From: Nibricoccus sp. | GTDB taxonomy: Bacteria > Verrucomicrobiota > Verrucomicrobiia > Opitutales > Opitutaceae | Direction of reading: 5' to 3' | Assembly: GCA_047602425.1 (NCBI GenBank) | Contig: JASGHG010000001.1 | Location: 224,001-288,000 of the forward strand | Length of the DNA stretch: 64,000 nt | Part shown: one piece after another, positions 1-64,000 of the stretch | Position numbering within the stretch: position 1 is the stretch's first letter | How the letters are laid out: every line of letters begins with the position of its first letter | Program-made: the position numbers and the translations under genes | The notes under the pieces: model-generated | The model's input: the letters and a program-made list of their open reading frames with translations, nothing else | What the model was told of the DNA's origin: nothing | Databases searched by the model: none

Positions 1-1205
1 GCATCGTCCGCCATCTCGACGACCAGTGCATCGGTTGCCAGTACTGCGTGCTCAAGTGCCCGTACGACGTTCCCAAATACAACGACCGTCTCGGCATCGT
101 CCGCAAATGCGACATGTGCCACAACCGCCTCGCCGTCGGTGAAGCTCCGGCCTGCGTGCAGGCCTGCCCCACGCACGCGATCAAGATCGTCACGGTCACG
201 ACGCACGTCAGGACCAACATAAAATTCGATACTTCGAAATTTCTGCCCGGCGCGCCGTCCCCCGACTACACACAGCCCACCACGCGCTACATTTCGAAAA
301 GACCGCTGCCCGCCGAAGTGATTGCCGCCGACGCCGCCACGCTCCGCCCCCAGCATCCGCACTGGCCACTCGTGTTCATGCTCACGTTCATGCCGATGGC
401 GGTCGGTTGCTTTAGTCTCTCTACTTTCTTCCCCGCATGTTCCACTGTGCTCGCGTTAACCGGCTGGCTCGCCGGCGCGGCCGGTCTGTTCACGAGCGTT
501 TTCCATTTGGGCAAGCCGCTCCGCGCCTGGCGCGTTTTCCTCGGCCTGCGCACCTCCTGGCTCTCCCGCGAAGCCGTTATCTTTGGCGCCTGGTTTGGCC
601 TCGCCACCGTCGCCGCCGCACTCTCACTCGCAGCGCTTCTCCCCACTGACACCATCCCAACTTTCGCCGCTCCGATCTACTCGCTCCTCGCTCCCCATTC
701 CGCGCTCCTGACGCTCGTCACAGCCGCCGTCGGCCTCGTCGGCATCTTCTGCTCGTCGATGATCTACATCGATACCCGTCGCGAACTCTGGCGCGCCTCG
801 CAGACGCTTCCGCGTTTCTTCGGCACGGGTCTCGTACTCGGTTTCGCGACACTCGTCGCCGCTTCGCCGACTATCCCGCACATTTTCGTGCTGCTTGCGA
901 CAATCCTTCTCAAGCTCTCCGTCGAGGCCCGCGTCCTGCGGCCGCTCGATGAGGACGACGAGACTCCCACCGCCGCTCGCAAAACCGCGCAGATGCTCGC
1001 CGGTCCACTTCGCGTCGTCCACGGCTTGCGCATCGTCAGCGCCCTTGCCGCTACGCCCCTCGCTTTGCTCGTGAGCTATGGCCAGTTGCCCGCAGTTTTT
1101 TCGTGGGCCATTCTGCCTCTCCTTATCGCCAGCGAATTGGCCGAGCGCTACCTTTACTTCCGTGCCGTCGTCGCCCCCAAAATGCCCGGCGTCATCGCCA
1201 AATAA
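1..1205 (+). CDS. 4Fe-4S dicluster (DmsB/NrfC-like) fused to DmsC/YnfH-family membrane anchor; 5'-truncated by window edge
   Basis: Frame is open from position 3 ([21 protein letters not shown]...KCDMC...PACVQACP). It continues into [20 protein letters not shown]...LRTSWLSRE, multiple TM helices and ELAERYLYF, typical of DmsC anchors. Confidence 0.85.
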
Positions 1206-1221
1206 TTTTCCCTCTCGCACT

Positions 1222-3483
1222 ATGTTCCCCCAGATTGACGACCTTCTTCATGCCCGCCAGGGTCCGATGACGAGCGAGCTCGTGCTTCGTCCCGGCGATT
1301 TCGGCCTCGGTCGCATTCCCGCCCGGCTCAAGCCCGCCGCGACGACCGACATGGTCTGCGGTTTTTGCAGCACCGGTTGTTCGCTCAAGATTCACCTCAA
1401 CGAACGCGGCGAGGCTATCAATCTCACCACCAATCCCAATTATCCCGTCAATCGCGGCATGGCTTGCCCAAAAGGTTGGGAAGCCCTCACGCCGCTCGCC
1501 GCGCCCGACCGCGCCACCACGCCGCTTCTACGAAATCCCGCCACCGGCAAACTCGAACCGGTCGATTGGCCCACCGCCCTCGCCGCGATGGTGAAAAACT
1601 TCAAAGGCATTCAGGAACGTCACGGTAAAACATCCCTCTCCTTCCTCAGCACCGGCCAGATTGTGATGGAGGAAATGGCCCTCCTTGGCGCTCTCGCGAA
1701 GTTCGGCATGGGCATGCTCCACGTCGATTCCAACACGCGTCAGTGCATGGCCACCTCGCACGTTGCCTACAAGCAGTCGTTCGGCTTCGACGCGCCTCCC
1801 TTCACCTACAAAGACTTTGAGGAGAGCGATGCTCTTATCTTTATCGGGGCCAACCCGTGCATCGCCCACCCGATCATGTGGCAGCGCGTGATGATGAACA
1901 AACGCAATCCCGAGATCGTCGTCATCGACCCGCGCCGCACCGAGACGGCCATGGTCGCCAAGATGCACCTGCCAATCAAACCGAAGAGCGACCTCGTTCT
2001 CCTTTACGGTCTCGCGAATCTGCTCATCGAACGCGGCGCGGTGAAACAGGACTTCATTGACGCCCACACAACGAACTTCGCGGAGTTCGCCACCTTCGCG
2101 AGACAGTTCACTTTGGAGCGCACCTCCGCCGAGTCTGGTATCGACGTCGCCACGCTCAAACGTCTCGCCGAGATCATCGCCACGCGCGAACGCGTTTCCT
2201 TTTGGTGGACAATGGGCGTTAACCAGGGCCACGAATCCACCCGCACTGCGCAGGCCATCATTAATCTCGCGCTGATGACCGGCAACATCGGCCGCCCCGG
2301 CACCGGCGCCAACTCCATCACCGGCCAATGCAACGCCATGGGTTCGCGCCTCTTTGGCAACGCCACGTCGTTGCTCGGTGGATACGATTTTACCAAGGCC
2401 GAGCACCGGGCTCATGTCGCCAAAACTCTCGGTATCGACAACGCCCTCATCCCCGACCGTGGCAGCCTCGCCTATGACCAGATCATCGACGGCATCGACA
2501 AGGGCGATATCCGCGGCCTCTGGGTCATCGCCACCAACACCGCCCACTCGTGGGTGAACCAGAAAAAATTTCCCGAGCTGCGCAAAAAACTCGATTTTCT
2601 CGTCGTGCAGGACATGTACACCACGACCGAAACCGCGCGCCTCGCCGACCTCGTCCTACCCGCCGCCGGCTGGGGCGAAAAGGAGGGCGTCCTCATCAAC
2701 TCCGAACGCCGCCTCGGCATCGTGAAAAAAGTTTGCCGTGCACCCGGCCAGGCCCTCAGCGATTTCGCCATCTTCAAACTCGTCGCCGAAGCCTGGGGTT
2801 GCGGCCACCTCTTCAAGAAATGGTCTTCGCCCGAGGCCACGTTTCAGATTCTCAAGGAACTCTCCCGCGGCCAGCCATGCGACTTTACCGGCATCAGCAG
2901 CTACGAACACCTCGACCGCGCCGGCGGCATCCAGTGGCCGTTTACCGACAAAGACGCCATTGCTCCGACGCCCGCCTCCCCGTCTTCAACTTCCACTTCC
3001 ACACCTAAATCAACCTCCGCTCATACCTCGCGGGAGCGGAGGCTCTTCGCCGACGGAAAATTTTTCACGCCCGACCACCGCGCGAAGTTTCTCTTCGATT
3101 CGCCGCGCCCCATGCCCGAGTTGCCCGATGCCGAGTACCCGATGCTCCTCCTCACCGGCCGAGGTTCGTCCGCGCAGTGGCACACCGGCTCGCGCACCGA
3201 CAAAAGCGACGTCCTCCGCAAACTCGCCCCGCGCGAACTCTACGTGGAGATCAATCCCATCGATGCCGACCGCCTTCGAATTTCCCCCAACGAACTGGTT
3301 CGAATCCGGTCCCGTCGCGGCGAAACCGATGCCCTCGCGCTCATCACCAGCACCGTGCAGCCCGGCCAAGTGTACCTGCCGATGCATTTCGACACCGTCA
3401 ACTGCCTGACCTTCCCCGCCTTCGATCCCCACTCCCGGCAGCCCAGTTACAAAGCCTGCGCCGTCAAAGTCACACGCCGATAG
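1222..3483 (+). CDS. nasA: Assimilatory-type (Nas/NarB-like) nitrate reductase catalytic subunit, Mo-bisPGD
   Basis: CGFCSTGC...CPKG 4Fe-4S motif, NTRQCMA Mo-ligand Cys, [39 protein letters not shown]. No Tat signal. ATG at 1222 chosen over the ORF-track start at 1078. Confidence 0.85.
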
Positions 3484-3574
3484 CAGCGATTTCACGCTGG
3501 ATTTCGGCATCAATCTTAAACCCGCCAAGATCGCCATCTTGGCATCTTGGTTTTGGGATCCGTGATATTTCCGC

Positions 3575-4156
3575 TCAGCGGCAATCCTCGGGCGAATTCC
3601 AATTGGCGAAGAAACGACGTTCGGCGGCACTCACGGTGCGCAGCCGCACGAGTTTTTTCTGCTCCAGCTTTCGAACCAATCGTTGCAGCGAAAACTCGCG
3701 GGCCTGGATCGCCGCTATCACTTCCGCCGCCGCTTCTTTTGGGTAAACCGCCGCCAACGGTTCAGCCGAACCATCGATCACCGGGACAATTCCGCAACCA
3801 GATTCTGCGTCTGCCGTAAGGGCACTAAGATAGGCTGGCGTCATCGTCGGCATGTCAACGGCCAGCACAAGGCACAGCGGTAGTTGCAATTCCACGAAAC
3901 AAGCCGCCAGTCCGCCCATCGGCCCACAATCTTTCTGCAGATCCGAAATCTCCCGCGCACCGGGCAAACCGTATTTTTTCCCCGCGCCGACAGACAAAAA
4001 TACGTCGGTCGCGCCAGCTACCCACAATGTCTCGAACGCCCGTTCCAACAACGTGCGTCCGTCCTCCAGCGTCAGCAACGCCTTGTCGCGGCCCATGCGC
4101 GTCGAGCGGCCGCCGGCCATCATGACGCCAGTAAAGGCGATTTTGGCGTCACTCAC
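3575..4156 (-). CDS. mobA: Molybdenum cofactor guanylyltransferase
   Basis: MAGGRSTRMGRDKALL, GPMGGL, LAVDMP, EPLAAVY, FANWNSPED. GTG start at 4156 overlaps the upstream stop. Confidence 0.92.
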   Translation of the reverse strand: MSDAKIAFTGVMMAGGRSTRMGRDKALLTLEDGRTLLERAFETLWVAGATDVFLSVGAGKKYGLPGAREISDLQKDCGPMGGLAACFVELQLPLCLVLAVDMPTMTPAYLSALTADAESGCGIVPVIDGSAEPLAAVYPKEAAAEVIAAIQAREFSLQRLVRKLEQKKLVRLRTVSAAERRFFANWNSPEDCR

Positions 4157-4607
4157 GGCGCAGCACTCCGTCCGTGACGATTTTGCAGCGCAGGCCACCG
4201 CGGCCTTTCAACCACTCCTCGGCGCCAGAACCAACCGCTTGATCCATCCAATGACACGGTTTGCATTCGCCCGTGCCTTCAAGAGTCACGCCTTGCAGTG
4301 AAAATTGTTTCCCGATCAGCGCATCAAGATCAAGTCCCTCGACAACGATGTTCCGGCGCAGTACCGAGGGAGAAAGCTCCGGTTTGCCCTGCGACTGACG
4401 CAGCGCGTCGAACGTTTCCCAGGAAAACAGCGTGAGTTGCCCTTTGTAGTCTTCCTTGAAATCGAAAAATCGGTCCCCGCGGAGCCCGCGTCCCGCAACA
4501 CACTCGACCGAATCGACCTCGACAATGGCGTGCTCGCCCGCCGGCTGGCCGTGATGGCCAAAGTAATTATGACCGGGCGATATGAAGATGTGCCGAATGC
4601 ACGACAT
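4149..4607 (-). CDS. MOSC domain protein (Moco sulfur-carrier-like)
   Basis: GRGLRGDRF, QLTL, LRRNIVVEG, GECKPCHWM, GRGGLRCKI. Start at ATG 4607 (4637 possible). Confidence 0.85.
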   Translation of the reverse strand: MSCIRHIFISPGHNYFGHHGQPAGEHAIVEVDSVECVAGRGLRGDRFFDFKEDYKGQLTLFSWETFDALRQSQGKPELSPSVLRRNIVVEGLDLDALIGKQFSLQGVTLEGTGECKPCHWMDQAVGSGAEEWLKGRGGLRCKIVTDGVLRRE

Positions 4608-4633
4608 GGACCGATAACGTTGTGGGATTTTTC

Positions 4634-4960
4634 TCAACCCGCAACCCCGGAGCCCATCGCTTCATCAAGTGAAATGCGAACCAACCGCACGCCTCCCGAC
4701 GTCGCGAGCAAGGTGTCGCACCATTCCTGGTTTTCGTAACGGTAGCGCACCTGTACGCCGCGAAACGCACCCGATGCAAGCCCTGTCCGAGCCGCCTCAA
4801 GATCGATTCCGCGATCGGACGCATACGCTTGCGGCCCGCCTTTCGGGAGCACTGCGAGAAGCTGCGTGCACTGGGCGAGATCGCGAAAGAGCGCCTCCAG
4901 CGTCGGAGCGTCGAGCACGGTTTGTTGTAGCGCTGGCAACTTCGGCGCGGGCTCAGACAT
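4634..4960 (-). CDS. Hypothetical protein within nap operon
   Basis: 108-aa ORF with strong SD (GGAGGAGG) before ATG 4960. Overlaps the upstream gene's stop and is co-oriented with the operon. Confidence 0.7.
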   Translation of the reverse strand: MSEPAPKLPALQQTVLDAPTLEALFRDLAQCTQLLAVLPKGGPQAYASDRGIDLEAARTGLASGAFRGVQVRYRYENQEWCDTLLATSGGVRLVRISLDEAMGSGVAG

Positions 4961-5393
4961 AGGAACCTCCTCCTCCCGCCAAATGTGGAAATGGCGACGA
5001 CGCACTCGAATTCGAACTATCTACTACCGCCAGTTTCATGCCAGGCGGACGCGGCACGAGTCGAATCGCGTTGTCCGGAGCCGGGCAAACCTCATGGCAA
5101 ACACGACAACCCGTACAAGCATCAGCCACGACACGAGGCAAGCCGTGTTCCATTTTGATCGCTCCATTGACGGGACAGCGCTCGAAGCAAATAGAACAAC
5201 CCGGGCCTTGATATGCCAGGCAGTGCCGACCGGCAATCACCGCAATCTGGGCTCGCGGTTCTGTAACCGTATTTTCACTACTCGATGACTCCGGAACCTT
5301 CGCGTTCGGAATCGCCGCCTGTTGAAAAGGTCGGAAAAACCGACTGAACATTTCGCGACGAGTAAGTGGTTTGCCGTGTTGCTGCGCAGCCAT
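4953..5393 (-). CDS. NapF/NapG-like 4Fe-4S ferredoxin (two clusters)
   Basis: N-terminal TRREMF, CLAYQGPGCSICFERCP and CTGCRVCHEVCP. Start at 5393 or 5423. Confidence 0.8.
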   Translation of the reverse strand: MAAQQHGKPLTRREMFSRFFRPFQQAAIPNAKVPESSSSENTVTEPRAQIAVIAGRHCLAYQGPGCSICFERCPVNGAIKMEHGLPRVVADACTGCRVCHEVCPAPDNAIRLVPRPPGMKLAVVDSSNSSASSPFPHLAGGGGSYV

Positions 5394-5456
5394 GGGCGAA
5401 ACGTGGTCAATTCGGGAGGCCATGCAAATGATACCGGCTGTCCGAGGGCGTTGAGT

Positions 5457-6329
5457 TCAATTGGTGATAGTCGTTTTCCAATCCGCCGCAGGCAATGGAG
5501 GCGGAAGGCCGCTCGCAAGCCGGCTGTCGAGCTCGGCGTTGACCGCATGACATTGTGTGCAGCTCTGCCGGTTCGGATGAGAGGTGCGCAACGCAGCCGT
5601 TCCGCCCGGACCGTGACAGCTCATGCAGTTGTCGCGCATCCAAGTCGTATGCGGCATCGTTGGCGGAGCACCCAAGTAGGCGCGCTTGCCTGGACCGGAC
5701 TGTTCTTTGCCGACAAACTTGTTGCCCTCGGAAAGTGCCTCATGCCGCGCCACCCAAGTACTCGTCGGTCCGACGGAGGAAACATGGCACTGAATGCAAT
5801 TTGTGTACGCCGGATGACTGACCAGCGGCACCTGCTGATTACCGATTTTTGTTGGTTTACCATGGCACTCCATACACGCGGCCGGGGTGAGTTGGTCGAG
5901 TGGGTGCGGCGCAATGGGCGGCGCACCGTCGTACTGGCGGCGGGCGGTGCGCGTGTTTCTGAGTCGGACCAGATCGGTCGTCGAGAGCACGGCCGGGATG
6001 TATTGCGCCTCTGTTTTGGGGCGCGTGAGTGTCGCCAAGTGCACGACCCAGTCCTTGTTCGGGCGGAGCGTGCCGTCCTTAAGATCCGCGTAACGTGGCG
6101 CCACCGGCACGTCCACTTCGGGCAGGGTTGCTTCAGTCGCAACCGGAGTCGCTTTCGCCGTGGATTGCAGCATGTCGGCGGTCGCAAGTTCGGTCTGACG
6201 CAAGCCCATGAAGAATCCGCTCAAGCCGAGCGTCAGCGAGATCAGACTGGCCACAACGGCCAGTTTGCGTCCCGTGCCGGGTTTTGAAGTTTCGGGTTTT
6301 TCGGACATGGCGGTTTCAGACTCAGCCAT
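5457..6329 (-). CDS. napB: NapB-like nitrate reductase cytochrome c subunit with four CxxCH (two tandem NapB-like diheme units) and an N-terminal TM helix
   Basis: APPIAPH..CMECH..SHP..NCIQCH and APPTMPH..NCMSCH..SHP..SCTQCH. Directly downstream of napA. Confidence 0.8.
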   Translation of the reverse strand: MAESETAMSEKPETSKPGTGRKLAVVASLISLTLGLSGFFMGLRQTELATADMLQSTAKATPVATEATLPEVDVPVAPRYADLKDGTLRPNKDWVVHLATLTRPKTEAQYIPAVLSTTDLVRLRNTRTARRQYDGAPPIAPHPLDQLTPAACMECHGKPTKIGNQQVPLVSHPAYTNCIQCHVSSVGPTSTWVARHEALSEGNKFVGKEQSGPGKRAYLGAPPTMPHTTWMRDNCMSCHGPGGTAALRTSHPNRQSCTQCHAVNAELDSRLASGLPPPLPAADWKTTITN

Positions 6330-8757
6330 GAGGAACTGTCTTCTCTGGAACCAGCATGGCGGCCGACTTGCGGTAAACTTTCACGGCGCACTTTTTGTAG
6401 TCTGGTTCTTTGGAGATCGGACATGGTTCACCCAGAGTGACGTCGTTGATCAGCAGGCGCTCATCGAAGAACGGCACAAACACCGTGCCGCGCGGCGGCT
6501 TGGCGCGGCCATTGATCCAGACGGGCAATTCGATCTTGCCGCGACGCGATTCGATCACGGCCATGTCGCCGTTTCCGAGTCCGGCGGCAGCAGCGTCCTG
6601 TGGGTTCATTTCCACATAGGCGTTGGGCATGGCGTTGCGCAACTGGGGCACGCGCATCGTCAACGTGCCGGTGTGCCAATGTTCAAGTACGCGCCCGGTG
6701 CAAAGCCACGTTGGGAAATTCGGATCGGGTTCTTCCGCAGCCGGCTCATAGGGACAAAACCAAATGAGCGCTTTGTCGTCCTTGGTCACCGAATGATAGA
6801 ATTGGATTCCCTTGCCCTTGGCCACAAAGGGGTCGGTCCCTTCGGTGAAACGGAACTTGGTTTCATTCCACGAACCATCCGCCCCCTGCACCACCGGCCA
6901 GCGCAAACCGCGGGCCTTCGCGAGCACGTCGTACGGCGCAAGATGCTTGTGCTTGTAGAAGGAGAAAAGACGGTATTCCTCGTAGAGCGCCTTGTCGACG
7001 TTCACGTCGTAGTAGTGCGAAAAATCCCAAGCCGGCACTTCCGCGCCTTTATCATCTTTGACGGTGAAGATAAAATTGCCGTCGCGATCCTTCATGCCGG
7101 GATGGCCCAGTTCGAAGAGTCGGCGCGCCACCGCGATCGTGATCCACGCATCGGGACGGGCCTGGCCGGGAGGTTCAACCTGTTTGAACCATTGCTGCGT
7201 GCGGCGTTCCGAATTTCCGTAGATGCCGTTTTTTTCCACCCACAGCGCGGCCGGCAAAACGAGATCGGCCAGTTCGGTCGTCGCCGTCGGATAGACTTCC
7301 GAAACGATGAGAAATTTGTCCTCCAAGCCCTGCTTCGCTTTAAAAAGTTTGTGGAGATTCGGGAGCGATTGCCCGGGATTTGTCACCTGAACGATGACCG
7401 TATGGATGTCGCCGCCTTTGTCGGTCGGCGTGCAGAATTTTTCGAACAATTGCACCGTATGATAACCGGGCTTCGGATTGATGCGGCCTTCCGGAAGTTT
7501 CCAGATTTCCTCCGATTCCTTGCGGTGCTCCGCGTTGGCAACAAGACGTCCGCCGGGAAGAAAATGGCACATCGTGCCCACTTCGCGCGCCGTACCGCAG
7601 GCAGACGGTTGCCCCGTGAGCGATGTCGGGGCGTCGCCCGGCCGGCCAAAATGGCCGCTGAGCAAATGAATCGAGTGTACCAGGCGGTTGATCGCCGTGC
7701 CCCGCGTATGCTGGTTCATGCCCATGCACCAAAGGCTGGTGATGCGAATGTCGCGCCTGGCGAAAAGTTCGCCCAACATGCGAATCTTCGCGGCGGAAAC
7801 GCCGGAAATTTTTTCCACAAACTCCGGCGTGTATTCCTCGACCGCCTTCCGATATTCGTCGAACGAAATTGGCTTGCCGAGCAGATCGAGCGGTTTGTTG
7901 TCGCCGCGGAAATTGCAGTATTTTTCGACAAAGGCTTTGTCCCACGCGTCGTTTTTCAGGAGCAGGTGCGCAATGCCATTCGCGATCGCCATGTCACTCT
8001 GCGGACGAAATTCCAGGTACTCGTCTGCAAACTCCGTCGAGCGCGTGCGTCGCGTGCCGATATCGATGATTTGTACCTTCTGCCCTCTGGTTAGGCGATC
8101 GATGATGCGTGAAAACAACACCGGATGCATCTCGGCTGGATTGTTGCCCCACAGAATGATCACGTCCGCCGCATCGAGGTCGTCGTAACAACCGGCCGGT
8201 TCATCCACGCCGTAAACCGAAAGATAACCCGTGACCGCCGAAGCCATGCAAAGGCGCGCATTTGGTTCAATATGATTGTTAGCCAAGCCACCCTTCATGA
8301 ATTTCTGCGCCGCATAACCCTCCGGAATCGTCCACTGGCCGCTGCCGTAAAAGGCGAAGCCTTTCGGATCCTTCAGCACGCGTTTCGCGATGGTGTCGAT
8401 GGCCTCCTCCCACGAAATTGGCTCTAGCTGACCGTTGCGGCGCAACATCGGCGTGGTCAGGCGATCTTTGCCGTAAAGGATGCCACCGACGTGGTAGCCC
8501 TTCACGCAGAGAAGGCCCTTGTTCACCTCCGCGAGCTGCTCGCCCTGAATTGCGACAACACGACCGTCCTTCACGCCTACGCGCACGTGGCAGCCCGTGC
8601 CGCAGAAACGGCAAGGGGCCTTGTCCCACTTGATCCCATCGGGCGTAGTGGTAGCGGGAGCGGAAATACTTTCAACAGCGCCGAGACGCTGGGCGATCAC
8701 CGCGGTGGCGGCGGCCATGGCGGTGTTACGAAGAAATTCGCGTCGATCCATATTCAT
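6322..8757 (-). CDS. napA: Periplasmic nitrate reductase catalytic subunit
   Basis: Tat signal DRREFLR, APCRFCGTGC, ARLCMASAV, SLTGQPSACGTAREVG (NapA signature), TGRVLEHWHTG, ISKEPDYKKCAV. ATG 8757 overlaps the napD stop (ATGA). Confidence 0.95.
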   Translation of the reverse strand: MNMDRREFLRNTAMAAATAVIAQRLGAVESISAPATTTPDGIKWDKAPCRFCGTGCHVRVGVKDGRVVAIQGEQLAEVNKGLLCVKGYHVGGILYGKDRLTTPMLRRNGQLEPISWEEAIDTIAKRVLKDPKGFAFYGSGQWTIPEGYAAQKFMKGGLANNHIEPNARLCMASAVTGYLSVYGVDEPAGCYDDLDAADVIILWGNNPAEMHPVLFSRIIDRLTRGQKVQIIDIGTRRTRSTEFADEYLEFRPQSDMAIANGIAHLLLKNDAWDKAFVEKYCNFRGDNKPLDLLGKPISFDEYRKAVEEYTPEFVEKISGVSAAKIRMLGELFARRDIRITSLWCMGMNQHTRGTAINRLVHSIHLLSGHFGRPGDAPTSLTGQPSACGTAREVGTMCHFLPGGRLVANAEHRKESEEIWKLPEGRINPKPGYHTVQLFEKFCTPTDKGGDIHTVIVQVTNPGQSLPNLHKLFKAKQGLEDKFLIVSEVYPTATTELADLVLPAALWVEKNGIYGNSERRTQQWFKQVEPPGQARPDAWITIAVARRLFELGHPGMKDRDGNFIFTVKDDKGAEVPAWDFSHYYDVNVDKALYEEYRLFSFYKHKHLAPYDVLAKARGLRWPVVQGADGSWNETKFRFTEGTDPFVAKGKGIQFYHSVTKDDKALIWFCPYEPAAEEPDPNFPTWLCTGRVLEHWHTGTLTMRVPQLRNAMPNAYVEMNPQDAAAAGLGNGDMAVIESRRGKIELPVWINGRAKPPRGTVFVPFFDERLLINDVTLGEPCPISKEPDYKKCAVKVYRKSAAMLVPEKTVPHG

Positions 8758-9059
8758 TTTAAAGGGGTCTCTTGAGAAAAATCTCCAGAACATGTTTCCG
8801 CCGCTGCCTCCGGGACAACCTCAACAAAGGTCACATCGACAAAGGCCACACCCGGCAGCGTTTCCAGCCAGGCATGCACTTCGCGAGGGGAACCAGTTTC
8901 AACCACCACGGGCAGCCAGGGACCAAACGCTTCGCCGACCTCAATCTCCGGGCGTGATCGCAAAGCCTCATATACCTCCTCCTGCAATTGAAGCTCATCG
9001 CGCATACGGATCACCAAACTGACAACGACAGGGGTCTGGGGTGTTTCCAACGGGGTCAT
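8754..9059 (-). CDS. napD: NapD-family Tat proofreading chaperone
   Basis: About 100 aa, SLVI...PEIEV...LPVVVET...LPGVAFVDVTF. Immediately upstream of napA. Confidence 0.75.
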   Translation of the reverse strand: MTPLETPQTPVVVSLVIRMRDELQLQEEVYEALRSRPEIEVGEAFGPWLPVVVETGSPREVHAWLETLPGVAFVDVTFVEVVPEAAAETCSGDFSQETPLK

Positions 9060-9090
9060 GACACGACGGTGAATTGAAAAATCGCCCTAC

Positions 9091-9118
9091 TCAAGATTAA
9101 ACTACCGTTTTATCTTGA
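9091..9118. promoter_or_regulatory. 12-4-12 inverted repeat, candidate Rrf2-family operator in the divergent promoter
   Basis: TCAAGATTAAAC-TACC-GTTTTATCTTGA, 11/12 arm match, in the 93-bp gap between divergent napD and cytochrome genes. Confidence 0.7.
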
Positions 9119-9152
9119 TTTATTCGCCAAAGCTTTCGATGCTTTCCGCGCT

Positions 9153-9803
9153 TTGAAGGCCCCACGGATCATTCCTCCCCTACTGGTGCTTGCCGCTGCA
9201 TCCACCGCTCTAGCCTTGTGGCTCCGCGGAACGCCGCCGGCTCCCGCTCCTACTGCTGCCGCCCCTTCCTCCGGCGCGAGCGCCATCGTTCGTCATGCGG
9301 TGACGATCAAGCCCGGCCCCGCTACACCAGTCGTACTCACCAATGCGCTCAACCGCGCCGGCGACCCCGTTCCTGTTTCGTGCTCCACCTGCCATTCCAC
9401 GCGCACGCCAAATGTCGAACGTCGTTCCGCTGCCGAACTCACCGAGTTCCACCAAGGACTCGCTTACAAGCATGGCGATCTTTCCTGCCTTTCCTGTCAC
9501 AATTCCGCCAACTACGATACGCTGCGCAAAGCGGATGCCACGTCCATTCCCTACCCCAATGTCATGGAGCTTTGCGGCCAATGCCACGGCCCGCAGCTTC
9601 GCGATTACCGGGCCGGTGCACATGGCGGCATGAACGGCCATTGGGACCTGACCAAGGGTCCACGGGTACGAAACAACTGTGTCGATTGCCACGATCCCCA
9701 TGCTCCCGCCTATGCCCGCGTAAAACCGGTCTTCGCTCCGGTTGATCGTGGCGCACGCCAGCAAGAACAGCGCGCGGCCAAACATGAGCAAGCCCATGAG
9801 TGA
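9153..9803 (+). CDS. Tetraheme c-type cytochrome with N-terminal signal/anchor
   Basis: CSTCH, CLSCH, CGQCH, CVDCH; hydrophobic N-terminus. Confidence 0.85.
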   Translation: MKAPRIIPPLLVLAAASTALALWLRGTPPAPAPTAAAPSSGASAIVRHAVTIKPGPATPVVLTNALNRAGDPVPVSCSTCHSTRTPNVERRSAAELTEFHQGLAYKHGDLSCLSCHNSANYDTLRKADATSIPYPNVMELCGQCHGPQLRDYRAGAHGGMNGHWDLTKGPRVRNNCVDCHDPHAPAYARVKPVFAPVDRGARQQEQRAAKHEQAHE

Positions 9804-10740
9804 GCAAAACCAATTCTCTTCGCCAAACAACGACGCTCCGGGAGGGATGTCCCGCCGCACCGCGTTGAAAATCGCCGGCGCGACACTCGGCGCCGCCGCC
9901 TTCGCCAAGGCCGTTGCTCCCATTACACAGTGGGCCGCCGACCAGTCGGTCGATGAGTTTCTCCAAAAACACTACCGCGAACTTTCGCCCGACGACATGG
10001 CCAGAGTCATCGAGCGTTTGGAGAAAGAAACCAAGGAAGATTACGGTGCGGACGTACACATTTCCGATCCCAAGCCCCAGCCCGGCGTCAAATTTGGCTA
10101 TGCGCTCAATTTGTCGATTTGCGTCGGTTGTCGTCGCTGTGCCGAGGCCTGCCACAAGGAAAACAATCACGACCGGCCTTCCGGCAACTCGTACATTCGC
10201 GTGCTCGAAATGCAAAAGGGCACCATCGACCTCGAACAGGGCAATGCCACTTACAAGCACGCCGTTCCCGACCCACAAAAATATTACATGCCCGTGCAGT
10301 GCCAGCAATGCGACAATCCTCCGTGTGTGCATGTCTGTCCGGTCGAAGCCACTTGGAAGGAAAAAGACGGCATCGTGGTCGTCGATTACAACTGGTGCAT
10401 CGGCTGCCGCTATTGCGAGGCCGCATGTCCTTATCACGCCCGGCGCTTCAATTGGACCAAGCCGCAGGTTCCGACCGAGGAGATCACGCCCGTGCAGGCC
10501 TATCTATCGAATCGCATGCGTCCTCAGGGGGTGATGGAGAAATGCACATTCTGTCTGCATCGCACGCGTGAAGGCCGGCTGCCCGCCTGTCTTGAGGCCT
10601 GCCCGACCGGCGCCCGCGTTTTTGGCAATCTTCTCGATCCGAATTCCGAAATTCGCTGGGTCCTCGCCAATAAGCGCGTCTTCGTTCTCAAGGAGGAACT
10701 CGGGACCAAGCCGAGCTTCTTCTACTTCTTCGACAAATAA
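9796..10740 (+). CDS. NrfC/DsrO-like four-cluster 4Fe-4S protein with Tat signal
   Basis: SRRTALK Tat motif; CVGCRRCAEAC, CQQCDNPPCVHVCP, CIGCRYCEAACP, KCTFC..PACLEACP. Confidence 0.9.
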   Translation: MSEQNQFSSPNNDAPGGMSRRTALKIAGATLGAAAFAKAVAPITQWAADQSVDEFLQKHYRELSPDDMARVIERLEKETKEDYGADVHISDPKPQPGVKFGYALNLSICVGCRRCAEACHKENNHDRPSGNSYIRVLEMQKGTIDLEQGNATYKHAVPDPQKYYMPVQCQQCDNPPCVHVCPVEATWKEKDGIVVVDYNWCIGCRYCEAACPYHARRFNWTKPQVPTEEITPVQAYLSNRMRPQGVMEKCTFCLHRTREGRLPACLEACPTGARVFGNLLDPNSEIRWVLANKRVFVLKEELGTKPSFFYFFDK

Positions 10741-10769
10741 ACCGCGCCGCTCCCCTTCCACCTCCGTTG

Positions 10770-12038
10770 ATGCCCGCCCAATCATCCATTTCCCGACCGC
10801 GTTTCGAACCCGATCCAACTCGCGGGCATTTCTCCAACTATGTCCGTTTCCTCTGGCGCGCAGTTGTGGACGCCACGGATGGAAACGGCTGGTTTTATGC
10901 GTGGATGACCTTGCTCTCCGCGGTTGCGCTCGTCGGCCTCAGTGCATGGGCCACACAAATCCGCCATGGCATGGCGGTCACCGCGATGACCGACCACGTT
11001 TCTTGGGGTCTCTACATCGCCAATTTTACCTTCATGGTCGGGCTTGCGGCTGGCGGTGTGATGATGGTTATACCCGCGTATCTCTATCACGACGACGAGA
11101 TGCACGACGTCGTCATCGTCGGTGAAATGCTCGCGATTGCCGCCATCGCCATGTGCATCGCCTTCGTCGTTGTCGACCTCGGCCGACCCGATCGTGCCTG
11201 GCATTTGATCCCTGGCATCGGTGTTTTCCACTGGCCGATGTCGATGCTCACTTGGGACGTACTCGTGCTTAACGGTTACCTCGTCATCAACCTGCATATC
11301 TGCGGCTACCTGCTTTATATGCGCTTTATCGGGCAGCGTCCCAACCCGCGCTGGTACGTGCCGTTTGTTTTCATCTCCATCGTCTGGGCGATCTCCATTC
11401 ACACCGTCACCGCGTTTCTCTACTGTGGTCTTGGCGGCCGGCCATTTTGGAACACCGCGCTTCTCGCGCCGCGCTTTCTCGCCTCCGCTTTCGTCTCCGG
11501 CCCGGCCTTTATCATCGTCGGTCTGCAAATTCTCCGCCGTGTCGCCAACGTCCGGATCGGCGACCGCCCGCTGTCTATTTTGACCAACATCATGCGGGTC
11601 ACGATCCTCATCAACCTGCTCATGGTCGCTTCCGAAGTGTTCACCGAATTTTACAGCGGCACGAGCCACACCTCTGCGGCACGGTATCTTTATTTCGGGC
11701 TGCACGGCGCCCACGGGCTGGTGCCTTGGATCTGGACGTCGGTTGTGTTCGGTGTCGTTTCCGCGATTTTGCTGCTGCGGCCCGGCGTGGTTGCCCACAA
11801 AACCCAACTCACGATTGCCTGCGTGTTGTCGTTTGTCGCTGTTTGGATCGAAAAAGGCATGGGCCTGATCATCCCCGGCTTCATTCCATCGACGTTGCAC
11901 GAGATCGTCGAATATTCGCCCAGTCTCGTCGAATGGCAGATCATGGCCGGCATCTGGGCCATGGGCCTGCTCATCTACACAGTGGCGTTGAAGATCGGTC
12001 TGCCGGTCTTGACGACACCCCATACTACCAAACACTGA
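10770..12038 (+). CDS. NrfD/PsrC/DsrP-family membrane quinol-interacting subunit
   Basis: TAMTDHVSWGLYIANFTFMVGLAAG, VDLGRPDR, SMLTWD, SIHTVTAFL, RPFWNTALLAPRFLASAF; about 10 TM segments. Confidence 0.9.
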   Translation: MPAQSSISRPRFEPDPTRGHFSNYVRFLWRAVVDATDGNGWFYAWMTLLSAVALVGLSAWATQIRHGMAVTAMTDHVSWGLYIANFTFMVGLAAGGVMMVIPAYLYHDDEMHDVVIVGEMLAIAAIAMCIAFVVVDLGRPDRAWHLIPGIGVFHWPMSMLTWDVLVLNGYLVINLHICGYLLYMRFIGQRPNPRWYVPFVFISIVWAISIHTVTAFLYCGLGGRPFWNTALLAPRFLASAFVSGPAFIIVGLQILRRVANVRIGDRPLSILTNIMRVTILINLLMVASEVFTEFYSGTSHTSAARYLYFGLHGAHGLVPWIWTSVVFGVVSAILLLRPGVVAHKTQLTIACVLSFVAVWIEKGMGLIIPGFIPSTLHEIVEYSPSLVEWQIMAGIWAMGLLIYTVALKIGLPVLTTPHTTKH

Positions 12039-12045
12039 GCCCATC

Positions 12046-12459
12046 ATGCTTCGCTGTGGAAAAACCGCCCAGACCGCCATCGCCGCCATGAGCGCGCTTG
12101 CCGAACGCTATGACGCCGGCAAAACCGTCCTCAGCTCGCTCGACATCGCCAAAGACCGCAACCTTCCCCAACCGCTTATCGCGAAACTGCTCACCACGCT
12201 CTCCACCGGCGGACTCGTCGATGGTACCCGCGGCCCTGGCGGTGGCTACTGGCTTGCCAAAGCGCCTTCCCGCATTTCCCTCGCCGACATCGCCGAGCTT
12301 TTTGAAAAAGAGTCCGAGGGGATCATGTGCCCGTTCGGCCCCGATTGGTGCGGCAAGGGCGAGCCCTGTCCGCTTCACAACGAACTCGTCGCCATGAACG
12401 AGCAGTGGGAAACCTTCATGCGTAAAACCACGCTGGCCGTCTTTTCGGCAAAAAAATAG
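12046..12459 (+). CDS. Rrf2-family transcriptional regulator, probably Fe-S binding
   Basis: wHTH with LVDGTRGPGGGYWLAK..ISLADI; C-X6-C-X5-C-X2-H near the C-terminus. Confidence 0.92.
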   Translation: MLRCGKTAQTAIAAMSALAERYDAGKTVLSSLDIAKDRNLPQPLIAKLLTTLSTGGLVDGTRGPGGGYWLAKAPSRISLADIAELFEKESEGIMCPFGPDWCGKGEPCPLHNELVAMNEQWETFMRKTTLAVFSAKK

Positions 12460-12514
12460 CGCGGGCGGCGCAGGCAGTGTTGCCACATAAAGATAACCGC
12501 ATTCCGTCTCGCTC

Positions 12515-12751
12515 ATGCGCATCCTCTTTTTCGGACAACTTAAAACCATCACCGGTCAGCCGGAGATCCAGTTGTCCTTCGCCGCGGGAAACGCAGAAGA
12601 CCTGTGGCAGCGGCTACTCGCTTTACATCCCGGCCTCGCCACGGTCCGCAAACAGGTCCGACTCGCACAAAACGGCGAATTTGCCACAGCCTCCGCCCGT
12701 TTCTCCGACGCCGACGAGATTGCCCTGATTCCGCCTGTATCCGGAGGTTGA
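12515..12751 (+). CDS. moaD: Molybdopterin synthase sulfur carrier subunit
   Basis: MRILFFGQLK...DEIALIPPVSGG, C-terminal GG. Confidence 0.93.
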   Translation: MRILFFGQLKTITGQPEIQLSFAAGNAEDLWQRLLALHPGLATVRKQVRLAQNGEFATASARFSDADEIALIPPVSGG

Positions 12752-12753
12752 AT

Positions 12754-14376
12754 ATGGAGATCGATATCGCCATTTCCTCCGCCTGCCTCGATCAACACCC
12801 GCTGCTTTCCGACCGCGTAACCGACCAAACGGGCGCCGTCGCCGAGTTCAAGGGCTTGGTCCGTCGCGAGGAAGCAGGCCAACCGATCGCCGCACTTGAA
12901 TACGAGGCCTACCAACCGATGGCTGAAAATACAATGCGACGCATCGTCGAAGATCTCGGCAAAACTCATTCCTGCGACCGCGTCGTAATCGTCCATCGCG
13001 TCGGCATGGTGCCCGTGGGCGAAGCCGCGATTATCGTTCGCGTCTGCTCGAAACACCGCGCCGAGGCTTTCGCGCTACTGAGCAGTTTTATGGATCGGCT
13101 CAAACAGGACGTACCGATCTGGAAACTCCGCGGCGTGCCGGCAGAACAGAAAAACGACCCAGTCACCAGCAGCAAAAATCCGCCCGGCTTCAATGAAATC
13201 CTTGCCACCGTCGAAGCCGCCTGCAAACCGCTCGCGACGGAACGTGTTTCGCTCCAGCACGCGGTTGGTCGAATCCTCCGTGAGACCATAACCGCACCGG
13301 AGGACCAACCCGCCTTTGCTCGCTCTGCGGTCGATGGCATCGCTATACGGCTGGACGACTCGTCCGACACTTTCACCGTCGTCGGCGAAATTCGCGCCGG
13401 AGACTGGCATCCGCGCCAACTTCAACCCGGTGAAGCCGTGCGCATCTCCACCGGCGGCGCCCTGCCTTCCGAGGGACTTCAGGTCGTGATGATCGAAGAC
13501 GTTGAGTTTAATGGCAATCGTTGCCGGCTTCTGCGCCGAAACACCGATACCTACGTTCGCGCGCGCGGCGAGGATGTGAAATGCGGCGAAATGCTCCTCG
13601 CCCCCGGCAAGTCTCTCACTCCCGGGGCAATTTCGCTCCTCGCCGGAATCGGCGCCACCGAACCACTCGTCACCCGCACGATCCAAATCGTCCATTTCAC
13701 CACGGGCGACGAGATCGTTTCTCCCGAGCGCCAGCCAGGCCCCGGCCAGATTCGCGATTCCAATTCCCCGCTCGTTCATGCTTTCTTTGCGCAACCAGGT
13801 CTGTGCGCCAAACATCACCATTTGCCCGAAAAATTCAACGAGGCCAAAGCTACGCTCGCCCGGCACGCCACTGAAATTGCCGCCGCCGACATTCTGATTT
13901 TTTCCGGCGGAGCCAGCGTTGGGGCGCACGATCATACACCACAACTGCTCGCTGAACTCGGCTTCGAGCTGAAAATCCACGGTACCCGCCTGCGCCCGGG
14001 CAAACCCATGCTTTTTGCGACCTTCGGGCAGCGTCTCGCTTTTGGTCTGCCGGGCAATCCCCTCGCCCACTTCGTCGGCCTTTTTAGTTTCGTCCGCGCC
14101 GCTGTTGCCCGTCTCAGTGGCGTGGCGGCTCCCACCCTTCAGCACGCAACGCTCTCTTCCGCCCTGGCGGCCGGCGGCAATCCCCGTGAAACCCTCTGGC
14201 CCGCCTTGCTCACTCTCAGTCAAGGCAGCCTGACAGCCGAACCTCTCCGTTGGAGTAATTCCGGTGACCTGGCCGCCCTCTCGCGGGCCAATGGTTTAAT
14301 CCTCGTGCCACCTGGCACCGGCTTGCTCGAACGCCATTCCACAATTAACGTCCTGCCGTGTTCCTCGATCCTTTGA
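12754..14376 (+). CDS. MoaE (molybdopterin synthase catalytic subunit)-MoeA (molybdopterin molybdotransferase) fusion
   Basis: N-terminal MoaE motifs GAVAEFKGLVR, LEYEAY, HRVG, HRAEAF, LKQDVPIWK. MoeA motifs follow with no stop: PAFARSAVDG, TGDEI, IRDSN, SGGASVG, PGKP, GLPGNP. Confidence 0.88.
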   Translation: MEIDIAISSACLDQHPLLSDRVTDQTGAVAEFKGLVRREEAGQPIAALEYEAYQPMAENTMRRIVEDLGKTHSCDRVVIVHRVGMVPVGEAAIIVRVCSKHRAEAFALLSSFMDRLKQDVPIWKLRGVPAEQKNDPVTSSKNPPGFNEILATVEAACKPLATERVSLQHAVGRILRETITAPEDQPAFARSAVDGIAIRLDDSSDTFTVVGEIRAGDWHPRQLQPGEAVRISTGGALPSEGLQVVMIEDVEFNGNRCRLLRRNTDTYVRARGEDVKCGEMLLAPGKSLTPGAISLLAGIGATEPLVTRTIQIVHFTTGDEIVSPERQPGPGQIRDSNSPLVHAFFAQPGLCAKHHHLPEKFNEAKATLARHATEIAAADILIFSGGASVGAHDHTPQLLAELGFELKIHGTRLRPGKPMLFATFGQRLAFGLPGNPLAHFVGLFSFVRAAVARLSGVAAPTLQHATLSSALAAGGNPRETLWPALLTLSQGSLTAEPLRWSNSGDLAALSRANGLILVPPGTGLLERHSTINVLPCSSIL

Positions 14377-14846
14377 AAAGCAAGCGTCCCTCGTCCGCCC
14401 GCGCCAAACTTTCGCACCTCGACGCTGAGGGAAATGCGCGTATGGTCGCCGTCGGTGCGAAGCCTGTTCAACATCGCCTCGCCGTGGCGCAGGGACGCCT
14501 CGTTTGTTCCCCCGACACTTTGCGCCTCCTCAAACGCAAGGCCTTGCCCAAAGGCGACGTTCTCACCGTCGCGCAAATCGCCGGCGTCCAGGCCGCCAAG
14601 GCCACCGCGACCCTCATTCCGCTTTGCCATCCGCTGCCACTCAGTCACGTCGAAATTAATTTCACCGTTCGCCGCGCCAGCATCGAAATTATCTGCAAAG
14701 TCGAAACCCACGCGCAAACCGGCGTCGAAATGGAGGCACTCACCGGCGTCTCAGTCGCGGCCCTCACGCTCTACGATATGTGCAAGGCAGTAGACAAATC
14801 GATGTCGATCGACGACGTTCGCGTGGTTCAAAAGATCAAAAAATGA
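14358..14846 (+). CDS. moaC: Cyclic pyranopterin monophosphate synthase
   Basis: LSHLD..GNARMV, KGDVL, LIPLCHP, TGVEMEALT, YDMCKAVD. Confidence 0.95.
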   Translation: MFLDPLKSKRPSSARAKLSHLDAEGNARMVAVGAKPVQHRLAVAQGRLVCSPDTLRLLKRKALPKGDVLTVAQIAGVQAAKATATLIPLCHPLPLSHVEINFTVRRASIEIICKVETHAQTGVEMEALTGVSVAALTLYDMCKAVDKSMSIDDVRVVQKIKK

Positions 14847-15352
14847 AAATCGGACGCATCACTGTCAGCGATCGCGCTTCCGCCGGGATTTACACCGACC
14901 TTGGCGGTCCCGAGATCGAGCGCGTGCTCCGCGAGCACCTCGGCGAAGGTCACGAATTTGTGAACGTCGTCATTCCCGACGAAAAGGATCTCATCACCGA
15001 AAGATTGCGTCTTCTCTGCCGGCAGGATGGCTGTTCTCTCGTCGTCACGACCGGCGGCACCGGTGTCACACCGCGCGATGTTACGCCCGAGGCGACCCGC
15101 GCTGTATTGGACAAAGAACTACCGGGCTTCGGCGAAGCCATGCGCCTGGGAAATTTCGAGCAGGTCCCCACATCCATCCTCTCCCGCGCCACCGCCGGCA
15201 TCCGCGGCCAGTGCCTCATTATCAATCTCCCGGGCAAGCCCAAGGCCATTGGCGAATGCCTCACTTTGCTCATGCCCGCGATCCGCGAGGCACTTGCCCA
15301 TCTGCAAGGTCGCGATCCTCACGCAGCCGAACCTGCCGCCAAAACCAAGTAA
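14843..15352 (+). CDS. mogA: Molybdopterin adenylyltransferase
   Basis: ITVSDRASAGIY.D, VIPDE, TTGGTG..PRDVTPEAT, LSRATAG, INLPGKPKAI. ATG 14843 overlaps the moaC stop. Confidence 0.92.
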   Translation: MKIGRITVSDRASAGIYTDLGGPEIERVLREHLGEGHEFVNVVIPDEKDLITERLRLLCRQDGCSLVVTTGGTGVTPRDVTPEATRAVLDKELPGFGEAMRLGNFEQVPTSILSRATAGIRGQCLIINLPGKPKAIGECLTLLMPAIREALAHLQGRDPHAAEPAAKTK

Positions 15353-15355
15353 ACC

Positions 15356-16330
15356 ATGGACGCCCACGGCCGCATCGTCGATTATCTGCGCATCTCGGTC
15401 ACCGACCGGTGCAACGAGCGCTGCACCTATTGCATGCCCGAGGGCTACAAAGGCTGGGAACAAAAACCCGATCACCTCACCGCCGACGAAATCGTGCGCG
15501 TGGTGCGGGTGGCCGCTGGTTTGGGTTTTCGCAAATTTCGTCTGACCGGCGGCGAACCGCTCGTCCGTCGCGATCTCGTCGACATTGTTCGCACCATTTC
15601 GGCCATCGAAGGTGTCGAGGCCATTGGACTTTCCACCAATGGCACGAAGCTCGCCGCCCACGCCGAGCCCTTGCGAGCCGCCGGTTTGCGCACGGTCAAC
15701 GTCAGCCTCGATGCACTCGATCCGGCCCTTTATCGCCGCGTCACGGGTGGAGATGTTAACGCCGTGATCTCCGGCATCCGCGCCGCGGTGGCCGCGGGTT
15801 TCGAGCGCGTGAAGCTCAATTGCGTGCTCATGCGCGGCGTGAACGAAAACGAACTCTGGCCGCTCACACAATTCGCCGCCGAGCACAATTTGCCTCTGCG
15901 CCTCATCGAACTCATGCCGCTTACCCGCACCGACGTGCTGAGCGATGCCAACTTCATGCCCGTCGGCGAGGCCATGAAATTGCTCTCGCAACACGACGAA
16001 CTGGTTCCACAGCAAGACGCCCGCATCGGGTGGGGCCCGGCAAAATACTATCAGCTCAAAAACAGCGGCGCGCTCGTCGGCTTCATCGGAGCGCTGACGA
16101 ATCTGCATTTCTGCGAGACCTGCAATAAAATGCGCCTCACCGCCGACGGCAAAATCCGGCCCTGCCTTGGCGATCAAGGCGAGTTCGACCTCCGCACCGC
16201 TCTGCGCAATTCCACCTCCGACGACGCCCTGCGCGCGGCCTTCCTCACCGCATTGGAACGCAAACCGCTCGAACACCAATTCCGCAGCAACTACACCCCC
16301 TGCCGCCCAATGACGGCCATTGGTGGTTAA
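15356..16330 (+). CDS. moaA: GTP 3',8-cyclase (radical SAM)
   Basis: YLRISVTDRCNERCTYCMP, RLTGGEP, FCETCNKMRLTADG..RPCL, C-terminal IGG. Confidence 0.96.
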   Translation: MDAHGRIVDYLRISVTDRCNERCTYCMPEGYKGWEQKPDHLTADEIVRVVRVAAGLGFRKFRLTGGEPLVRRDLVDIVRTISAIEGVEAIGLSTNGTKLAAHAEPLRAAGLRTVNVSLDALDPALYRRVTGGDVNAVISGIRAAVAAGFERVKLNCVLMRGVNENELWPLTQFAAEHNLPLRLIELMPLTRTDVLSDANFMPVGEAMKLLSQHDELVPQQDARIGWGPAKYYQLKNSGALVGFIGALTNLHFCETCNKMRLTADGKIRPCLGDQGEFDLRTALRNSTSDDALRAAFLTALERKPLEHQFRSNYTPCRPMTAIGG

Positions 16331-16340
16331 GCTTAGTTTG

Positions 16341-17612
16341 TCATCTCGGATCGACCACGCGGCCGAGAAACAAACATGCGCCGCTCGCGCGATGCTGAAT
16401 GGCAAATAGAAATGGCCGGTCGACTTTCATTTCAACGGGCTTGGGGCGTTTGGTAATTCCAAATCCCGCAACCACCGTCACCACGGTAGCCGCGGCCGCC
16501 TCGGTTCCTTTTTCATCCACTTCGATAAAGGCCTTGTGGAATACATTGGAAAGCAGCAGGTAATCGTTCGGTTTGCGCGGAACCATCCGATCAAAATTGG
16601 CGCTACCTTTCGGTTTGTCAAAGGCGGTCATCATCCCCAAAACCTGAAACTCCTCCGCCAAAGCGACGCCTTGCGGCTCAATTTTGAATTTCGGCAGATG
16701 CAGGATCACTTCCGTTTCAGCCGCCTTTGCACAATCAGCCAGGATCTGTGGCGTCAGGATTTTTTCGACTGACGTCACGCTGGTATTCTTGTTGGGCAAA
16801 AGAACCAACAGTTGGAGTTCCTCGCCGACATAGCGAATCGTCACCGCGGAAAATCCCTCGCCGCGCATAAAACCGAAATGCCGCTGCGCCTGCATTGTCG
16901 GCACCTTCGCCTCCAATTTACCATCGACAAAAAACGTTTCTGTCTTTGTCCCGTATTCTGAAAACTCGTGCGCCCACGGGGCCTTCAGCCAAACTGCGTT
17001 CACCAGGGTCAGCCGAGTCTGGGAATCCAATCCACGCGGCGGAATGACATTGCGGATTCGTTCGTGCGTCTGCTGTGCCACCCATTGGTTGATTTCCTCG
17101 CGCACTTTCTCGGCGTTGTTCCGGAAATCCACCGCTTGAAAAGACGCGCCGTGGTCCGTCTGGACTTTGGTTAAAAATGCAGAGCGAAAAGCATAACCAG
17201 ACTGGCCGTACAAACGATTCGCCACATTCAAGGAGATGGGTTCGCTTGGCCCACCATACGCATTCGATTTCTCCACCATTTTCGCCGAACGAAGACAAAC
17301 ACCGTTCAATTCATGCACGAAAGCATCGAATGAACGGTGCAGCGCCGCGTCGTCGACGGGATAATGCAGCACCTTCGCCATTTCCGCCTTGGTCTCGCCA
17401 TCGGCCCCAGCGTAGGTCATCGCGAGAGCCGATTGGATTGAGTACGGCGAAATCAGCGCGTTCTCGTTTGTCTTGGCCACGCGAGGGAGCAGGTCGAGGT
17501 CGAGCGCGTTCATCGAATTGGCTGCGATATCGAGTTCACCTGCCACGGATATTTGAGCCGCTGTCAGGCTCATTGACGCCATGCAGCAGAGGAAAACTTT
17601 TTTAAGAAACAT
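16341..17612 (-). CDS. Secreted serpin (serine protease inhibitor)
   Basis: Signal peptide; N.LISPYSI..ALAM.YAGA.GET, INQWV, LVNAVW.K..W, LHLPKFKI, HKAFIEVDEKGTEAAAAT, VDRPFLFAI, LFLGRV.DP. Confidence 0.95.
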   Translation of the reverse strand: MFLKKVFLCCMASMSLTAAQISVAGELDIAANSMNALDLDLLPRVAKTNENALISPYSIQSALAMTYAGADGETKAEMAKVLHYPVDDAALHRSFDAFVHELNGVCLRSAKMVEKSNAYGGPSEPISLNVANRLYGQSGYAFRSAFLTKVQTDHGASFQAVDFRNNAEKVREEINQWVAQQTHERIRNVIPPRGLDSQTRLTLVNAVWLKAPWAHEFSEYGTKTETFFVDGKLEAKVPTMQAQRHFGFMRGEGFSAVTIRYVGEELQLLVLLPNKNTSVTSVEKILTPQILADCAKAAETEVILHLPKFKIEPQGVALAEEFQVLGMMTAFDKPKGSANFDRMVPRKPNDYLLLSNVFHKAFIEVDEKGTEAAAATVVTVVAGFGITKRPKPVEMKVDRPFLFAIQHRASGACLFLGRVVDPR

Positions 17613-17684
17613 GAAAGGAAATGAAATTCTTCGCGGTTCGCCAAGCGACTACGTGCAACTGGAGGTTTTATTACAGGCGTTCTC

Positions 17685-18431
17685 TCAGAGACGCGCCAGC
17701 CACCAAGCTACCACGCTCGTCACAAAGGCCCAACTGAAGCTGATCAACGTGCCGATGGTGATGTATTCGGCTTCCATCCGATTTTCCCTGTCCTTTAGTT
17801 CGCCAAAGCGAAAAATCGATTTCGCCGCCACTAGAAAACCGACACCCGCGAGATGTCCCATGCCAATGAGCATGAAGATGAGCAGGCGTTCCATTTGGCC
17901 GATCACGCGTCCGCCATTCGTTAGACCGCGCGCCTTGGCCCCCTCACCCGCGCCGATGTTTGCGCGCTCGATTTCGTCCAGATACGGCTTCACCCAAAAG
18001 CCGACGAGGATGCCGCCCACCCGGACGCAGAGAACAAAGCCCGTCGCGAGAATCCAGCAACGCCAGGCCAGCAGCCCGAAACGGTTGCCCCAAAGCGTCA
18101 GTTCCCCCTGCCGTGTAAACATCCATGCGAGAAGCGCCACCACGGCCAGATGCGCCGCCTGATCGAGCAGAAAAACGCGCAACGATCCACGAGCCTGAGC
18201 CTTAAGATGATCGATCGCCGCATGACTGAGAAAAACAAACGCCGGCAAAAGCCAAAGATCCCAACGCCCTGCCGCAACATAGGCCAGCGCCGCAGCGATC
18301 AAGCTGTGCAGCAGCAAGACCGGCGTGCGCTTCTTCTCCTTCACCATCCAGTCCGGTTGAAAAACAAAATCCGCCAGCGCATGCGCAGCCAGCAGCGAGA
18401 GTCCGAGATCGATCTGGGCGTGGGTCAACAT
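17685..18431 (-). CDS. DUF3307-family membrane protein
   Basis: AHALADFVFQP..MV..K, LLHS, SHAAID, FLLDQAAH, GRVIGQMERLL, AAKSIFRF, EYITIGTLISF. Confidence 0.85.
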   Translation of the reverse strand: MLTHAQIDLGLSLLAAHALADFVFQPDWMVKEKKRTPVLLLHSLIAAALAYVAAGRWDLWLLPAFVFLSHAAIDHLKAQARGSLRVFLLDQAAHLAVVALLAWMFTRQGELTLWGNRFGLLAWRCWILATGFVLCVRVGGILVGFWVKPYLDEIERANIGAGEGAKARGLTNGGRVIGQMERLLIFMLIGMGHLAGVGFLVAAKSIFRFGELKDRENRMEAEYITIGTLISFSWAFVTSVVAWWLARL

Positions 18432-18454
18432 GGGGGTATTACGGGATTTTTCTA

Positions 18455-18505
18455 TTACAACCTACCAAGGTTGTTTTTACTATTTACAACTTCCTGAGGT
18501 TGTAA
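18455..18505. promoter_or_regulatory. Two tandem palindromes (TTACAACCT-N4-AGGTTGTAA consensus), candidate operators
   Basis: ACAACCT-ACCA-AGGTTGT at 18457-18474 and TTACAACTT-CCTG-AGGTTGTAA at 18484-18505, period 29 bp, in an AT-rich intergenic gap. Confidence 0.7.
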
Positions 18506-18513
18506 GCCGAAAA

Positions 18514-19176
18514 TCAAAGTTTTCCAAGGCGGGCTTCCACCAAAATAAGCGCCTCCTCCAGCGCCGGCCAATTCGCTGCGTCAAGGTGCTTGGTCACGGC
18601 CTGCTGACTCACCTTGCCTGGCCAGGCACCGGCGATTTTCTCCTGCGTCCAACCACGCAAGGCACCACAGATGGCTCGCGCCTGCCGGCCGGTCCAGCCC
18701 TGGACGATGACATCCATCAACCGCACAATCACAGCCATGGCGTCGTCGCCGGCTTCGCCGGGGAGCGCGAGTTGCAGCCGCTGCTTGCCGGGAATCTGTT
18801 CCAACAGGCGACCGGAAAGCCGATAAGCCTCGCCGTCGCCCTCGGAAACGCGATCGCGCACAAAATCCACCATACCAACCGCAATCGCCAGGCGCGTGTC
18901 GAGTCCACGACCGCGTTCCGCCGCCGTGCGCAGGCAGGCGCGAAAAAACAAACCCACGCGCAGGCTGGCCGTCGGATCGCTCACGAGCAGTTGCCAGCCA
19001 TCGCCGCGAAAAACGTCGACATCCATCGGCACGATATCGCCAAACAAACCGCGGGTATCGCGCGAAGCTTTCGCGATGAGTTCCGGCAGCTGCCTGCGTT
19101 GCGCCTTGGGCAACTTGGAGGAATCGACAATGTCGCCGGTGATGACGGCGTATTTTTTTGTGGGGGCGATTTTCAT
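18514..19176 (-). CDS. SatD-family protein: class III nucleotide-cyclase-like domain + C-terminal HTH
   Basis: YAVITGDIVDSS, VFRGDGWQ, TRLAIAVG, GEAYRLSGRLL; C-terminal WTQEKIA...VSQQAVTKHL. Start at ATG 19176, since the longer ORF overlaps recJ. Confidence 0.82.
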   Translation of the reverse strand: MKIAPTKKYAVITGDIVDSSKLPKAQRRQLPELIAKASRDTRGLFGDIVPMDVDVFRGDGWQLLVSDPTASLRVGLFFRACLRTAAERGRGLDTRLAIAVGMVDFVRDRVSEGDGEAYRLSGRLLEQIPGKQRLQLALPGEAGDDAMAVIVRLMDVIVQGWTGRQARAICGALRGWTQEKIAGAWPGKVSQQAVTKHLDAANWPALEEALILVEARLGKL

Positions 19177-19225
19177 CCCGTGCAGCGTGGGCTGCCGCCG
19201 ATGAAGTCTTTCCCCCGCCCGCATG

Positions 19226-20944
19226 TCAACCCGTCGTCTTCCGCCAATCGATGAGTTCGAGCTGCAGGAGTTTGCGATCGTTGAAATAGTTCCACGTGAG
19301 TTCGACCGCGAGATCGACGGGCACGCCCACCGGCGGAAGGCGATCGGCCATTTTCCATGCAACGCCAAACAGGCGCCGGCCGCGGCCATCGTCGAAGCTG
19401 AAGCGGAAATGTTGCTCTTTAAAAATTTCCGGGCGCTGGTTGAAAACCACACCGCTCAGTCCAAAAACAGGTTCAGGATTGCCCTGGCCGAAGGGATGCA
19501 ACTCGGCGAGTTCGTCCATGAGCTGGTCGCGAATTTGCTCGGGCTTGATCCAGGCCGCGAGATCGAGGCGGGCTTCGATCAGGTCGTTGCCGGCATGATG
19601 GCGCACGGCATCGGCGAAGCGCGTGCGGAAAACATCGAGGCGCGGTTTCTCAATCGAAACGCCGACCGCCATGGGATGGCCGCCCCAACTGGTGAGATGC
19701 TCGGTGCAAAGCCCAAGCACATCGACGAGGCTCACGCCGTCGACGCTGCGACCCGAACCTTTCGCCAAGTTTCCTTCGTTGCCCAGAACGACGCATGGAC
19801 GGTTGTATTTGCGCGTCACTCGTCCGGCCACGATGCCGACGACACCGGGATGCCAGTTGTCGCCATAAAGCACGATGCCGGGCCAGTCGGAAAACTGCTG
19901 CTCGATCATCTGCTCGGCTTCCTCGGTGATCTGGCGTTCGATGTCCTGACGCTCGCGGTTAAACGCGTCGAGCTGGCGCGCGGTTTCGCGGCAAAATTTT
20001 TCATCCTCGCTCAACATGAGCTCTACAGAAAGCGCGGCATCGGCGAGACGTCCGCTGGCGTTGATGCGCGGCCCAAGGCGGAACGAGATATCGACGGGCA
20101 TGATCTCGTTTTCGGTTTTCACGCCGGCGACCTGCATGAGCGCGCAAAGGCCGGGGCGCTGGGTCGTCTGCAAAATCTTCAGCCCCTGCCGTGCGATGAT
20201 GCGGTTTTCGCCGCGCAAGGGCACGAGATCCGCCACCGTGCCGAGCGCCGCAAGATCGAGGTAATCGCGGAGTTTGATGCGAAACGCGACCGGGTGATTT
20301 TCGGCACGCAATAATTTCAACAAGCCATGCGCGAGTTTGAAAACGAGGCCGACTGTGCAGAGGTGGCGCCACGGTTCGTCGCCGCCGTCGTTGTCGACGT
20401 GCGGATTGATCAGGATGCCTTGATCGAGCGGCCGTTCTTTCGAGCGATGATGATCGACCACAAGAACGTCGACACCCTGCGCGACAAGATAGGCGACTTC
20501 ATCGATGGAATTGGTGCCGCAGTCGAGGGCGACGAAAAGCGCCGGCTTGCCGCCCTCCAGCGCGCGGTCGATTGCGCTGCGCGACAAACCATAACCATCT
20601 TCCATGCGTCGTGGCACGACGAAGCGCGGATTGAGGCCGAAACGCCGCAGAATGCTCACTAACAGCGCGGTGCTGCTCACTCCGTCGACATCGTAGTCGC
20701 CAAGCACCACGACCTCCTCGCGTTGCGCGATGGCTTGGCGCAGGCGGGCGGCGCCAGCCTCGACGTTGCGCACGTGGAACGGATCGCTCAACTCGCTCAG
20801 CGCGGGATTGAGATATTTGGTTGCGACGGCTGGTTCGGACAAGCCATTGCGCAACAAGAGCTCCGCCAACACGGGACTGATGCCCGCGTTGCGGCTGAGC
20901 TCATCGACCGTACCGGCCGCGAGCGGATTGTAGATCCAACGCAT
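19226..20944 (-). CDS. recJ: ssDNA-specific exonuclease RecJ
   Basis: GDYDVDG, DGYGL, LDCG, VDHH, LGTVADLVPL, GPRINASGRL, GSGRS, GGHPMAVG, PFGQGNPEP. Confidence 0.96.
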   Translation of the reverse strand: MRWIYNPLAAGTVDELSRNAGISPVLAELLLRNGLSEPAVATKYLNPALSELSDPFHVRNVEAGAARLRQAIAQREEVVVLGDYDVDGVSSTALLVSILRRFGLNPRFVVPRRMEDGYGLSRSAIDRALEGGKPALFVALDCGTNSIDEVAYLVAQGVDVLVVDHHRSKERPLDQGILINPHVDNDGGDEPWRHLCTVGLVFKLAHGLLKLLRAENHPVAFRIKLRDYLDLAALGTVADLVPLRGENRIIARQGLKILQTTQRPGLCALMQVAGVKTENEIMPVDISFRLGPRINASGRLADAALSVELMLSEDEKFCRETARQLDAFNRERQDIERQITEEAEQMIEQQFSDWPGIVLYGDNWHPGVVGIVAGRVTRKYNRPCVVLGNEGNLAKGSGRSVDGVSLVDVLGLCTEHLTSWGGHPMAVGVSIEKPRLDVFRTRFADAVRHHAGNDLIEARLDLAAWIKPEQIRDQLMDELAELHPFGQGNPEPVFGLSGVVFNQRPEIFKEQHFRFSFDDGRGRRLFGVAWKMADRLPPVGVPVDLAVELTWNYFNDRKLLQLELIDWRKTTG

Positions 20945-20964
20945 GTTTGCGCGGCGACGCCGCT

Positions 20965-21073
20965 AATGAAGAATGTAGAATGTTGAATGCAGAATGTGGA
21001 ACGGGGGTTACCGGGGGTTAAGTCCGATATCGAACCATTCTACATTCTGCCTTCTCCATTCTACATCCGCATT
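20965..21073. repeat. Inverted pair of heptamer tandem arrays, (AATGNNG)x5 ... (CATTCTN)x5
   Basis: AATGAAG AATGTAG AATGTTG AATGCAG AATGTGG at 20965-20999; CATTCTA CATTCTG CCTTCTC CATTCTA CATCCGC at 21036-21070. Confidence 0.75.
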
Positions 21074-23621
21074 ACTGCGAAGCCTTGCTGGAGCCGGTCC
21101 ACTCGTAGGTCGGCTTAACGTCCTGGTGCTTCTCGACGTGTTTGCGGTCGCCCTTGTGCCACCAGTAGAACACCGGCGAGGCAATGAAGAGCGAGGAGAA
21201 CGTGCCGGTGATGACACCGATGAGGAGCGTGAAGGCGATGTCGTTGACGTCACCCGTCGTGACAATGATCAACGTGATCGCGGTCATGAGGGTCGTGCCG
21301 CCGGTAATGACGGTACGGGACAACGTAAGGTTCAGCGAACGGTTGATGATGTCGCCGAGCTTCGTGTTCGGGTTGAGCTTCAATTCTTCGCGGATGCGGT
21401 CGAACACGACGATGGTGTCGTTAATCGAATAACCAACGATCAGCAGAATCGCAGCCACCATGGGTCCGTTGAATTGACGGTCGAACAACACGAAAATGCC
21501 GATGGTCATCAGCACGTCGTGCACGGTGGAAACGACGGCGCCGATGCCGTAGCCGATTTCGAAACGGAAGGCCACGTAGATCATGATCGCGACGATGGAA
21601 GCGACGACAGACCAAAGAGCGTTCTTTTGGATTTCCGCGCCGACCGAGGGACCGATGCGGGCTTCGCCAACGATTTCCAGTCCAGCCTGCGGGAGGGCGG
21701 ATTGCAATTGGGCGACGAGCGGTTTGCCCTGATCGAAAGGCGTGGTGACTTTCAGCACCTTTTGGTCGGTACCGATTTGTTTTTGATAGGCGAAGCTGGC
21801 GTCCTTGATGCCTGCGGCTTCAGCGGCTTTGCGCAGCGTACCGACTTCAAGCTCCTGCTTGTACGACATCGTGACGGTGTCACCACCGGCGAAGTCGATG
21901 CCGTAGACTTTCTTGCCCTTGATGCCGGTCACAACCACGCCGACTACAATAACAAGCCAGGAAGTAATAAACGCGACCTTGGCGACCTTGAGGAAGTCAA
22001 ACTTGGTGTTCTGCAGCATGGAAACCATCGGCATGCGCTTGATGACGCCGGGGAGAATCAGTGCTTCCATGACGAGTTTGCTCACGACCACAGCGGCAAA
22101 CATCGTGGTGAAGATACCGATGGCGAGCGTGACGCCGAAGCCTTTCACCGGGCCGGTGCCGAGCCAGATCATGATTGCGGCAACGGCGAGCGTGGTGACG
22201 TTGGAGTCCAAAATGGCGGACCAAGCTTTGTCGAAACCGGCTTCGAGCGCGGCGGGCAAAGATTTGCCGAGCGCCAACTCTTCGCGCATGCGCTCGAAGA
22301 TCAGGATGTTCGAGTCAACGGACATCGCGAGCGTGAGCACGATACCGGCGATGCCGGGCATCGAGAGCGTAGCGCCGATCATCGACATAACCGCGAGCGT
22401 AACGAGCACGTTGACCAACATGCCGAGGGCAGCGATGACGCCACCGATGAAGTAGATGGCGAAAACAAACAAGACGGTCAGCGCCGTGCTGATGATGAAG
22501 GCCATCTTTCCGCTGGAGATGGCGTCCTTCGCAAGCGAGGGTCCGACTTCGTACTGCTCTTTGACGATCAGCGGAACTTCGAGCGGATTGTTCAGGACGT
22601 TGGAGAGCTCCTGAGCTTCGCGGTCGGTGAAGCTGCCGGTGATTTGGGCGGTATCGCTGTTGATTTGTTCCTTAACGGTGGGTGCGGAATAGAGCTTGCC
22701 GTCGAGAACGATGGCGAGGCGGCCGAGCGAGCGGTTGGCTTGGTTGCTGCGGGCGATTTCGCCGGTGACCTCGGCAAAGCGGGCTTTGCCCTCTTTGGTA
22801 AACTTCAGGATGATCTCGGGCTTGCCGAATTCGTCCGCGCGCGGGAAGGCTTCGTCAAGAGCGTCGCCCGCCATCTCGGGGCGTTGCTTGACGAAAAGTT
22901 CCTCAACGCCGTTTTCGCCGTTACGCGTCTCGTGTTCGAGCGTAAGGATCTCGTAACCGGCAGGGGTATCGACGCCGGGCTGCGGTGTAAGCGAAGGATG
23001 CACGAGGCGGAAATCGAGGCGGGCGGGTTTCTTGATGCTGTCGACGGCCTCAGGATTGTCCTTGGTGTTGATGGCGGGCATCTGAATTTCGATGCGGTTT
23101 TCGCCGACCGGGCGAATCAGGGGTTCGGCCACGCCGAGACCGTTGACGCGGTCGCTGATGATTTGGATGGCCTTGGAAAGCTTTTCCTTGCGCTGCCATT
23201 CCGGGAGTTTGGCGAGGGCTGCCTCGTCGGCTTCGAGCGTTACTGCCACGCCACCCACGAGATCGAGACCTTGCTGCAGTTTGCCACGCGATTCCTTCAA
23301 TAGGTAATCGAGAAGGACGCCGTTTTTGCGCTCGATGTTCTTAATGTCACCGAGGTTGAATCCGGGATAGTATTGCGCGCCGAGATCGATGCGGCGGTCC
23401 TTCGCGATCTGTTTAAGAGCGACGAACTCGCTGGTGGCGGGGTTCGCGGCTTTTTGCGCGGCGGCTTCCTTGAGCAGTGCGGAGAATTCCGCAGACTTGG
23501 CCTGGACTTTCGACCGGGCGTAGTCGGCAAACGGCCGGTCATTGATCGGCACGAGTGTCCATACGGCCCAGAGGACGATGGCAAAGCTGATGGTCAGCTT
23601 CCAGAGGTTGCGTTGTAGCAT
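21072..23621 (-). CDS. secDF: Protein translocase SecD-SecF fusion
   Basis: GLDLVGG, RVNGLGVAEP, LAIVLDG, VGPSL, DSNILIFER.REE, GIDFAGG, IGPSVG, HDVL, GYSINDTIVVFDRIRE. Confidence 0.95.
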   Translation of the reverse strand: MLQRNLWKLTISFAIVLWAVWTLVPINDRPFADYARSKVQAKSAEFSALLKEAAAQKAANPATSEFVALKQIAKDRRIDLGAQYYPGFNLGDIKNIERKNGVLLDYLLKESRGKLQQGLDLVGGVAVTLEADEAALAKLPEWQRKEKLSKAIQIISDRVNGLGVAEPLIRPVGENRIEIQMPAINTKDNPEAVDSIKKPARLDFRLVHPSLTPQPGVDTPAGYEILTLEHETRNGENGVEELFVKQRPEMAGDALDEAFPRADEFGKPEIILKFTKEGKARFAEVTGEIARSNQANRSLGRLAIVLDGKLYSAPTVKEQINSDTAQITGSFTDREAQELSNVLNNPLEVPLIVKEQYEVGPSLAKDAISSGKMAFIISTALTVLFVFAIYFIGGVIAALGMLVNVLVTLAVMSMIGATLSMPGIAGIVLTLAMSVDSNILIFERMREELALGKSLPAALEAGFDKAWSAILDSNVTTLAVAAIMIWLGTGPVKGFGVTLAIGIFTTMFAAVVVSKLVMEALILPGVIKRMPMVSMLQNTKFDFLKVAKVAFITSWLVIVVGVVVTGIKGKKVYGIDFAGGDTVTMSYKQELEVGTLRKAAEAAGIKDASFAYQKQIGTDQKVLKVTTPFDQGKPLVAQLQSALPQAGLEIVGEARIGPSVGAEIQKNALWSVVASIVAIMIYVAFRFEIGYGIGAVVSTVHDVLMTIGIFVLFDRQFNGPMVAAILLIVGYSINDTIVVFDRIREELKLNPNTKLGDIINRSLNLTLSRTVITGGTTLMTAITLIIVTTGDVNDIAFTLLIGVITGTFSSLFIASPVFYWWHKGDRKHVEKHQDVKPTYEWTGSSKASQ

Positions 23622-23750
23622 GGGTTATTTGGGTTTAAAATGGAGGGGTGCGCCGCGGGGTGTGGGGTTGGCGCGATTTGCACTGGGCACCGCTTGTGGT
23701 TAGCGCAGCCGAGGTCGGCCGGCGAAAAACGGTGCCGTCGCACGAAGGGG

Positions 23751-24113
23751 TTACTTGGCGGCGCCGGCTTTTTTGACCACAGACTGAATGAAGCCTTTGC
23801 CGATTTCGATCTTAGTGTCGTCGGCGATGCGAACGATGAAGCGATCTTCCTTCTTGTTGGTGATTTCGCCATAGATGCCGCCCACCGTGAGGATTTCGTC
23901 ACCGGTATCGAGGGAAGCCATCATCTTCTGATGCTCCTTTTGCTTTTTGCGCTGCGGGGCGATCATCAGGAAATACATCGCCGCGAAAATCAAAATCATC
24001 GGCAGGAAGCCCATGATTCCCTGCATGCCATTCGGCGAGGCAGGCTGGCCGGCGGGTGCCGCAGGAGCGGCAGTTTGGGCCAAAATTGTCAAAGAAGCCA
24101 AAAGGGAGGTCAT
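23751..24113 (-). CDS. yajC: Preprotein translocase subunit YajC
   Basis: MYFLMIAPQRKKQKEH..M..SL..GDEILTVGGIYG; upstream of secDF; true start ATG 24113. Confidence 0.93.
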   Translation of the reverse strand: MTSLLASLTILAQTAAPAAPAGQPASPNGMQGIMGFLPMILIFAAMYFLMIAPQRKKQKEHQKMMASLDTGDEILTVGGIYGEITNKKEDRFIVRIADDTKIEIGKGFIQSVVKKAGAAK

Positions 24114-24215
24114 TTTAGGAATTGCGTGTTGTGTGATTTGAAAAAAGAAAACACGCACTAAACGTGAGTCACGTCTGAAAAAGCAAGCCATAACCCCCGC
24201 CTGCGCCTTACTGCG

Positions 24216-26153
<1,938 letters not shown>

Positions 26154-26169
26154 AAATTCATCCGCAAAT

Positions 26170-27012
26170 ATGCTTTCTTTTCTAAAGAGTCAAAAACCGC
26201 GCCCGCATCCGAGCTTTTCCAGACGCTTCAAACAGGTTCCGCGCGATCTCGTCCAAAAAGTAAATGGAAACACCACCGAGCAAGGGTTTCGCTACATTGG
26301 CTCCCAAATCCTCGCCGGCATAGAAAGCGAACTCGCCAACATCGCTAAAACGCGCCGGCTCGAACGCGACATCCTTGCAGACTGCCGGCAGATCATGGAC
26401 TTCGGCTCCGGCCTTGGCCGCGTGATCCTGCAACTCGCCGAGCGCTGGCCCGATAAGGAGATTGTCGGCTTCGACATCGACCCTCTCATGAACAAGTGGG
26501 CCAAACACCTGTTAACCGACAAAAAAGTCCGGCTGGTTTCCAGCACCTTGGATCTTCCCGAAAAAAGCTTCGACCTGATCACCGTCATTTCCGTGTTCAC
26601 GCATCTGGATACAACCACGGACTTCTGGCTTGGCGAAATCCACCGCCTGCTCAAGCCAACCGGCTTTGCTTTCATCACCTATCAGGATGACACGCTGTTC
26701 GAGGAAATGAGGGCCAAAGGCGAACTGCCTGCCATAACCAAGCTCGAAAACAAGTACATCTTCGGTCCCGACAGCGCCGAAGGCGGCGCCGGCATGGGCG
26801 CTTTCTATACCACGGCGTGCTGGCGGCAGACGTTGGAAAAATATTTCAATATCGAGACCATCAAGCCACGCGGCCTTTTCGGCCACCAATCGATTTCGAT
26901 CGTCTCGCCTAAAAATGTGCAGATTGACCGTCGCCCCCTCTTCGAAGCTTACGCCGCCAGCCTGGAGCGAGACCTTTACAAGCTCCGTCGGCGCTTCAAG
27001 GTGTCGTATTAG
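26170..27012 (+). CDS. Class I SAM-dependent methyltransferase
   Basis: IMDFGSGLGRV, VGFDID, FDLITVISVFTHL, EIHRLLKPTG. Confidence 0.88.
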   Translation: MLSFLKSQKPRPHPSFSRRFKQVPRDLVQKVNGNTTEQGFRYIGSQILAGIESELANIAKTRRLERDILADCRQIMDFGSGLGRVILQLAERWPDKEIVGFDIDPLMNKWAKHLLTDKKVRLVSSTLDLPEKSFDLITVISVFTHLDTTTDFWLGEIHRLLKPTGFAFITYQDDTLFEEMRAKGELPAITKLENKYIFGPDSAEGGAGMGAFYTTACWRQTLEKYFNIETIKPRGLFGHQSISIVSPKNVQIDRRPLFEAYAASLERDLYKLRRRFKVSY

Positions 27013-27115
27013 TGAGCTTAGTTATCTGCAGGATTGTCAGAAACAGGATACCGTTTCATCCTAAAAATCTGAATTTGCCCGTGCCCTCTGCGGCCGAATT
27101 GTTCAAAAGTTCAAC

Positions 27116-27550
27116 GTGCCTACCGATAGCACATGGTTTTATTGGGCAGTGATGTCCGCGGTTTTCGCGGCTCTCACGGCGATCTTTGCCAAGATTGGCC
27201 TCCAAGGCGTCGACTCCGACCTGGCAACGCTCGTCCGCACCGGGATCATTTTGGTGGTTCTAAGTGGTTTCGTTTGGTATGCAGGCAAATGGAGCAATCC
27301 GTTGCAATTATCTGGTAAGACCTGGCTTTTCCTCGTGCTCTCAGGCCTCGCCACCGGCGCCTCGTGGGTCTGCTATTTTCGAGCCCTCAAAATCGGCGAT
27401 GCCTCCAAAGTTGCACCCGTCGACAAAATGAGTGTCATCCTCGTCGCGATCTTTGCGGTCATTTTCCTCGGCGACCGCCCCAACCTTCGCGAATGGTCCG
27501 GCATCGCACTCGTGGCAGCAGGCATCGTCTTGCTCGCGTTTAAACGCTGA
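27116..27550 (+). CDS. EamA/DMT-family small transporter (single repeat)
   Basis: SAVFAALTAIFAKIG, DSDLATLVRT, LSGLATGASWVCYFRAL, SKVAPVDK; 5 TM segments. Confidence 0.9.
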   Translation: MPTDSTWFYWAVMSAVFAALTAIFAKIGLQGVDSDLATLVRTGIILVVLSGFVWYAGKWSNPLQLSGKTWLFLVLSGLATGASWVCYFRALKIGDASKVAPVDKMSVILVAIFAVIFLGDRPNLREWSGIALVAAGIVLLAFKR

Positions 27551-29548
27551 GTGAAGTTTCCGGCAAGTTCCAACCTTTCGCTTTCCCAACTTGTCAGCAG
27601 GCGGATGGTTCCCTTGACTGGCGTGAAATCTCACATGACCCCCGATCAATTTTGGACCAGCGAGGATGGTCAGATCCTGACCGTTAAACCCAAGGACGAT
27701 CACTCCGTCGCGCTCACTCTTGCCTTCTGGCCGCGTCACCCGGCGGAATTCGATTTCATGAAGGCGCAACGCACCCATTTGCATTTCACCGAGCGCAGCA
27801 CTCTTGCCCGCATCGGCATCGAAATGACGATCAAGGGCAGCCCCGCGATCGACGGTAACCGCATCGTCCTCGAGGCCGACGCTTCCCTTTACGATCTGAG
27901 TTTTCCCAACGCCGCGTATTGGAAAAAACTGCTGCGCTCCGGCGTACCCGTGGGGCGTCTCTATTTTGCGCCCGAATCCGCCAAGCTCACCACCAACGAA
28001 ATCTGGGACGCGGTTAAAAACAACCGACTCAAGCTCCCCAACACCATCAGCATCGATCGCCTTGGCCGTGTTTTTCTTACACCCCACAGCGTTCGCTACA
28101 CGCTCAATCCCCGCCTCCAGCGTCCCCAGTTCGAACGCATGGTCAGCGGCGACGCCGGTCGCGGCTACCTCGACAAAGTCCAGGTCCGCCACGACACGGA
28201 AATGCTCACCGTGCCGCCCCGTTCCGGCATTCTCACCAGTTGCTCGATGTATTTAAAAGAGCACTACGTGCTGCTCAACCGCGGCGAGGGGAACTTCGGT
28301 CTCCACACCAGCGCCGTGCTGCTCGACCCGATCAAGACCTTTGGCACAAACATCATGTTGGAAATCTACAACACCAGCGACCAGCTCGTGGTGAATCCCG
28401 TGGTGTCGGTCGAAGTTTTTCGCGCGCCCGTCGCCACCGATCCGGAGGCCAAATCGCTCGAAAAACGCCGCGCCCGCTTCCACACCGCGTCGACCGCCAT
28501 CTACAAGTGCCTCGATGAGCATCCGCCAAAGGACACCGGGGCGGCCCGTCCCAAGGCCCGAATCACCGTCAAGGGCCAAAGTTCCACCCAGGAAAATTTC
28601 AGCATTCTCCTCAACACCGGCGACCAGGCCGGCCTCAAGGCCATGGTGGATAAGCTCAAGGGCCCCTGCGGCTACCCAACCATGATCCAGGCGCTCGATG
28701 CCGCACCCGAACACGCCGACACGCTGCTCGTCGATTATTTCCCGAACCTTCTCGAAGAGATCGAGCTGTTCACCCGCCTGCCGAAGTTGAAACTCCGCCG
28801 CATCATCTTCCGCAAACCGTCGCGCACCCACGGATTTTTTCTCTCCAACAACGCCCACGCGCGTCTCGAAACCTTCAACACGCTCGGTATCGACGTCTAC
28901 TGGCACAACGAAGGCATCAAGGACCTTTTCCTCCATACCTACAAAAAGACCCATGGCTTTTTCGTCCGTGACGAGCATGTGAAGAAATTCCAGGAGTCTA
29001 CCATCCTCGCCTTTTACGGTTCCGCCGTCGGGCTCGACGACAAAGACACAAACCAAATCTCAACGCTAATCGAGAAGCTCACCGCTTTCATTGGCCCAGC
29101 CGTCGGCGTGCTCACCGGCGGCGGTGGTGGCGTCATGCGTCTCGCGACCGATCAGGCTCGCAACAAGGGAGCCATGACCGGCGCCTGCTTCCTCGAACTC
29201 GAAGCCCAACCACCCGAACTCGGCGTCGACTTCTTCAATACCTTTCAGGACACCGCGCGCCACAACCGTCAAAAGTGGTTCGAGATCGCCGATTTTTGTA
29301 TCTTTAACGTGGGAGGGGTCGGCACGCTCGAGGAGATCGGTATCGAGATGTGCAACCTCAAACTCGGCATCCGCCCGCGCGTCCCGTACATTTTCTACAA
29401 CGCCCGTTTCTGGACCGATCTTAAAAAACAGGTCCGCGAAATGATCCGCAGCAAACGCGCTCCTGCCTGGATGGCCGACTACATCCTCTTCACCGACGAC
29501 CCCGACGAAGTCGTCGCCTTCTACCGCAAGACGTTGAAGGTGCTCTGA
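27551..29548 (+). CDS. LOG/SLOG-family protein with N-terminal dUTPase/dCTP-deaminase-like region(s)
   Basis: C-terminal AFYGSA, VLTGGGGGVM, RQK, GGVGTLEE (LOG). N-terminal RSTLARIGI and GLHTSAVLLDP..FGTNIMLEIYN (Dcd-like). Start uncertain: 27551 GTG, 27606 or 27635 ATG. Confidence 0.8.
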   Translation: MKFPASSNLSLSQLVSRRMVPLTGVKSHMTPDQFWTSEDGQILTVKPKDDHSVALTLAFWPRHPAEFDFMKAQRTHLHFTERSTLARIGIEMTIKGSPAIDGNRIVLEADASLYDLSFPNAAYWKKLLRSGVPVGRLYFAPESAKLTTNEIWDAVKNNRLKLPNTISIDRLGRVFLTPHSVRYTLNPRLQRPQFERMVSGDAGRGYLDKVQVRHDTEMLTVPPRSGILTSCSMYLKEHYVLLNRGEGNFGLHTSAVLLDPIKTFGTNIMLEIYNTSDQLVVNPVVSVEVFRAPVATDPEAKSLEKRRARFHTASTAIYKCLDEHPPKDTGAARPKARITVKGQSSTQENFSILLNTGDQAGLKAMVDKLKGPCGYPTMIQALDAAPEHADTLLVDYFPNLLEEIELFTRLPKLKLRRIIFRKPSRTHGFFLSNNAHARLETFNTLGIDVYWHNEGIKDLFLHTYKKTHGFFVRDEHVKKFQESTILAFYGSAVGLDDKDTNQISTLIEKLTAFIGPAVGVLTGGGGGVMRLATDQARNKGAMTGACFLELEAQPPELGVDFFNTFQDTARHNRQKWFEIADFCIFNVGGVGTLEEIGIEMCNLKLGIRPRVPYIFYNARFWTDLKKQVREMIRSKRAPAWMADYILFTDDPDEVVAFYRKTLKVL

Positions 29549-29561
29549 GTTTGCGCCTCCG

Positions 29562-30260
29562 ATGAAAATTCGCCTCCGGCAGTTACTCCTTTTTGGGACG
29601 TTCCTGCCCATTTGGGCTTGGGCCGACAAATACCAACCGCCCAAACCCATCGTCACGCCCAAAGAACTCGCTGCAGCCGCGGCCGAGGTGCCAGTTAAGC
29701 GTTTGGATCTTACGCTGCCAGAAGTGAAAGACCCGATGGATTCCGATGCTCTGTCCGATTTCTTCTTCAATCGTCCCGAATTGCAGAAATTTCATGGGAT
29801 GATCACTGAAAACTGGCGTGGGAAATGGGATATACTAAGCGGAGCATTGGTAGCTACGGCAAAAAAACAGAAGCTCGAAAGCGCTGGTTTGGCTCGCTGT
29901 TTAGCCAAACTAAATTACGGGCAGAATGCACAGACTCGGTTGCGTGCTTTCTACGTACCGCCAGTTTCTGCGATCGACAAATCTCAGAAAGAAATCGATG
30001 ACGAAAGAATCGCGGGTGAAAAACAGGCGACGATTGAAGAGGAAGAACTAAAAAGAAACCCTCGCTACGATGAAACGCTGGCTTCGGTTCCAATCGCGGC
30101 ATACCTAGCCAAATACCCAAAAGGAGAGTGTTGGATTATTGTTTGTGCTTGGGAGTATGCTCCTACTGCACCCCAAACCCAACAATGTATGGGTCACATC
30201 CGAGTATGGGCCATGGATGCCAAAACCGCCGAAGTGATTGCTTACGAGAGCTGCGGCTAA
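29562..30260 (+). CDS. Hypothetical exported protein
   Basis: Signal peptide ending AWA; 232 aa; visibly AT-richer than its neighbours. Confidence 0.7.
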   Translation: MKIRLRQLLLFGTFLPIWAWADKYQPPKPIVTPKELAAAAAEVPVKRLDLTLPEVKDPMDSDALSDFFFNRPELQKFHGMITENWRGKWDILSGALVATAKKQKLESAGLARCLAKLNYGQNAQTRLRAFYVPPVSAIDKSQKEIDDERIAGEKQATIEEEELKRNPRYDETLASVPIAAYLAKYPKGECWIIVCAWEYAPTAPQTQQCMGHIRVWAMDAKTAEVIAYESCG

Positions 30261-30277
30261 GCGGTCTGTACAAGCGC

Positions 30278-30305
30278 TTGACGTTATAACATTCGTAGCT
30301 ACGTT
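30278..30305 (+). promoter_or_regulatory. Candidate sigma70 promoter with palindromic autoregulatory operators of the TA operon
   Basis: TTGACG (30278-83), 16 bp, TACGTT (30300-05); palindromes GTTATAAC (30283-90) and CGTAGCTACG (30294-30303). Confidence 0.5.
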
Positions 30306-30311
30306 TGTAGC

Positions 30312-30542
30312 ATGCACCTCGAACTCAAGCTCCGGAAAATCGGCAACTCGGTCGGCGTTGTCCTCCCCAAAGCGGCACTCGCCAAACTTGAATCCGCCGA
30401 AGGTGATACGTTGATTCTGAGCGAGGCGCCGGGAGGAGGTTATCGCGTTACACCCAACAAAAACGCTTTTGCCGAACAGATGGCCGTGGCCGCCGACGTC
30501 GCCCGCCGATACCGCAACACCCTGCGCGAACTGGCCAAATGA
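30312..30542 (+). CDS. AbrB/MazE-type antitoxin
   Basis: LKLRKIGNSVGVVLPK; C-terminal RRYRNTLRELAK; ATGA overlap with toxin. Confidence 0.9.
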   Translation: MHLELKLRKIGNSVGVVLPKAALAKLESAEGDTLILSEAPGGGYRVTPNKNAFAEQMAVAADVARRYRNTLRELAK

Positions 30543-30934
30543 AAACTCCTGTCTGGGTGCGACGCGATGTCGTGCTCGCCGTCCAAGAAATGCTCCTCGC
30601 CGAGCATGGCGGAGCCGCCGGTATTCGAGACGAGGGCATGTTCGATTCTGCGCTCGGTCGCCCTGAAAATCTTTTCGCGTACGGAAAACCCACCGTGTTT
30701 GAACTGGCCGCCACCTACGCCTTTGGTTTGGCAAAAAACCATCCATTCATCGATGGCAACAAGCGCATCGCTTTCGCCACTGCGATCATGTTTCTTGAAC
30801 TTAACGGCTATCGTTTCACAGCCACGGAAGTTGACGCTGTTTTGAAAACACTCGCGCTCGCCGCCAGCGAACTAAGCGAGTCAGAGTATGCCAATTGGAT
30901 CAAAGCGAATTCCAAACGCGCACGCCGCAAGTAA
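30539..30934 (+). CDS. doc: Death-on-curing (Fic/Doc) toxin
   Basis: GG..GIRD.G...SAL.RP, NHPFIDGNKR, FL.LNG. Confidence 0.92.
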   Translation: MKTPVWVRRDVVLAVQEMLLAEHGGAAGIRDEGMFDSALGRPENLFAYGKPTVFELAATYAFGLAKNHPFIDGNKRIAFATAIMFLELNGYRFTATEVDAVLKTLALAASELSESEYANWIKANSKRARRK

Positions 30935-30951
30935 TCCCGAGAGAGAGCTTC

Positions 30952-30991
30952 CCTTCCGCCTTTCTGCCCTTCAGCCTTTCAGCCCTTTTCT
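30952..30991 (+). repeat. Degenerate octamer tandem repeat (C[C/T]TTCAGC-like) x5
   Basis: CCTTCCGC CTTTCTGC CCTTCAGC CTTTCAGC CCTTTTCT just upstream of purD. Confidence 0.55.
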
Positions 30992-30997
30992 CCCGCA

Positions 30998-32281
30998 ATG
31001 TCTCTTCCTCGCAATATCCTCATCGTCGGCTCCGGCGGACGCGAACACGCCCTCGTTAAAGCCTGCCTCGCTTCGGCAGCGAAGCCCCGCATCGTCGTCG
31101 CACCGGGCAACGCCGGCATCGCGCAAGATGCCACCTGCGTTCCTGTCGCAGCCGATGACGTCGCAGACCTCGTCGCGCTCGCGCAGCGCGAAAAGGTCGA
31201 CTTCGTCATTGTCGGACCCGAGGTGCCGCTCTCGCTCGGCCTTGTCGACGCGCTGCAGCAGGCCAACATCCCCGCCTACGGTCCGAAAGCCGATGGCGCA
31301 CGGTTAGAGGCTTCGAAAATTTTCACCAAGCAAATCCTCCTCAAATACAAGATCCCGACCGCCGCCGCCGGGTTTTTTAGCGAAGTTCCACCCGCCCTCG
31401 CCTACCTCCGCACGCGTCCGATTCCGATCGTGATCAAAGCCGATGGCCTCGCCGCCGGCAAAGGCGTGATCGTCGCGCAAACCCTCGCCGAGGCCGAAGC
31501 TGGGGTTCGCGCGATGCTCGAAGACAAAAAATTTGGCGCCAGCGGCAATCAAATCCTCATCGAGGACTGCCTCTTTGGCGAAGAAACCTCCATCCTCGTC
31601 GTCACTTCCGGACGCGATTACGTGATCCTGCCCGTTTCGCAGGATCACAAACGTATTGGCGACGGCGATACCGGCCCCAATACCGGCGGCATGGGAACCT
31701 ACTCTCCCGCCGAAATCGTCACTCCGTCGATGCTGGCCCGCATCGACAAGGAGATCGTCCGTCCTTCGGTCAATGCCATCGCCGACGAAGGCATCGATTT
31801 CCGCGGTACGCTTTTCATCGGCATCATGCTCACGCCGACCGGCCCGAGCGTTTTGGAGTATAACACCCGGTTCGGCGATCCAGAAACCCAGGTCGTGCTT
31901 CCGCGCGTCGAAAACGACTTTCTTGAACTCCTCTGGAACGCTGCCCGCGGCAAACTCGCCGGCACCAAGCTCAGGATCAAGCCCGACGCCGCCCTTTGCG
32001 TCGTCATCGCCGCGAAGGGTTACCCCGACAGTTTTCCGAAAGGCGACCCAATCACCTTTCCAACCACACTCCCATCGCAAACCGCCGTTCTCCACGCAGG
32101 AACCAAGCTCGACGCCCAAAACCGCATCGTCACCAACGGCGGCCGCGTCCTCGGCGTGACTGCCCTCGCACCCACGCTGGCCGAAGCCGCCCAGCGCGCC
32201 TATGCCGCTTGCGAATCCATCCAGTGCGCGAGCAAATACTATCGCCGCGACATCGGCGCCAAACAACTCAACCGCAAATGA
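30998..32281 (+). CDS. purD: Phosphoribosylamine--glycine ligase
   Basis: VGSGGREHAL, APGNAG, VGPEVPL, LEASKIF, KADGLAAGKGV, QDHKR..DGDTGPNTGGMG, EYNTRFGDPETQ, TNGGRVL. Confidence 0.97.
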   Translation: MSLPRNILIVGSGGREHALVKACLASAAKPRIVVAPGNAGIAQDATCVPVAADDVADLVALAQREKVDFVIVGPEVPLSLGLVDALQQANIPAYGPKADGARLEASKIFTKQILLKYKIPTAAAGFFSEVPPALAYLRTRPIPIVIKADGLAAGKGVIVAQTLAEAEAGVRAMLEDKKFGASGNQILIEDCLFGEETSILVVTSGRDYVILPVSQDHKRIGDGDTGPNTGGMGTYSPAEIVTPSMLARIDKEIVRPSVNAIADEGIDFRGTLFIGIMLTPTGPSVLEYNTRFGDPETQVVLPRVENDFLELLWNAARGKLAGTKLRIKPDAALCVVIAAKGYPDSFPKGDPITFPTTLPSQTAVLHAGTKLDAQNRIVTNGGRVLGVTALAPTLAEAAQRAYAACESIQCASKYYRRDIGAKQLNRK

Positions 32282-32982
32282 AGCGTTCCGCCTCTTTCGT
32301 CTTCCTCGTTCTCGCGCTGGCTTTTCCCTTCTGTTCCGGCCTCCGCGCCGCGATCGAAAAGGACCTCGGTCAGGCCTTGCTTTTTCTTCGCGTCACTGAC
32401 GCCAGTGCGGACCAATCGCTCCTGATCGACACTATCGAGCGCCGCGCGGCGTTGGTGCTCGATCTCCGCGGTCTCAATGGCGACGCCGCTTTCGTCAGAG
32501 CCTTGCACTCGGCGCTCGCAAAGCCGCCGCTTCCGCACGCGGTTCGCATGGTTTTGATCAACGCTGCCACCGCTCCCGCGATTGTCGCCACACTTGAAGA
32601 TGACGCCTTGTTGTCCGTCATCACTCTCGGGCCTCGTTCTGCCAAGGTCATCGCAGACATTCAAATCACCATCACCGCGGAAGAAGAACGCCGCGCGCTG
32701 GAGGCGCTTTCCAATGACACCCCTCTTGAAAAACTGATCAACTATAGCCGCGAAAAACGCCGCTACGACGAAGCCAAGCTCGTGCACGACCACGTCAATG
32801 GTATCGCACCCTCCGATGATGAACTTCCCCTCGACGCCGAAGACGACACCGTAGCGCCCGACTCGCCGACCAAGAAAAAATCGGGCGATACCGCCAAGAA
32901 AGCGGACCAGCCACCGCATGATCTTGTGCTCGAACGTGCCGTGCAGCTTCACCGTTCCCTGCTTGCGCTGAAAAAATTGTGA
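32278..32982 (+). CDS. Exported protein resembling a degenerate S41 (C-terminal processing) peptidase domain
   Basis: Signal peptide; LVLDLRG, VLINAATA, ADIQI, DLVLERAVQL in S41 order. ATG 32278 overlaps the purD stop. Confidence 0.6.
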   Translation: MKRSASFVFLVLALAFPFCSGLRAAIEKDLGQALLFLRVTDASADQSLLIDTIERRAALVLDLRGLNGDAAFVRALHSALAKPPLPHAVRMVLINAATAPAIVATLEDDALLSVITLGPRSAKVIADIQITITAEEERRALEALSNDTPLEKLINYSREKRRYDEAKLVHDHVNGIAPSDDELPLDAEDDTVAPDSPTKKKSGDTAKKADQPPHDLVLERAVQLHRSLLALKKL

Positions 32983-33032
32983 GCGATATCGCGGTCTGCG
33001 GGAGCCCAGCTTCCGCCTTCGTGCACGACGAA

Positions 33033-34331
33033 TCAGGCCGCGTCTTCGTCAGAACTGACGGCCTTGGTATTTTTCCGAAGCGTCGGCCGGCGTTTGCCCG
33101 CCACGACTGATGCGTCGATTACGACTTCGTTGACATCCTCACGCTGCGGAAGCTCGTACATCACTTCGAGCATGAGCGTTTCCATGATCGAACGCAGCGC
33201 ACGGGCGCCCGTCTTGAGCTCGATTGCCTTCTGGGCGATAGCCTTGACGGCGTCGGGCGTGAAGCGGAGGCGTACACCGTCCATTGCGAACAGTTTCGAG
33301 TACTGTTTCACCATGGCGTTTTTCGTTTTCAGCAAAATCTTTTCGAGGTCGGCGATCTTGAGTTCGTCCAAAACCGAAACCACCGGCAAGCGGCCAATGA
33401 ATTCCGGGATCATGCCAAAACGAATCAGGTCCTCCGGCGCGAGTGCCTTCATCATTTCCTCGGGATGCAGCGTCGTCTCCTTCTGCGATTTGATCGCGGA
33501 GAAGCCGACACTGCGATGACCCATGCGACGTTGCACGATCTGGTCGAGACCGACAAAAGCGCCGCCGCAGATAAAAAGGATATTGCCCGTGTTGATCTGC
33601 ACGTACTCCTGATTCGGGTGCTTGCGGCCGCCTTGCGGGGGAACGTTGCAAACGGTGCCTTCGAGAATTTTCAGCAACGCTTGCTGCACGCCTTCGCCAG
33701 AAACATCGCGCGTGATCGAAACGTTTTCGGTTTTGCGCCCGATTTTATCGATTTCGTCGATGTAGATGATGCCGCACTCGGCTTTTTTCACGTCGTAGTT
33801 CGCTGCCTGCAAGAGGCGGAGCACAACGTTTTCCACGTCTTCGCCGACATAGCCGGCCTCAGTCAGCGTGGTGGCGTCGGAAATTGCGAAAGGTACGTCC
33901 AGGATGCGTGCGAGAGTCCGGGCGAGCAGCGTTTTTCCGGAACCAGTCGTGCCAACTAAAAGAATATTGCTCTTTTCGACCTCAACGTCGCTGAACTCAG
34001 GCGCCAGCGGTGTGGAATCCTTCGTCGTCTGCGCCGTGTCGAACATCAGGCGCTTGTAATGGTTATAGACCGCGACCGAGAGGACTTTTTTGGCGTGATC
34101 CTGACCGATGACAAAATCGTCGAGTGTTTTTTTGACCTCGGAAGGCTTGACCAAACGAACGCTCGGGCGCGCTTCGGCGGCCGGTTGCTTGATTTCACGG
34201 TCGATGATCGTCTTGCAGACGTTCACGCAGGAGTCGCAAATATAGACGCCTGGCCCGGCGATGATTTTTTTCACCTCGGCCTGCGATTTCCCGCAGAAGG
34301 AGCAGAGCGTCATGCGCGACGATTTGGCCAT
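33033..34331 (-). CDS. clpX: ATP-dependent Clp protease ATP-binding subunit
   Basis: CSFCGK..CDSC zinc finger, [38 protein letters not shown]. Confidence 0.97.
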
Positions 34332-34402
34332 GGAAACAAGTGAGTTGGGAAACTGAGCGGAGTCGAGGAAGAGTTTGCGTTATTCCCCAGCTTATCGGCA
34401 CA

Positions 34403-34431
34403 AAAGCGTCCGACTTTGAATCGGACGCTTT
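34403..34431 (-). terminator. Hairpin between clpP and clpX, likely intrinsic terminator/attenuator
   Basis: AAAGCGTCCGA-CTTTGAA-TCGGACGCTTT, 11-bp stem; reads ...GCTTTTGTG on the minus strand. Confidence 0.55.
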
Positions 34432-34479
34432 GAGAAAGATCGTTGCAAACGCCCGCGAGTAAGCAGGCGATGCGCCAGA

Positions 34480-35100
34480 TCAGGCTGCCGGTTTGGTCGC
34501 AAGCGACTGCGCTGCGCGGGTTGACTCGACGACATGATCCACGATGCCGTAGTCTTTGGCTTCCTGCGCGGTCATGTAGTAGTCGCGGTCGGAATCTTTT
34601 TCGACCTGCTCGGCGGTTTTGCCGGTGTGCTTGGCAATGGTTTCGTTGAGCACCTTCCGCCAGCGGAGAATTTCGCGCGCGGCGATGGCAATGTCGGCGG
34701 CCTGGCCGCCAGCACCGCCCGAGGGTTGGTGAATCATCACACGGCTGTTGGGTAGCGCGAAACGTTTGCCCTTGGTGCCGGCGGAAAGAATCACCGTGGC
34801 CATGCTTGCGGCCATGCCGATGCAATACGTCACAACGTCGCATTGAAGGAAGTTGATCGTGTCGTAGATCGCCATGCCACCGGTAACAACGCCACCGGGC
34901 GAGTTGATGTAAAGGTGGATGTCCTTTTTGGGATCCTCCATCTGCAGGAACAGCAGCTGTGCGATGACGTTGTTGGTGACCACATCGTCGATCGGCGAGC
35001 CGATGAAGATAATGCGATCCTTGAGGAGACGGCTGTAGACGTCCCACTGACGTGATTCGCGGCCGGTGTTTTCCCAGACTGTCGGAAGATAATAGCTCAC
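34480..35100 (-). CDS. clpP: ATP-dependent Clp protease proteolytic subunit
   Basis: [40 protein letters not shown]. Confidence 0.97.
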
Positions 35101-35122
35101 AAAACCCTTTTGTTACTCGTGT

Positions 35123-36445
35123 TTAGGACTTCGGTTCGACTGTTTTAACCGTAGCCTTGGAGACGAGTAAATCAAGGGTCTTGTCGAAAATGATCGACTG
35201 TTGGATGGAGCGGAGACGTTCGCGGTCTTTCGAAAGATCCTTCACCAGCTTGTCGGGGCGGGCGTTGTTCATCATCGCCTCGCGGTAAATGTAAGCGTCG
35301 ATGTCCTGTTCGGTGACGCTGACTTTTTCCTGTTCGGCAATCTTGGCGAGGATGAGCTGCGTTTTGACGCGACCGACGGCAGCGGCTTTGGCGCTTTCAA
35401 AGAGTTGTTTCTTGTCCTTCTCGAACTGCTCCTGCGGAACGCCGCGGCGCATGTTTTCCTCGATGAAACTGCGGAGGACGTTCTGTGTTTCGCCTTCGAC
35501 CATGCTGTCCGGAACGGCGAAGTTGACCTTGGCCGAAAGCGTTTCGGCGATCTGGCGGCGCTGCGCCTGACGATTGCCGTGTTCCTTGCGGGCTTTGAGA
35601 TTCGTGGCCACCTTGGCCTTCAGCGCGTCGATATTTTCGACCTGCTGGGCTTTGAAAAATTCAGCGTCCATCGGCGGAAGAACGCGCTCGCGGATTTCCT
35701 GAACTTCGACGGCATAAACCGCGTTCTTGCCCGCAAGAGCGGGAACGGCGGCGAAATCGGCCGGGAAGGAAACCGTGACGTCTTTCTTGTCGCCCTTCGC
35801 GAGCCCGGCGAGTTGTTTGCCGAGACCGGGGATGAGGCCTTCCTGCTCACCTTCGACTTCTTCCCAAGTTTGCGGGACTTTGCTGTAGATCTGTTTGTCG
35901 GGGGCGATTTCGAGAATCGATTTGCCGTCGACGGTGCCTTCGTAGGCGAGCTTGACGTAGTCGCCCTTGGCGGCGGGGCGCTCGGCGACCTTGAAATCGG
36001 CGCGCTCGGCTCGCATTCCCTCTACCACTTGGTTGATCTCCGCTTCGCTCGCGTCGACCGGAAGAATTTCCGTGGCCAGACCGGTGTACTCGGGCAGTGT
36101 GAAAGTCGGTCGGACATCGAGTGTGAACGAAATCGATGCGGCCTTGGAGGCGTCGATTTCGCCCGGCTCCACGTTGGTGAGGGAAAGGACATCGAGCTTC
36201 GTCTGCTCAAGACCGCTGCGATAGGCTTTGCTGACGACCTTCTGCTTGAACTCTTCGGCGATCTCCTTGCCGTAATGCTTCTGAATCAGGGCGGCGGGCG
36301 CTTTGCCGGGGCGGAAGCCAGGCAGGCGGGCCATCTTGGCGAATTCGGCCACAGTGGCCTGATGCTCGGCGGCGACCTCGGTTTGATCGAGGGAGACCAC
36401 AAGGTTCTTGCGCGTTTCGGAGACGTCTTTGATTTCGGTGTTCAC
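35123..36445 (-). CDS. tig: Trigger factor
   Basis: LPGFRPGKAP ribosome-binding signature, FKBP-like middle domain; tig-clpP-clpX order. Confidence 0.95.
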   Translation of the reverse strand: MNTEIKDVSETRKNLVVSLDQTEVAAEHQATVAEFAKMARLPGFRPGKAPAALIQKHYGKEIAEEFKQKVVSKAYRSGLEQTKLDVLSLTNVEPGEIDASKAASISFTLDVRPTFTLPEYTGLATEILPVDASEAEINQVVEGMRAERADFKVAERPAAKGDYVKLAYEGTVDGKSILEIAPDKQIYSKVPQTWEEVEGEQEGLIPGLGKQLAGLAKGDKKDVTVSFPADFAAVPALAGKNAVYAVEVQEIRERVLPPMDAEFFKAQQVENIDALKAKVATNLKARKEHGNRQAQRRQIAETLSAKVNFAVPDSMVEGETQNVLRSFIEENMRRGVPQEQFEKDKKQLFESAKAAAVGRVKTQLILAKIAEQEKVSVTEQDIDAYIYREAMMNNARPDKLVKDLSKDRERLRSIQQSIIFDKTLDLLVSKATVKTVEPKS

Positions 36446-36612
36446 GTTGAAAAAATGGCGGGCGGGTTTTGCTTGTATGAACCGATCAACTTACGGAACG
36501 CCTCTGCTCGCGGTCAATGCCGGATTCACGACTAAAAAACATGCCAACCGTTCCGTTTGATTGATCGGATGTGTTTTTTTGCCAAACTTCGCTGCAACCC
36601 CAACTTACCATT

Positions 36613-38868
36613 ATGCGTTTTCGTCGTCTGCTCTCCTCCTGTGTCGCCTTGTTTTTCGCCTCCGCCATTTTCGCCGCCCAACCTATGACCGACGCCGAAA
36701 TCGAGACTGCCGTCGAAAAGCTGCTCTCGCAAATGACACTCGCCGAGAAAATCGGCCAGATGAGCCAGCGCCATTACAACACCAAGTCGGCCAACAATCC
36801 CGTCGACTCCGCGGCCGCCGTGCGCACCGGGCAGGTTGGCTCGTTCCTGAACCCCGATTCGGTTGAAACCGTTAACAAGCTCCAAAAAATCGCGGTCGAA
36901 GAAAGCCGGCTGAAAATTCCGCTCATCTTCGGCATCGATGTCATCCATGGCTACCGGACGCTCTTCCCCATTCCAGTGGCTCAATCGTGCAGCTGGAATC
37001 CTGAATTGATCGAAGCCGCCGGTCGCGTCGCCGCCGTCGAGGCCTCCTCCGCCGGCATTCGGTGGACCTTCGCACCAATGGTGGACGTCACCCGCGACGC
37101 TCGCTGGGGACGCATCGCCGAAACTCTCGGCGAAGATCCCTATCTTTCCGGCCGCCTCGGCGCCGCGATGGTCCGCGGCTTCCAGGGCAAAAAACTTTCC
37201 GCACCCGACAGCATCGCCGCCTGCGCCAAGCATTATGTCGGCTATGGCGCCGCCGAAGGTGGACGCGACTACAACACCACGCTCATTCCCGAAGCCGAAC
37301 TACGCAATATCTACCTTCCCTCGTTCCGCGCCGCCAAGGAGGCCGGCGTGCAAACGTTCATGAGCGCCTTCAACGATATCAACGGCGTTCCCGCCTCCGG
37401 CAACGTCTTCACGCTTCGTCAAGTCCTCCAAAAGGAATGGGGCTTCGACGGTTTCGTCGTCAGCGATTGGGAATCCGTGAAGGAAATGATCGCCCACGGA
37501 GCCGCCGCCGACCTGCGCGACGCCGCTCGCCTCGGCATCAATGCCGGCGTCGACATGGAAATGGTTTCCACGTCCTACCGCGACCACGGTGAATCGCTCC
37601 TGCGCGAAGGCTCCATCTCGCCCGCCATGCTCGACGATTCCGTGCGTCGCATCCTCCGCGTGAAATTCCGTCTCGGGCTTTTCGACAACCCTTACACAGA
37701 TACAACCCGGCCCACCCCGCTCCTTTCCGACGAAAATCTCCGCGTGGCCCGCGCTCTCGCGACCGAGAGCATGGTCCTTCTCAAGAACGAAAAACAGCTC
37801 CTGCCCCTTTCGCCCGACAAAACCGACACCGTCGCCGTCATCGGCCCGCTGGCCGACAGCGGGGTCGACATGCGCGGGTGCTGGTCCTGCCGGGGCGAGG
37901 CCAGCGAATGCCGCACCGTGTATTCAGTTTTCAAGGACTACGTCGGCCCGAAGGGCAAGGTCCTCTACGCCCCCGGACTCGAACACGCCTCCAGCACCAA
38001 AACTTCCGGTATTTCCCATGCGGTCAAGACCGCGAAGAAAGCCGATGTCGTCGTCCTCTGCGTGGGCGAACCGCACGAACTTTCGGGCGAGGCCCGCTGC
38101 CGCGCTTTCCTCGATTTGCCCGGTGCGCAAAATGAATTGATCTCGGCCATTGCCGACACCGGCAAGCCCATTGTCCTCGTCGTCTTCGGCGGACGTCCCC
38201 TCACCTTTCCGAAGGCCGCCGCGCAAGCGCAGGCCATTCTTTTTGCGTGGCACCCGGGCACAATGGCCGGCCCCGCCATCTGCGACTTGCTCTACGGCCG
38301 CTCGAATCCTTCCGGCAAACTCACCACCACCTTCCCGCGATACGTTGGCCAGATCCCGCTGTATTATAATCACCGCAACACCGGCCGCCCCGTGCCCCAA
38401 GATCCGAAAGCCGCGCAAACTCCGCTCGGCACCGCCGAAGATCCGAAGGGATACTATTCCCAGTATCTAGATCTGCCCCAAGCCCCCGCCTATCCCTTCG
38501 GCTATGGACTTTCCTATACCACCTTCGCGTATTCCGACCTGAAGGTCGAAGGTCCGGACGCCAGCGGCATCATTGCCGCAACCGTCACTATCGCTAATAC
38601 CGGCAACCGCGATGGAATTGAAATCGTTCAGCTTTACACGCGTCAACTCGTTGGCTCGCTCACCCGCCCTGTGAAGGAATTGAAAAATTTCCAACGCGTC
38701 GAACTGAAGGCGGGCGAAAAACGCACTGTCCGTTTCGAATTGCCGAAACAATCCCTAGGTTACTATAACAACGCCGGCCGATTCCTTCTCGAACCCGGCA
38801 AATTCCTGCTCTGGATCGCCCCCAATTCCGCCGAAGGAAAACCGGTGGAGTTCGTGCTGGGACAGTAA
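36613..38868 (+). CDS. GH3 periplasmic beta-glucosidase (BglX-like)
   Basis: Signal peptide; MTLAEKIGQ, DVIHG, RDARWGR, CAKHY, VVSDW nucleophile, SGEA, PFGYGLSY, C-terminal Fn3-like domain. Confidence 0.93.
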   Translation: MRFRRLLSSCVALFFASAIFAAQPMTDAEIETAVEKLLSQMTLAEKIGQMSQRHYNTKSANNPVDSAAAVRTGQVGSFLNPDSVETVNKLQKIAVEESRLKIPLIFGIDVIHGYRTLFPIPVAQSCSWNPELIEAAGRVAAVEASSAGIRWTFAPMVDVTRDARWGRIAETLGEDPYLSGRLGAAMVRGFQGKKLSAPDSIAACAKHYVGYGAAEGGRDYNTTLIPEAELRNIYLPSFRAAKEAGVQTFMSAFNDINGVPASGNVFTLRQVLQKEWGFDGFVVSDWESVKEMIAHGAAADLRDAARLGINAGVDMEMVSTSYRDHGESLLREGSISPAMLDDSVRRILRVKFRLGLFDNPYTDTTRPTPLLSDENLRVARALATESMVLLKNEKQLLPLSPDKTDTVAVIGPLADSGVDMRGCWSCRGEASECRTVYSVFKDYVGPKGKVLYAPGLEHASSTKTSGISHAVKTAKKADVVVLCVGEPHELSGEARCRAFLDLPGAQNELISAIADTGKPIVLVVFGGRPLTFPKAAAQAQAILFAWHPGTMAGPAICDLLYGRSNPSGKLTTTFPRYVGQIPLYYNHRNTGRPVPQDPKAAQTPLGTAEDPKGYYSQYLDLPQAPAYPFGYGLSYTTFAYSDLKVEGPDASGIIAATVTIANTGNRDGIEIVQLYTRQLVGSLTRPVKELKNFQRVELKAGEKRTVRFELPKQSLGYYNNAGRFLLEPGKFLLWIAPNSAEGKPVEFVLGQ

Positions 38869-38932
38869 AACCTTCGTCCGCGCAACAGATTTCAACCGTC
38901 TCTGCAGCAATATCGGGCTGCACGTGGGCATT

Positions 38933-41560
38933 TCAGTTTGGCCCTACGAGTTCGTAATGCAGCGTTTCGTCCTCCGCTGAAGCAGTAAAACGAATGGCGC
39001 CGTCCACCTGCGCGGTCCCTATCTCCTTTTTTCGCGTTCCATCGGGCGCAAGGGCGTAAACTTTGCGTGGCGCAATGCCGGCGAGCAAGATGGTTGCGGG
39101 GACGTACTCGGCTATTGTCGGCCCGTGACCCCATTGGTTGGAGACCGACGTTCGGCTGGCATTCCAGATCATACCTTGATTTTCCGCACGAGCGACCAGC
39201 GTCACCAAAACGCGGCTGGAGATGGCAAGTGGTTTGCCGTCAAGGGCAATGGCGGAAACAGTCGCGAAGTCCCGACCGAACCGAGGACAGATGATCTGCA
39301 AATCCCCTGCCTCAACCGTCGCACCGCCCAAGTAACCCGTCGCGACTGCCACATGCTCGGCCGACGCGAGCAACACGGAACCTTGCGGCGCTTTGACGAC
39401 ATGCGCCGGTTTTGTATCGGTCGTCCCACTTCGGATAATTTTGGCGTTTCCCGTCACCGGCTTGTCGCTGATTTGCAGGCGGCAGTCGAGAAAGTCGAAT
39501 GGGCGGTCGGGATTGAGCTTTGCCCAGAGCATGTCGAAATGCATGGCTTCGCCCCACACGGGCGTGCCAGGCACGAGTTCAGCGACGGCCTCCGCCCGCG
39601 GAATCAAACCCTGGCGGAAAAGCCGCGTCGCAAAAGGAGCGAGTGCCCATTTCGCAGGGTGATTGATCTGGTCGAAAAAGTCCGAGATGCGGCCGTCGGG
39701 ATTCTCCGGGCCATAGGCGCCCAGATCGAAGACGTAAATCGCATCCCAATTTTGACGACAGGCGAAGATGGCGAGCCCCGGGTACATTTCGCAGGCATAT
39801 TCGTTCGGCGCGGCATGATCGTATTCGCTGACAGAATACGGTTTACCGGCGACACGGTGCTGGGCCAGTTCGCCGAGCACGCCAAAACGCCTGGGGCCAA
39901 AGGCGGACACCTGCGGCGTGTTGCGAATGGTCCAGTTCTGCCGGTCCCAATCGCCACCAGGAAAATCGGGATGCTGCCAGTAAGTGTGCGTGTCCGCAAA
40001 ATCCATCGACTGTTCGCGATCGAGCGCGGTGAGGCCGGAAAAGTTGATTTGCGAGCAGATGATCGGTGCCTTCACCTTCAACTCGTCCCGCAGAAAGGCG
40101 CGCATTTCCTCAGCAAAGGCGCGGTCCGTGTCGGCAAGGAAATGTATCCAATCAGCCCATTGCCGCGTGGATGGTTCGCCGGGCAAGGAAATCGTGCGGT
40201 CTTCGAGAGACTCACCCGACTTCAATCCGCCGCTGACGGCGCCGGCAACAAACGTCAGGCCGCGAATCTCGATGGTGTTGGGTTGAGCGGCGACGTTGAA
40301 GCTGAGCGCGGCACGACCACCGGCAACCGAATGCGCCGGAAAGCTCAGCCGGACGGGCGTCCAGGATTTGGCGATATCGACTTTCTCAAGAAGCCCGAGA
40401 CTGCGCCATACCTCGTCGGGCCGGAACAGCAGGTCGTTGGAAACGCCGATGCCGAGTTTCCCCGGCGTGCTGGCGCGCGCCTCAAACGCAACGGTGTAAA
40501 CCACGTTGTCCTCCAATTTGAGTCCACGGGTGGAAATTTGAACGTGCCAGTCGGTCCCGCTCGTTTTTTCGACAACAACTGCAAAACTGGACGCGTCCTT
40601 GCCGGGCTTCAACGTGGCCGCACTTCCGGGCTGCGTTTTCTCCATCCATTGGGCCGAGGCGAAGTCGATAATCGAAGCGGTTTTGGCGGTTTCTTTTGGA
40701 TTTTTCCAGGCGGCGCCCAAAGCGTCTGTGTCACGATAACGACGGGCAAGCCAGTCATTCCACTTCAGCCGCAGGTCGATGCGAAAAGGTTCGGGAAATG
40801 TCTCGGTGCCACGGCCTAGATCGCGCGTGAAAAATCCGAGCAGCGAATTCTCGTTGTTGATTTCGATGACAGCGACCGCGGGATCGTCGGCTAGAGCAAG
40901 GCCGGTGTACGGGTTTTTCTTCGTGAGCAAATGCCGGGCAAATTCCTTCTGGAGCTCAATCATGCGGCGATCGAAAAAGTCGACCCGCTTCTGAAAGTGC
41001 GGTATCTGGCTGACAGAAGCGGGAAAACCGTCGTCCACACCCAGCGTCTTGGAAACCTTGAGATTGAGGTTCGTGTAGATGCCGTGGCGGGCGAGCGTGG
41101 CAATAAGCCGATGGATTTTGTCGATCTGCGCTGGATCGGGCTCGCGCCGCGATGAACGTTCCTTTGACCAGAGACTGCCGCCGCTTTCCACCGCCCAAGG
41201 ATTGTCGAGATGATGGAGGCGGGCGATATTGATCCCGCCCTTGGCCAATCGACGAGCCAGCCTTTCCGCCTCCTCAGCAGATGGGAAGGCTTGGTTCGCC
41301 CCGATATTGACGCCAAAGAATCGGATGAGGCGGCCGTCGCCTCTAACGAACATCCCGTTGCTCGCCGTAATGCGTCCGGTCGCGCCCGCCGGCTCGGCAT
41401 TGAGCCCAGCCGCGTCGAGCGCGGTGCCATCGACCGGCTCGATCATTGGCCACACAAACCAGCCTTGGGGCGTGTTTGCAGGTTCGGCTGCGTTCGTTAA
41501 AAATGTAGATCCACAAAAAAGGCCCAGTACAACAAGGAACGCGGCGGGGAAACGGGTCAT
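38933..41560 (-). CDS. Secreted clan GH-A (GH5-like) glycoside hydrolase with inserted CBM4/9-like domain
   Basis: Signal peptide; RFFGVN, N.ARLHHLD, EINNENSL (acid/base), DTHTYWQHP, SVSEY (nucleophile); insert WHVQI...YTVAFEARA. Confidence 0.75.
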   Translation of the reverse strand: MTRFPAAFLVVLGLFCGSTFLTNAAEPANTPQGWFVWPMIEPVDGTALDAAGLNAEPAGATGRITASNGMFVRGDGRLIRFFGVNIGANQAFPSAEEAERLARRLAKGGINIARLHHLDNPWAVESGGSLWSKERSSRREPDPAQIDKIHRLIATLARHGIYTNLNLKVSKTLGVDDGFPASVSQIPHFQKRVDFFDRRMIELQKEFARHLLTKKNPYTGLALADDPAVAVIEINNENSLLGFFTRDLGRGTETFPEPFRIDLRLKWNDWLARRYRDTDALGAAWKNPKETAKTASIIDFASAQWMEKTQPGSAATLKPGKDASSFAVVVEKTSGTDWHVQISTRGLKLEDNVVYTVAFEARASTPGKLGIGVSNDLLFRPDEVWRSLGLLEKVDIAKSWTPVRLSFPAHSVAGGRAALSFNVAAQPNTIEIRGLTFVAGAVSGGLKSGESLEDRTISLPGEPSTRQWADWIHFLADTDRAFAEEMRAFLRDELKVKAPIICSQINFSGLTALDREQSMDFADTHTYWQHPDFPGGDWDRQNWTIRNTPQVSAFGPRRFGVLGELAQHRVAGKPYSVSEYDHAAPNEYACEMYPGLAIFACRQNWDAIYVFDLGAYGPENPDGRISDFFDQINHPAKWALAPFATRLFRQGLIPRAEAVAELVPGTPVWGEAMHFDMLWAKLNPDRPFDFLDCRLQISDKPVTGNAKIIRSGTTDTKPAHVVKAPQGSVLLASAEHVAVATGYLGGATVEAGDLQIICPRFGRDFATVSAIALDGKPLAISSRVLVTLVARAENQGMIWNASRTSVSNQWGHGPTIAEYVPATILLAGIAPRKVYALAPDGTRKKEIGTAQVDGAIRFTASAEDETLHYELVGPN

Positions 41561-42049
41561 TGTTAAAATGGCTGTGCGTGAGCGAGCGAAATATGAGCGG
41601 TGAAACTAACTCGTTGAACCAGGAAAGTGGAAAAAAATTAGGACATGACGGTGGCTGGCGAAAACAATTGCCGAACAGGTTATAAGACCCAACCATGCGC
41701 AATGCGGACGAGGCAACCCGAGACCGAGCTAAATAGGAATCGGACTGCGAGTGACGGAATGGGAAACGGGAAGCGGATTCAAATGCAGAAAATTGAGACT
41801 GGTGTTCGCACCATTAAAAGTCCTTGCCGCCGTATTGTATCGTTCGACGGCTCGCATAAACCGCCGGCAAAGCGACCCCGCCGATCCGCGTTATACTCTG
41901 TTTGTCATTGTCTTATAAAACACCATTCCACGTGCCATGACTACTTTTCATCCGTTCACAAAAACGGCCGCTCTTTTGAATAATCGTGGGCAGAACACTA
42001 TTGGAGTTGAAGGAGTACAATTCTGGGGGTATTCAATCTTGCACTACTA

Positions 42050-42259
42050 ATGTCTAGCGCTCTCCAGATTGCTTCAGTTGCCCTGTGTGCCTGCGTGGTC
42101 TTCGTCTTGTTTCTTATCAGGCGTTCGCCGGCTGGAACTGAAGACAAACGGGGATTTCACGCCGATGAACAGGCTGAAGAAGCCGATGAACGCCGGGTTT
42201 CCAAACCGATCGATCAGACCGCTGCGGTCCCCTGCAAATCGACGGTTTTGAAAAAATAA
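42050..42259 (+). CDS. Small hypothetical membrane-anchored protein
   Basis: 69 aa, one N-terminal TM helix followed by RRSPAGTEDKRGFH; in a long intergenic region. Confidence 0.5.
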   Translation: MSSALQIASVALCACVVFVLFLIRRSPAGTEDKRGFHADEQAEEADERRVSKPIDQTAAVPCKSTVLKK

Positions 42260-42345
42260 AAAGACCGGTCGTTTACCATTTTGGTTGGCGCGGAAAAAAA
42301 CTTCCGCGGATTCGGCGTAAGGTAAGCACGGTTTCTGCTACAGCG

Positions 42346-42668
42346 TAGTGCACTAAAAACTGCACACCTATTTGTCCGCTGGGGAGAATTCATTTCCACC
42401 TGCGAAAAGATTCGAGGGACCACACTATTTTTCAACGAAGCATCACTGCGAACTGCACGAATCGAACAAGAAAACTGCACGCTTTTGCGCATCACCACGA
42501 GGCCATGAATTATATATCTTCACCACAGCGCCCCGAGGTATTTCCGATAAGCGCATAGGGATTTTTCTGAGCGGAACAAATTTTTTGCGAAGTGTTCTAT
42601 TGCACGACTTGAACCAGGGAGCGTCCACGTATCGGACGAAAAAACATTCAGCGTATTAACAACTGCAC
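42346..42668 (+). promoter_or_regulatory. Cluster of repeated AACTGCAC motifs upstream of the EPS operon
   Basis: Exact AACTGCAC at 42358, 42451, 42473 and 42661; TAGTGCACTA palindrome at 42346-55; ATTGCAC at 42599. Confidence 0.5.
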
Positions 42669-42719
42669 CAACCAAAGCGGCTGCCTAAAAGCCAAAATGT
42701 CGACGATCACCACCAACGC

Positions 42720-44921
42720 ATGAAATCGAAAGATCCTGGAACTCTCGACCTGTGGGAGCTGATCCATCTCTTCCGAAATTATATCGGAACGATCTTCCTC
42801 TGCCTTCTGCTTTCCTTGGGGGCGGCTTATTTCTATCTGCGGGAAACGCCGCCCGTCTATACTTCGTCCGTCTTGCTGGAAATCGCACCGGACACACGCG
42901 AACAGGAACCAAACTCCAGTATCCCAAATCTCGATACATCCAATGTTCTCAGGACAATAAACCTGAAAATCGCCAGCCAGTCGGTGCTTCTCCGCGTGAT
43001 CAAGGCCAATAATCTTGCGGAGGACCCTGATTTCATCTCTCGGCAGAAAGGAGGTTTTTTTGCGCAGACTTTGCCGGCCTTCCTTCGACGCGTAAAAGTG
43101 GATCGCTACGTCGATCTCGGCACCTGGGGTTTGCCGGAGCCTGAAACCAATCACACCTTTTCGGATCTCGAATTGGTCCACACTTTCACGAAAAAGGTTT
43201 CAGTCGATCTTGTGCGAGGCACGCGTCTGATATCTGTTGCGGTCAAAGATCGGAATCCGGAGCGGGCGCAGCGTCTTGCTCAGTCGCTGATCGACGAATT
43301 TTTCAAGGAGTCGTGGGAGGAACGCAGCGGCAATGTGGAATCCGCCCGCAAGCTTTTGCTCGCCGAAGTCACGCGCGACAGCGAAGCACTGAGGACTTCA
43401 GAGGAAAAGCTCGAAGCCTATCGAAAAAAATACAACGCCGTGTCGCTGGAGGCGCAGCAAAATATTGTCGTCGATCGCCTCCGCGACCTGAACCGCCAGG
43501 TTTCCGAAGCGCAGAATGTAAGTCTGGCCCTCGCGCCAGATGCAGAACGCGCGCGAATGATGTCCAATTCCGATCCTGACCAGTTTCTGAGCATTCGCAG
43601 CATCGCCGAACTTCCGGAAATCGTCGAATTACGCAGGCAGACCGTCCTGCAGGAAGCACAGGTTGCCATGCTTTCAAAGCGGTATGGTCCCAGCCACCCA
43701 ACCATGGTTCAGGCCCAAGGGCAGTTGCAGGAGCTTCGCACCTCCTTGCATGCCAGTCTCCGCAAGGCCAGCGATCGCATGGTACAAAGCTACGAGTCGG
43801 CCAAGGCTACCGAAAAGTCCCTGCGCGACGCGCTTGCCGAACAGGAACAAATCTCCATGGAACTTGGCCGTATCGCCATCCCCTATCATGCGCTGGAGCG
43901 GGAGGTTCAGGCCAATGCATCGATGTATGAAAAAGTCCTGGCCAGTCTGAAACAACTGGATGCCCGGCACAGCCTTCTCACGATCAACGACGTGGATGGA
44001 GTGGATGTCCGTATCGTCGAAAAACCGCTCACGCCGACCAAGCCATCACACCCAAGACCGAAATTGGCGTTCGCGCTGGCCGGAGCGGTCGGCCTGTTTT
44101 TCGGTTGCGGCCTGGCTTTGATGTTTCGCGCGCTGGACAATACCATGTCCTCGATCGACGCCGCGGAATCGTTCCTCGGCCTCAGTGTCCTCACGACCAT
44201 TCCCCGCTCACGGCACCGGCGGCTCACGGCCAAACCAGTCGTTATCGAGCGCCCGGCTTCGGCTGAGGCAGAATCGTTCCGTTCTTTGCGCACCTCGCTC
44301 TCGCTGCTGCCGGGACAGGACGATAAAAAATGTATTCTTTTTACCAGCGCGGTCCCCAATGAAGGGAAAAGTTACTGCTCATTTAATACCGCGGCGGCTT
44401 TTGCCCAGCAGGGCTTCCGGACGCTCCTCATCGATGGAGATTTCAGGCGACCCAGCTTGCAGCAGATGCTTGTCGGCTGGAATGACTACCCCGGCCTGAC
44501 CGACTGTCTGCAGCAGCCCGATCTTTTTCAGTCCGCCGTGGTACAAACCCCCATCGAGAATCTTTTCTGCCTTGGCGACCGGTCCCGTCATCCCCATGGC
44601 GCCGAATGGCTCGGCCGAGTCGGGCTCGATGAGATCCTAAAGCGGGCTGAACCTTATTTTGAGAGAATCGTGATTGATTCCGCTCCTTTGATGGCGGTGA
44701 GCGATACACTCTCTATCGCCAAGAATGCCTCTATCATCTGCCTCGTCGTCCATGCGGGCCACACTCCCCGCCGCCTCGTGCGCCGAGCCGTCAAGATGCT
44801 GGAGGAGGTCGCAAAACGCACCGCGACCGGCGTGATTTTGAATAAAGCGAGCCGTCAGAATTCCGCTGAGCATTATTATTACTATTCCAGTCCGGCAAAG
44901 CATAGCCCCGCCCCAAAATAA
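42720..44921 (+). CDS. wzc: Polysaccharide co-polymerase/tyrosine autokinase (Wzc/GumC)
   Basis: N-terminal TM, coiled coil with YGPSHP, second TM, AESFRSLRT, Walker A SAVPNEGKS, IDGDFRRP, IVIDSAP, Tyr cluster HYYYY. Confidence 0.92.
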   Translation: MKSKDPGTLDLWELIHLFRNYIGTIFLCLLLSLGAAYFYLRETPPVYTSSVLLEIAPDTREQEPNSSIPNLDTSNVLRTINLKIASQSVLLRVIKANNLAEDPDFISRQKGGFFAQTLPAFLRRVKVDRYVDLGTWGLPEPETNHTFSDLELVHTFTKKVSVDLVRGTRLISVAVKDRNPERAQRLAQSLIDEFFKESWEERSGNVESARKLLLAEVTRDSEALRTSEEKLEAYRKKYNAVSLEAQQNIVVDRLRDLNRQVSEAQNVSLALAPDAERARMMSNSDPDQFLSIRSIAELPEIVELRRQTVLQEAQVAMLSKRYGPSHPTMVQAQGQLQELRTSLHASLRKASDRMVQSYESAKATEKSLRDALAEQEQISMELGRIAIPYHALEREVQANASMYEKVLASLKQLDARHSLLTINDVDGVDVRIVEKPLTPTKPSHPRPKLAFALAGAVGLFFGCGLALMFRALDNTMSSIDAAESFLGLSVLTTIPRSRHRRLTAKPVVIERPASAEAESFRSLRTSLSLLPGQDDKKCILFTSAVPNEGKSYCSFNTAAAFAQQGFRTLLIDGDFRRPSLQQMLVGWNDYPGLTDCLQQPDLFQSAVVQTPIENLFCLGDRSRHPHGAEWLGRVGLDEILKRAEPYFERIVIDSAPLMAVSDTLSIAKNASIICLVVHAGHTPRRLVRRAVKMLEEVAKRTATGVILNKASRQNSAEHYYYYSSPAKHSPAPK

Positions 44922-44944
44922 CATGAAAGGAGAGTATCCATATT

Positions 44945-46411
44945 ATGAACCATGTAACGGCGGCCAAACCGGCCATGTTTTCGACGGAACAGAAGACGCG
45001 GACTCACCACGCCGCGACTGCTGTTTTGCTCGCGGGATTGATGGGAGACACCATTGTCATATTTCTGGCATTGGTCTTTAGCAGTTGGTTGCGCTTCGAG
45101 ACACCACTCGTGCATATTGGGACCGGAACATACGGTCTTCACTGGACAGACTACTTCGATAAATCCGTTTTCGGTGCGCTGCTATTCAGCCTGTTGCTGC
45201 CGCACCGGCAAATGTACGACGTGCATTTGATTTTGAACCTTCGGCGAACGACACCGGTCATCGTCAAAGCCGCTGTGAGTTGGTTTCTGGCCTACATGAC
45301 GTTGTCGTGGCTGCTTCGGTATGACCGCGAAATCAGCCGCGTTTACGTGATCATCGCTTTCGTTGTCACCACGTCGTCGCTGATTCTCTGGCGAAGATTG
45401 TTGTACTCGATCATCAGCAGTGAGGCGATTGCGCAGAGGTTGCGCCAGCGAATTCTGTTCGTCGGCTGGTCGGAACCTGCCTCGGCCATCGTCGGAGCCA
45501 TCAATAGCGACCGTCGACATTTGTATTCTGTCGCCGGATACGTTCCATCCGATCAGAGTCCGTCCACCGGTTATCCCGATCCCACAATCCGGCGGCTCGG
45601 CAGCCTCGCCCACATCGAGCACGTTTTGGAAAATCACGATATCGATATCGTCCTCCTCGCCGATCTCAACCCGACCGCCGACGACACCGTGGCGTTGGCT
45701 AACCTGTGCGAAAAGGAAATGATCGAGTTCAAGGTCATACCGAGTAATTGCTTTGAAATCTTTCTGTCCTGCCTGCGCCTGCAGACCGTCAGCAGCGTGC
45801 CCGTTCTCGGTGTGGCGAGTTTCCCGCTGGACCTGCCTCTGAACGTTCTCAGCAAGCAGGTGATCGATTTCGTCGGCGGCCTGGTGGGCTTTCTCCTCAG
45901 CGCACCCATCATTACGCTTTTCGGCGTGCTCGTTTATCTCGAAAGCCCGGGACCCATCATCTACCGGCAATGCCGGCTGGGGCGTTACGGTCAGCCTTTT
46001 TGGATCTACAAAATCCGCAGCATGAAAATGGATGCGGAGGCCAATGGCGCCGTGGGCTGGACCGTGCAGGACGATCCCCGCCGGTTGCGTGTCGGCGCGT
46101 TCATGCGCCGCTGGAACATCGATGAACTGCCCCAGTTCTGGAATGTCCTCAAGGGCGATATGAGCCTCGTGGGGCCGCGTCCTGAACGTCCCGAACTAAT
46201 AAAAATCTTCAAAGAAGAGATCCCGCACTACAACGCGCGCCACAACATCAAGCCCGGCATCACCGGCTGGGCCCAGGTGAACGGCTTTCGCGGCAACACC
46301 GATCTTGGTGAACGCATCCGTTGCGATCTCTACTATATCGAGAATTGGAGCATGCTGCTCGATTTCCAGATCATGTTCATGACCCTTTGGTCCAGGAAAA
46401 ATGCCTGCTGA
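44945..46411 (+). CDS. Initiating polyprenyl-phosphate glycosylphosphotransferase (WcaJ-like)
   Basis: Four N-terminal TM segments; YKIRSM, DDPR, DELPQFWNVLKGDMSLVGPRPE, KPGITGWAQVNG, DLYYIENWS. Confidence 0.93.
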   Translation: MNHVTAAKPAMFSTEQKTRTHHAATAVLLAGLMGDTIVIFLALVFSSWLRFETPLVHIGTGTYGLHWTDYFDKSVFGALLFSLLLPHRQMYDVHLILNLRRTTPVIVKAAVSWFLAYMTLSWLLRYDREISRVYVIIAFVVTTSSLILWRRLLYSIISSEAIAQRLRQRILFVGWSEPASAIVGAINSDRRHLYSVAGYVPSDQSPSTGYPDPTIRRLGSLAHIEHVLENHDIDIVLLADLNPTADDTVALANLCEKEMIEFKVIPSNCFEIFLSCLRLQTVSSVPVLGVASFPLDLPLNVLSKQVIDFVGGLVGFLLSAPIITLFGVLVYLESPGPIIYRQCRLGRYGQPFWIYKIRSMKMDAEANGAVGWTVQDDPRRLRVGAFMRRWNIDELPQFWNVLKGDMSLVGPRPERPELIKIFKEEIPHYNARHNIKPGITGWAQVNGFRGNTDLGERIRCDLYYIENWSMLLDFQIMFMTLWSRKNAC

Positions 46412-46423
46412 CTCGGCTCAAAA

Positions 46424-47602
46424 ATGAAAATCGCCTACGTTTTTCATCGGGATGCAGCCAATCCTTCCGTCCAATCAGGCCGCCCTGCGGCCATACTGGA
46501 CGAGTTTTACCGTGCGGGCGTGGAAATTGAGCCGGTGTTTCCGCTCAACACCCGCCCTGCACCACGGTGGGTGGCCAAAAAAATATTTTGCCGGATGTTT
46601 GGCCGCTACTACCGCTGGGACCGCGAACCGGAGTATCTGGCGTCGTTCGCGCGGGAATTTCATACCCGCACGATTGGAAAAAGCGTGGACCTTATTTTCA
46701 GCCCGGGTTCGGAAGTGGTCTCGCATCTGCAAACGAGGAAGCCGATCACCTTTTGCGCCGACGCGACCTTCGCCAACCTCGTCGATTATTACCGGGACTT
46801 CTCCGATGTAACGACCGAATATTGCCAGCAAGGCCATCGCCAGGAGGAGGCTTCGCTCGCGCGAGCGCACCTCGCCATTTATCCATCCGAATGGGCCGCC
46901 CGTTCGGCGATTGAATATTACGGCGCGGAACCCGGCAAAGTGGCCATCATTCCGTTCGGAGCGAACCTCGGCCGGCAAAACGAACGGTCGCAAGTTTGGC
47001 GGTGGATAGAGGATCGGTCGCAGAAATGCCTTCGCCTGCTCTTTGTCGGCCGCCACTGGCGTCGCAAAGGCGGCGAAATTGTCGTCGCGACCGCAAAGCG
47101 GTTGGTCCAGGCCGGCCATCAAGTGGAACTGGACGTCGTGGGCTGCAAAATCCCGCGCGCATATCGCGGGCTTCCCTGGATCAGGCAACATGGCGTGCTC
47201 TTTTCCAACATCCCCGCCCACGTTCAAAAGCTCGCCCACCTCTTCGCACAGGCGCATTTCGTTTTCGTGCCATCCCGTGCCGAAGCCTACGGCATGACTT
47301 TTGCCGAGGGCAACGCATTCGGCCTCCCCGTGGTCACAACCGCAACCGGCGGCATCCCCACCATCGTGCGCGATGGTTGGAACGGCCTGCTGCTTCCTCC
47401 GTCCGCGACCGCAACCGACTACGCCGACGCGATCGCCGCCACTTTTTCCAAACCCGAATACTACCGCCAAATCTGCCGGCAAGCCTTCGACGAATTTGAA
47501 CAGCGCTTAAACTGGAGAATGTTCTGCCGGAGATACCTCGAACTAGCGGAAGACTGCTGTCGCCGGTTGGAACGGAGCAATATGGCCGAACACCGCTCAT
47601 AA
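46424..47602 (+). CDS. GT4 glycosyltransferase
   Basis: LLFVGR.W.RKG, PSRAEAYGM...EGNAFGLPVV, G.NG.LL. Confidence 0.9.
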   Translation: MKIAYVFHRDAANPSVQSGRPAAILDEFYRAGVEIEPVFPLNTRPAPRWVAKKIFCRMFGRYYRWDREPEYLASFAREFHTRTIGKSVDLIFSPGSEVVSHLQTRKPITFCADATFANLVDYYRDFSDVTTEYCQQGHRQEEASLARAHLAIYPSEWAARSAIEYYGAEPGKVAIIPFGANLGRQNERSQVWRWIEDRSQKCLRLLFVGRHWRRKGGEIVVATAKRLVQAGHQVELDVVGCKIPRAYRGLPWIRQHGVLFSNIPAHVQKLAHLFAQAHFVFVPSRAEAYGMTFAEGNAFGLPVVTTATGGIPTIVRDGWNGLLLPPSATATDYADAIAATFSKPEYYRQICRQAFDEFEQRLNWRMFCRRYLELAEDCCRRLERSNMAEHRS

Positions 47603-47611
47603 TTTTTCGCC

Positions 47612-48808
47612 ATGCGAGTCGCCTTTCTCACAAACCAATTTCTAGATCCACGCAAGCCCACCTCGTGGTCAGGACTTCCCTATTTCACGCGGCGTGCGCT
47701 GGAGGATGCAGGGGTCGAAACGCTGTTGATCGACTGCGAGGAAAGCCACCAGCTGGAATATTGGTCGCGCTTTTTTTATTGGAAACTCCTGCGCCGAAAA
47801 CGTTATCTCCGCAATTGCAACAAGGCCCTGTTGCGAGGCTACGGGGAGCAAATTGCACGCAAATTGACTGATGGCCCGCCCGTGGAGGCAGTCTTCAGTT
47901 TAAGCACGTGGCTGCTGGCATATCTCGAAACCGATTTGCCCGTTTTGCTTCACACGGATGGTTGTTTTGGCGCATTGCTGGGCTTCTACGAATCGTTTAG
48001 CAACCTCGCGCCTCCCAGCATAAGGGACGGACATGAGGTCGAGCGGCTCGCGTTGAATCGCTGCACTCGCATTGCGTACTCCAGTCATTGGGCGGCGCGC
48101 GCCGCGCAGGAGTTCTACAAGGTGGATGCTGCAAAGATCGACGTGGTGTTCTATGGCGCCGGCCTGCATGAACCGCCCGATGCCGAAGCCGTCGCTCGTT
48201 CGATTCGTGAACGCGACCTTACGGTTTGTGAACTCCTCCTTGTCGGTGTCGACTGGGTGCGCAAGGGAGCTGAAATCGCGGTTCAGACCGCGGTGGCCCT
48301 TCAGGATCTCGGCTGCGATGTCCGGCTCACCATCGTCGGTTGTGCACCGCCAAAAACCACAACCCTTCCACCCTGTGTCGAGGTAATTCCTTTTATCGAC
48401 AAGGGTACCGCCGAGGGACGCCGCCGCCTCAACGACCTATATATGCGGAGTCATTTCTTTATCCTGCCTTCGCGCGCCGAGGCGTCCGCCGTCGTTTTCT
48501 CGGAGGCAAGCGCCTATGGCCTGCCCAGTCTGGCCGCCGACGTCGGAGGACTCTCTTCCATCATCCTCAATGATGTGAACGGCCGCCTGTTCAGCCTGGC
48601 TGAAGACGGTCGCGCCTACGCAAACTACTTGTTAGAACTAATAGGCAACCCGGCGCGCTATCGGGCCCTCGCGGCCCGCTCGCTGGGTGAATTTCGCACC
48701 CGCCTGTCGTGGAAAGTGTCAGGACAAAAACTGGCTACAATTCTCGGCGAAATGACGGCCCCGCGAACCCGCCCAATGCTGCCGGACAAACTCACCGCGC
48801 GAGCCTAA
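47612..48808 (+). CDS. GT4 glycosyltransferase (paralog-like to previous gene)
   Basis: VGVDWVRKG, LPSRAEA...SEASAYGLP, DVGG, VNG.LF. Confidence 0.9.
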   Translation: MRVAFLTNQFLDPRKPTSWSGLPYFTRRALEDAGVETLLIDCEESHQLEYWSRFFYWKLLRRKRYLRNCNKALLRGYGEQIARKLTDGPPVEAVFSLSTWLLAYLETDLPVLLHTDGCFGALLGFYESFSNLAPPSIRDGHEVERLALNRCTRIAYSSHWAARAAQEFYKVDAAKIDVVFYGAGLHEPPDAEAVARSIRERDLTVCELLLVGVDWVRKGAEIAVQTAVALQDLGCDVRLTIVGCAPPKTTTLPPCVEVIPFIDKGTAEGRRRLNDLYMRSHFFILPSRAEASAVVFSEASAYGLPSLAADVGGLSSIILNDVNGRLFSLAEDGRAYANYLLELIGNPARYRALAARSLGEFRTRLSWKVSGQKLATILGEMTAPRTRPMLPDKLTARA

Positions 48809-48822
48809 CCAATCCGTTGCCT

Positions 48823-50115
48823 ATGATCACCGCGACGCATAGAGAAAACCCCGCGCCGTCTTCGGACGACACGGAAGCAGATGCGCCATTGGCATCGGGA
48901 AGCGTTTGGAATTCACCAGCGGCGTGGACCTCTTTCGCTGCGGGTTTTCTTACGCTATTCACGGTTTCGGTGGGCGGCGAAATGCCGGTCGGCGAGGTCC
49001 TGCTGGTGGTGACAGCAGGTTGGGTTGTTCTTTGCGCGCTGCTCAATCGCGCCTGGCCCTGCGCACTTTTAAAAAACAAATATCTCTGGGTGATGCTGGC
49101 CGCGCAATTGATCGCGCTTTGCGGCTACATTTTTTCAGATCTGTATCGCCAAAGTTTTCCCCGTGACATGGCGCGCGGTTGGAGCCGCATGATTTTCCTC
49201 GCGATCGACATTGTGGCGATCGCCTATCTTTTCGGCCGGTCCGCGCGGAATTTCACGGTTTTTCTCGTAGGACAATGTGTTGGTTGTGTCTGCAGCGCCA
49301 TCGTCCTCGGTCCCCTCTTTGGCGACATGTGGAAATTTGGCGTCGGCACGCCCGCCACCTTTCTCCTGTTCATGCTCGCGCCGCGCGCCGGTCCTTTGGT
49401 CACGGGGCTGGCGGCGCTTGGACTCGGGGTGGCTCATTTCGTCCTCGGTTTTCGGAGCATGGGCGGACTTTGCCTGCTCACGGGCGTGCTCACGGTTTTG
49501 CAGGGTTCCATTCCGGTAAAATCGCGCATTTGGCTGGCGCCCTTCGCGGCCACCGCCGCGGTGGCAGTCGTGCTGTGGGCCTCAACCCACACTTCCGGAC
49601 GCGAAGAACACGTCACCACTCGTTCAAACGTCGAACGCTCGGCCATGGTGACCGCGGCCATCGAGGCCATAAAGGAATCGCCTCTGATTGGCCATGGCTC
49701 CTGGTTCAGCAACACGGACGTGTACGACAATTTCATGTTGATCCGGCGGGAGTCGGCGCGCGAGGCGAACATCGGCGGGTTTCCTCAGGAGTATGAAGAT
49801 CCGGGCACGACAGCGATCCATTCACAACTCCTCGTCGCCGTCGCCGAAGGCGGGTTGTTTGGCGGCGCCTTCTTTTTCGTTTTCGGCGCGGGATTATTTC
49901 TGAGCGCCTTTAAGCTGGTCTTTTGGACGCGTTGGAACCGGTTCGCTCCGCTTTGCACACTGTTTCTGGCCTCGGCCATTTGGAGTTTGTTTTTCAACCC
50001 GTTTTCCGGAGCGCAACGGGTCTATATTGCGCTGGCGAGCGGATTGCTCCTTTTGCTCCAAACCGATAGTTTTGCTCCACACCTGAATGCGGGAGGCGAA
50101 CATGAAGCTGCTTAG
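48823..50115 (+). CDS. O-antigen ligase/Wzy-like polymerase
   Basis: Many TM segments; FRS, SNVER, SPLIGHG, IHSQLL...EGG; position in the cluster. Confidence 0.72.
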   Translation: MITATHRENPAPSSDDTEADAPLASGSVWNSPAAWTSFAAGFLTLFTVSVGGEMPVGEVLLVVTAGWVVLCALLNRAWPCALLKNKYLWVMLAAQLIALCGYIFSDLYRQSFPRDMARGWSRMIFLAIDIVAIAYLFGRSARNFTVFLVGQCVGCVCSAIVLGPLFGDMWKFGVGTPATFLLFMLAPRAGPLVTGLAALGLGVAHFVLGFRSMGGLCLLTGVLTVLQGSIPVKSRIWLAPFAATAAVAVVLWASTHTSGREEHVTTRSNVERSAMVTAAIEAIKESPLIGHGSWFSNTDVYDNFMLIRRESAREANIGGFPQEYEDPGTTAIHSQLLVAVAEGGLFGGAFFFVFGAGLFLSAFKLVFWTRWNRFAPLCTLFLASAIWSLFFNPFSGAQRVYIALASGLLLLLQTDSFAPHLNAGGEHEAA

Positions 50116-51496
50116 TTCCATCAGGAATCGCTTCGGCCGCCTGTCGAATCGTTCAAAAGCGATCGGCAAGTTTTTCGCCACCTCTTTGGCCGCCCGGGGC
50201 ATTGGCATCTCCTGCCAACTCATGCAAGTGCCCATCGCCATTGGCGCGCTCGGCTCGGAGTCCTTCGGACTTTGGATGACGCTCACGAGTATCGGCACGA
50301 TGATCACTTTCGCCGACTTCGGCTTGGGACAAGGTGCCCAGAACAAGCTTTCCGAAGCCTTCGCGGCCGGCGATGACCGCTTGGCACGCGAATTATTCGG
50401 CGGCGTCATGGTTCTGCTTGCGGGGATAGGTCTGCTTTTAGCGGTTTTAACCTGGTCGTTGGTTCCCAGACTGAACGTCGCGGCCTTGTTCAATCTCGCC
50501 AATCCGATCACGCGCGACCAGGCGCCCTTGGCGGTCGTGCTCACGCTGCTTCTGTTCTGCGCCAATTTCCCCTTCAGCCTTGCACAGCGACTGGCATACG
50601 GACGACAGCTCGGCTGGATGCACAATACCGCGCAAGCGCTCGGCAGCGTCGGCGCCCTCGGAGGCGTATTGCTGGCCACCCATTTTCACCTCGGCCTCGC
50701 GGCGTTCATCCTGGTCGCGCAACTGCCCCTCGTTCTGGCGAATGTCGGATTGCTCGTCCTCCAACTGGCGCAGCTACGCTGGCTTGACTTCCGCATCCTG
50801 CGGTGCCGTTGGACGACCTTGCAGAATTTTTTTGGCCTTGGGGTCTGTTTCGGCATTCAACAGGTGCAGCTCGTCCTGCTGACCGCGCTGCCGCAGGTGA
50901 TTATCTCCGGTGCCCTTGGCGCCGCCGCAGTCACGCCTTACAATCTCGCGCAGCGTCTCTTCAACCTGTTCGCCATCGTTCAGAACGCGCTCATGCTGCC
51001 CCTCTGGCCGGCCTACACGGACGCCAAGGCGCATGGCGATTTCAAATGGATCCGCCGGACACTGACTTTCTCCCTCGGCGCGACTCTCCTGTTGGCAATC
51101 GCTCCCATGGGTGTCGGCGCGTTTTTCGCACGGCCTGTGTTGGAGCTATGGGTGGGCCATGGCGCAACACTTCCTTCCGACGCGCTGCTCTGGCTTCTGT
51201 TTCTTTGGAATGCCCTGGTTTTCCTCCAACAAGCCATCGGCTATATGCTTGCCGGCATGTCGGAGGTTCGTCGGTTGACGATCTACGCTGTGGTGAGCAC
51301 AGCGGCCTGCGCCAGCCTGATGGTTCTGCTGGTACAGCGTTACGGACAGGAAGGCGTCGTCGTTGGAATGATCCTGGGTTTTATGCCTTACCTTCTGTTC
51401 GGCAATATCGCGGAAGCTTTGCGTTTTTTCCGCCAGCATCACGCTGAGCCCGCGGTGGGCTCCATCATCGGGGAAACACCGCCAGCCACCTCGTGA
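50102..51496 (+). CDS. Wzx/MOP-family oligosaccharide flippase
   Basis: LG.E.FGLW, FADFGLG, LGAAAVTPY.LAQRLF, PLWPAY; about 12 TM segments. Confidence 0.85.
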   Translation: MKLLSSIRNRFGRLSNRSKAIGKFFATSLAARGIGISCQLMQVPIAIGALGSESFGLWMTLTSIGTMITFADFGLGQGAQNKLSEAFAAGDDRLARELFGGVMVLLAGIGLLLAVLTWSLVPRLNVAALFNLANPITRDQAPLAVVLTLLLFCANFPFSLAQRLAYGRQLGWMHNTAQALGSVGALGGVLLATHFHLGLAAFILVAQLPLVLANVGLLVLQLAQLRWLDFRILRCRWTTLQNFFGLGVCFGIQQVQLVLLTALPQVIISGALGAAAVTPYNLAQRLFNLFAIVQNALMLPLWPAYTDAKAHGDFKWIRRTLTFSLGATLLLAIAPMGVGAFFARPVLELWVGHGATLPSDALLWLLFLWNALVFLQQAIGYMLAGMSEVRRLTIYAVVSTAACASLMVLLVQRYGQEGVVVGMILGFMPYLLFGNIAEALRFFRQHHAEPAVGSIIGETPPATS

Positions 51497-52860
51497 ACAC
51501 CACGCATATGTCACACACGATCGTCAACGACTCCATGAGCGTCTCCCATCAGGAAGCTGCAACCGCGAGTTCGAGTTCGAACTTGAAGGTGATGCAGGTC
51601 TGCACCAGCGCGTTTCGTGGCGGAGCCGGGAAAGCCGCGTATCGTCTCCATCGCGCGTTGCCGGCCGAAGGCGTTTCTTCCCGCATGATGGTGGCGCAGC
51701 GTTTCAGCCGTGATGAAGAGACGCTCGAATACAATCCCATTGCGCCAGCTCCCGCCGCGCTGGGTCGGTTTTTCTTCCGCGCCGTGAGACGGTGGCACCG
51801 CCCTTCCTTTCGCAAAGCCGGCGCCTATTTCACGCTCGATCGGACTCCCATCGGTCTGCGACTTCCCTCGCAATTACCGCCTTGCGACGTGGCGAATCTT
51901 CACTGGGTCGCGGATCTGTTTGACTATGGCACGCTGCCAAAACTAACGCAGCGCGTTCCGTTGGTTTGGACGTTCCACGACATGAACGTCTTCACCGGCG
52001 GCTGCCACTATACGGGGTCTTGCGAACGCTACACAGCGCAATGCGGCAAATGTCCCCAGCTAAAAACGTCCAAAGGCGAAAACGACATGACCCGCCAGGT
52101 CATGAATCGAAAACTGGCGATCATGGAAAAAATCCATCCCGCCCGCGTCACGATTGTATGCCCCAGCCAATGGCTGGCGAACGAGGTGGAGCGCAGCCTC
52201 CTTTGCAAGCGCTTCAACGTGCATGTAATTCCCAACGGGATCGAACTCGAAGATTTCTATCCGGTGGAAAAAACCGAAGCACGCCGCCGTCTCGATCTAC
52301 CCGCAACCGCTAAAATTGTGCTCTTCGTCGCCGAAAATCTTTCCGATCCACGCAAGGGTTTCGCTTCGTTTATCGATACGATTGGAATCGCTCGCGATAT
52401 CCCCGATCTCCTGATCCTCACACTGGGCCGCGGCGTCAATTCGCAGCTCACCGGCCCCGCATTCCGCCACCTCGGCGAGTTGCACGATCTTGAAACCTTG
52501 CGCACCGCGTATAGCGCGGCCGATGTGTTCGCCAATACTTCCCTGCAGGACAATCTTCCCAATACCATTCTCGAATCGATGGCCTGCGGCACGCCTGTGG
52601 CCGGCTTTCAGACCGGCGGAATCGGCGAAGCCGTCAGGGATGGACATACCGGATTGCTCGCGCCCATCGGCAACACCGCCGCCCTTGCGCGCGCGATGCT
52701 GCAAATTCTCACCAATGCCGAGTTGAGACAAATATTCTCCAATGCGTCGCGTCACCGCGTTGAACACGAATATACAACAAAGTTGCAGGCCGCGCGGTAT
52801 GCCAAGCTGTACCAAAAAACCGTCTGGCTAAACCAGTCGCTTAATCCAACTCCGATGTGA
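51493..52860 (+). CDS. GT4 glycosyltransferase (WcaC-like)
   Basis: GGAGKAAYRLH, NLHW, VWTFHD..FTGGCHY...CGKCPQL, PSQWL, DPRKG, DNLPNTILESMACGTPV. Confidence 0.9.
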   Translation: MNTTHMSHTIVNDSMSVSHQEAATASSSSNLKVMQVCTSAFRGGAGKAAYRLHRALPAEGVSSRMMVAQRFSRDEETLEYNPIAPAPAALGRFFFRAVRRWHRPSFRKAGAYFTLDRTPIGLRLPSQLPPCDVANLHWVADLFDYGTLPKLTQRVPLVWTFHDMNVFTGGCHYTGSCERYTAQCGKCPQLKTSKGENDMTRQVMNRKLAIMEKIHPARVTIVCPSQWLANEVERSLLCKRFNVHVIPNGIELEDFYPVEKTEARRRLDLPATAKIVLFVAENLSDPRKGFASFIDTIGIARDIPDLLILTLGRGVNSQLTGPAFRHLGELHDLETLRTAYSAADVFANTSLQDNLPNTILESMACGTPVAGFQTGGIGEAVRDGHTGLLAPIGNTAALARAMLQILTNAELRQIFSNASRHRVEHEYTTKLQAARYAKLYQKTVWLNQSLNPTPM

Positions 52861-54614
52861 AAACGAATATACAGATATTTCGATTTTTGCCGCTGTTGGC
52901 GCTGGTCGCGTCCGTGAATTTAATTCCTGCCGCGCACGGAGAAGTTTTGCCAGACGACCGACGGTTCGGCGCGATGACCCATTTTGCGCATGGATGGGAT
53001 CCGCGGCGGGTCTCGGCCGCCGAACAAGCGGCGATTCCTTCCGTGCGCGACGAATTGTACTGGCAGGACGTCGAGTCCGAAAAAGGCCGTTTTGCCTTTC
53101 CGGCAAGTTACGATCGCTACATGGCCGCACTCGCCGAAAAGCATATAGAGCCGCTTATTATTTTAAGCTATGAGAACAAAAACTACGATGACGGCTCCAC
53201 CCCCTACACCGACGCAGGTATCGCGGCTTTCGCCCGGTACGCCGTCGAGGTCTTGAAGCGCTACGGCAGCCAGATCAAAGCCGTCGAGGTATGGAATGAA
53301 TATAATGGCACTTTCTGCAAGGGCCCGGCAGTCCAGGACCGACCTGGAAATTATCTGCGCATGCTGCGCGCTGTATATATTGCGGTTAAAAAAGAACGTC
53401 CTGACGTGCTCGTGATTGGAGGTGGAACCAGTGGCATTCCCCTGCCTTATTGGAAATCGCTTCTCGCCGGCGGAGCGCTGGACTTCGTCGATGCGCTCTC
53501 GGTCCATCCTTACCGCTATTCCCTCGCGCCAGAGGGATTGGAACAAGAAATCGTCGGGTTGAGGCAATTGGTGGCAAAGTACAACGAAGGTCGCACAAAA
53601 CCGATCTGGGTGACCGAAATTGGCTGGTACACCAAATCGAGCACCGCGCCCGGCGATCTCGAGATCGACGATTTAACCCAGGCAAAATTTTTGGTCCGAA
53701 GCTATGCGCTGCTTCTCTCAGCGGGTGTGGAGCGCGTCTATTGGTATTTGCTACACGATTACAAGACGCTGAATATGGGTCTATACAAGGATGACGCCAA
53801 GCTGACTATAAAGCCCGCGGGCACTGCCCTGAAGACGATGGTGGAACAATTGCGCGGCGCAAAATTCGTCAAAATGGAAATCACCGCCTCGGGGGTGTAT
53901 TCACTGGTGTTCGCTCGGCAACCGGGCGACGAAGTCCGCGTCATGTGGTCGCTTACGCCGACAGCCGTCCCGGTCAAGAATGGTTTGTCCGTCGCAGTCG
54001 ATATCGCGGGAAGTTCCGTTGACGTTCGCGATGCCCTGCATCTCACCGATTCACCGCTCTTCGTCACGGGCGCAGCGCCGGCCGTCCCCCGGCCCGCGAT
54101 TTCCATGAGCAGAACTTTGACCGATTCCATCCGCGATTTCGCCGCACAACAGGGAAATCAAGGATGGTCCTATGGCGTTTTTGTTGGCGATTCCACCCGG
54201 TTCGTCTCGTTATCCAGTTTTAACACCACCAATTGGACCGAGGGCTGGGGCGGTCAATATCCGTATCTTACCGTAACTGCTCACGATCAGCACCCATCGC
54301 TCGACGGAAAAACGCCGGTGGCGGCCGTGCGCCGCTGGGAAAGCAACATGAGTGGCACCGCCCGGATCAAGGGTGAGTTTCGTTGTGGCACTCAAGGTGA
54401 CGGTGTCGGCGTGAGCATCCTCGTCGACGGAACCCGCCGTTTTAGAAAACTGCTCGGAGGCAATACCGGGCAGCCAATTTTGGAGTCCTTCGATTTGCAG
54501 GTGGGGGTGCAGCCGGGAACTGCAATTGATTTCGCCGTGGATCCCGGTCCGACCGCCGACATCAGCTACGATTCAACCACAGTGTCCGTAACCATTAAAG
54601 AGGAGACGCAATAA
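52857..54614 (+). CDS. Secreted clan GH-A glycoside hydrolase (GH39/GH5-like) within EPS operon
   Basis: Signal peptide; VRDE.YW, EVWNE, SVHPY, IWVTEIGW, RVYWY. Confidence 0.8.
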   Translation: MKTNIQIFRFLPLLALVASVNLIPAAHGEVLPDDRRFGAMTHFAHGWDPRRVSAAEQAAIPSVRDELYWQDVESEKGRFAFPASYDRYMAALAEKHIEPLIILSYENKNYDDGSTPYTDAGIAAFARYAVEVLKRYGSQIKAVEVWNEYNGTFCKGPAVQDRPGNYLRMLRAVYIAVKKERPDVLVIGGGTSGIPLPYWKSLLAGGALDFVDALSVHPYRYSLAPEGLEQEIVGLRQLVAKYNEGRTKPIWVTEIGWYTKSSTAPGDLEIDDLTQAKFLVRSYALLLSAGVERVYWYLLHDYKTLNMGLYKDDAKLTIKPAGTALKTMVEQLRGAKFVKMEITASGVYSLVFARQPGDEVRVMWSLTPTAVPVKNGLSVAVDIAGSSVDVRDALHLTDSPLFVTGAAPAVPRPAISMSRTLTDSIRDFAAQQGNQGWSYGVFVGDSTRFVSLSSFNTTNWTEGWGGQYPYLTVTAHDQHPSLDGKTPVAAVRRWESNMSGTARIKGEFRCGTQGDGVGVSILVDGTRRFRKLLGGNTGQPILESFDLQVGVQPGTAIDFAVDPGPTADISYDSTTVSVTIKEETQ

Positions 54615-55444
54615 TGTCGGCCTACCGTCGAATTTTAGTCATCACACCGACCTTGGCAGAGTCTCCGTTCCTGGATGCAACCGTAAAGTCGGTTTCCACC
54701 CAACTGGTGGACGTTCTCCATGTGCTTTCCGCACCGGCCGGCAAAGTGCAGGCATTGCGTGCGAGATATCCCAACCTCCAGGTGGTGCCCGATGCCGGCA
54801 AAGCCGGAGGAATCTATGGAGCCCTCAATGCCGCACTTGGTTCCGTTTCTGGCGATTGGGACTGGTTCACCTACATCAATGACGACGATCTTCTGCTGCC
54901 CGGTTTCAGCGAGGCGGTCTATCGTCATCTCGTTTCGGGCGCTCCGGGATCGGTAATCTACGGCGACGTCGCCATGATCGATGAAGAGGGCCGGCCTATT
55001 TCCATGATCACTGTGGAACGCAACCCCGCGTGGATTCCCGCCTTGCTGAAACAGGGCATCAGCCCGCTCATGCAGCAAGGCATGCTCTTCCGACGCGAAA
55101 CGGTGATGGAACTGGAAGGTTTTGACCTGCGCTACCGACTTTGCGCCGACCTTGATTTTTGGCTCCGAGCTTTGGTTTCAGGCGCAATTTTCCGCTACTA
55201 TCCGCTCAAAGTGGCGCAATTCCGTCTTCGCAGCGGGCAACTCTCGGGCAACACCGAGCTTACCATACGCGAGCAGGATGAGATCGTGAAACAGCATCTG
55301 CCTGGCACATATTCCTACCTGCAAAAACTGGCTGCGCGCTGGCAATACCGGGCCAGCAATCTGCCGCGCTACCTGGCCAGGCTGCGCACGCACGGCTTTC
55401 GGACGAGTTATCAACTGCTCGAGAGCAAGCCGAAAACATCATGA
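54614..55444 (+). CDS. GT2 glycosyltransferase
   Basis: VITPT, GIYGALN, YINDDDLL, IYGD, FD..YRLCADLDFWLR. Confidence 0.88.
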   Translation: MSAYRRILVITPTLAESPFLDATVKSVSTQLVDVLHVLSAPAGKVQALRARYPNLQVVPDAGKAGGIYGALNAALGSVSGDWDWFTYINDDDLLLPGFSEAVYRHLVSGAPGSVIYGDVAMIDEEGRPISMITVERNPAWIPALLKQGISPLMQQGMLFRRETVMELEGFDLRYRLCADLDFWLRALVSGAIFRYYPLKVAQFRLRSGQLSGNTELTIREQDEIVKQHLPGTYSYLQKLAARWQYRASNLPRYLARLRTHGFRTSYQLLESKPKTS

Positions 55445-56739
55445 CTGACGAACCACCAGAAATCGTTATTCTCAACGACTATGCCTCGCCCACCGGCGGT
55501 TCGTCGGCGGTTGCGATCGCGTCTGCGATCGGGTTGGCCGAGCAGGGGTTTCCTGTGACCTACTTCAGCTGCGTCAGCCCCATCGCGCCACAACTCCAGG
55601 GCAAAACCAATCTGAGAGTCGTCTGCCTTAAACAATCTGATATCGGCAAATCCTCCAGCCGCGCAAAGGCCGGTTTCTCCGGCATACGTAACGCCAGGGC
55701 TGTCGCCGCCCTGCGCGCGATCCTTGCGCCCAAATCCCGCGAGAAGACCATTGTTCACGCGCACACCTGGAGCCAGGCTCTTTCGCCGTTCGCCCTGACG
55801 GCGGCCACCGATTTGGGTTTTCGGCTGGTGATTACGCTGCACGATTTTTTCACCGCCTGCCCGAACGGACAGTTTTTCGTATATCCGCGAAAGGAAATTT
55901 GTCAGCGGAAACCCCTCTCGTTCGCTTGCTGGCGTTGCAATTGTGACCGGCGACACTTCGGCCACAAACTTTGGCGCAACGCCCGGATGGCGCTTCAAAC
56001 CAATATCCTCCGGGTGCCGGCGAAAACGTCCTATTTTATTGGCGTGTCCGATTTCAGCCTGAACATTTTGCGGCCTCACCTCCCCGCGTCGATTCCTGCC
56101 CGAGTCATTCACAATCCTGTGGACTGCGAACAGCTCACGCCCGCACCCGTCGCGGAGAACCAGGATTTTTTCTTCGTCGGTCGTTTTGAGCAGGAAAAAG
56201 GGGCTCTCCTTTTCGCGCAAGCGGTCGAGGCCGCAGGCGCAAATGCGACCTTTGTCGGTGACGGCAGCCTATTGCCCGCTTTGCGAGCCGCCTGCCCTCG
56301 CGGCCGGTTCAGCGGCTGGCTGCCTCCGGAAAAACTCCGCGCTCATCTGCAAACCGCAAGGGCATTGGTCTTTCCTTCGTTGTGGTATGAGACATTGGGC
56401 TTGGTGGCAATTGAAGCGCTCGCCCTGGGTGTGCCTGTCATCGTCTCAGATCGCGGCGCCGCCACTGACTTCGTTTCTCATGGCGTCAATGGTTTGCACT
56501 TTTCCCATGGTTCGGCACAAGCGCTTGCCGCACAAATATTGGCTTTGAAAAACGACAGCCAATTCGCCGCTCGCCTCGGTCGGGCCGGCTATGACGGCTA
56601 CTGGCAGGACCCGTGGACCGTGACACGCCACGTCAACAAACTTATCGATATCTACAATACGGTCAGTGAGCCCATCCCTTCCGAAATTCCAAAAGGAGAT
56701 TATTATGAAAGTACTGGTGGTATCCGAACCCGGGGTTGA
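55441..56739 (+). CDS. GT4 glycosyltransferase
   Basis: TLHDFF.ACP, FVGRF..EKG, FPSLWYETLGLVAIEALALGVPV. Confidence 0.9.
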   Translation: MTDEPPEIVILNDYASPTGGSSAVAIASAIGLAEQGFPVTYFSCVSPIAPQLQGKTNLRVVCLKQSDIGKSSSRAKAGFSGIRNARAVAALRAILAPKSREKTIVHAHTWSQALSPFALTAATDLGFRLVITLHDFFTACPNGQFFVYPRKEICQRKPLSFACWRCNCDRRHFGHKLWRNARMALQTNILRVPAKTSYFIGVSDFSLNILRPHLPASIPARVIHNPVDCEQLTPAPVAENQDFFFVGRFEQEKGALLFAQAVEAAGANATFVGDGSLLPALRAACPRGRFSGWLPPEKLRAHLQTARALVFPSLWYETLGLVAIEALALGVPVIVSDRGAATDFVSHGVNGLHFSHGSAQALAAQILALKNDSQFAARLGRAGYDGYWQDPWTVTRHVNKLIDIYNTVSEPIPSEIPKGDYYESTGGIRTRG

Positions 56740-57913
56740 TGGCGTTTTTCGCTATGTGGAATCGCTCTGTCATTTTTTGATCGAGCATGACGTTGAAGTG
56801 AATCTGGCCTATTCGGACCGTCGCGCTTGCGACCGTCTATACATGCTGGTTAGATGGATCGAGGAACGTGGCGGCGAGACCGTCAATCTTCACACGGGAA
56901 ATCGCCCCGCCCTCTCCGATTTAAACGCCCTCCAGTCGTTATACAAACTAGCTCGAAAACTCCAGCCCGACGTTATCCATAGTCATAGCTCCAAGGCTGG
57001 AGCTCTCGCTCGCATTTTGCCGTGTTTTGGAATCAAGGCGGTCCAGTTCTACAATCCCCACGCCTACGTCGGCATGCGCCCGCAGGCGGGAAAATTCGAC
57101 TGGCTCTACAACTTCATCGAGGGCCAGCTCGGCCGGAGAAACCGAACCATTGTTTCATCTACAGACGAAAAGAAATTCGCGCGGCAGCGCCTCGGTATTC
57201 CCGCGGCGCGCATCCATCACTTACCCAACGGTGTGGATACGGACGTGTTTTCCCCCGTCTCTCACGAGGAGAAATGCCGCTTGCGCGAAAAACTCGGCTT
57301 GCCGGTTTCGCGTCCCATTCTGGGATTTATCGGTCGCTCCTCCGCGCAAAAGGATCCGCTGACGCTTTATCGGGCCTTCATGAAAGTGGCGAAAAAAAAT
57401 CCTGTTGTGCTTTTCCATGTCGGTCGCGGTGAGTTGGACGCCGAATTGGACGCCTTGGTGGAAAGTTCAGACATGAGCGCGCGCGTTCACCGCGTTCCCT
57501 ACATGTCGACCCCCGCTGATTTTTACCGCGTGGTGGACGGGTTCATCCTCACTTCGCGGTACGAGGGCTTCTCCATCGCCGCCCTCGAAGCGATTTCGGC
57601 CAACCTGCCAGTGATTCTAAGCCAATCGCCCGGCAATATGGATTTGCTGGCGCAACCGTTGTCACATGCATGGAGCGCGCGGATTGGCGATGTCGATGGG
57701 TTTGCATTCGGCATAGAGGAATGGTTTTCTGCAATTCAATCTCCCAAACCAATCAACCACCGCCAAATCGCTTCCGCGGAATACGATCAACAGGAGAAGT
57801 TCGGGATATTGCTGGGGCTTTATCATGACCTCGCGGGAACAGGCTCCAGCCGGGTGCCTGCGACGTCCGACGCCTTGCCATCCTTCCTTCCGCAAGAAAA
57901 ACTGTCGCGCTAA
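56705..57913 (+). CDS. GT4 glycosyltransferase
   Basis: HSHSSKAG, PNGVD, IGR..QKDP, TSRYEG...LEA; ATG 56705. Confidence 0.9.
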   Translation: MKVLVVSEPGVDGVFRYVESLCHFLIEHDVEVNLAYSDRRACDRLYMLVRWIEERGGETVNLHTGNRPALSDLNALQSLYKLARKLQPDVIHSHSSKAGALARILPCFGIKAVQFYNPHAYVGMRPQAGKFDWLYNFIEGQLGRRNRTIVSSTDEKKFARQRLGIPAARIHHLPNGVDTDVFSPVSHEEKCRLREKLGLPVSRPILGFIGRSSAQKDPLTLYRAFMKVAKKNPVVLFHVGRGELDAELDALVESSDMSARVHRVPYMSTPADFYRVVDGFILTSRYEGFSIAALEAISANLPVILSQSPGNMDLLAQPLSHAWSARIGDVDGFAFGIEEWFSAIQSPKPINHRQIASAEYDQQEKFGILLGLYHDLAGTGSSRVPATSDALPSFLPQEKLSR

Positions 57914-57931
57914 CAAAGGCGCGCGGCTAAA

Positions 57932-58576
57932 TCAAAAAACGCTTTGCGCCACGGTGATGACATCGCCGGGCAATACCTGGAATGCGGAATCCTTGTGGCC
58001 ACTCGCCATCCGTCGCGCGTTCAAGCGAATGGTTTGGTCGTCTCCATTGGTTTTCCGCATCACCACGACATTTGTAGGATTCGCAATGCGGGTATAACCA
58101 CCCGCCATGCCAATCGCCTCCAACAATGTGACTTCCCGCTGATCGGGCATGTCATAGGAGCCAGGTTTCTGGACTTCGCCCAAAACCGTGAACCTCCGTT
58201 TGGAAAATTCGGTGATCGTCACGCTGACTTGGGGATCGACCAAATAACCGCGGCCAAGGCGATCCCTGATGGTTTGGGCTGCCTGCTGCGTCGTCATGCC
58301 TCCCACCCGCACTACCCCAATCAGAGGGAAAATGATCGTACCTTCGTTCGATACCCGCACGGTCGTTTTAAGATCCGTTTCCTGAAACACAATAATTTCA
58401 AGCACGTCGGTCGACAGGATTTTATAGTCGTTCACCGCGATCGTGGGTTCCGGCTGCGCCAGGGGCTTTTCCTGGCTCGTCTCCTTCGCAGCGGGCTTAT
58501 GGCGGGAAAACAGGCAACCTGGCAATGACGTCGCCACGACCATGCAAAATACGACCGCACAAGCGGGTCTAACCAT
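57932..58576 (-). CDS. Polysaccharide export lipoprotein (Wza/OPX family)
   Basis: Lipobox LPGC; Y.I..TDVL.I.VFQE, G.I.FPLIG, VDPQVSV, VLGEVQKPG, LLEAIGMAGG, PGDVITV. Start ATG 58576. Confidence 0.9.
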   Translation of the reverse strand: MVRPACAVVFCMVVATSLPGCLFSRHKPAAKETSQEKPLAQPEPTIAVNDYKILSTDVLEIIVFQETDLKTTVRVSNEGTIIFPLIGVVRVGGMTTQQAAQTIRDRLGRGYLVDPQVSVTITEFSKRRFTVLGEVQKPGSYDMPDQREVTLLEAIGMAGGYTRIANPTNVVVMRKTNGDDQTIRLNARRMASGHKDSAFQVLPGDVITVAQSVF

Positions 58577-58586
58577 TCCTGATCGT

Positions 58587-59897
58587 CTAAAAAAGAAACG
58601 CTGCAGAAATGCCAGCCAGGTTGCTGGTAAAGTTAAACGTCGATAAGGAAGAATCGTTTTCCCGATGTTCATAAAAAATTTCGATGGTTCCATGCCGGGT
58701 CACCTCCCGTGCGAGGGAGGCTCGATAATAATAGTAATCGTCTTGTCGCTCCACCGCCACTGCCGGTTGGTTATTTTCGTACTCGTTTTGGACATAACCG
58801 CCCGAGAGTTTCAGATAGTATCTTTGCAACAACCGCTGCCGGATGCTCGCCGTGTAAATGGTCCCCACGATGTTTTCTCCGGCATATTCAGCGGACGCCG
58901 TGGTCGTGCGGTTTACGTCGATCGTGACCAGCAACCCATCCGTGGCTTGATAGCTGCTGTTCACGTCGAAAATAAAGTGGGTCCGGTCTTCGAGATCCCC
59001 GCTGTATTGCCGCAACTCACCGCCTACCTGACCGGCGAACGACAATTTTCCGCCAGGCAAATATTTTATTTGCAGCACCGCTTGCTCATAGGTTTGTCCC
59101 GATCCATTGGTTGTGTCGAGATAGCCGCCAGAAGCTTGTATTCCGATGAGCGTCTTCGAAGCGATTTGATAATCCAAATAGCCGCTCAAACGTCCGTCAG
59201 TCGAATCGTGTCCGCCGGAATACTCCGCGCGTTTTCCTAGGATGCGAACTCCGCCGCTCACCTTCCCGGTCATCTGGTAGGCTGCTGAACCATCCGCTGT
59301 ATAGAAAGTCTGCTTGATGCGCCGCCCCACATCTATGTTCGGCACGGATTCATTTTGGAAATGAAGTTCGCCCCGACAATTCCACAATCCTCCCTCCCTC
59401 CGGCCCGCCAGTCTGAAATCATGATTTATGGCATCCTCGTCGTGATATTTGGAGAACACCACGAACTCCGGCATGTAACCGGCGTAAATGAAATTCTTCC
59501 ATGGCAGCCCTTCGTCGCCGGTCTCCCTCAGGAAATGGGGGGCGGCGGCAAATGCGTCCAATTCACCCCGAAAATTTCCGCGGCCGAAAAACAACATCGG
59601 AGCAATTTGTGCGTACCAATCGGTCTTTTCATCCTCCGCGGTGATAAAAATATTATCGTCATGAATGACGGTCGTGGAAATCCCCGCCAAAAATTTCCAT
59701 GGCGATTGCTGATCGGACACCGGGTCCGGATTTGTCGCTTGAGCCTGGTTTTCGTCCGCCGCGGTGGCTGGATCAAGCGAGCCAACCAACAAGAGTATGC
59801 AGGTCAGAAATGAACAGGCCCTTGTTCCAATCGCGGTCGCAAAATGCAAAAAGTCCGCCGCAGCTCCCCAATTCCCGTAATTCCTCGCCGATTTCAT
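58587..59897 (-). CDS. Outer-membrane beta-barrel protein associated with polysaccharide export
   Basis: Signal peptide, HDDNIF, alternating aromatic beta-strands, C-terminal Phe; adjacent to OPX gene. Confidence 0.8.
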   Translation of the reverse strand: MKSARNYGNWGAAADFLHFATAIGTRACSFLTCILLLVGSLDPATAADENQAQATNPDPVSDQQSPWKFLAGISTTVIHDDNIFITAEDEKTDWYAQIAPMLFFGRGNFRGELDAFAAAPHFLRETGDEGLPWKNFIYAGYMPEFVVFSKYHDEDAINHDFRLAGRREGGLWNCRGELHFQNESVPNIDVGRRIKQTFYTADGSAAYQMTGKVSGGVRILGKRAEYSGGHDSTDGRLSGYLDYQIASKTLIGIQASGGYLDTTNGSGQTYEQAVLQIKYLPGGKLSFAGQVGGELRQYSGDLEDRTHFIFDVNSSYQATDGLLVTIDVNRTTTASAEYAGENIVGTIYTASIRQRLLQRYYLKLSGGYVQNEYENNQPAVAVERQDDYYYYRASLAREVTRHGTIEIFYEHRENDSSLSTFNFTSNLAGISAAFLF

Positions 59898-60078
59898 AGG
59901 CTTTGCTTTTGAAGATTATTACTGCACCGCCCGGCTCGGATCCCCGCGTGATCCTTCGCCGAAAAATGCACCACTTTATAGTTCGCTCCTTGGATACCGC
60001 CGTTGCTCCATGGTTCCGCGAAAAGTCCAGTTTTCGCATTCCAAGGAGGAGAGGATCCGGGGGTGGCGACGGTGTGCA

Positions 60079-60095
60079 TTGGCAGGATTCATGCT
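60079..60095 (+). promoter_or_regulatory. Candidate sigma54 (-24/-12) promoter
   Basis: TTGGCAGGATTCATGCT, GG-N10-GC spacing, about 66 bp upstream of the FkbM gene. Confidence 0.5.
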
Positions 60096-60161
60096 CCGGA
60101 ATCGCGAAGAACTTTTTGCCTTAAACGGAGTCAGTAGCACGGGACCGAAAGAGCATATTTT

Positions 60162-60911
60162 ATGACAACCACCAATGTTCGGCGGATTTTACGGCACATT
60201 TCTCGTTTCGGATTACGCACCGGCTTGCAAGCGGCACGCCTGCACCGGCAGCCTTCGACACCGGTACAGATACAATTGGATGGAGTCGATCATCCTCTCT
60301 GGGCGCGCCCCGGCACTTCCGACGCGGCGACGTTCGACGAAGTTTTTTTATCCCGGGAATATAATGTGCCGTTCGCGAATTTTTCGCCCAGTCACATTCT
60401 CGATCTCGGCGCCAATGTGGGCTACGCGTCCGTATATTTTGCCGCGCGCTGGCCTCAGGCGCGGATTCTCGCCGTTGAGCCGTCCTCCCAAAATCTTTCT
60501 CTCTTGGAGAAAAACACGCACCCGTGGGGCCGCATCGTCACCTTGCAAGCCGCCGTGTGGTCCCACGCCACCACCATGCAAATTGCGAATCCCGACGGCG
60601 ACGCCAATGCCTTTCGCATGACTGAGGCCAGCGGTCCGGTTCAGGAAAAAATTCCGGCCTATACCATTCCGCAACTCATCGAACGCCTGGGCTGCACACG
60701 CCTTCCCTTGTTGAAAATGGATGTGGAGGGCGCGGAGGTCGAGATCTTCCGCGCGGACACCAGCTGGCTGGACCTAATCGATGTCATGGTAATTGAACTC
60801 CATGATCGCCTGGTTCCGAAGTGCGCCATGGCCTTAAACCAAGCGCTCAATGGCCGCAGTTATCAGCAGGAAATTCTGGGCAGCAATCTAGTGTTCGATT
60901 TCAGGCAATAA
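60162..60911 (+). CDS. FkbM-family methyltransferase
   Basis: RPGTSD..TF.EVF...EY, LDLGANVG, AVEP, LKMDVEGAE, IELHDR. Confidence 0.92.
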   Translation: MTTTNVRRILRHISRFGLRTGLQAARLHRQPSTPVQIQLDGVDHPLWARPGTSDAATFDEVFLSREYNVPFANFSPSHILDLGANVGYASVYFAARWPQARILAVEPSSQNLSLLEKNTHPWGRIVTLQAAVWSHATTMQIANPDGDANAFRMTEASGPVQEKIPAYTIPQLIERLGCTRLPLLKMDVEGAEVEIFRADTSWLDLIDVMVIELHDRLVPKCAMALNQALNGRSYQQEILGSNLVFDFRQ

Positions 60912-61006
60912 ACTTTGCCTGAGTAGCGGAGCAACGCCCAGCGAGAGTCTTTCCCGCATGACGGTAAATCGACCGCAACCATCTATTATCGCCCCGCGCA
61001 TACAAA

Positions 61007-62254
61007 ATGAAGAAATCCGGTACCATAAATCTGGACCTTGAGCTGCTTCGAGGCGTGGCCATCGTTTTCACCCTTTGCAGTCATCTGGTCTGGGGCCTTC
61101 TTCCCAAAATGGGTGACGTCGGAAGGCAACTTCAGACCATGCTCCAATTTTGGACCGGGGTGGATCTATTCTTCTGCATATCCGGTTTCATTATCACGAC
61201 GTCCTTGCTCAAGATCTTGGAAGACAAACGGGCGGATCGCGGACCGCCTGCAACCAACCGGTGGAGCCAATTTATCCAACTTTCTATTCCATTCTGGATC
61301 CGGCGCGCCTTCCGCCTGCTCCCCTCGGCCTGGCTCTGGATCTTACTCACGCTGATTCTCGCGACCACCTTTAACGCTCACGCGACTTTCGGCACCCTGC
61401 GCGATAACCTCTATGAAGCCGGCGCGGCCGTCCTCAATGTAGCAAATTTCTACTACTATGATACGTTCGCCAACAGCAATGGCGTTTATGGTTCGTTTGG
61501 CATTTTTTGGAGCCTCTCTCTTGAGGAACAATTTTATCTTCTGCTTCCGTTCCTCCTCTTTTTTCTAAAACGCCGCACCTTTATTTTCGTACTCTGCGCG
61601 GCCTGGCTCGCGCAGTTCTTGGTCGCCCGCCCCAATGGTTTCACCCCTCACCACACGTCGCTTTTGTGGTTTATTCGAACCGACGCTCTCATTCTGGGTG
61701 TATTCATTGCTCTCTGGAAAAAAAGCCGCACTTACCGCCTTTGCGAACCACAGTTTCTCCGACAAAATATATTTTCGCTGCCGCTCGTGGGGCTGTGTCT
61801 TCTGCTGTTGGTTTCGCTGCCCGCGATGTCTGCCTATATATCGATCACCACGGGACTCACCGCGATCGTCTGTGGGCTGCTCGTGTTCATCGCCAGCTAC
61901 GATCGCGATTATATATTGCGTCCCTCCATGCTGAAAACCGCCATCGTGTGGCTCGGATCGAGATCCTATAGCATCTATCTGATCCACGTGACCGGGCACA
62001 CCTTCGTCATCGAGCTCAAACGATCGGCGGAAATCGCCGAAGGCAGCCCACTGTCCGTGGCCCTCACTTTTTTGAGCGTGCCGTTCATCCTGATCTTGTC
62101 AGAACTGAACTACCGCTTCGTCGAAACGCCCTTCAGGCGCATAGGCAAACGTATCGCCGAAAAATTCGGCCGACACCTCTCGCCTTCTGAGATCCCTGGG
62201 GATCTTACCTTGATTGGCCGCGCCGAGCCCGCTCCCAAATCTTCCAAGGGATAA
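61007..62254 (+). CDS. Acyltransferase-3 (OafA-like) membrane O-acyltransferase
   Basis: LRGVAI, GVDLFFCISGFII, FWIRR.FRLLP, WSLSLEEQFY, LG.RSYSIYLIH, YRFVETP. Confidence 0.93.
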   Translation: MKKSGTINLDLELLRGVAIVFTLCSHLVWGLLPKMGDVGRQLQTMLQFWTGVDLFFCISGFIITTSLLKILEDKRADRGPPATNRWSQFIQLSIPFWIRRAFRLLPSAWLWILLTLILATTFNAHATFGTLRDNLYEAGAAVLNVANFYYYDTFANSNGVYGSFGIFWSLSLEEQFYLLLPFLLFFLKRRTFIFVLCAAWLAQFLVARPNGFTPHHTSLLWFIRTDALILGVFIALWKKSRTYRLCEPQFLRQNIFSLPLVGLCLLLLVSLPAMSAYISITTGLTAIVCGLLVFIASYDRDYILRPSMLKTAIVWLGSRSYSIYLIHVTGHTFVIELKRSAEIAEGSPLSVALTFLSVPFILILSELNYRFVETPFRRIGKRIAEKFGRHLSPSEIPGDLTLIGRAEPAPKSSKG

Positions 62255-62296
62255 TCGAACCGGAGCGTCAGCCCTTGCGCGGGGCCGGCCTCGTTT

Positions 62297-62656
62297 TCAT
62301 TTTAAGCCGCGCCACGAGTACAGACACAACAGGCCGATCTCGGCGATGCTCAATACCGTTCCAATGGGAAGATACCAAAGCGTGAGAATAGAGCAGCCGA
62401 TCAATGCGCTACGCCCAAAAGAGACCCCCAGGAAGAAGCATGCCATTGCGCCCAGCCACAGCGCCCCAAGCGCCACGTGTGCCCATTTCATGCCTGCGCC
62501 CCGTGGATTTATCCCGGCGCCCGCCACGATCCGCGACCAAGGTCCCAACTTCCCGTCACGTGCCGTGACGTAGTCCCCCTTCAAAAGCGCACGGCCCCCG
62601 TCGAACCCCAGCCAGCTTCCGATAATCAGTGCAATCACTACGATTGTGGTTTTCAT
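62297..62656 (-). CDS. Hypothetical membrane protein (possible former cassette gene)
   Basis: 119 aa, several hydrophobic segments; co-oriented with the cassette genes. Confidence 0.7.
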   Translation of the reverse strand: MKTTIVVIALIIGSWLGFDGGRALLKGDYVTARDGKLGPWSRIVAGAGINPRGAGMKWAHVALGALWLGAMACFFLGVSFGRSALIGCSILTLWYLPIGTVLSIAEIGLLCLYSWRGLK

Positions 62657-62708
62657 TTTTCGTGACTATTTTGCCAGGGCCGTTGGGCCCATACGTTGGT
62701 TTTGCACT

Positions 62709-63068
62709 TTAAATTTCGCAAGCCTGGAAGCCAAGTTCGACCACTGGAGACTGAACTTCCAGCAACGTAAAAATCTCAACGTGGAAGTCGGTCACCACAT
62801 TGATCACTTCGCCGTGCAATCCGGCATGTATACCTCTCGACGCCTGTTTTTTCATCGCGTTCGCAAGTTGAATATCATCCGTAAATTGAACCAACGCATG
62901 ATAGCGTGCTAACTTGGATCGTGGTGATCCTCCTTTATTCCGGAGCAATTGAAACGTCGCGGCTTCATCGATCTCGCATAGCCGCTTTAGAAAGCGTGCA
63001 ACCGTCGGGAGCCCTTCCGACTCGGGCACCTCCGGCTTCAAATTAAACCAAACGTGATAATGAACCAT
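62709..63068 (-). CDS. Hypothetical protein, possibly dimeric alpha/beta-barrel (Dabb-like); cassette gene
   Basis: HYHVWFNLK, YHALVQF, LHGEV; ATG 5 bp from the attC core. Confidence 0.7.
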   Translation of the reverse strand: MVHYHVWFNLKPEVPESEGLPTVARFLKRLCEIDEAATFQLLRNKGGSPRSKLARYHALVQFTDDIQLANAMKKQASRGIHAGLHGEVINVVTDFHVEIFTLLEVQSPVVELGFQACEI

Positions 63069-63073
63069 TTTTT

Positions 63074-63173
63074 GCCTAGACGTTATAAATCTGCCGCGCC
63101 TGTGACGGACTCGACGGCTGCGCTTGCAGGCGGCGTGACCGGCATAGACGTTGGCAATGGTGCCTGGTTGGGG
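63074..63173 (-). mobile_element. attC-like recombination site (degenerate)
   Basis: Minus strand CCCCAACCAGGCACC...GGCAGATTTATAACGTCTAGGC, then AAAAA ATG. YYYAAC at one end, GTTAGGC-like core at the other; shares ACGTTATA[A/G]ATCTGCCGCG with the next site. Confidence 0.7.
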
Positions 63174-63583
63174 CTACTTTTCTTCATCTCCACATTCACA
63201 ATAATTCGTACGCGGCTTCCTGGCCCACACATCTGCCATCTTTTTTCCTCCACCGGGTCATAGCCGGAAGATTCGAACCGTACTTCGCCACCTTGAATAC
63301 CATCTCCCGGCCCAAGCCAAACAAGAACCCATAGCGATGGCTTGGTCGCGACGACCGCAAATCGACCATCCTTATCACTGCGCGTACTGATCACCGGTAC
63401 ACGCCCTCCAGAGCGAAGATAACCACCGAGCAAAATATTTACATTCTGCAAGGGCATCTTCGTATCCGTATCGACAACGGTTCCTTCAAAACGCGGAGAA
63501 ACCCATTTAGTGTGCGGCACAGGCAGCACGATACAGCCACTGAGAAAAAGACACCCAAGAAGCATCGGAACTAGTTTCTTCAT
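63083..63583 (-). CDS. Lipoprotein with carboxypeptidase-regulatory-like beta-sandwich; cassette gene
   Basis: Lipobox LSGC; G.VVD.DTK.PL.NV.I, SD.DGRF; C-terminus reads through the attC site. Confidence 0.78.
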   Translation of the reverse strand: MKKLVPMLLGCLFLSGCIVLPVPHTKWVSPRFEGTVVDTDTKMPLQNVNILLGGYLRSGGRVPVISTRSDKDGRFAVVATKPSLWVLVWLGPGDGIQGGEVRFESSGYDPVEEKRWQMCGPGSRVRIIVNVEMKKSSPNQAPLPTSMPVTPPASAAVESVTGAADL

Positions 63584-63585
63584 TT

Positions 63586-63680
63586 CTCCTACGTTATAGA
63601 TCTGCCGCGACTACGGCTGGCGCGGCTCCTGCGGAGCAGGAGCCGTGACGGACGTGGTCGCTGGGAGCGTCAGGTTCGCC
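63586..63680 (-). mobile_element. attC-like recombination site
   Basis: Minus strand GGCGAAC...GCAGATCTATAACGTAGGAG, then AA ATG. Long imperfect palindrome at 63607-63661 with perfect stem CGGCTCCTGC-GGA-GCAGGAGCCG (63623-63645). Confidence 0.75.
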
Positions 63681-63996
63681 ATTTTTTCCCGAACGTCGAT
63701 ACGCAAGAATCGACGAGATACCGCGTCAGATAGAAAACGCCAACAATGGTGATCAACTGGACTCCGTAGCCAATGACCTCTAAAATGTACTCATTCGTAA
63801 TGCCCACGCGATTCATCGTAACAACAGCCAAAATCAGAGGGAGCGACAAAACATAGCCGATAGGAACCATCCAATAGATCTGCCACCACGCAGGATGCCA
63901 ATCACGCGGCGCTTTCACCGGCCAAGTACCAGCCTCGACTATGCAAACGAGGCAAAATAGCCCAACTGCGATACCAATCCAGGTCGAGAGTTTCAT
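63670..63996 (-). CDS. Hypothetical membrane protein; cassette gene
   Basis: 108 aa, 3 TM segments, AT-richer than the chromosome; stop codon lies inside the attC 5' end. Confidence 0.72.
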   Translation of the reverse strand: MKLSTWIGIAVGLFCLVCIVEAGTWPVKAPRDWHPAWWQIYWMVPIGYVLSLPLILAVVTMNRVGITNEYILEVIGYGVQLITIVGVFYLTRYLVDSCVSTFGKKWRT

Positions 63997-64000
63997 CTTT

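Follow-up and report, generated by a model that had tools for sequence, protein, structure and literature searches.

The cytochrome, iron–sulfur and membrane proteins encoded back to back with the periplasmic nitrate reductase (Nap) genes of Nibricoccus sp. (Opitutaceae) probably form a quinol dehydrogenase that supplies Nap in place of NapC or NapGH, a reading based on sequence comparison to which we assign a probability of roughly three in four. Canonical Nap systems draw on one of two membrane donors, NapC (napEDABC type) or NapGH (napAGHBFLD type); the trio would most likely add a third to these two quinol dehydrogenases. Like the canonical systems, that of Nibricoccus comprises a NapAB-type NapA, a partner with NapB domains, a NapD-like chaperone and a NapF-like ferredoxin, and its task, passing electrons from quinol to periplasmic nitrate, would be the same. 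It differs in that neither NapC nor NapH exceeded the model cut-offs anywhere in the genome, in that NapB is a membrane-anchored tandem protein, and in that the predicted quinol-oxidizing subunit is a cofactor-less protein of the NrfD type.

On the minus strand of the window (the whole analyzed stretch of 64,000 nucleotides) lie genes for a NapD-like chaperone, NapA, the tandem NapB, a NapF-like ferredoxin, a conserved unknown protein, a MOSC-domain protein and MobA. The NapD-like gene (8754–9059, 101 aa) had no Pfam or NCBIfam match; the two best PDB matches of its profile, built from 35 orthologues, were NapD (2jsx, E = 0.0089; 2pq4, E = 0.017), and it was present in 52 of the 70 NapA-bearing loci of the survey described below. 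The napA reading frame (6322–8793, 823 aa) contains PF04879, PF00384 and PF01568 and a Tat motif (RREFLR); translation likely starts at the methionine preceding DRREFLR, at about 8757. Its scores stayed below the cut-offs of the NapA models (901.6 versus 904 and 866.1 versus 930.55), and the best PDB matches, aligned over residues 53–807, were NapA of NapAB enzymes (3ml1_A, E = 1.2e-220; 2nya_A; 1ogy_A). The ferredoxin (4953–5423, 156 aa; 51/70 loci), similar to both NapF and NapG, belongs to the Fer4 families, has two four-cysteine motifs for 2×[4Fe-4S] and an N-terminal TRREMFSRF, and scored 39.9 against the NapG model (cut-off 269). An earlier note on this DNA had its finding begin with this gene, but the operon runs on through the conserved unknown gene, here designated hyp123, to the MOSC gene and mobA. 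Hyp123 (4634–5005, start likely at about 4960), without any family match, was found in 54 of the 70 loci; Q84, Y87, W94, D96 and R109 are invariant, and its AF2 model (pLDDT 87.2) has an alpha/beta fold for which comparison with the PDB gave no clear match. The MOSC gene (4149–4637, PF03473) was present in 14 of the 70 loci, and mobA (3575–4198, PF12804), encoding the molybdenum cofactor (Moco) guanylyltransferase, matched the MobA models below their cut-offs.

Divergently oriented on the plus strand, across the gap already described in the earlier note, lies the trio; all genes named there were found in place. The first encodes a tetrahaem cytochrome c (9153–9803, 216 aa; PF14522, PF09699, PF14537) with an N-terminal hydrophobic helix, which scored 23.1 against PF03264 (cut-off 24.1) and in which four CXXCH motifs and H100, H107, H157 and H183 are invariant among 50 orthologues. 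It is followed by a Tat-exported NrfC/DsrO-like protein (9742–10740, start likely at 9784–9796; PF13247) with the twin-arginine motif SRRTALK and four cysteine clusters, whose best PDB matches were PsrB (2vpw_B, E = 3.9e-38) and the iron–sulfur domain of ActB. The third member is an NrfD/DsrP-like membrane subunit (10767–12038, 423 aa, about 10 helices; PF03916, 119 bits), with ActC (6f0k_C, E = 1.7e-6) as best PDB match. Three of its residues are invariant and align to ActC: D137 to H139, S159 to S164 and K363 to R395; for D137 and S159 the comparison covered 49 orthologues. D137 also aligns with D106 of DsrP1, and K363 sits at the position of DsrP1 Lys329. A review of the NrfD family (PMC8076601) links residues at the positions of D137 and S159 to quinol chemistry and terms that of the conserved lysine a gate; conservation of the putative quinone-site residues D137 and S159 speaks for the trio as quinol dehydrogenase of Nap. 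Family models detected neither a molybdopterin or other catalytic subunit nor a donor-binding one in the plus-strand operon, in keeping with the earlier claim that it lacks a catalytic subunit of its own.

The two operons are separated by exactly 93 bp (9060–9152). This region contains a promoter-like TTGAAA-18-TAAACT on the plus strand (9074–9103) and a palindrome, CAAGATTAAACTACCGTTTTATCTTG (9092–9117; CAAGA-N16-TCTTG), which we predict to be the operator of an Rrf2-family regulator. The gene for the latter (12046–12459, plus strand; PF02082, 90.4 versus a cut-off of 30) begins 7 nt after the NrfD-like gene. It had been overlooked in the earlier note, which has Moco genes follow the operon; these are indeed present further downstream on the same strand (12604–16330: a moaE-moeA fusion, 12604–14376; moaC, 14358–14846; moaA, 15356–16330). 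In an alignment of 39 regulator sequences (that of the window and 38 orthologues), C95 and C102 are strictly conserved, while C108 and H111 are kept in 97%. When up to one mismatch was tolerated, the palindrome preceded the cytochrome gene in 36 of the 37 loci that have an Rrf2 gene, but in only 1 of 33 without (and in 1 of 3 where Rrf2 status was unknown), compared with a background of 88 in 5,000 random 430-nt windows. Exact matches occur five times in the genome, the copy in the window being the only AT-rich one. This association, which is new in this analysis, suggests that the two operons are regulated together, and a shared predicted operator tracking the Rrf2 gene speaks for the trio as quinol dehydrogenase of Nap.

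How consistently the trio accompanies Nap was assessed in the best 80 of 440 loci encoding a relative of the NrfD-like subunit. NapA (over 55% identity) was encoded nearby in 70 of these 80, at a distance of 0.27–7.2 kb (median 2.1 kb), with 66 loci arranged divergently and 4 co-linearly in one direction; NapA, tandem NapB, cytochrome, NrfC-like and NrfD-like proteins were all found together in 57. In nine loci the flanks were too short to judge the presence of NapA. Of the 79 loci placed in a tree, 49 belong to Verrucomicrobiota, 21 to Planctomycetota, 3 to Myxococcota, 2 to Pseudomonadota and 1 to Methylomirabilota, 3 being unclassified. The pairing is far beyond chance. Counts from related, non-independent genomes overstate the number of independent events. 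Among 301 sampled Verrucomicrobiota genomes, five encode NapA (E ≤ 1e-100), and in all five the NrfD-like gene lies about 2–4 kb from napA; neither NapC nor NapH exceeded its cut-off in any of them. The linkage in two gene orders, the module's position beside napA in five of five genomes and the lack of NapC or NapH above cut-off in these five all argue for a role as quinol dehydrogenase of Nap. In one of the five (G138) NrfA is absent, so the trio there cannot serve Nrf. Counting against this reading are one locus (L039) without NapA despite at least 9 kb on either side, the sole judgeable exception among the 80, and two (L038 and L041) in which about 5 kb separate napD from the cytochrome gene.

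The distribution also bears on an alternative that we regard as unlikely, namely that the trio serves several acceptors as a general quinol:periplasmic-cytochrome oxidoreductase of the kind of Geobacter Cbc4, Nap being just one client, and that adjacency reflects co-inheritance on a mobile "nitrate island." Paralogous trios (44–58% identical) adjoin large, 6- to 13-haem cytochromes without NapA in three Verrucomicrobiota genomes (G237, G117 and G158), so this type of module is not intrinsically Nap-specific; the patchy distribution, including the absence of both NapA and the NrfD-like gene from a genome of the same genus (G168), fits an accessory island, and Opitutaceae sequences split into two separate clades in a quick tree. 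Yet the Nap-linked NrfD-like clade is highly conserved (mean column identity 68%), the trio stays beside napA in both gene orders, the shared gap carries a predicted operator, and the anchor helix of NapB is conserved too.

That NapB (5457–6329, minus strand, 290 aa) is where the "napDAB" of the earlier note, correct as to the genes, fell short: the protein is an anchored tandem tetrahaem cytochrome and not a soluble one with two haems. It exceeded the cut-off of the NapB family (PF03892, 34.1 versus 25.1), the three best PDB matches of its profile were NapB (E about 1e-6), and the pattern R(R)AYDGAPPxxPH..CxxCH..SH..CxQCH occurs in two copies; all four CXXCH motifs are invariant in 49 orthologues. 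Hydropathy predicts a single N-terminal helix (residues 23–41; block-mean pLDDT of 95–97 for residues 21–40), and the invariant G38 and G42 form a GxxxG within SGFFMGLRQT, which suggests that NapAB stays attached to the membrane module instead of being freely diffusible. Such an anchored four-haem NapB could in principle receive electrons otherwise. It might even be the quinol dehydrogenase itself, analogous to NapC, with the trio doing something else (e.g., passing electrons from a periplasmic donor to the quinone pool, like Qrc), but we consider this quite improbable. A membrane helix plus four haems equals the count in NapC/NrfH, and there is a weak match to NrfH (20.6 bits; cut-off 134.2); against this, the first CXXCH (residue 152) follows the helix only after a stretch of about 100 residues, each half of the protein resembles NapB and not NapC, and the trio lacks any catalytic or donor-binding subunit.

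The genome, a single contig (99.97% complete), was searched for other routes to Nap. The best scores for NapC (26.9 bits, cut-off 310.6) and NapH (49, cut-off 213) extend to the whole genome the absence that the earlier note had stated for the nap operon. Cytochrome b gave no match at E ≤ 0.001, which takes the Qcr route out and favors the trio as donor, and NarG gave none at E ≤ 1e-10, leaving Nap as the only dissimilatory nitrate reductase found. Three other quinol-linked candidates count against this assignment: a complete alternative complex III (ACIII; actABCDEF), adjoining cbb3 oxidase genes; one true nrfH (167 bits versus 134.2), adjoining nrfA 2.76 Mb from the nap locus; and a further, six-haem cytochrome of the membrane (497 aa) that contains an NrfH-like domain. 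That one of these feeds Nap, the adjoining trio being functionally unrelated, is very improbable, since a search at E ≤ 1e-3 gave no NapC/NrfH-like match whatsoever in two Verrucomicrobiota genomes with Nap and trio (G024 and G138), the hexahaem protein occurs in the Nap-less G168 but in none of the four other Nap-bearing genomes (which in turn favors the trio), the ACIII genes adjoin those of cbb3, and the synteny counts would be left without explanation.

If the trio is the quinol dehydrogenase of Nap, we infer the following steps, protein contacts and direction of flow. Menaquinol would be oxidized at a periplasm-side site of the NrfD-like subunit (Asp137, Ser159), and electrons would then enter the four clusters of the Tat-exported iron–sulfur protein and, after it, the cytochrome with its four bis-His haems; the four haems of the anchored tandem NapB would carry them on to NapA, where nitrate is reduced to nitrite. 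The Rrf2 regulator, presumably an Fe–S protein co-transcribed with the trio, would bind the palindrome in the gap and control both operons. While the proposal of an alternative quinol:NapB oxidoreductase is well supported by these comparisons, the energy conservation also envisaged in the earlier note, through putative proton translocation, is speculation based on one conserved lysine at the gate position.

A close parallel is NrfBCD of E. coli (reviewed in PMC8076601), the electron input to the nitrite reductase NrfA. There, too, a periplasmic multihaem cytochrome, a four-cluster protein exported by Tat and the membrane protein NrfD serve a nitrogen-oxide reductase that is a separate periplasmic enzyme. 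The Nibricoccus cytochrome has four haems instead of five, the client would be NapAB, the membrane subunit is DsrP-like with about 10 helices instead of eight, and the NrfB, NrfC and NrfD equivalog models were not reached (24.5 versus 184; 130.9 versus 377.6). In architecture, the trio also resembles Cbc4 of Geobacter sulfurreducens (CbcS/CbcT/CbcU; bioRxiv 10.1101/2025.04.14.648717) and the "DsrOhPh-tetrahaem" locus of cable bacteria (PMC13047784), each presented as a proposed quinol-to-periplasm oxidoreductase, of the quinol:cytochrome c type: as described there, both combine an anchored bis-His tetrahaem cytochrome and a 4×[4Fe-4S] protein with a subunit integral to the membrane, and a catalytic subunit is missing. 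This likeness, by description and not by sequence, supports a role of the trio as quinol dehydrogenase. Neither locus is termed Nap-linked in those descriptions.

The label "DsrJOP/Qrc-like" given earlier is apt for part of the trio. In its likeness to the DsrJOP half of DsrMKJOP, the membrane subunit exceeded the DsrP cut-off of NCBIfam (428.1 versus 350), the iron–sulfur protein remained just under that of DsrO (193.1 versus 200), and Lys363 has its counterpart in DsrP1; however, the four-haem cytochrome did not match DsrJ, a genome-wide search for dsrA found none (best score 30.6 versus 392.85), and given the nap context an automatic "DsrP" name would mislead. The same pairing with nap is displayed for two Planctomycetota MAGs as an MHC-4Fe4S-NrfD-actD cluster (PMC10732223), with an iron-dependent transcriptional regulator among the nearby genes in the figure legend; the account of the cluster there concludes that it may take part in respiratory electron transfer; it does not suggest a quinol dehydrogenase for Nap, surveys no distribution and does not mention NapC/NapGH, the tandem NapB or an operator. 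ACIII, finally, shares with the trio the role inferred for the latter, quinol:periplasmic acceptor oxidoreductase, and ActC is the solved structure closest to the membrane subunit, while the iron–sulfur domain of ActB matches the NrfC-like protein. What the trio lacks are ActD, ActE, ActF and the molybdopterin-like domain of ActB, and ActC and ActF are set apart from its NrfD-like clade by very long branches.

The genome (G000) is represented by a single contig of 5.16 Mb and is 99.97% complete; the window spans 224001-288000 of this contig (C1). Genes in the window were called from a listing of open reading frames together with Pfam and NCBIfam scans; scores are given as bits versus the curated cut-off of the respective model. 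The tightly packed minus-strand operon comprises a napD-like gene (8754-9059), napA (6322-8793; RREFLR Tat motif), a gene for a NapB-domain protein of 290 aa (5457-6329), a gene for a NapF-like ferredoxin of 156 aa (4953-5423; two four-Cys motifs and the N-terminal sequence TRREMFSRF), the conserved hypothetical gene hyp123 (4634-5005), a MOSC gene (4149-4637) and mobA (3575-4198). Across an intergenic gap of exactly 93 bp (9060-9152), the plus strand encodes a tetrahaem cytochrome c of 216 aa with four CXXCH motifs (9153-9803), an NrfC/DsrO-like protein of 332 aa with an SRRTALK twin-arginine motif and four Cys clusters (9742-10740), and an NrfD-like membrane protein of 423 aa (10767-12038; PF03916). 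Seven bases 3′ of the latter gene lies that of an Rrf2 regulator (12046-12459), which ends the operon of this trio and is followed, on the same strand, by a moaE-moeA fusion (a single 590-aa frame, 12604-14376), moaC and moaA. Thus, the arrangement described in the earlier note, a nap operon diverging from a cytochrome-NrfC-NrfD operon across 93 bp with Moco genes behind, was borne out by the ORFs and both model collections. Its "napDAB" description had overlooked that NapB is a membrane-anchored tandem protein with four haems; the NapF-like gene and hyp123 in the nap operon, and the terminal Rrf2 gene in the trio operon, had also been missed.

NapA carries the domains PF04879, PF00384 and PF01568 together with a Tat signal, which assigns it to the NapA family. 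Its best PDB match was 3ml1_A (E 1.2e-220, residues 53-807), followed by 2nya_A and 1ogy_A, all of them NapA from heterodimeric NapAB enzymes. The protein remained narrowly under the NCBIfam equivalog cut-offs (NF010055, 901.6 vs 904; TIGR01706, 866.1 vs 930.55); its clade is a divergent one. The usual NapB is a small soluble dihaem subunit, whereas the one found here has 290 aa, two NapB repeats, four CXXCH motifs and one membrane helix. It passed the Pfam NapB model (PF03892, 34.1 vs 25.1), and the top three PDB matches of a profile built from 49 orthologues were NapB (E 9e-7 to 3e-6). Each repeat has the form R(R)AYDGAPPxxPH..CxxCH..SH..CxQCH, and the four CXXCH motifs are invariant among the 49 orthologues. 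Hydropathy placed the single helix at residues 23-41, and the AF2 model was confident there (block-mean pLDDT 95-97 over residues 21-40) but poor for the remainder (whole-model mean 64.3). The helix follows the consensus SGFFMGLRQT and contains invariant G38 and G42, that is, a GxxxG motif; in contrast, the hydrophobic N-terminus of the trio cytochrome is not conserved in sequence. That the anchor sequence of NapB is conserved suggests that it may have a specific partner in the membrane.

The remaining products of the nap operon were less readily assigned. The napD-like gene had no Pfam or NCBIfam match, and the two best PDB matches of its profile were NapD, albeit with weak E values (0.0089 and 0.017). 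The 156-aa ferredoxin did not reach the cut-off of the NapG model (39.9 vs 269). For hyp123, AF2 predicted a confident alpha/beta domain (pLDDT 87.2); Foldseek found nothing in the PDB at E ≤ 1e-3, and a wide VIA-align search gave a best Z of 6.8, a value which the tool rates as common. In most of the homologous loci (numbered L; see below) hyp123 comes after napF. In several Planctomycetota (L053, L070, L079, L081 and L092) a NapF-like gene was not detected and the hyp123 frame is longer; in the last four of these it begins with an RRxWFRL-like motif, as if the NapF N-terminus had been taken over.

Textbook donors to Nap are NapC or NapGH, and the Nap step is usually counted as not conserving energy. 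That the nap operon has neither NapC nor NapH at its disposal, as proposed from the window, also held genome-wide, all family models staying below their cut-offs: the best match to the NapC/NirT model TIGR02161 scored 26.9 vs 310.6, and the best to NapH 49 vs 213.05. The former match is nrfH; the search for napC, napH and nrfH thus left only this one true nrfH (TIGR03153, 167 vs 134.2), which immediately precedes nrfA at 2.99 Mb. This nrfA looks split (L001, its region in G000: 1973-2386 and 2164-3213; G000:C1 about 2989950), with a signal-anchor part ending in NPAKW and a mature part beginning GQNFPRQYDSY in a different frame, the break lying at a short run of G; if the frameshift is real rather than an indel introduced by assembly, NrfA would be without an export signal. 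Cytochrome b was not found in the genome at E ≤ 0.001, and therefore no bc or Qcr complex; neither was NarG at E ≤ 1e-10. Other conceivable routes lie elsewhere on the contig. A full alternative complex III (ACIII), actABCDEF, is encoded at C1:3260431-3268460, adjoining cbb3 oxidase genes. A membrane protein of 497 aa with six CXXCH motifs and a weak NrfH-like domain (42.1 vs 134.2) is encoded at G000:C1:2333140-2334633, next to a 940-aa membrane protein; it is present (78% identity) in G168, a genome of the same genus that lacks both Nap and the trio, and was not found in the four other Nap-bearing genomes.

What the trio itself represents was addressed by comparison with known complexes. The NrfD-like subunit belongs to the NrfD family (PF03916, 119 bits vs 25.8); the equivalog models for NrfB and NrfC of E. 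coli-type NrfBCD were not reached (NF008659, 24.5 vs 184; TIGR03149, 130.9 vs 377.6). The trio had been called "DsrJOP/Qrc-like". In favor of this, the NrfD-like subunit passed the NCBIfam DsrP model (428.1 vs 350), but the NrfC-like protein fell slightly below that for DsrO (193.1 vs 200) and the cytochrome did not match DsrJ. DsrJ of DsrMKJOP is a trihaem protein, whereas the trio cytochrome has four CXXCH motifs, and dsrA was not found in the genome (best 30.6 vs 392.85); therefore, the trio is not a Dsr complex. As to ACIII, the closest solved structure for the NrfD-like subunit was its ActC (E 1.7e-6), and those for the NrfC-like protein were PsrB and the iron-sulfur domain of ActB, but the molybdopterin-like domain of ActB as well as ActD, ActE and ActF are absent from the trio cluster. 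Alike in architecture, compared by published description only, are Cbc4 of Geobacter (bioRxiv 10.1101/2025.04.14.648717) and the DsrOhPh-tetrahaem module of cable bacteria (PMC13047784); in the parts of these descriptions available, roles are proposed only and neither module is tied to Nap. The trio cytochrome was also considered as a NapC/NirT protein, for which the model was not reached (PF03264, 23.1 vs 24.1), and aligning its profile with the genome's own NrfH by hhalign yielded a weak, local match (probability 65% over 37 columns). Database names of the cytochrome homologues were uninformative or wrong.

The NrfD-like sequence, aligned with ActC, was compared with the residue list of a review on this family (PMC8076601), the available part of which gives ActC His139 (DsrP1 Asp106) as the position of quinol protonation and ActC Arg395 (DsrP1 Lys329) as a proposed proton gate. 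Asp137 of the NrfD-like protein aligns with His139, Ser159 with ActC Ser164 and Lys363 with Arg395. All three (D137, S159 and K363) are invariant in 49 NrfD-like orthologues, for which mean column identity is 68%.

The co-occurrence of the trio with napA, which the earlier note had left to be checked, turned out to be close and to extend over several phyla. A search of one genome per GTDB species yielded 440 loci that encode a protein related to the NrfD-like one; the best 80 (66-95% identity) were examined, including as much as 10 kb of flanking sequence per side, and scored by tblastn with the proteins of the window, NapA being accepted at over 55% identity. In 70 of these best 80 loci NapA was encoded close to the NrfD-like gene, at a distance of 0.27-7.2 kb (median 2.1 kb), divergently as in the window in 66 and with all genes in one direction in 4; all five core genes were together in 57. 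Flanks were too short to judge NapA in nine, and L039, which extends for 9 kb or more in either direction, had no NapA. In L038 and L041, napD and the cytochrome gene are ∼5 kb apart. The 79 loci placed in a quick tree (SH-aLRT), used only to count phyla, belong to Verrucomicrobiota (49), Planctomycetota (21), Myxococcota (3), Pseudomonadota (2, both contigs under 5 kb) and Methylomirabilota (1), with 3 unclassified. Cultured carriers are Pelagicoccus mobilis KCTC 13126, Aeoliella straminimaris ICT_H6.2, Aeoliella sp. SH292 and Planctomycetota strain ZRK32. A single Opitutaceae MAG has the complete nap-trio-Rrf2 cluster on each of two contigs (L020 and L021), whose NrfD-like proteins share 86% and 84% identity with that of the window; either the island is duplicated or the bin is mixed.

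Among 301 evenly sampled Verrucomicrobiota genomes, NapA was present in five, each time with the NrfD-like gene ∼2-4 kb away, and neither NapC nor NapH exceeded its cut-off in any of the five. G024 and G138 of this sample had no NapC/NrfH-like match at E ≤ 1e-3, and NrfA was not found in G138. Six further genomes encode NrfD-like proteins of only 41-64% identity and no NapA; in the three of these whose surroundings were examined, L099 (G237), L101 (G117) and L102 (G158), NapA-less paralogous trios lie beside cytochromes with 6, 7, 11 and 13 haems. Thus, the module type is a general one, within which the Nap-linked form makes up a conserved subfamily. The NrfD-like frame is longer than that of the window (582-614 aa) in G117 and, judged by long frames, in G285 and G291.

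Both operons could be governed from the gap which they share. It contains the palindrome CAAGATTAAACTACCGTTTTATCTTG (9092-9117), overlapping a promoter-like TTGAAA-18-TAAACT. From the loci's own sequences, the putative operator pattern CAAGA-N16-TCTTG was derived and searched in the 400 nt preceding the cytochrome gene, one mismatch being allowed. Of 37 loci in which an Rrf2 gene immediately follows the NrfD-like gene, 36 had the pattern, as did one of 33 without such a gene and one of three where the contig end hides the Rrf2 status; the background was 88 of 5000 windows of 430 nt drawn at random from these loci. Loci with both pattern and Rrf2 gene include Verrucomicrobiota and Planctomycetota. 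Because related genomes are not independent, this contrast is suggestive rather than statistical proof. The regulator (PF02082, 90.4 vs 30) has C95 and C102 in all of 39 aligned sequences, and C108 and H111 in 97%, a spacing which we take to be that of Fe-S-binding Rrf2 proteins. Only five exact CAAGA-N16-TCTTG sites exist in the genome and the nap site alone has an AT-rich palindromic core, which points to a regulator predicted to act locally, controlling both operons from the shared gap; a wider regulon was not seen in this genome-wide search for exact sites. An NsrR-like pattern (AAGAT-N12-16-ATCTT) was present in only 5 of 65 intergenic regions and was dropped.

Judged from its sequences, the locus is a real and conserved variant of the Nap system, and the best-supported reading, to which we assign a probability of about three in four, is that the trio would serve as the quinol dehydrogenase for Nap. 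A more far-reaching version, which we consider unlikely, would have NapAB bolted via the GxxxG anchor of NapB onto the DsrP-like NrfD module, forming a proton-motive quinol:nitrate oxidoreductase bound to the membrane, which would be the counterpart of NarGHI on the periplasmic side and have its own Fe-S Rrf2 switch, and would make Nap-only nitrate respiration energy-conserving in the PVC group and Myxococcota; the tethered supercomplex and proton translocation, taken jointly, are similarly doubtful. With neither NarG nor cytochrome b found, any energy gain from nitrate would hinge on proton translocation by the module. The Nap of Campylobacter, fed by Qcr, sets a precedent for electrogenic Nap respiration in the available part of its description (PMC6195509). 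A full-text literature search, which had subscription journals outside its reach, returned no paper proposing the module as the quinol dehydrogenase of Nap, and the portion of the NrfD review available (PMC8076601) nowhere mentions Nap. The available part of one study (PMC10732223) describes two Planctomycetota MAGs in which nap has an MHC-4Fe4S-NrfD-actD cluster downstream of it, names an iron-dependent transcriptional regulator as one of the genes of interest in the vicinity (legend to its Figure 6), and goes no further there than suggesting a role in respiratory electron transfer.

If the trio indeed feeds Nap, a third, NrfD-type input would alter the reading of nap genes in metagenomes: the sampled NapA-bearing Verrucomicrobiota would have no other route, and in Planctomycetota and Myxococcota it would be common. 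Pipelines demanding napC or napGH would misjudge such carriers, and labels like "DsrP" for the membrane subunit or "nitrite reductase c552 subunit" for the cytochrome would likewise mislead.

Beside the nap cluster, the window encodes a second molybdoenzyme (801 aa, NasA/Fdh-alpha type) after an Fe-S protein running off the window start (3-3483, plus strand), and just upstream lies a frame of 611 aa whose match, a weak one, is sulfite/nitrite-reductase-like (C1:221249-221632); these NasA-type genes abutting nap look like an assimilatory nitrate cluster. L019, L023, L024 and L027 also have this 801-aa gene close to their nap clusters. A full-length serpin (PF00079, E 6e-97), of a family uncommon in bacteria, is encoded directly after the Moco genes (16341-17612, minus strand). 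A long polysaccharide cluster (42720-62254) comprises genes for Wzz/GNVR, a sugar transferase, several GT4 and GT2 glycosyltransferases, a Wzy-like protein, a MatE-like flippase and an acyltransferase.

Follow-up and report, generated by a model that had tools for sequence, protein, structure and literature searches.

The closest working analogy that we can offer for the two-gene locus described here is Panoptes, an anti-phage system that works by inhibitory signalling, in which a small protein of the palm fold carrying two Asp residues of the catalytic type (OptS, an mCpol protein) is encoded beside a membrane protein (OptE) and is reportedly needed to restrain that partner (PMC12657218). A second set of comparators is formed by the class III cyclases and the Pycsar systems (PycC with PycTM), with which the locus shares a fold, an Asp pair and an Arg on the fourth strand. 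In class III cyclases, Lys and Glu specify the substrate and an Asn and an Arg stabilise the transition state, and the cyclases of Pycsar- and CBASS-type systems are dispensable for growth. Third, autoregulated toxin–antitoxin (T–A) operons with tandem inverted-repeat operators, such as the AbiE type IV and type II modules, would on the reading favored below resemble the locus in being accessory, plasmid-borne, antitoxin-first two-gene units with a helix-turn-helix (HTH) protein on tandem palindromes over the promoter, and in having an essential upstream and a dispensable downstream gene. Finally, the same gene order is found in the streptococcal sat operon, with SatD (PF16264) followed by SatE (PF11750). 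Both the SatD and the DUF3307 families are thus already catalogued; the acid-tolerance label of the sat genes is inherited from the ffh operon, and in the literature on SatD, DUF3307 and the sat operon, Kremer 2001 apart, we found neither a fold nor a DNA site described, and nothing on toxicity or mechanism.

The locus lies in a 64,000-nucleotide stretch of Nibricoccus sp. DNA (the window), where a satD-like gene (18514..19176, minus strand) codes for a 220-residue protein with a cyclase/palm-fold domain (approximately residues 1–159) and a C-terminal HTH. It is followed by a satE-like partner gene (17685..18431, minus strand) for a predicted eight-helix membrane protein of 248 residues. The ends of the pair are those stated in the first-pass annotation, and every motif that it quoted is found in the sequence. 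The likeness to the streptococcal pair is one of order, size (221 and 238 residues in Streptococcus pyogenes versus 220 and 248 here) and family membership, through relatives for SatD and by a direct DUF3307 match for the partner; the streptococcal genes, however, overlap by 8 nt, whereas those of the window are 82 nt apart with two palindromes between them. Outside the module, the co-oriented recJ (19226..20944, minus strand) stops 49 nt ahead of satD, and a serpin gene (16341..17612) flanks the locus beyond the partner gene. The pair had been described as an insert between recJ and the serpin gene, of which the recJ side recurs: the pair follows recJ in nine Verrucomicrobiota loci including that of the window, but in just one of the 27 other genomes of the family with a full flank. 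Since a genome of the same genus has the order recJ–satD–partner–moaA, the serpin gene is an addition particular to the window. No third gene was found to be conserved beside the pair in the neighborhood comparison.

The window SatD does not itself match the Pfam SatD family PF16264 or any other Pfam, NCBIfam or PADLOC model, and neither protein of the pair matches NCBIfam or PADLOC at E≤1. Nevertheless, 23 of its 92 full-length relatives match PF16264 at E≤0.01 and its Atlas neighbours are SatD clusters (0.95–0.96); on this homology, we place it in a divergent subfamily of the SatD family. A profile built from the 92 relatives recovers 3495 clusters at 50% identity, and the pair is present in both bacteria and archaea. 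Its distribution is patchy: SatD matches were found in 22 of the 401 genomes of the window's phylum. There was no match among complete E. coli genomes and no copy of the pair in phage records (three weak IMG/VR matches were not confirmed by profiles), and the absence of a longer, fused SatD among 7995 candidates is weak evidence. Fifteen plasmid records match. One is a mobilisable plasmid of 3.77 kb from E. coli and Klebsiella, on which the pair is the sole recognisable cargo besides rop, mobA and one 51-residue frame; other plasmid copies sit among T–A genes, beside Pycsar, TIR and ImmA/IrrE genes, beside an ATPase–helicase pair, or among metabolic genes. More generally, of 147 immediate neighbours (near-duplicate loci excluded), 117 were scanned and 65 had a Pfam family; by our own classification and as a raw count, 12 of these, in nine loci, are of the defence or T–A type, and the remaining 53 are neither, being mostly housekeeping genes. 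The module is a tightly linked two-gene unit, accessory or mobile.

The AF2 model of SatD (pLDDT 94.6) retrieves class III adenylyl cyclases as its top Foldseek matches (E 1.4e-5), followed by PycC (7r65; E 1.8e-4) and a GGDEF domain (E 6.4e-4). With VIA, residues 1–159 are nearly tied between AC/GC (Z 10.5, rmsd 3.7, 147 aligned residues), GGDEF (Z 10.3), GTP cyclohydrolase III (Z 9.9) and the Cas10-palm protein Cmr2 (Z 9.5). The first-pass annotation had proposed a cyclase-like fold with a first and a second Asp and had named structure prediction among the checks; the fold and the intact metal-binding Asp pair are both supported. D15 (19134–19132), D59 (19002–19000) and R95 (18894–18892), which span a predicted metal/triphosphate-binding region (18892..19134, minus strand), are kept in every row of three alignments (92/92, 80/80 and, for a set of distant bacterial proteins plus an archaeal one, 28/28), and Q62 is likewise invariant. 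The motif GEAYRLSGRL, also put forward as a cyclase feature, aligns with the class III helix bearing the Asn and Arg, but its Arg123 is an Arg in only 38/92, 18/80 and 8/28 rows. Further, when SatD is mapped onto Ma1120, with which it aligns weakly (E 0.18), the substrate Lys site is occupied by V, I, T or L and the Asn site by R, Q, H and others. Thus, taken together, these positions predict a metal–triphosphate site in SatD and do not predict canonical cAMP chemistry. GGDEF and Cas10 palm chemistry requires no Asn/Arg pair, and SatD may have a chemistry of that kind. The mCpol domain itself had no Pfam match in the 92 relatives and was not among the fold matches listed.

The spacer between satD and the partner gene holds two 22-bp palindromes, copies of an element with the consensus TTACAAGC-N6-GCTTGTAA, on which the first-pass annotation was silent: the first (18484..18505; score 23.9) lies 8 bp past the satD stop codon and the second (18455..18476; score 20.9) 23 bp ahead of the partner start codon. 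Spaced 29 bp apart, they rank first and second genome-wide and are the only pair with that phase in 5.16 Mb, which leaves no sign of a regulon past the pair in this genome. Searching with a matrix trained on 110 junction sites, the window's two included, we counted those 110 at the satD–partner junction, 76 in the 250 nt ahead of satD and 14 elsewhere (631 kb); given this training set, it is the upstream sites that provide independent evidence. Junction palindromes are present in 57 of 72 loci, and the spacing between adjacent ones is 29 bp in 49 of 53 cases. Arrays are confined to the junction in 32 loci (including the window), flank satD on both sides in 30 and are only upstream in 10, with none phased in a single locus. 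A junction array, second or sole, is therefore present in 62 of 73 loci, and this placement between the genes, along with the cyclase-fold domain of the regulator and the integral membrane partner, sets the pair apart from the T–A operons mentioned above.

The two kinds of array differ in their relation to promoter elements. Once near-duplicates are removed, 10 of 26 upstream arrays have an oriented extended -10 element in their second site, 17 bp past a TTGTA-type hexamer in the first, and none has one in antisense; no extended -10 was found in the 52 junction arrays, eight of which cross the partner start into its coding sequence. This suggests that the upstream arrays are promoter operators and that the junction arrays serve as a roadblock or a loop anchor; of these roles, that of a roadblock on the partner is likely. 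In the window, satD has no upstream array and there is no sigma-70 promoter match in 17400–19500; hence, its transcription probably comes from read-through out of recJ, which ends 49 nt before it.

The candidate reader of these sites is the HTH of SatD (residues 163–200; 18577..18690, minus strand), with a recognition helix at S190–H197 (18609–18586). The HTH had been called in the first-pass annotation: the AF2 model does have three helices there, and the profile of the C-terminal part finds mainly HTH proteins, all of them weak matches (best E 0.011). We compared the helix with the palindrome arms in those 73 of 80 loci that have a phased pair; the other seven scored below 23 of 28 and were left out. 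Residue 191 pairs with base 3 (Q with A in 69 loci, R with G in four), residue 192 with base 4 (Q with C in 70, P with T in three) and residue 196 with base 7 (K/R with C in 25/25; Q, D, E or L with G in 47/48), each of the three being the top one of the 220 SatD columns for its own base. Residue 193 pairs more loosely with base 6. The usual side chain–base preferences are Gln–A, Arg/Lys–G and Asp/Glu–C, and the SatD pairings fit them. On a tree built from residues 8–158 only, with the HTH left out, all six changes to or from K/R196 accompany base 7, the joint state changing seven times, and residues 191 and 192 change twice each, together with their own bases; on well-supported branches, the independent pairs concur in 3/3, 2/2 and 2/2 cases, each test being under-powered (p 0.25–0.5). 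Among 27 new loci, several of them kin, 13 had a pair above the shuffled maxima, and there the rules were correct in 11/12 (191), 10/10 (192) and 12/13 (196) cases; the other 14 had no phased pair above shuffles in the 22-bp frame. A rule for residue 193 and base 6 failed in these loci (S/T with G in one, a tie in one, wrong in five) and was dropped. In an archaeal plasmid copy, the helix reads QQAVSK and the arms are identical to those of the window. From the co-variation at 191, 192 and 196, SatD very likely binds the palindromes through its HTH, and the early suggestion that SatD controls the transcription of the membrane gene is supported by these operator sites and helix–base pairings.

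The partner matches DUF3307 (PF11750; 65.8 bits versus a cut-off of 23) in its N-terminal half only (residues 12–106), and its model (pLDDT 94.4) is all-helical, with eight long helices and no strands; if the topology is as inferred, the basic loops lie on one side and adjoin both conserved clusters. It has no solved relative by sequence, the best structural matches being a Foldseek E of 0.42 and a VIA Z of 7.3; the missing fold match is not proof of a new fold. A phospholipase C/P1 or other hydrolase identity was considered, and no fold match supports it. The known Panoptes effector type is a two-helix beta-barrel, and CARF-TM proteins are another type. The window partner resembles neither, having no strands in its model and no CARF match, and across the family the partners are all-helical, with three to eight helices and no fold match, and match DUF3307 alone in 58/58 cases. 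Linkage to satD, proposed at the outset, proved tight: the partner gene is directly 3′ of satD in 71 of 80 GTDB loci, the remaining nine comprising three at a contig edge, two with a partial partner, one with the partner 2.4 kb away and three without one.

Within the partner, two parts have fared differently in evolution. The N-terminal DUF3307 four-helix domain (18102..18431, minus strand) bears the His/Asp residues (H17, D21, H42, H70, D74, D90 and H94), whereas the C-terminal core (residues 169–231; 17739..17927, minus strand) has E181, R182, K204, S205, R208, E222, Y223, G227 and S231. As one alignment (57 of 71 partners) had been selected on the first His/Asp motif, we recounted without this filter: the His/Asp positions are kept in 62–65 of 69 close partners, and R182, K204, S205, R208, E222, G227 and S231 in 69/69. 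The first-pass annotation had seen the His/Asp motifs and had suggested that they could form a membrane-embedded metal site, in a metallo-hydrolase or effector; the motifs are indeed present and kept in close partners, but they are lost in many distant ones, and that emphasis was misplaced, as the domain is absent or degenerate in many partners and is also found without satD (three loci examined). Matches to the partner profile occur in 33 of the 401 phylum genomes and the C-terminal half in 27, in 26 of which a satD-like frame is directly upstream; this half also stands alone (frames of 132–159 residues) or after an unrelated N-terminal part. By these comparisons, the constant part of the partner is its C-terminal half, the His/Asp domain being accessory across the family.

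Evidence on what the pair does comes from transposon sequencing in streptococci. The satD of S. pyogenes, an accessory gene carried by 178 of 249 genomes, nevertheless scores as essential in 9/9 Tn-seq sets, which the authors state as a puzzle; its operon has one further gene, likewise accessory, which is non-essential in 9/9 sets (PMC11323703, which partly reuses the data of PMC4440532). The latter source names the second gene satE (238 residues, overlapping satD) and finds satD essential and the directly downstream satE non-essential in two strains (PMC4440532), so that polarity on satE is excluded as the cause. The S. mutans values are 0.41/0.21/0.21 for satD, 1.46/1.31/1.66 for satE and 3.8/2.2/1.2 for satC; satD is above the 0.1 threshold and therefore not essential, and the effect has the same direction as in S. 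pyogenes (PMC5806208). In none of the data sets covered in these sources does the loss of satE carry a cost. The asymmetry points to SatD restraining, rather than activating, its partner; toxicity of the partner is likely by analogy to this case, which comes from one species.

We accordingly favor, at about an even chance, a T–A-like guard. SatD dimers would bind both palindromes between satD and the partner gene, the HTH reading the arms through the 191–base 3, 192–base 4 and 196–base 7 contacts, a step that is strongly suggested by the co-variation. In the window, read-through from recJ would keep SatD always made, and bound SatD would act as a roadblock that stops read-through into the partner; in many relatives, the extra site pair on the satD promoter might add autorepression or looping. 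The unrestrained partner would harm the cell, as judged from other organisms, through the three helices of its conserved C-terminal core, in which Glu, Arg and Lys are buried, with the His/Asp domain as an optional add-on. In the least certain step, the cyclase-fold domain would bind a metal–NTP as a sensor that sets the grip of SatD on DNA. A disturbed nucleotide pool or the loss of SatD, through stress, phage shut-off or plasmid loss, would then release the partner. A pure repressor role alone leaves the invariance of D15, D59 and R95 unexplained. Against a guard stand one genome with an intact partner and no satD within the 1.7 kb to the contig end, and the balance of losses in the 401-genome set (two of the partner versus up to two of satD); in another genome, both genes are fragmented. 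The non-essential satD of S. mutans and the mostly housekeeping neighbours also weigh against it.

Other explanations were weighed against this guard. A somewhat unlikely one, which we entertain tentatively, is that SatD is an active, constantly working synthase of an inhibitory (cyclic) nucleotide that shuts a conserved Arg/Lys/Glu/Tyr pocket of the partner, DNA binding only setting expression, so that phage sponges or nucleases draining this signal would open the partner. The invariance of D15, D59, R95 and Q62, the tie of the fold with GGDEF and Cas10 palms, the defence/T–A neighbours (12/65) and the plasmid copies beside Pycsar/TIR genes and the ATPase–helicase pair are in keeping with it, as are the essential/dispensable asymmetry and the precedent of OptS, which uses just two Asp residues and is reported to be required for restraining the toxic membrane protein OptE (PMC12657218). 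The streptococcal asymmetry fits such catalytic silencing and does not separate it from repression, which could explain it by itself. Moreover, there is no mCpol match by Pfam and none in PADLOC, most loci are outside defence islands, the searches of phage and prophage sequences gave no copies and, unlike in Panoptes, SatD has an HTH with operator arrays of its own.

It is more doubtful that SatD is an ordinary one-component regulator that senses a nucleotide or pyrophosphate metabolite and controls a physiological membrane transporter or hydrolase, its loss being harmful merely since the overproduced membrane protein burdens the cell. The predominance of non-defence, non-T–A neighbours (53/65), the lack of a conserved third gene, the mild S. 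mutans phenotype, the retention of the His/Asp cluster in close partners and the stable place after recJ in several Opitutaceae would all suit such a regulator. Its patchy, accessory distribution, its occurrence as the sole cargo of a small plasmid, a regulon that does not extend past the pair and the costless loss of satE in the data sets covered would not, and the two-tier tight control seems to exceed what a benign gene would need.

We give very little credence to the Pycsar/CBASS-type design of the first-pass annotation, in which infection would switch SatD on and a cyclic nucleotide would activate the membrane effector. The gene order of a cyclase followed by a membrane protein and the class III cyclases, PycC included, at the top of the Foldseek list speak for it; however, satD is an essential gene in S. 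pyogenes, unlike the dispensable cyclases of those systems, the genetics indicates restraint instead of activation, the Lys, Asn and Arg of class III enzymes are not conserved, PADLOC finds no match, and SatD differs from PycC in its fused HTH. Equally remote is the reading of the palindromes as hairpins in RNA, sites of recombination or targets of a different host regulator, with the SatD tail doing something else: both arms do change jointly, as stems would, and one of the sites is scored, on the other strand, as a hairpin resembling a terminator, but the arm bases follow the recognition helix of SatD from phylum to phylum, an archaeon included, the 29-bp phase is fixed, the sites upstream of satD overlap -35/-10 elements, and the genome has no other such pair.

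Returning to the favored T–A-like guard, a bolder form, which is speculative and on the improbable side, would make SatD–SatE a widespread, undescribed anti-phage guard, in which a single protein would combine a monitor of the nucleotide pool, its cyclase-fold active site binding NTP or making an inhibitory nucleotide, with a transcription block of a new-fold, membrane-disrupting effector, and a phage that interferes with nucleotides or host expression would lift both brakes. In any event, a family that comprises some 3,500 clusters at 50% identity and has been labelled “acid tolerance” gains a testable mechanism. If true, it would account for an accessory gene scoring as essential in S. pyogenes, and would add a nucleotide-cyclase fold within a DNA-binding regulator, an intergenic operator array in the role of a roadblock and, as the membrane effector, a protein of no known fold. 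The residue-to-base code, in turn, allows exact binding predictions and would provide a natural set of orthogonal repressor–operator pairs.

The satD-like gene and its DUF3307 partner also travel as almost the only load of very small replicons: on a minimal plasmid (L137; NC_019077.1) and six Klebsiella plasmids, all of 3.8-4.4 kb, they are the sole recognizable cargo, and the partner is enlarged to about 330 aa. On these plasmids no phased pair of palindromes exceeding shuffled sequence was found in the 22-bp frame. Elsewhere the pair has other neighbors: on a Sphingomonas plasmid it is adjoined by a Pycsar locus (L141:6584-9449), wherein an E2-associated cysteine-rich gene sits between the cyclase and the effector, and in an Anaerolineaceae locus a stand-alone cNMP-binding protein (L054:4460-4903) is encoded just upstream of satD, the only such case among 58 upstream neighbors scanned. 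In another locus, satD and an intact partner are held apart by 2.4 kb of inserted DNA (L077:5693-8068) that includes a P63C-domain gene; the palindrome array upstream of satD is retained.

A second SatD subfamily, with a recognition helix like SRVAVYKN (L100-L102, L121, L125-L127, L129, L130), is coupled to a partner with an unrelated N-terminal part. The DNA upstream of these loci bears other repeats, of period 28-29 bp and different geometry, which fail the 22-bp palindrome test. A further clade (L040, L061, L079) has neither partner nor phased sites; in each locus an MFS transporter gene immediately precedes satD, and in L079 a second HTH-like fragment lies ~1 kb downstream. This partnerless SatD is possibly a re-purposed regulator. 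Short DUF3307 proteins (117-165 aa frames) stand alone without satD in three loci (L131-L133), as does the 134-aa ORF187 product of jumbo phage RsoM2USA (PMC8504454); therefore, the His/Asp domain exists independently of the pair.

The serpin gene beside the pair (16341-17612, minus strand; Pfam E 6e-97) lies in a stretch of lower GC. In G168, a genome of the same genus, no serpin separates the partner from moaA, so the gene is the window's own insertion. Gene content directly downstream of recJ differs in nearly every family genome examined (L147-L175), and this slot looks like a site of variable cargo.

Follow-up and report, generated by a model that had tools for sequence, protein, structure and literature searches.

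In the trimeric dUTPases and the dCTP deaminases (Dcd), each site is built from neighboring subunits. Homotrimeric and bifunctional Dcd enzymes (E. coli, 1xs1/2j4h; M. tuberculosis, 2qlp/2qxx; M. jannaschii, 1ogh) carry their Ser/Arg and Asp/Glu motifs ~15 residues apart on one chain, and the PDB entries for E138A and E138D mark Dcd Glu138 as a studied residue. In the monomeric herpesvirus dUTPases, the motifs are distributed between two halves that form a single site. A long, two-lobed form (Pfam DCD_N, PF06559) is represented by an A. tumefaciens "dCTP deaminase" (2r9q), whose structure was solved in 2007; our literature search found no paper on its function.

Proteins of the LOG type carry the canonical motifs GGGxGxM and PGGxGTxxE, a catalytic Arg and Glu, and a Lys after the Arg. 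Their type-II members (C. glutamicum, 5wq3; S. coelicolor, 5zi9; T. thermophilus TT1465, 1wek) are stand-alone proteins of ~200 to 260 aa. E. coli PpnN (YgdH), a (p)ppGpp-regulated nucleosidase, combines a LOG domain with DUF4478 and DUF3412. Deaminases are recognized by the zinc motifs H/C-x-E and P-C-x-x-C, and in mammals, dCMP-deaminase and DNPH1 make up a sanitizing route.

Here, we analyze a gene found in a window of 64,000 nucleotides from the genome of a Nibricoccus species (Opitutaceae). An earlier note, made from the letters of this DNA, had described it as a fusion of dUTPase/dCTP-deaminase-like segments with a LOG domain. Each fold in the protein is known; the combination is not described in the literature that we searched (a search that did not extend to the 2015 survey of SLOG proteins by Burroughs et al., which might bear on this point), where the architecture matches no characterized enzyme.

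Gene boundaries and conservation of the modules

The longest open frame (27551..29548, forward strand) has 665 codons and opens with a GTG placed immediately after the TGA of an upstream EamA gene. More than 1,000 proteins match this frame; the 120 matches listed are 70 to 92% identical, and the majority are ~637 aa long and cover 96% of it. In an alignment of 12 homologs, the methionine at residue 29 of the frame is the N terminus of most, and the longer N termini of some are unrelated to one another. The ESM Atlas record of the protein likewise begins at residue 29. Since the homolog N termini and this record agree, we take ATG 27635 as the start, which gives a predicted protein of 637 aa (27635..29548, forward strand, with the stop codon at 29546-29548); residue numbers throughout refer to this form (ATG 27635 = aa 1). 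The 28 in-frame codons upstream (27551..27634) are not conserved, homologs at 92% identity lack them, and they probably represent intergenic DNA that is not translated and follows the EamA stop. That this stop touches the GTG, to which the earlier note had drawn attention, is a by-product of taking the longest open frame; the real gap is 84 bases. A scan for promoters and terminators gave nothing above shuffled sequences.

The layout proposed earlier had two parts. Its beta-clip and LOG parts are both recovered, but a further folded domain of ~130 aa between them had been missed. The protein thus has three folded modules, and in each of them a cluster of invariant residues coincides in position with a known active site. 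To follow these residues, we used 144 near-full-length relatives, 67 of which are only ~30 to 37% identical overall. When the distant relatives are compared, lobe 1 of the beta-clip module shows a mean identity of 29%, lobe 2 37%, the middle domain 29%, and the LOG domain 46%. The linker, at 9%, is the least conserved part of the protein and free to vary, and since the identities of the modules exceed this value, all three are under constraint. Conservation of the catalytic residues among homologs, which had been proposed as a check, is nearly complete: the Dcd-like set is identical in 144/144 relatives and the key LOG residues are identical in 143 to 144 of the 144.

The beta-clip, middle, and LOG modules

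The first 455 residues have no family match by sequence in Pfam, NCBIfam, PADLOC, or the PDB sequences, and a Pfam search of this protein at E values up to 1 gave no match to PF22769 (DCD), PF06559 (DCD_N), or PF00692 (dUTPase). Their structure is more informative. With a model of aa 1-460 (pLDDT 90.9), the best ~25 Foldseek matches were all dCTP deaminases, dCTP deaminase-dUTPases, or dUTPases, led by 2r9q_A (E 4e-6, 292 columns), which places the module in the beta-clip fold of the dCTP deaminase/trimeric dUTPase superfamily and agrees with the earlier suggestion of an N-terminal beta-clip in two units. Lobe 1 (aa 2-115; 27638..27979, + strand) is a small beta-barrel with the motifs RSTLARIG (aa 54-61; nt 27794-27817) and VGRL (aa 106-109). 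Lobe 2 (aa 116-267; 27980..28435, + strand) is, as modeled, a complete Dcd-like beta-clip unit and contains LDPIKTFGTNIMLEIYN (aa 230-246; nt 28322-28372). Taken alone, lobe 1 matches generic barrels only, which counts against the explanation that we favor below. A long helix (aa 270-295) and a low-confidence linker (aa 296-322), delimited by DSSP and by the pLDDT of both models, follow at 28436..28600 (+ strand).

The motifs that lie together in a single beta-clip unit of Dcd are found here in different lobes, at aa 54-61 in lobe 1 and at aa 231-246 in lobe 2. When the family was compared with five verrucomicrobial Dcd sequences by hhalign, lobe 2 aligned with Dcd residues 4-147 (133 columns, P 0.0008), and RSTLARIG of lobe 1 aligned with GKSTYARCG of Dcd (P 0.003). 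The hhalign probability for the N-terminal module against Dcd is only 10 to 25%, another point against our preferred explanation; these values are weak alone, yet consistent with the folds. A MAFFT alignment with E. coli Dcd leaves Dcd P85, P129, L137, E138, and N141 as the sole invariant columns and places D231 under Dcd D128; at 15 to 19% identity, residue equivalence in this alignment rests on the motif and on hhalign. Counterparts of the catalytic Glu (E138) and Asp (D128) of the E. coli enzyme are thus present as E243 and D231. Where Dcd has GRSSLARLG, lobe 2 reads GEGNFG, so that the Ser/Arg motif position is degenerate there. Judged by sequence, lobe 1 alone retains the putative Ser/Arg motif and lobe 2 alone the putative Asp/Glu/Asn motif, and the two hhalign matches together with the MAFFT alignment uphold the split over two units that had been noticed at the outset.

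Residues R54, S55, R59, G61, G107, and R108 of lobe 1 and T201, C203, L230, D231, P232, T235, E243, and N246 of lobe 2 are identical in 144/144 relatives. T201 and C203 belong to an invariant TSC (aa 201-203) in lobe 2. Because trimeric relatives pair neighboring subunits, the two lobes may be pictured by analogy as forming one composite nucleotide site. The aromatic residue of the Dcd loop DPG[FWY]xG is replaced by a longer loop, DPxxT[RF]G, and since the loop after DP differs, sugar and base specificity may differ from those of Dcd. An internal duplication is a plausible origin of the two lobes; hhalign found no sequence similarity between them (E 0.16).

The middle alpha/beta domain (aa 323-455; 28601..28999, + strand) appears to resemble the cytidine/dCMP-deaminase fold without its zinc ligands. 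The structures to which it may be likened are human DCTD (2w4l), T4 Cd (1vq2), TadA (2b3j), FdhD (4pde), and ATIC. Neither zinc motif of the deaminases occurs in the domain, which has no conserved Cys; it has no match to a deaminase family in Pfam, and no Pfam family is common to the 22 members tested. Its invariant residues, identical in 144/144 relatives, are P370, E374, F392, G400, F402, S404, H408, and W423. They fall mainly in FPNLLEE (aa 369-375) and FRKPSRTHGFFLSNNAHAR (aa 392-410), and the motifs FPN..E and FLS..(D/A)H.R stand just before predicted helices 372-384 and 405-416, which we take, from topology, to be where deaminases place their active site. This position and the full conservation point to a third functional site in the middle domain. 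A profile of the domain gave only weak DsbC matches among PDB sequences (E 0.016); we regard these as chance, and no thioredoxin-fold entry was noticed among the 50 structure matches listed.

The C-terminal domain (aa 456-637; 29000..29545, + strand) has a Rossmann-like LOG fold and matches PF03641 (LOG/Lysine_decarbox) in Pfam at 36.2 bits (cut-off 27; E 7.9e-9), and 25/26 aligned family members also match. Besides YGS, it carries TGGGGGVM (aa 494-501; nt 29114-29137), RHNRQKW (aa 542-548; nt 29258-29278), and GGVGTLEE (aa 560-567; nt 29312-29335). R545, E567, and the glycine motif are identical in 143 to 144 of the 144 relatives, and with its motifs intact the domain bears out the LOG assignment made in the earlier note. 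Among solved structures, type-II LOGs rank first in a search with the family profile (5wq3, E 1.4e-21). With 33 bits, the domain does not reach the NCBIfam cut-off of TIGR00730 (96.35); it is a divergent LOG domain outside this curated subfamily. Two deviations are family specific: Val replaces the Pro of PGGxGT, and the Lys that follows the catalytic Arg in LOGs is an invariant Gln; the latter counts against our preferred explanation. The same genome also carries a separate, canonical LOG in an open frame of 204 aa.

Distribution and genomic context

With an N-terminal query, the gene was found in 15/15 sampled Opitutaceae genomes, covering 14/14 genera, with one match each and 62 to 90% identity over aa 1-460, and in 0/185 other Verrucomicrobiota genomes (E up to 1e-5). 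The N-terminal 452 aa gave only 146 matches among 1.84 billion representatives. Full-length relatives at 20 to 45% identity come from Planctomycetota (Pirellulaceae or Planctomyces by name) and, in one case, from a Pseudomonadota metagenome-assembled genome; a very divergent relative stems from "Candidatus Rhabdochlamydia" (Chlamydiota). Public records name these proteins "LOG family protein," "DNA-binding protein," or "Rossmann-fold nucleotide-binding protein." Since the gene turned up in all sampled genomes of the Opitutaceae and again in Planctomycetota, it probably has a core metabolic function in these widespread soil, water, and gut bacteria.

We also looked for related genes in the same genomes. 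The Nibricoccus genome, which is 99.97% complete, has a dUTPase, and a canonical Dcd was not found in it; this absence is uninformative, because many Verrucomicrobiota without the fusion share it. For the same reason, a complementary pattern between the fusion and Dcd was discarded: a full-length DCD match is missing from Opitutaceae, but also from most of the other Verrucomicrobiota in which the gene is absent. Many matches to the DCD model in Verrucomicrobiota are dUTPases that cross to it. PF06559 was found neither in the protein or its genome nor in 201 Verrucomicrobiota genomes at E values up to 1e-15, and three long Dcd-like open frames, considered as possible 2r9q-like proteins, proved to be Dcd domains with membrane tails.

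Scanning species genomes yielded relatives in 339 of them; the 80 kept as close loci are titled Opitutaceae, Opitutales, or unclassified Verrucomicrobia, and 80 metagenome loci served as distant ones. In 61/80 Opitutaceae loci, purD is the next gene downstream on the same strand, usually within ~10 to 130 bases. In the window, a 232-aa open frame and a pair of an AbrB-type antitoxin and a Doc toxin stand between the gene and purD. A family-wide operon with purD was considered and set aside, as the link occurs in 0/80 distant loci. The remaining window neighbors are rare in the 80 close loci (EamA in 1, a methyltransferase in 1, speA in 2, the 232-aa frame in 2, and Doc in 2). In the distant loci, the recurrent neighbors are an HAD phosphatase (36 loci), an AlaX-like editing domain, a radical-SAM protein, an aminotransferase, a peroxiredoxin, and MutY; the counts are not independent, since the loci themselves are probably related. 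Overall, the neighbors include the housekeeping genes purD, glyA, queG, shikimate kinase, HAD phosphatase, and mutY.

Predicted function and comparison with known systems

We favor, tentatively and at somewhat short of an even chance, a reading in which the three-module protein is a housekeeping nucleotide-processing enzyme whose beta-clip converts a (d)NTP and whose LOG domain cleaves a monophosphate. The composite site of the two-lobed module would bind a cytosine- or uracil-type (deoxy)nucleoside triphosphate, and the substrate would accordingly be a pyrimidine. The module would probably convert what it binds, its site being catalytic and not merely sensing. The LOG domain would then release the free base and a sugar phosphate from a nucleoside 5'-monophosphate, the modules acting in sequence from triphosphate to monophosphate to base. 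The zinc-less deaminase-like middle domain may add a third site, and the overall role would be housekeeping disposal or salvage. Catalysis by the beta-clip is favored because 144/144 relatives preserve the Glu that aligns with Dcd E138, along with D231, S55, R54, and R59. Such exact retention of Dcd-like residues is not expected of a purely structural or degenerate domain, and the earlier description of the dNTP-binding domain as degenerate does not survive it. The conserved purD neighbor in Opitutaceae would suggest purines rather than pyrimidines and in this respect speaks against the reading. A more specific version, a three-step disposal line for pyrimidine deoxynucleotides, seems rather unlikely to us: the composite site, of dCTP-deaminase/dUTPase type, would turn a dCTP, possibly modified, into the monophosphate, the middle domain would contribute a new zinc-independent chemistry, and the LOG domain would remove the base. 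If true, it would parallel, in fused form and in bacteria, the mammalian route of dCMP-deaminase and DNPH1 and would give the two-lobed, 2r9q-type module its first function.

The main rival, which we consider possible but doubtful, keeps only the LOG nucleosidase as an enzyme; by analogy with PpnN, it would be switched by the N-terminal modules, the beta-clip binding a (d)NTP solely as an allosteric effector so as to balance nucleotide pools. It would fit the LOG core being the best-conserved and most clearly catalytic-looking part of the protein, the dTTP bound in solved Dcd entries (2j4q, 2qxx), and the full-length model, whose pTM of 0.83 suggests a fixed packing of the domains. The purD link would fit control of purine pools, but it is confined to the close loci, as described above, and absent in 80/80 distant ones. 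The relatives that diverge most (P0254, from Rhabdochlamydia, and P0265) have degenerate beta-clip motifs but still carry the LOG motifs; this loss fits a regulatory domain as well as it fits a lost first step. Against a pure sensor stands the E138-type Glu, which such a domain would not need. The flanking domains of PpnN, moreover, show no similarity here: hhalign aligns residues 489-634 with PpnN 178-333 only, a VIA structural comparison aligns ~185 to 190 residues, and the leads in the ESM Atlas to DUF4478 (0.81) and to a "putative AMP nucleosidase" (0.81) are backed by neither Pfam, hhalign, nor VIA. A search of 121 Verrucomicrobiota genomes gave no match to DUF4478 at E values up to 1e-8. 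The analogy with PpnN drawn in the earlier note therefore extends to the LOG core and stops short of its flanks. The two-step enzyme and the nucleotide-controlled LOG remain the two best readings. A reuse of these folds in a different pathway strikes us as improbable; the protein would, for example, make or recycle a modified nucleobase, nucleoside, or cofactor, or act on nucleic acid like the SLOG protein DprA, with the middle-domain site and the invariant Cys203 performing a chemistry unrelated to dCTP deamination.

The earlier framing of the protein as an antiviral effector that depletes nucleotides, possibly with EamA exporting the released base, now appears very improbable. Defensive dCTP deaminases and SLOG effectors do exist, as reviewed (PMC13276650), and EamA lies directly upstream both in this window and in its nearest relative, locus L005. 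The linkage to EamA does not extend further, however. EamA adjoins the gene in 1/80 close and 0/80 distant loci, and the GTG that touches its stop is not the start, so that we abandon the transporter as a partner. PADLOC-DB 2.0 (2023 library) returned 0 families for the protein and both neighbors at E values up to 1, and nothing in the gene contexts examined resembles a defense island; the neighbors are of the housekeeping kind. Presence as a single match in each of the 15 Opitutaceae genomes is also unlike the patchy occurrence of defense genes. The protein is thus likely a housekeeping nucleotide-turnover enzyme rather than an antiviral weapon, its activity being predicted.

The fusion offers a first way to probe the function of the two-lobed module, dCTP-deaminase-like, that is seen in 2r9q, and its middle domain is a candidate for a new, zinc-less branch of the deaminase fold. 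It would also be a naturally occurring example of a LOG enzyme connected with further nucleotide sites, which bears on nucleotide disposal and rebalancing. Compared with known systems, the nearest structural relative of the N-terminal module is 2r9q itself, at ~11 to 12% identity, which lacks the middle and LOG domains. In contrast to the Dcd enzymes, the 637-aa protein carries its motifs 170 residues apart in different lobes, has no Pfam DCD or dUTPase match, and differs in the loop after DP. The monomeric herpesvirus dUTPases (EBV, 2we1; pseudorabies virus, 8zwq) and the related tegument proteins are viral and stand alone. With PpnN, only the LOG core is comparable, and whereas the type-II LOGs consist of this domain, here it forms the last third of the protein, with Val for the Pro of PGGxGT and Gln for the Lys after the Arg.

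Genes flanking the LOG-fusion gene

Upstream of the LOG-fusion gene, speA (arginine decarboxylase), a SAM methyltransferase and an EamA protein are arranged head-to-tail on the plus strand (window 24216-27550). The EamA protein is half-size, with a single domain of 144 aa, and the presence of this trio beside the LOG-fusion gene is common only to the window and its nearest relative, L005.

Downstream, three ORFs separate the LOG-fusion gene from purD in the window. Since purD lies downstream of the gene in 61 of the 80 related loci, directly adjoining it in most of those, the three ORFs look like an insertion. The first of them (29562..30260, plus strand) encodes 232 aa with a hydrophobic N-terminus; it matched no Pfam family, and a relative is present in only two of the 80 related loci (L004 and L006). 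The other two make up a putative toxin-antitoxin pair (30312-30934, plus strand): a 76-aa ORF (30312..30542), AbrB/MazE-like as read from its sequence, and an ORF for a Fic/Doc protein of 131 aa (30539..30934; PF02661, E 3.9e-18), the two sharing 4 bases.

In the distant Planctomycetota-like group (L100-L179), a Cof-type HAD phosphatase (Pfam Hydrolase_3) adjoins the LOG-fusion gene in 36 of 80 loci, as in L176 (2555-3553, minus strand), where it is divergent and upstream. This phosphatase might partner the LOG-fusion protein functionally, with sugar phosphate or nucleotides as its substrate, or its recurrence could reflect mere synteny among related genomes.

Nucleotide enzymes and Dcd-like proteins

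No canonical dCTP deaminase (PF22769, PF06559) was found in the whole 99.97% complete genome from which the window comes (G000). The genome does encode a dUTPase, at L083:1468-1896, and has another LOG besides the fusion, of canonical type, at L001:1363-1941.

Genomes from the same order and phylum carry minus-strand Dcd-like ORFs of 316 aa (L180:361-1311), 331 aa (L181:342-1337) and 268 aa (L182:290-1096), each with an N-terminal match to Pfam DCD. In all three, the dCTP-deaminase-like N-terminal domain is followed by a long helical stretch and then a hydrophobic C-terminal tail; each looks like a membrane-anchored Dcd-like protein, possibly a defence-type deaminase.
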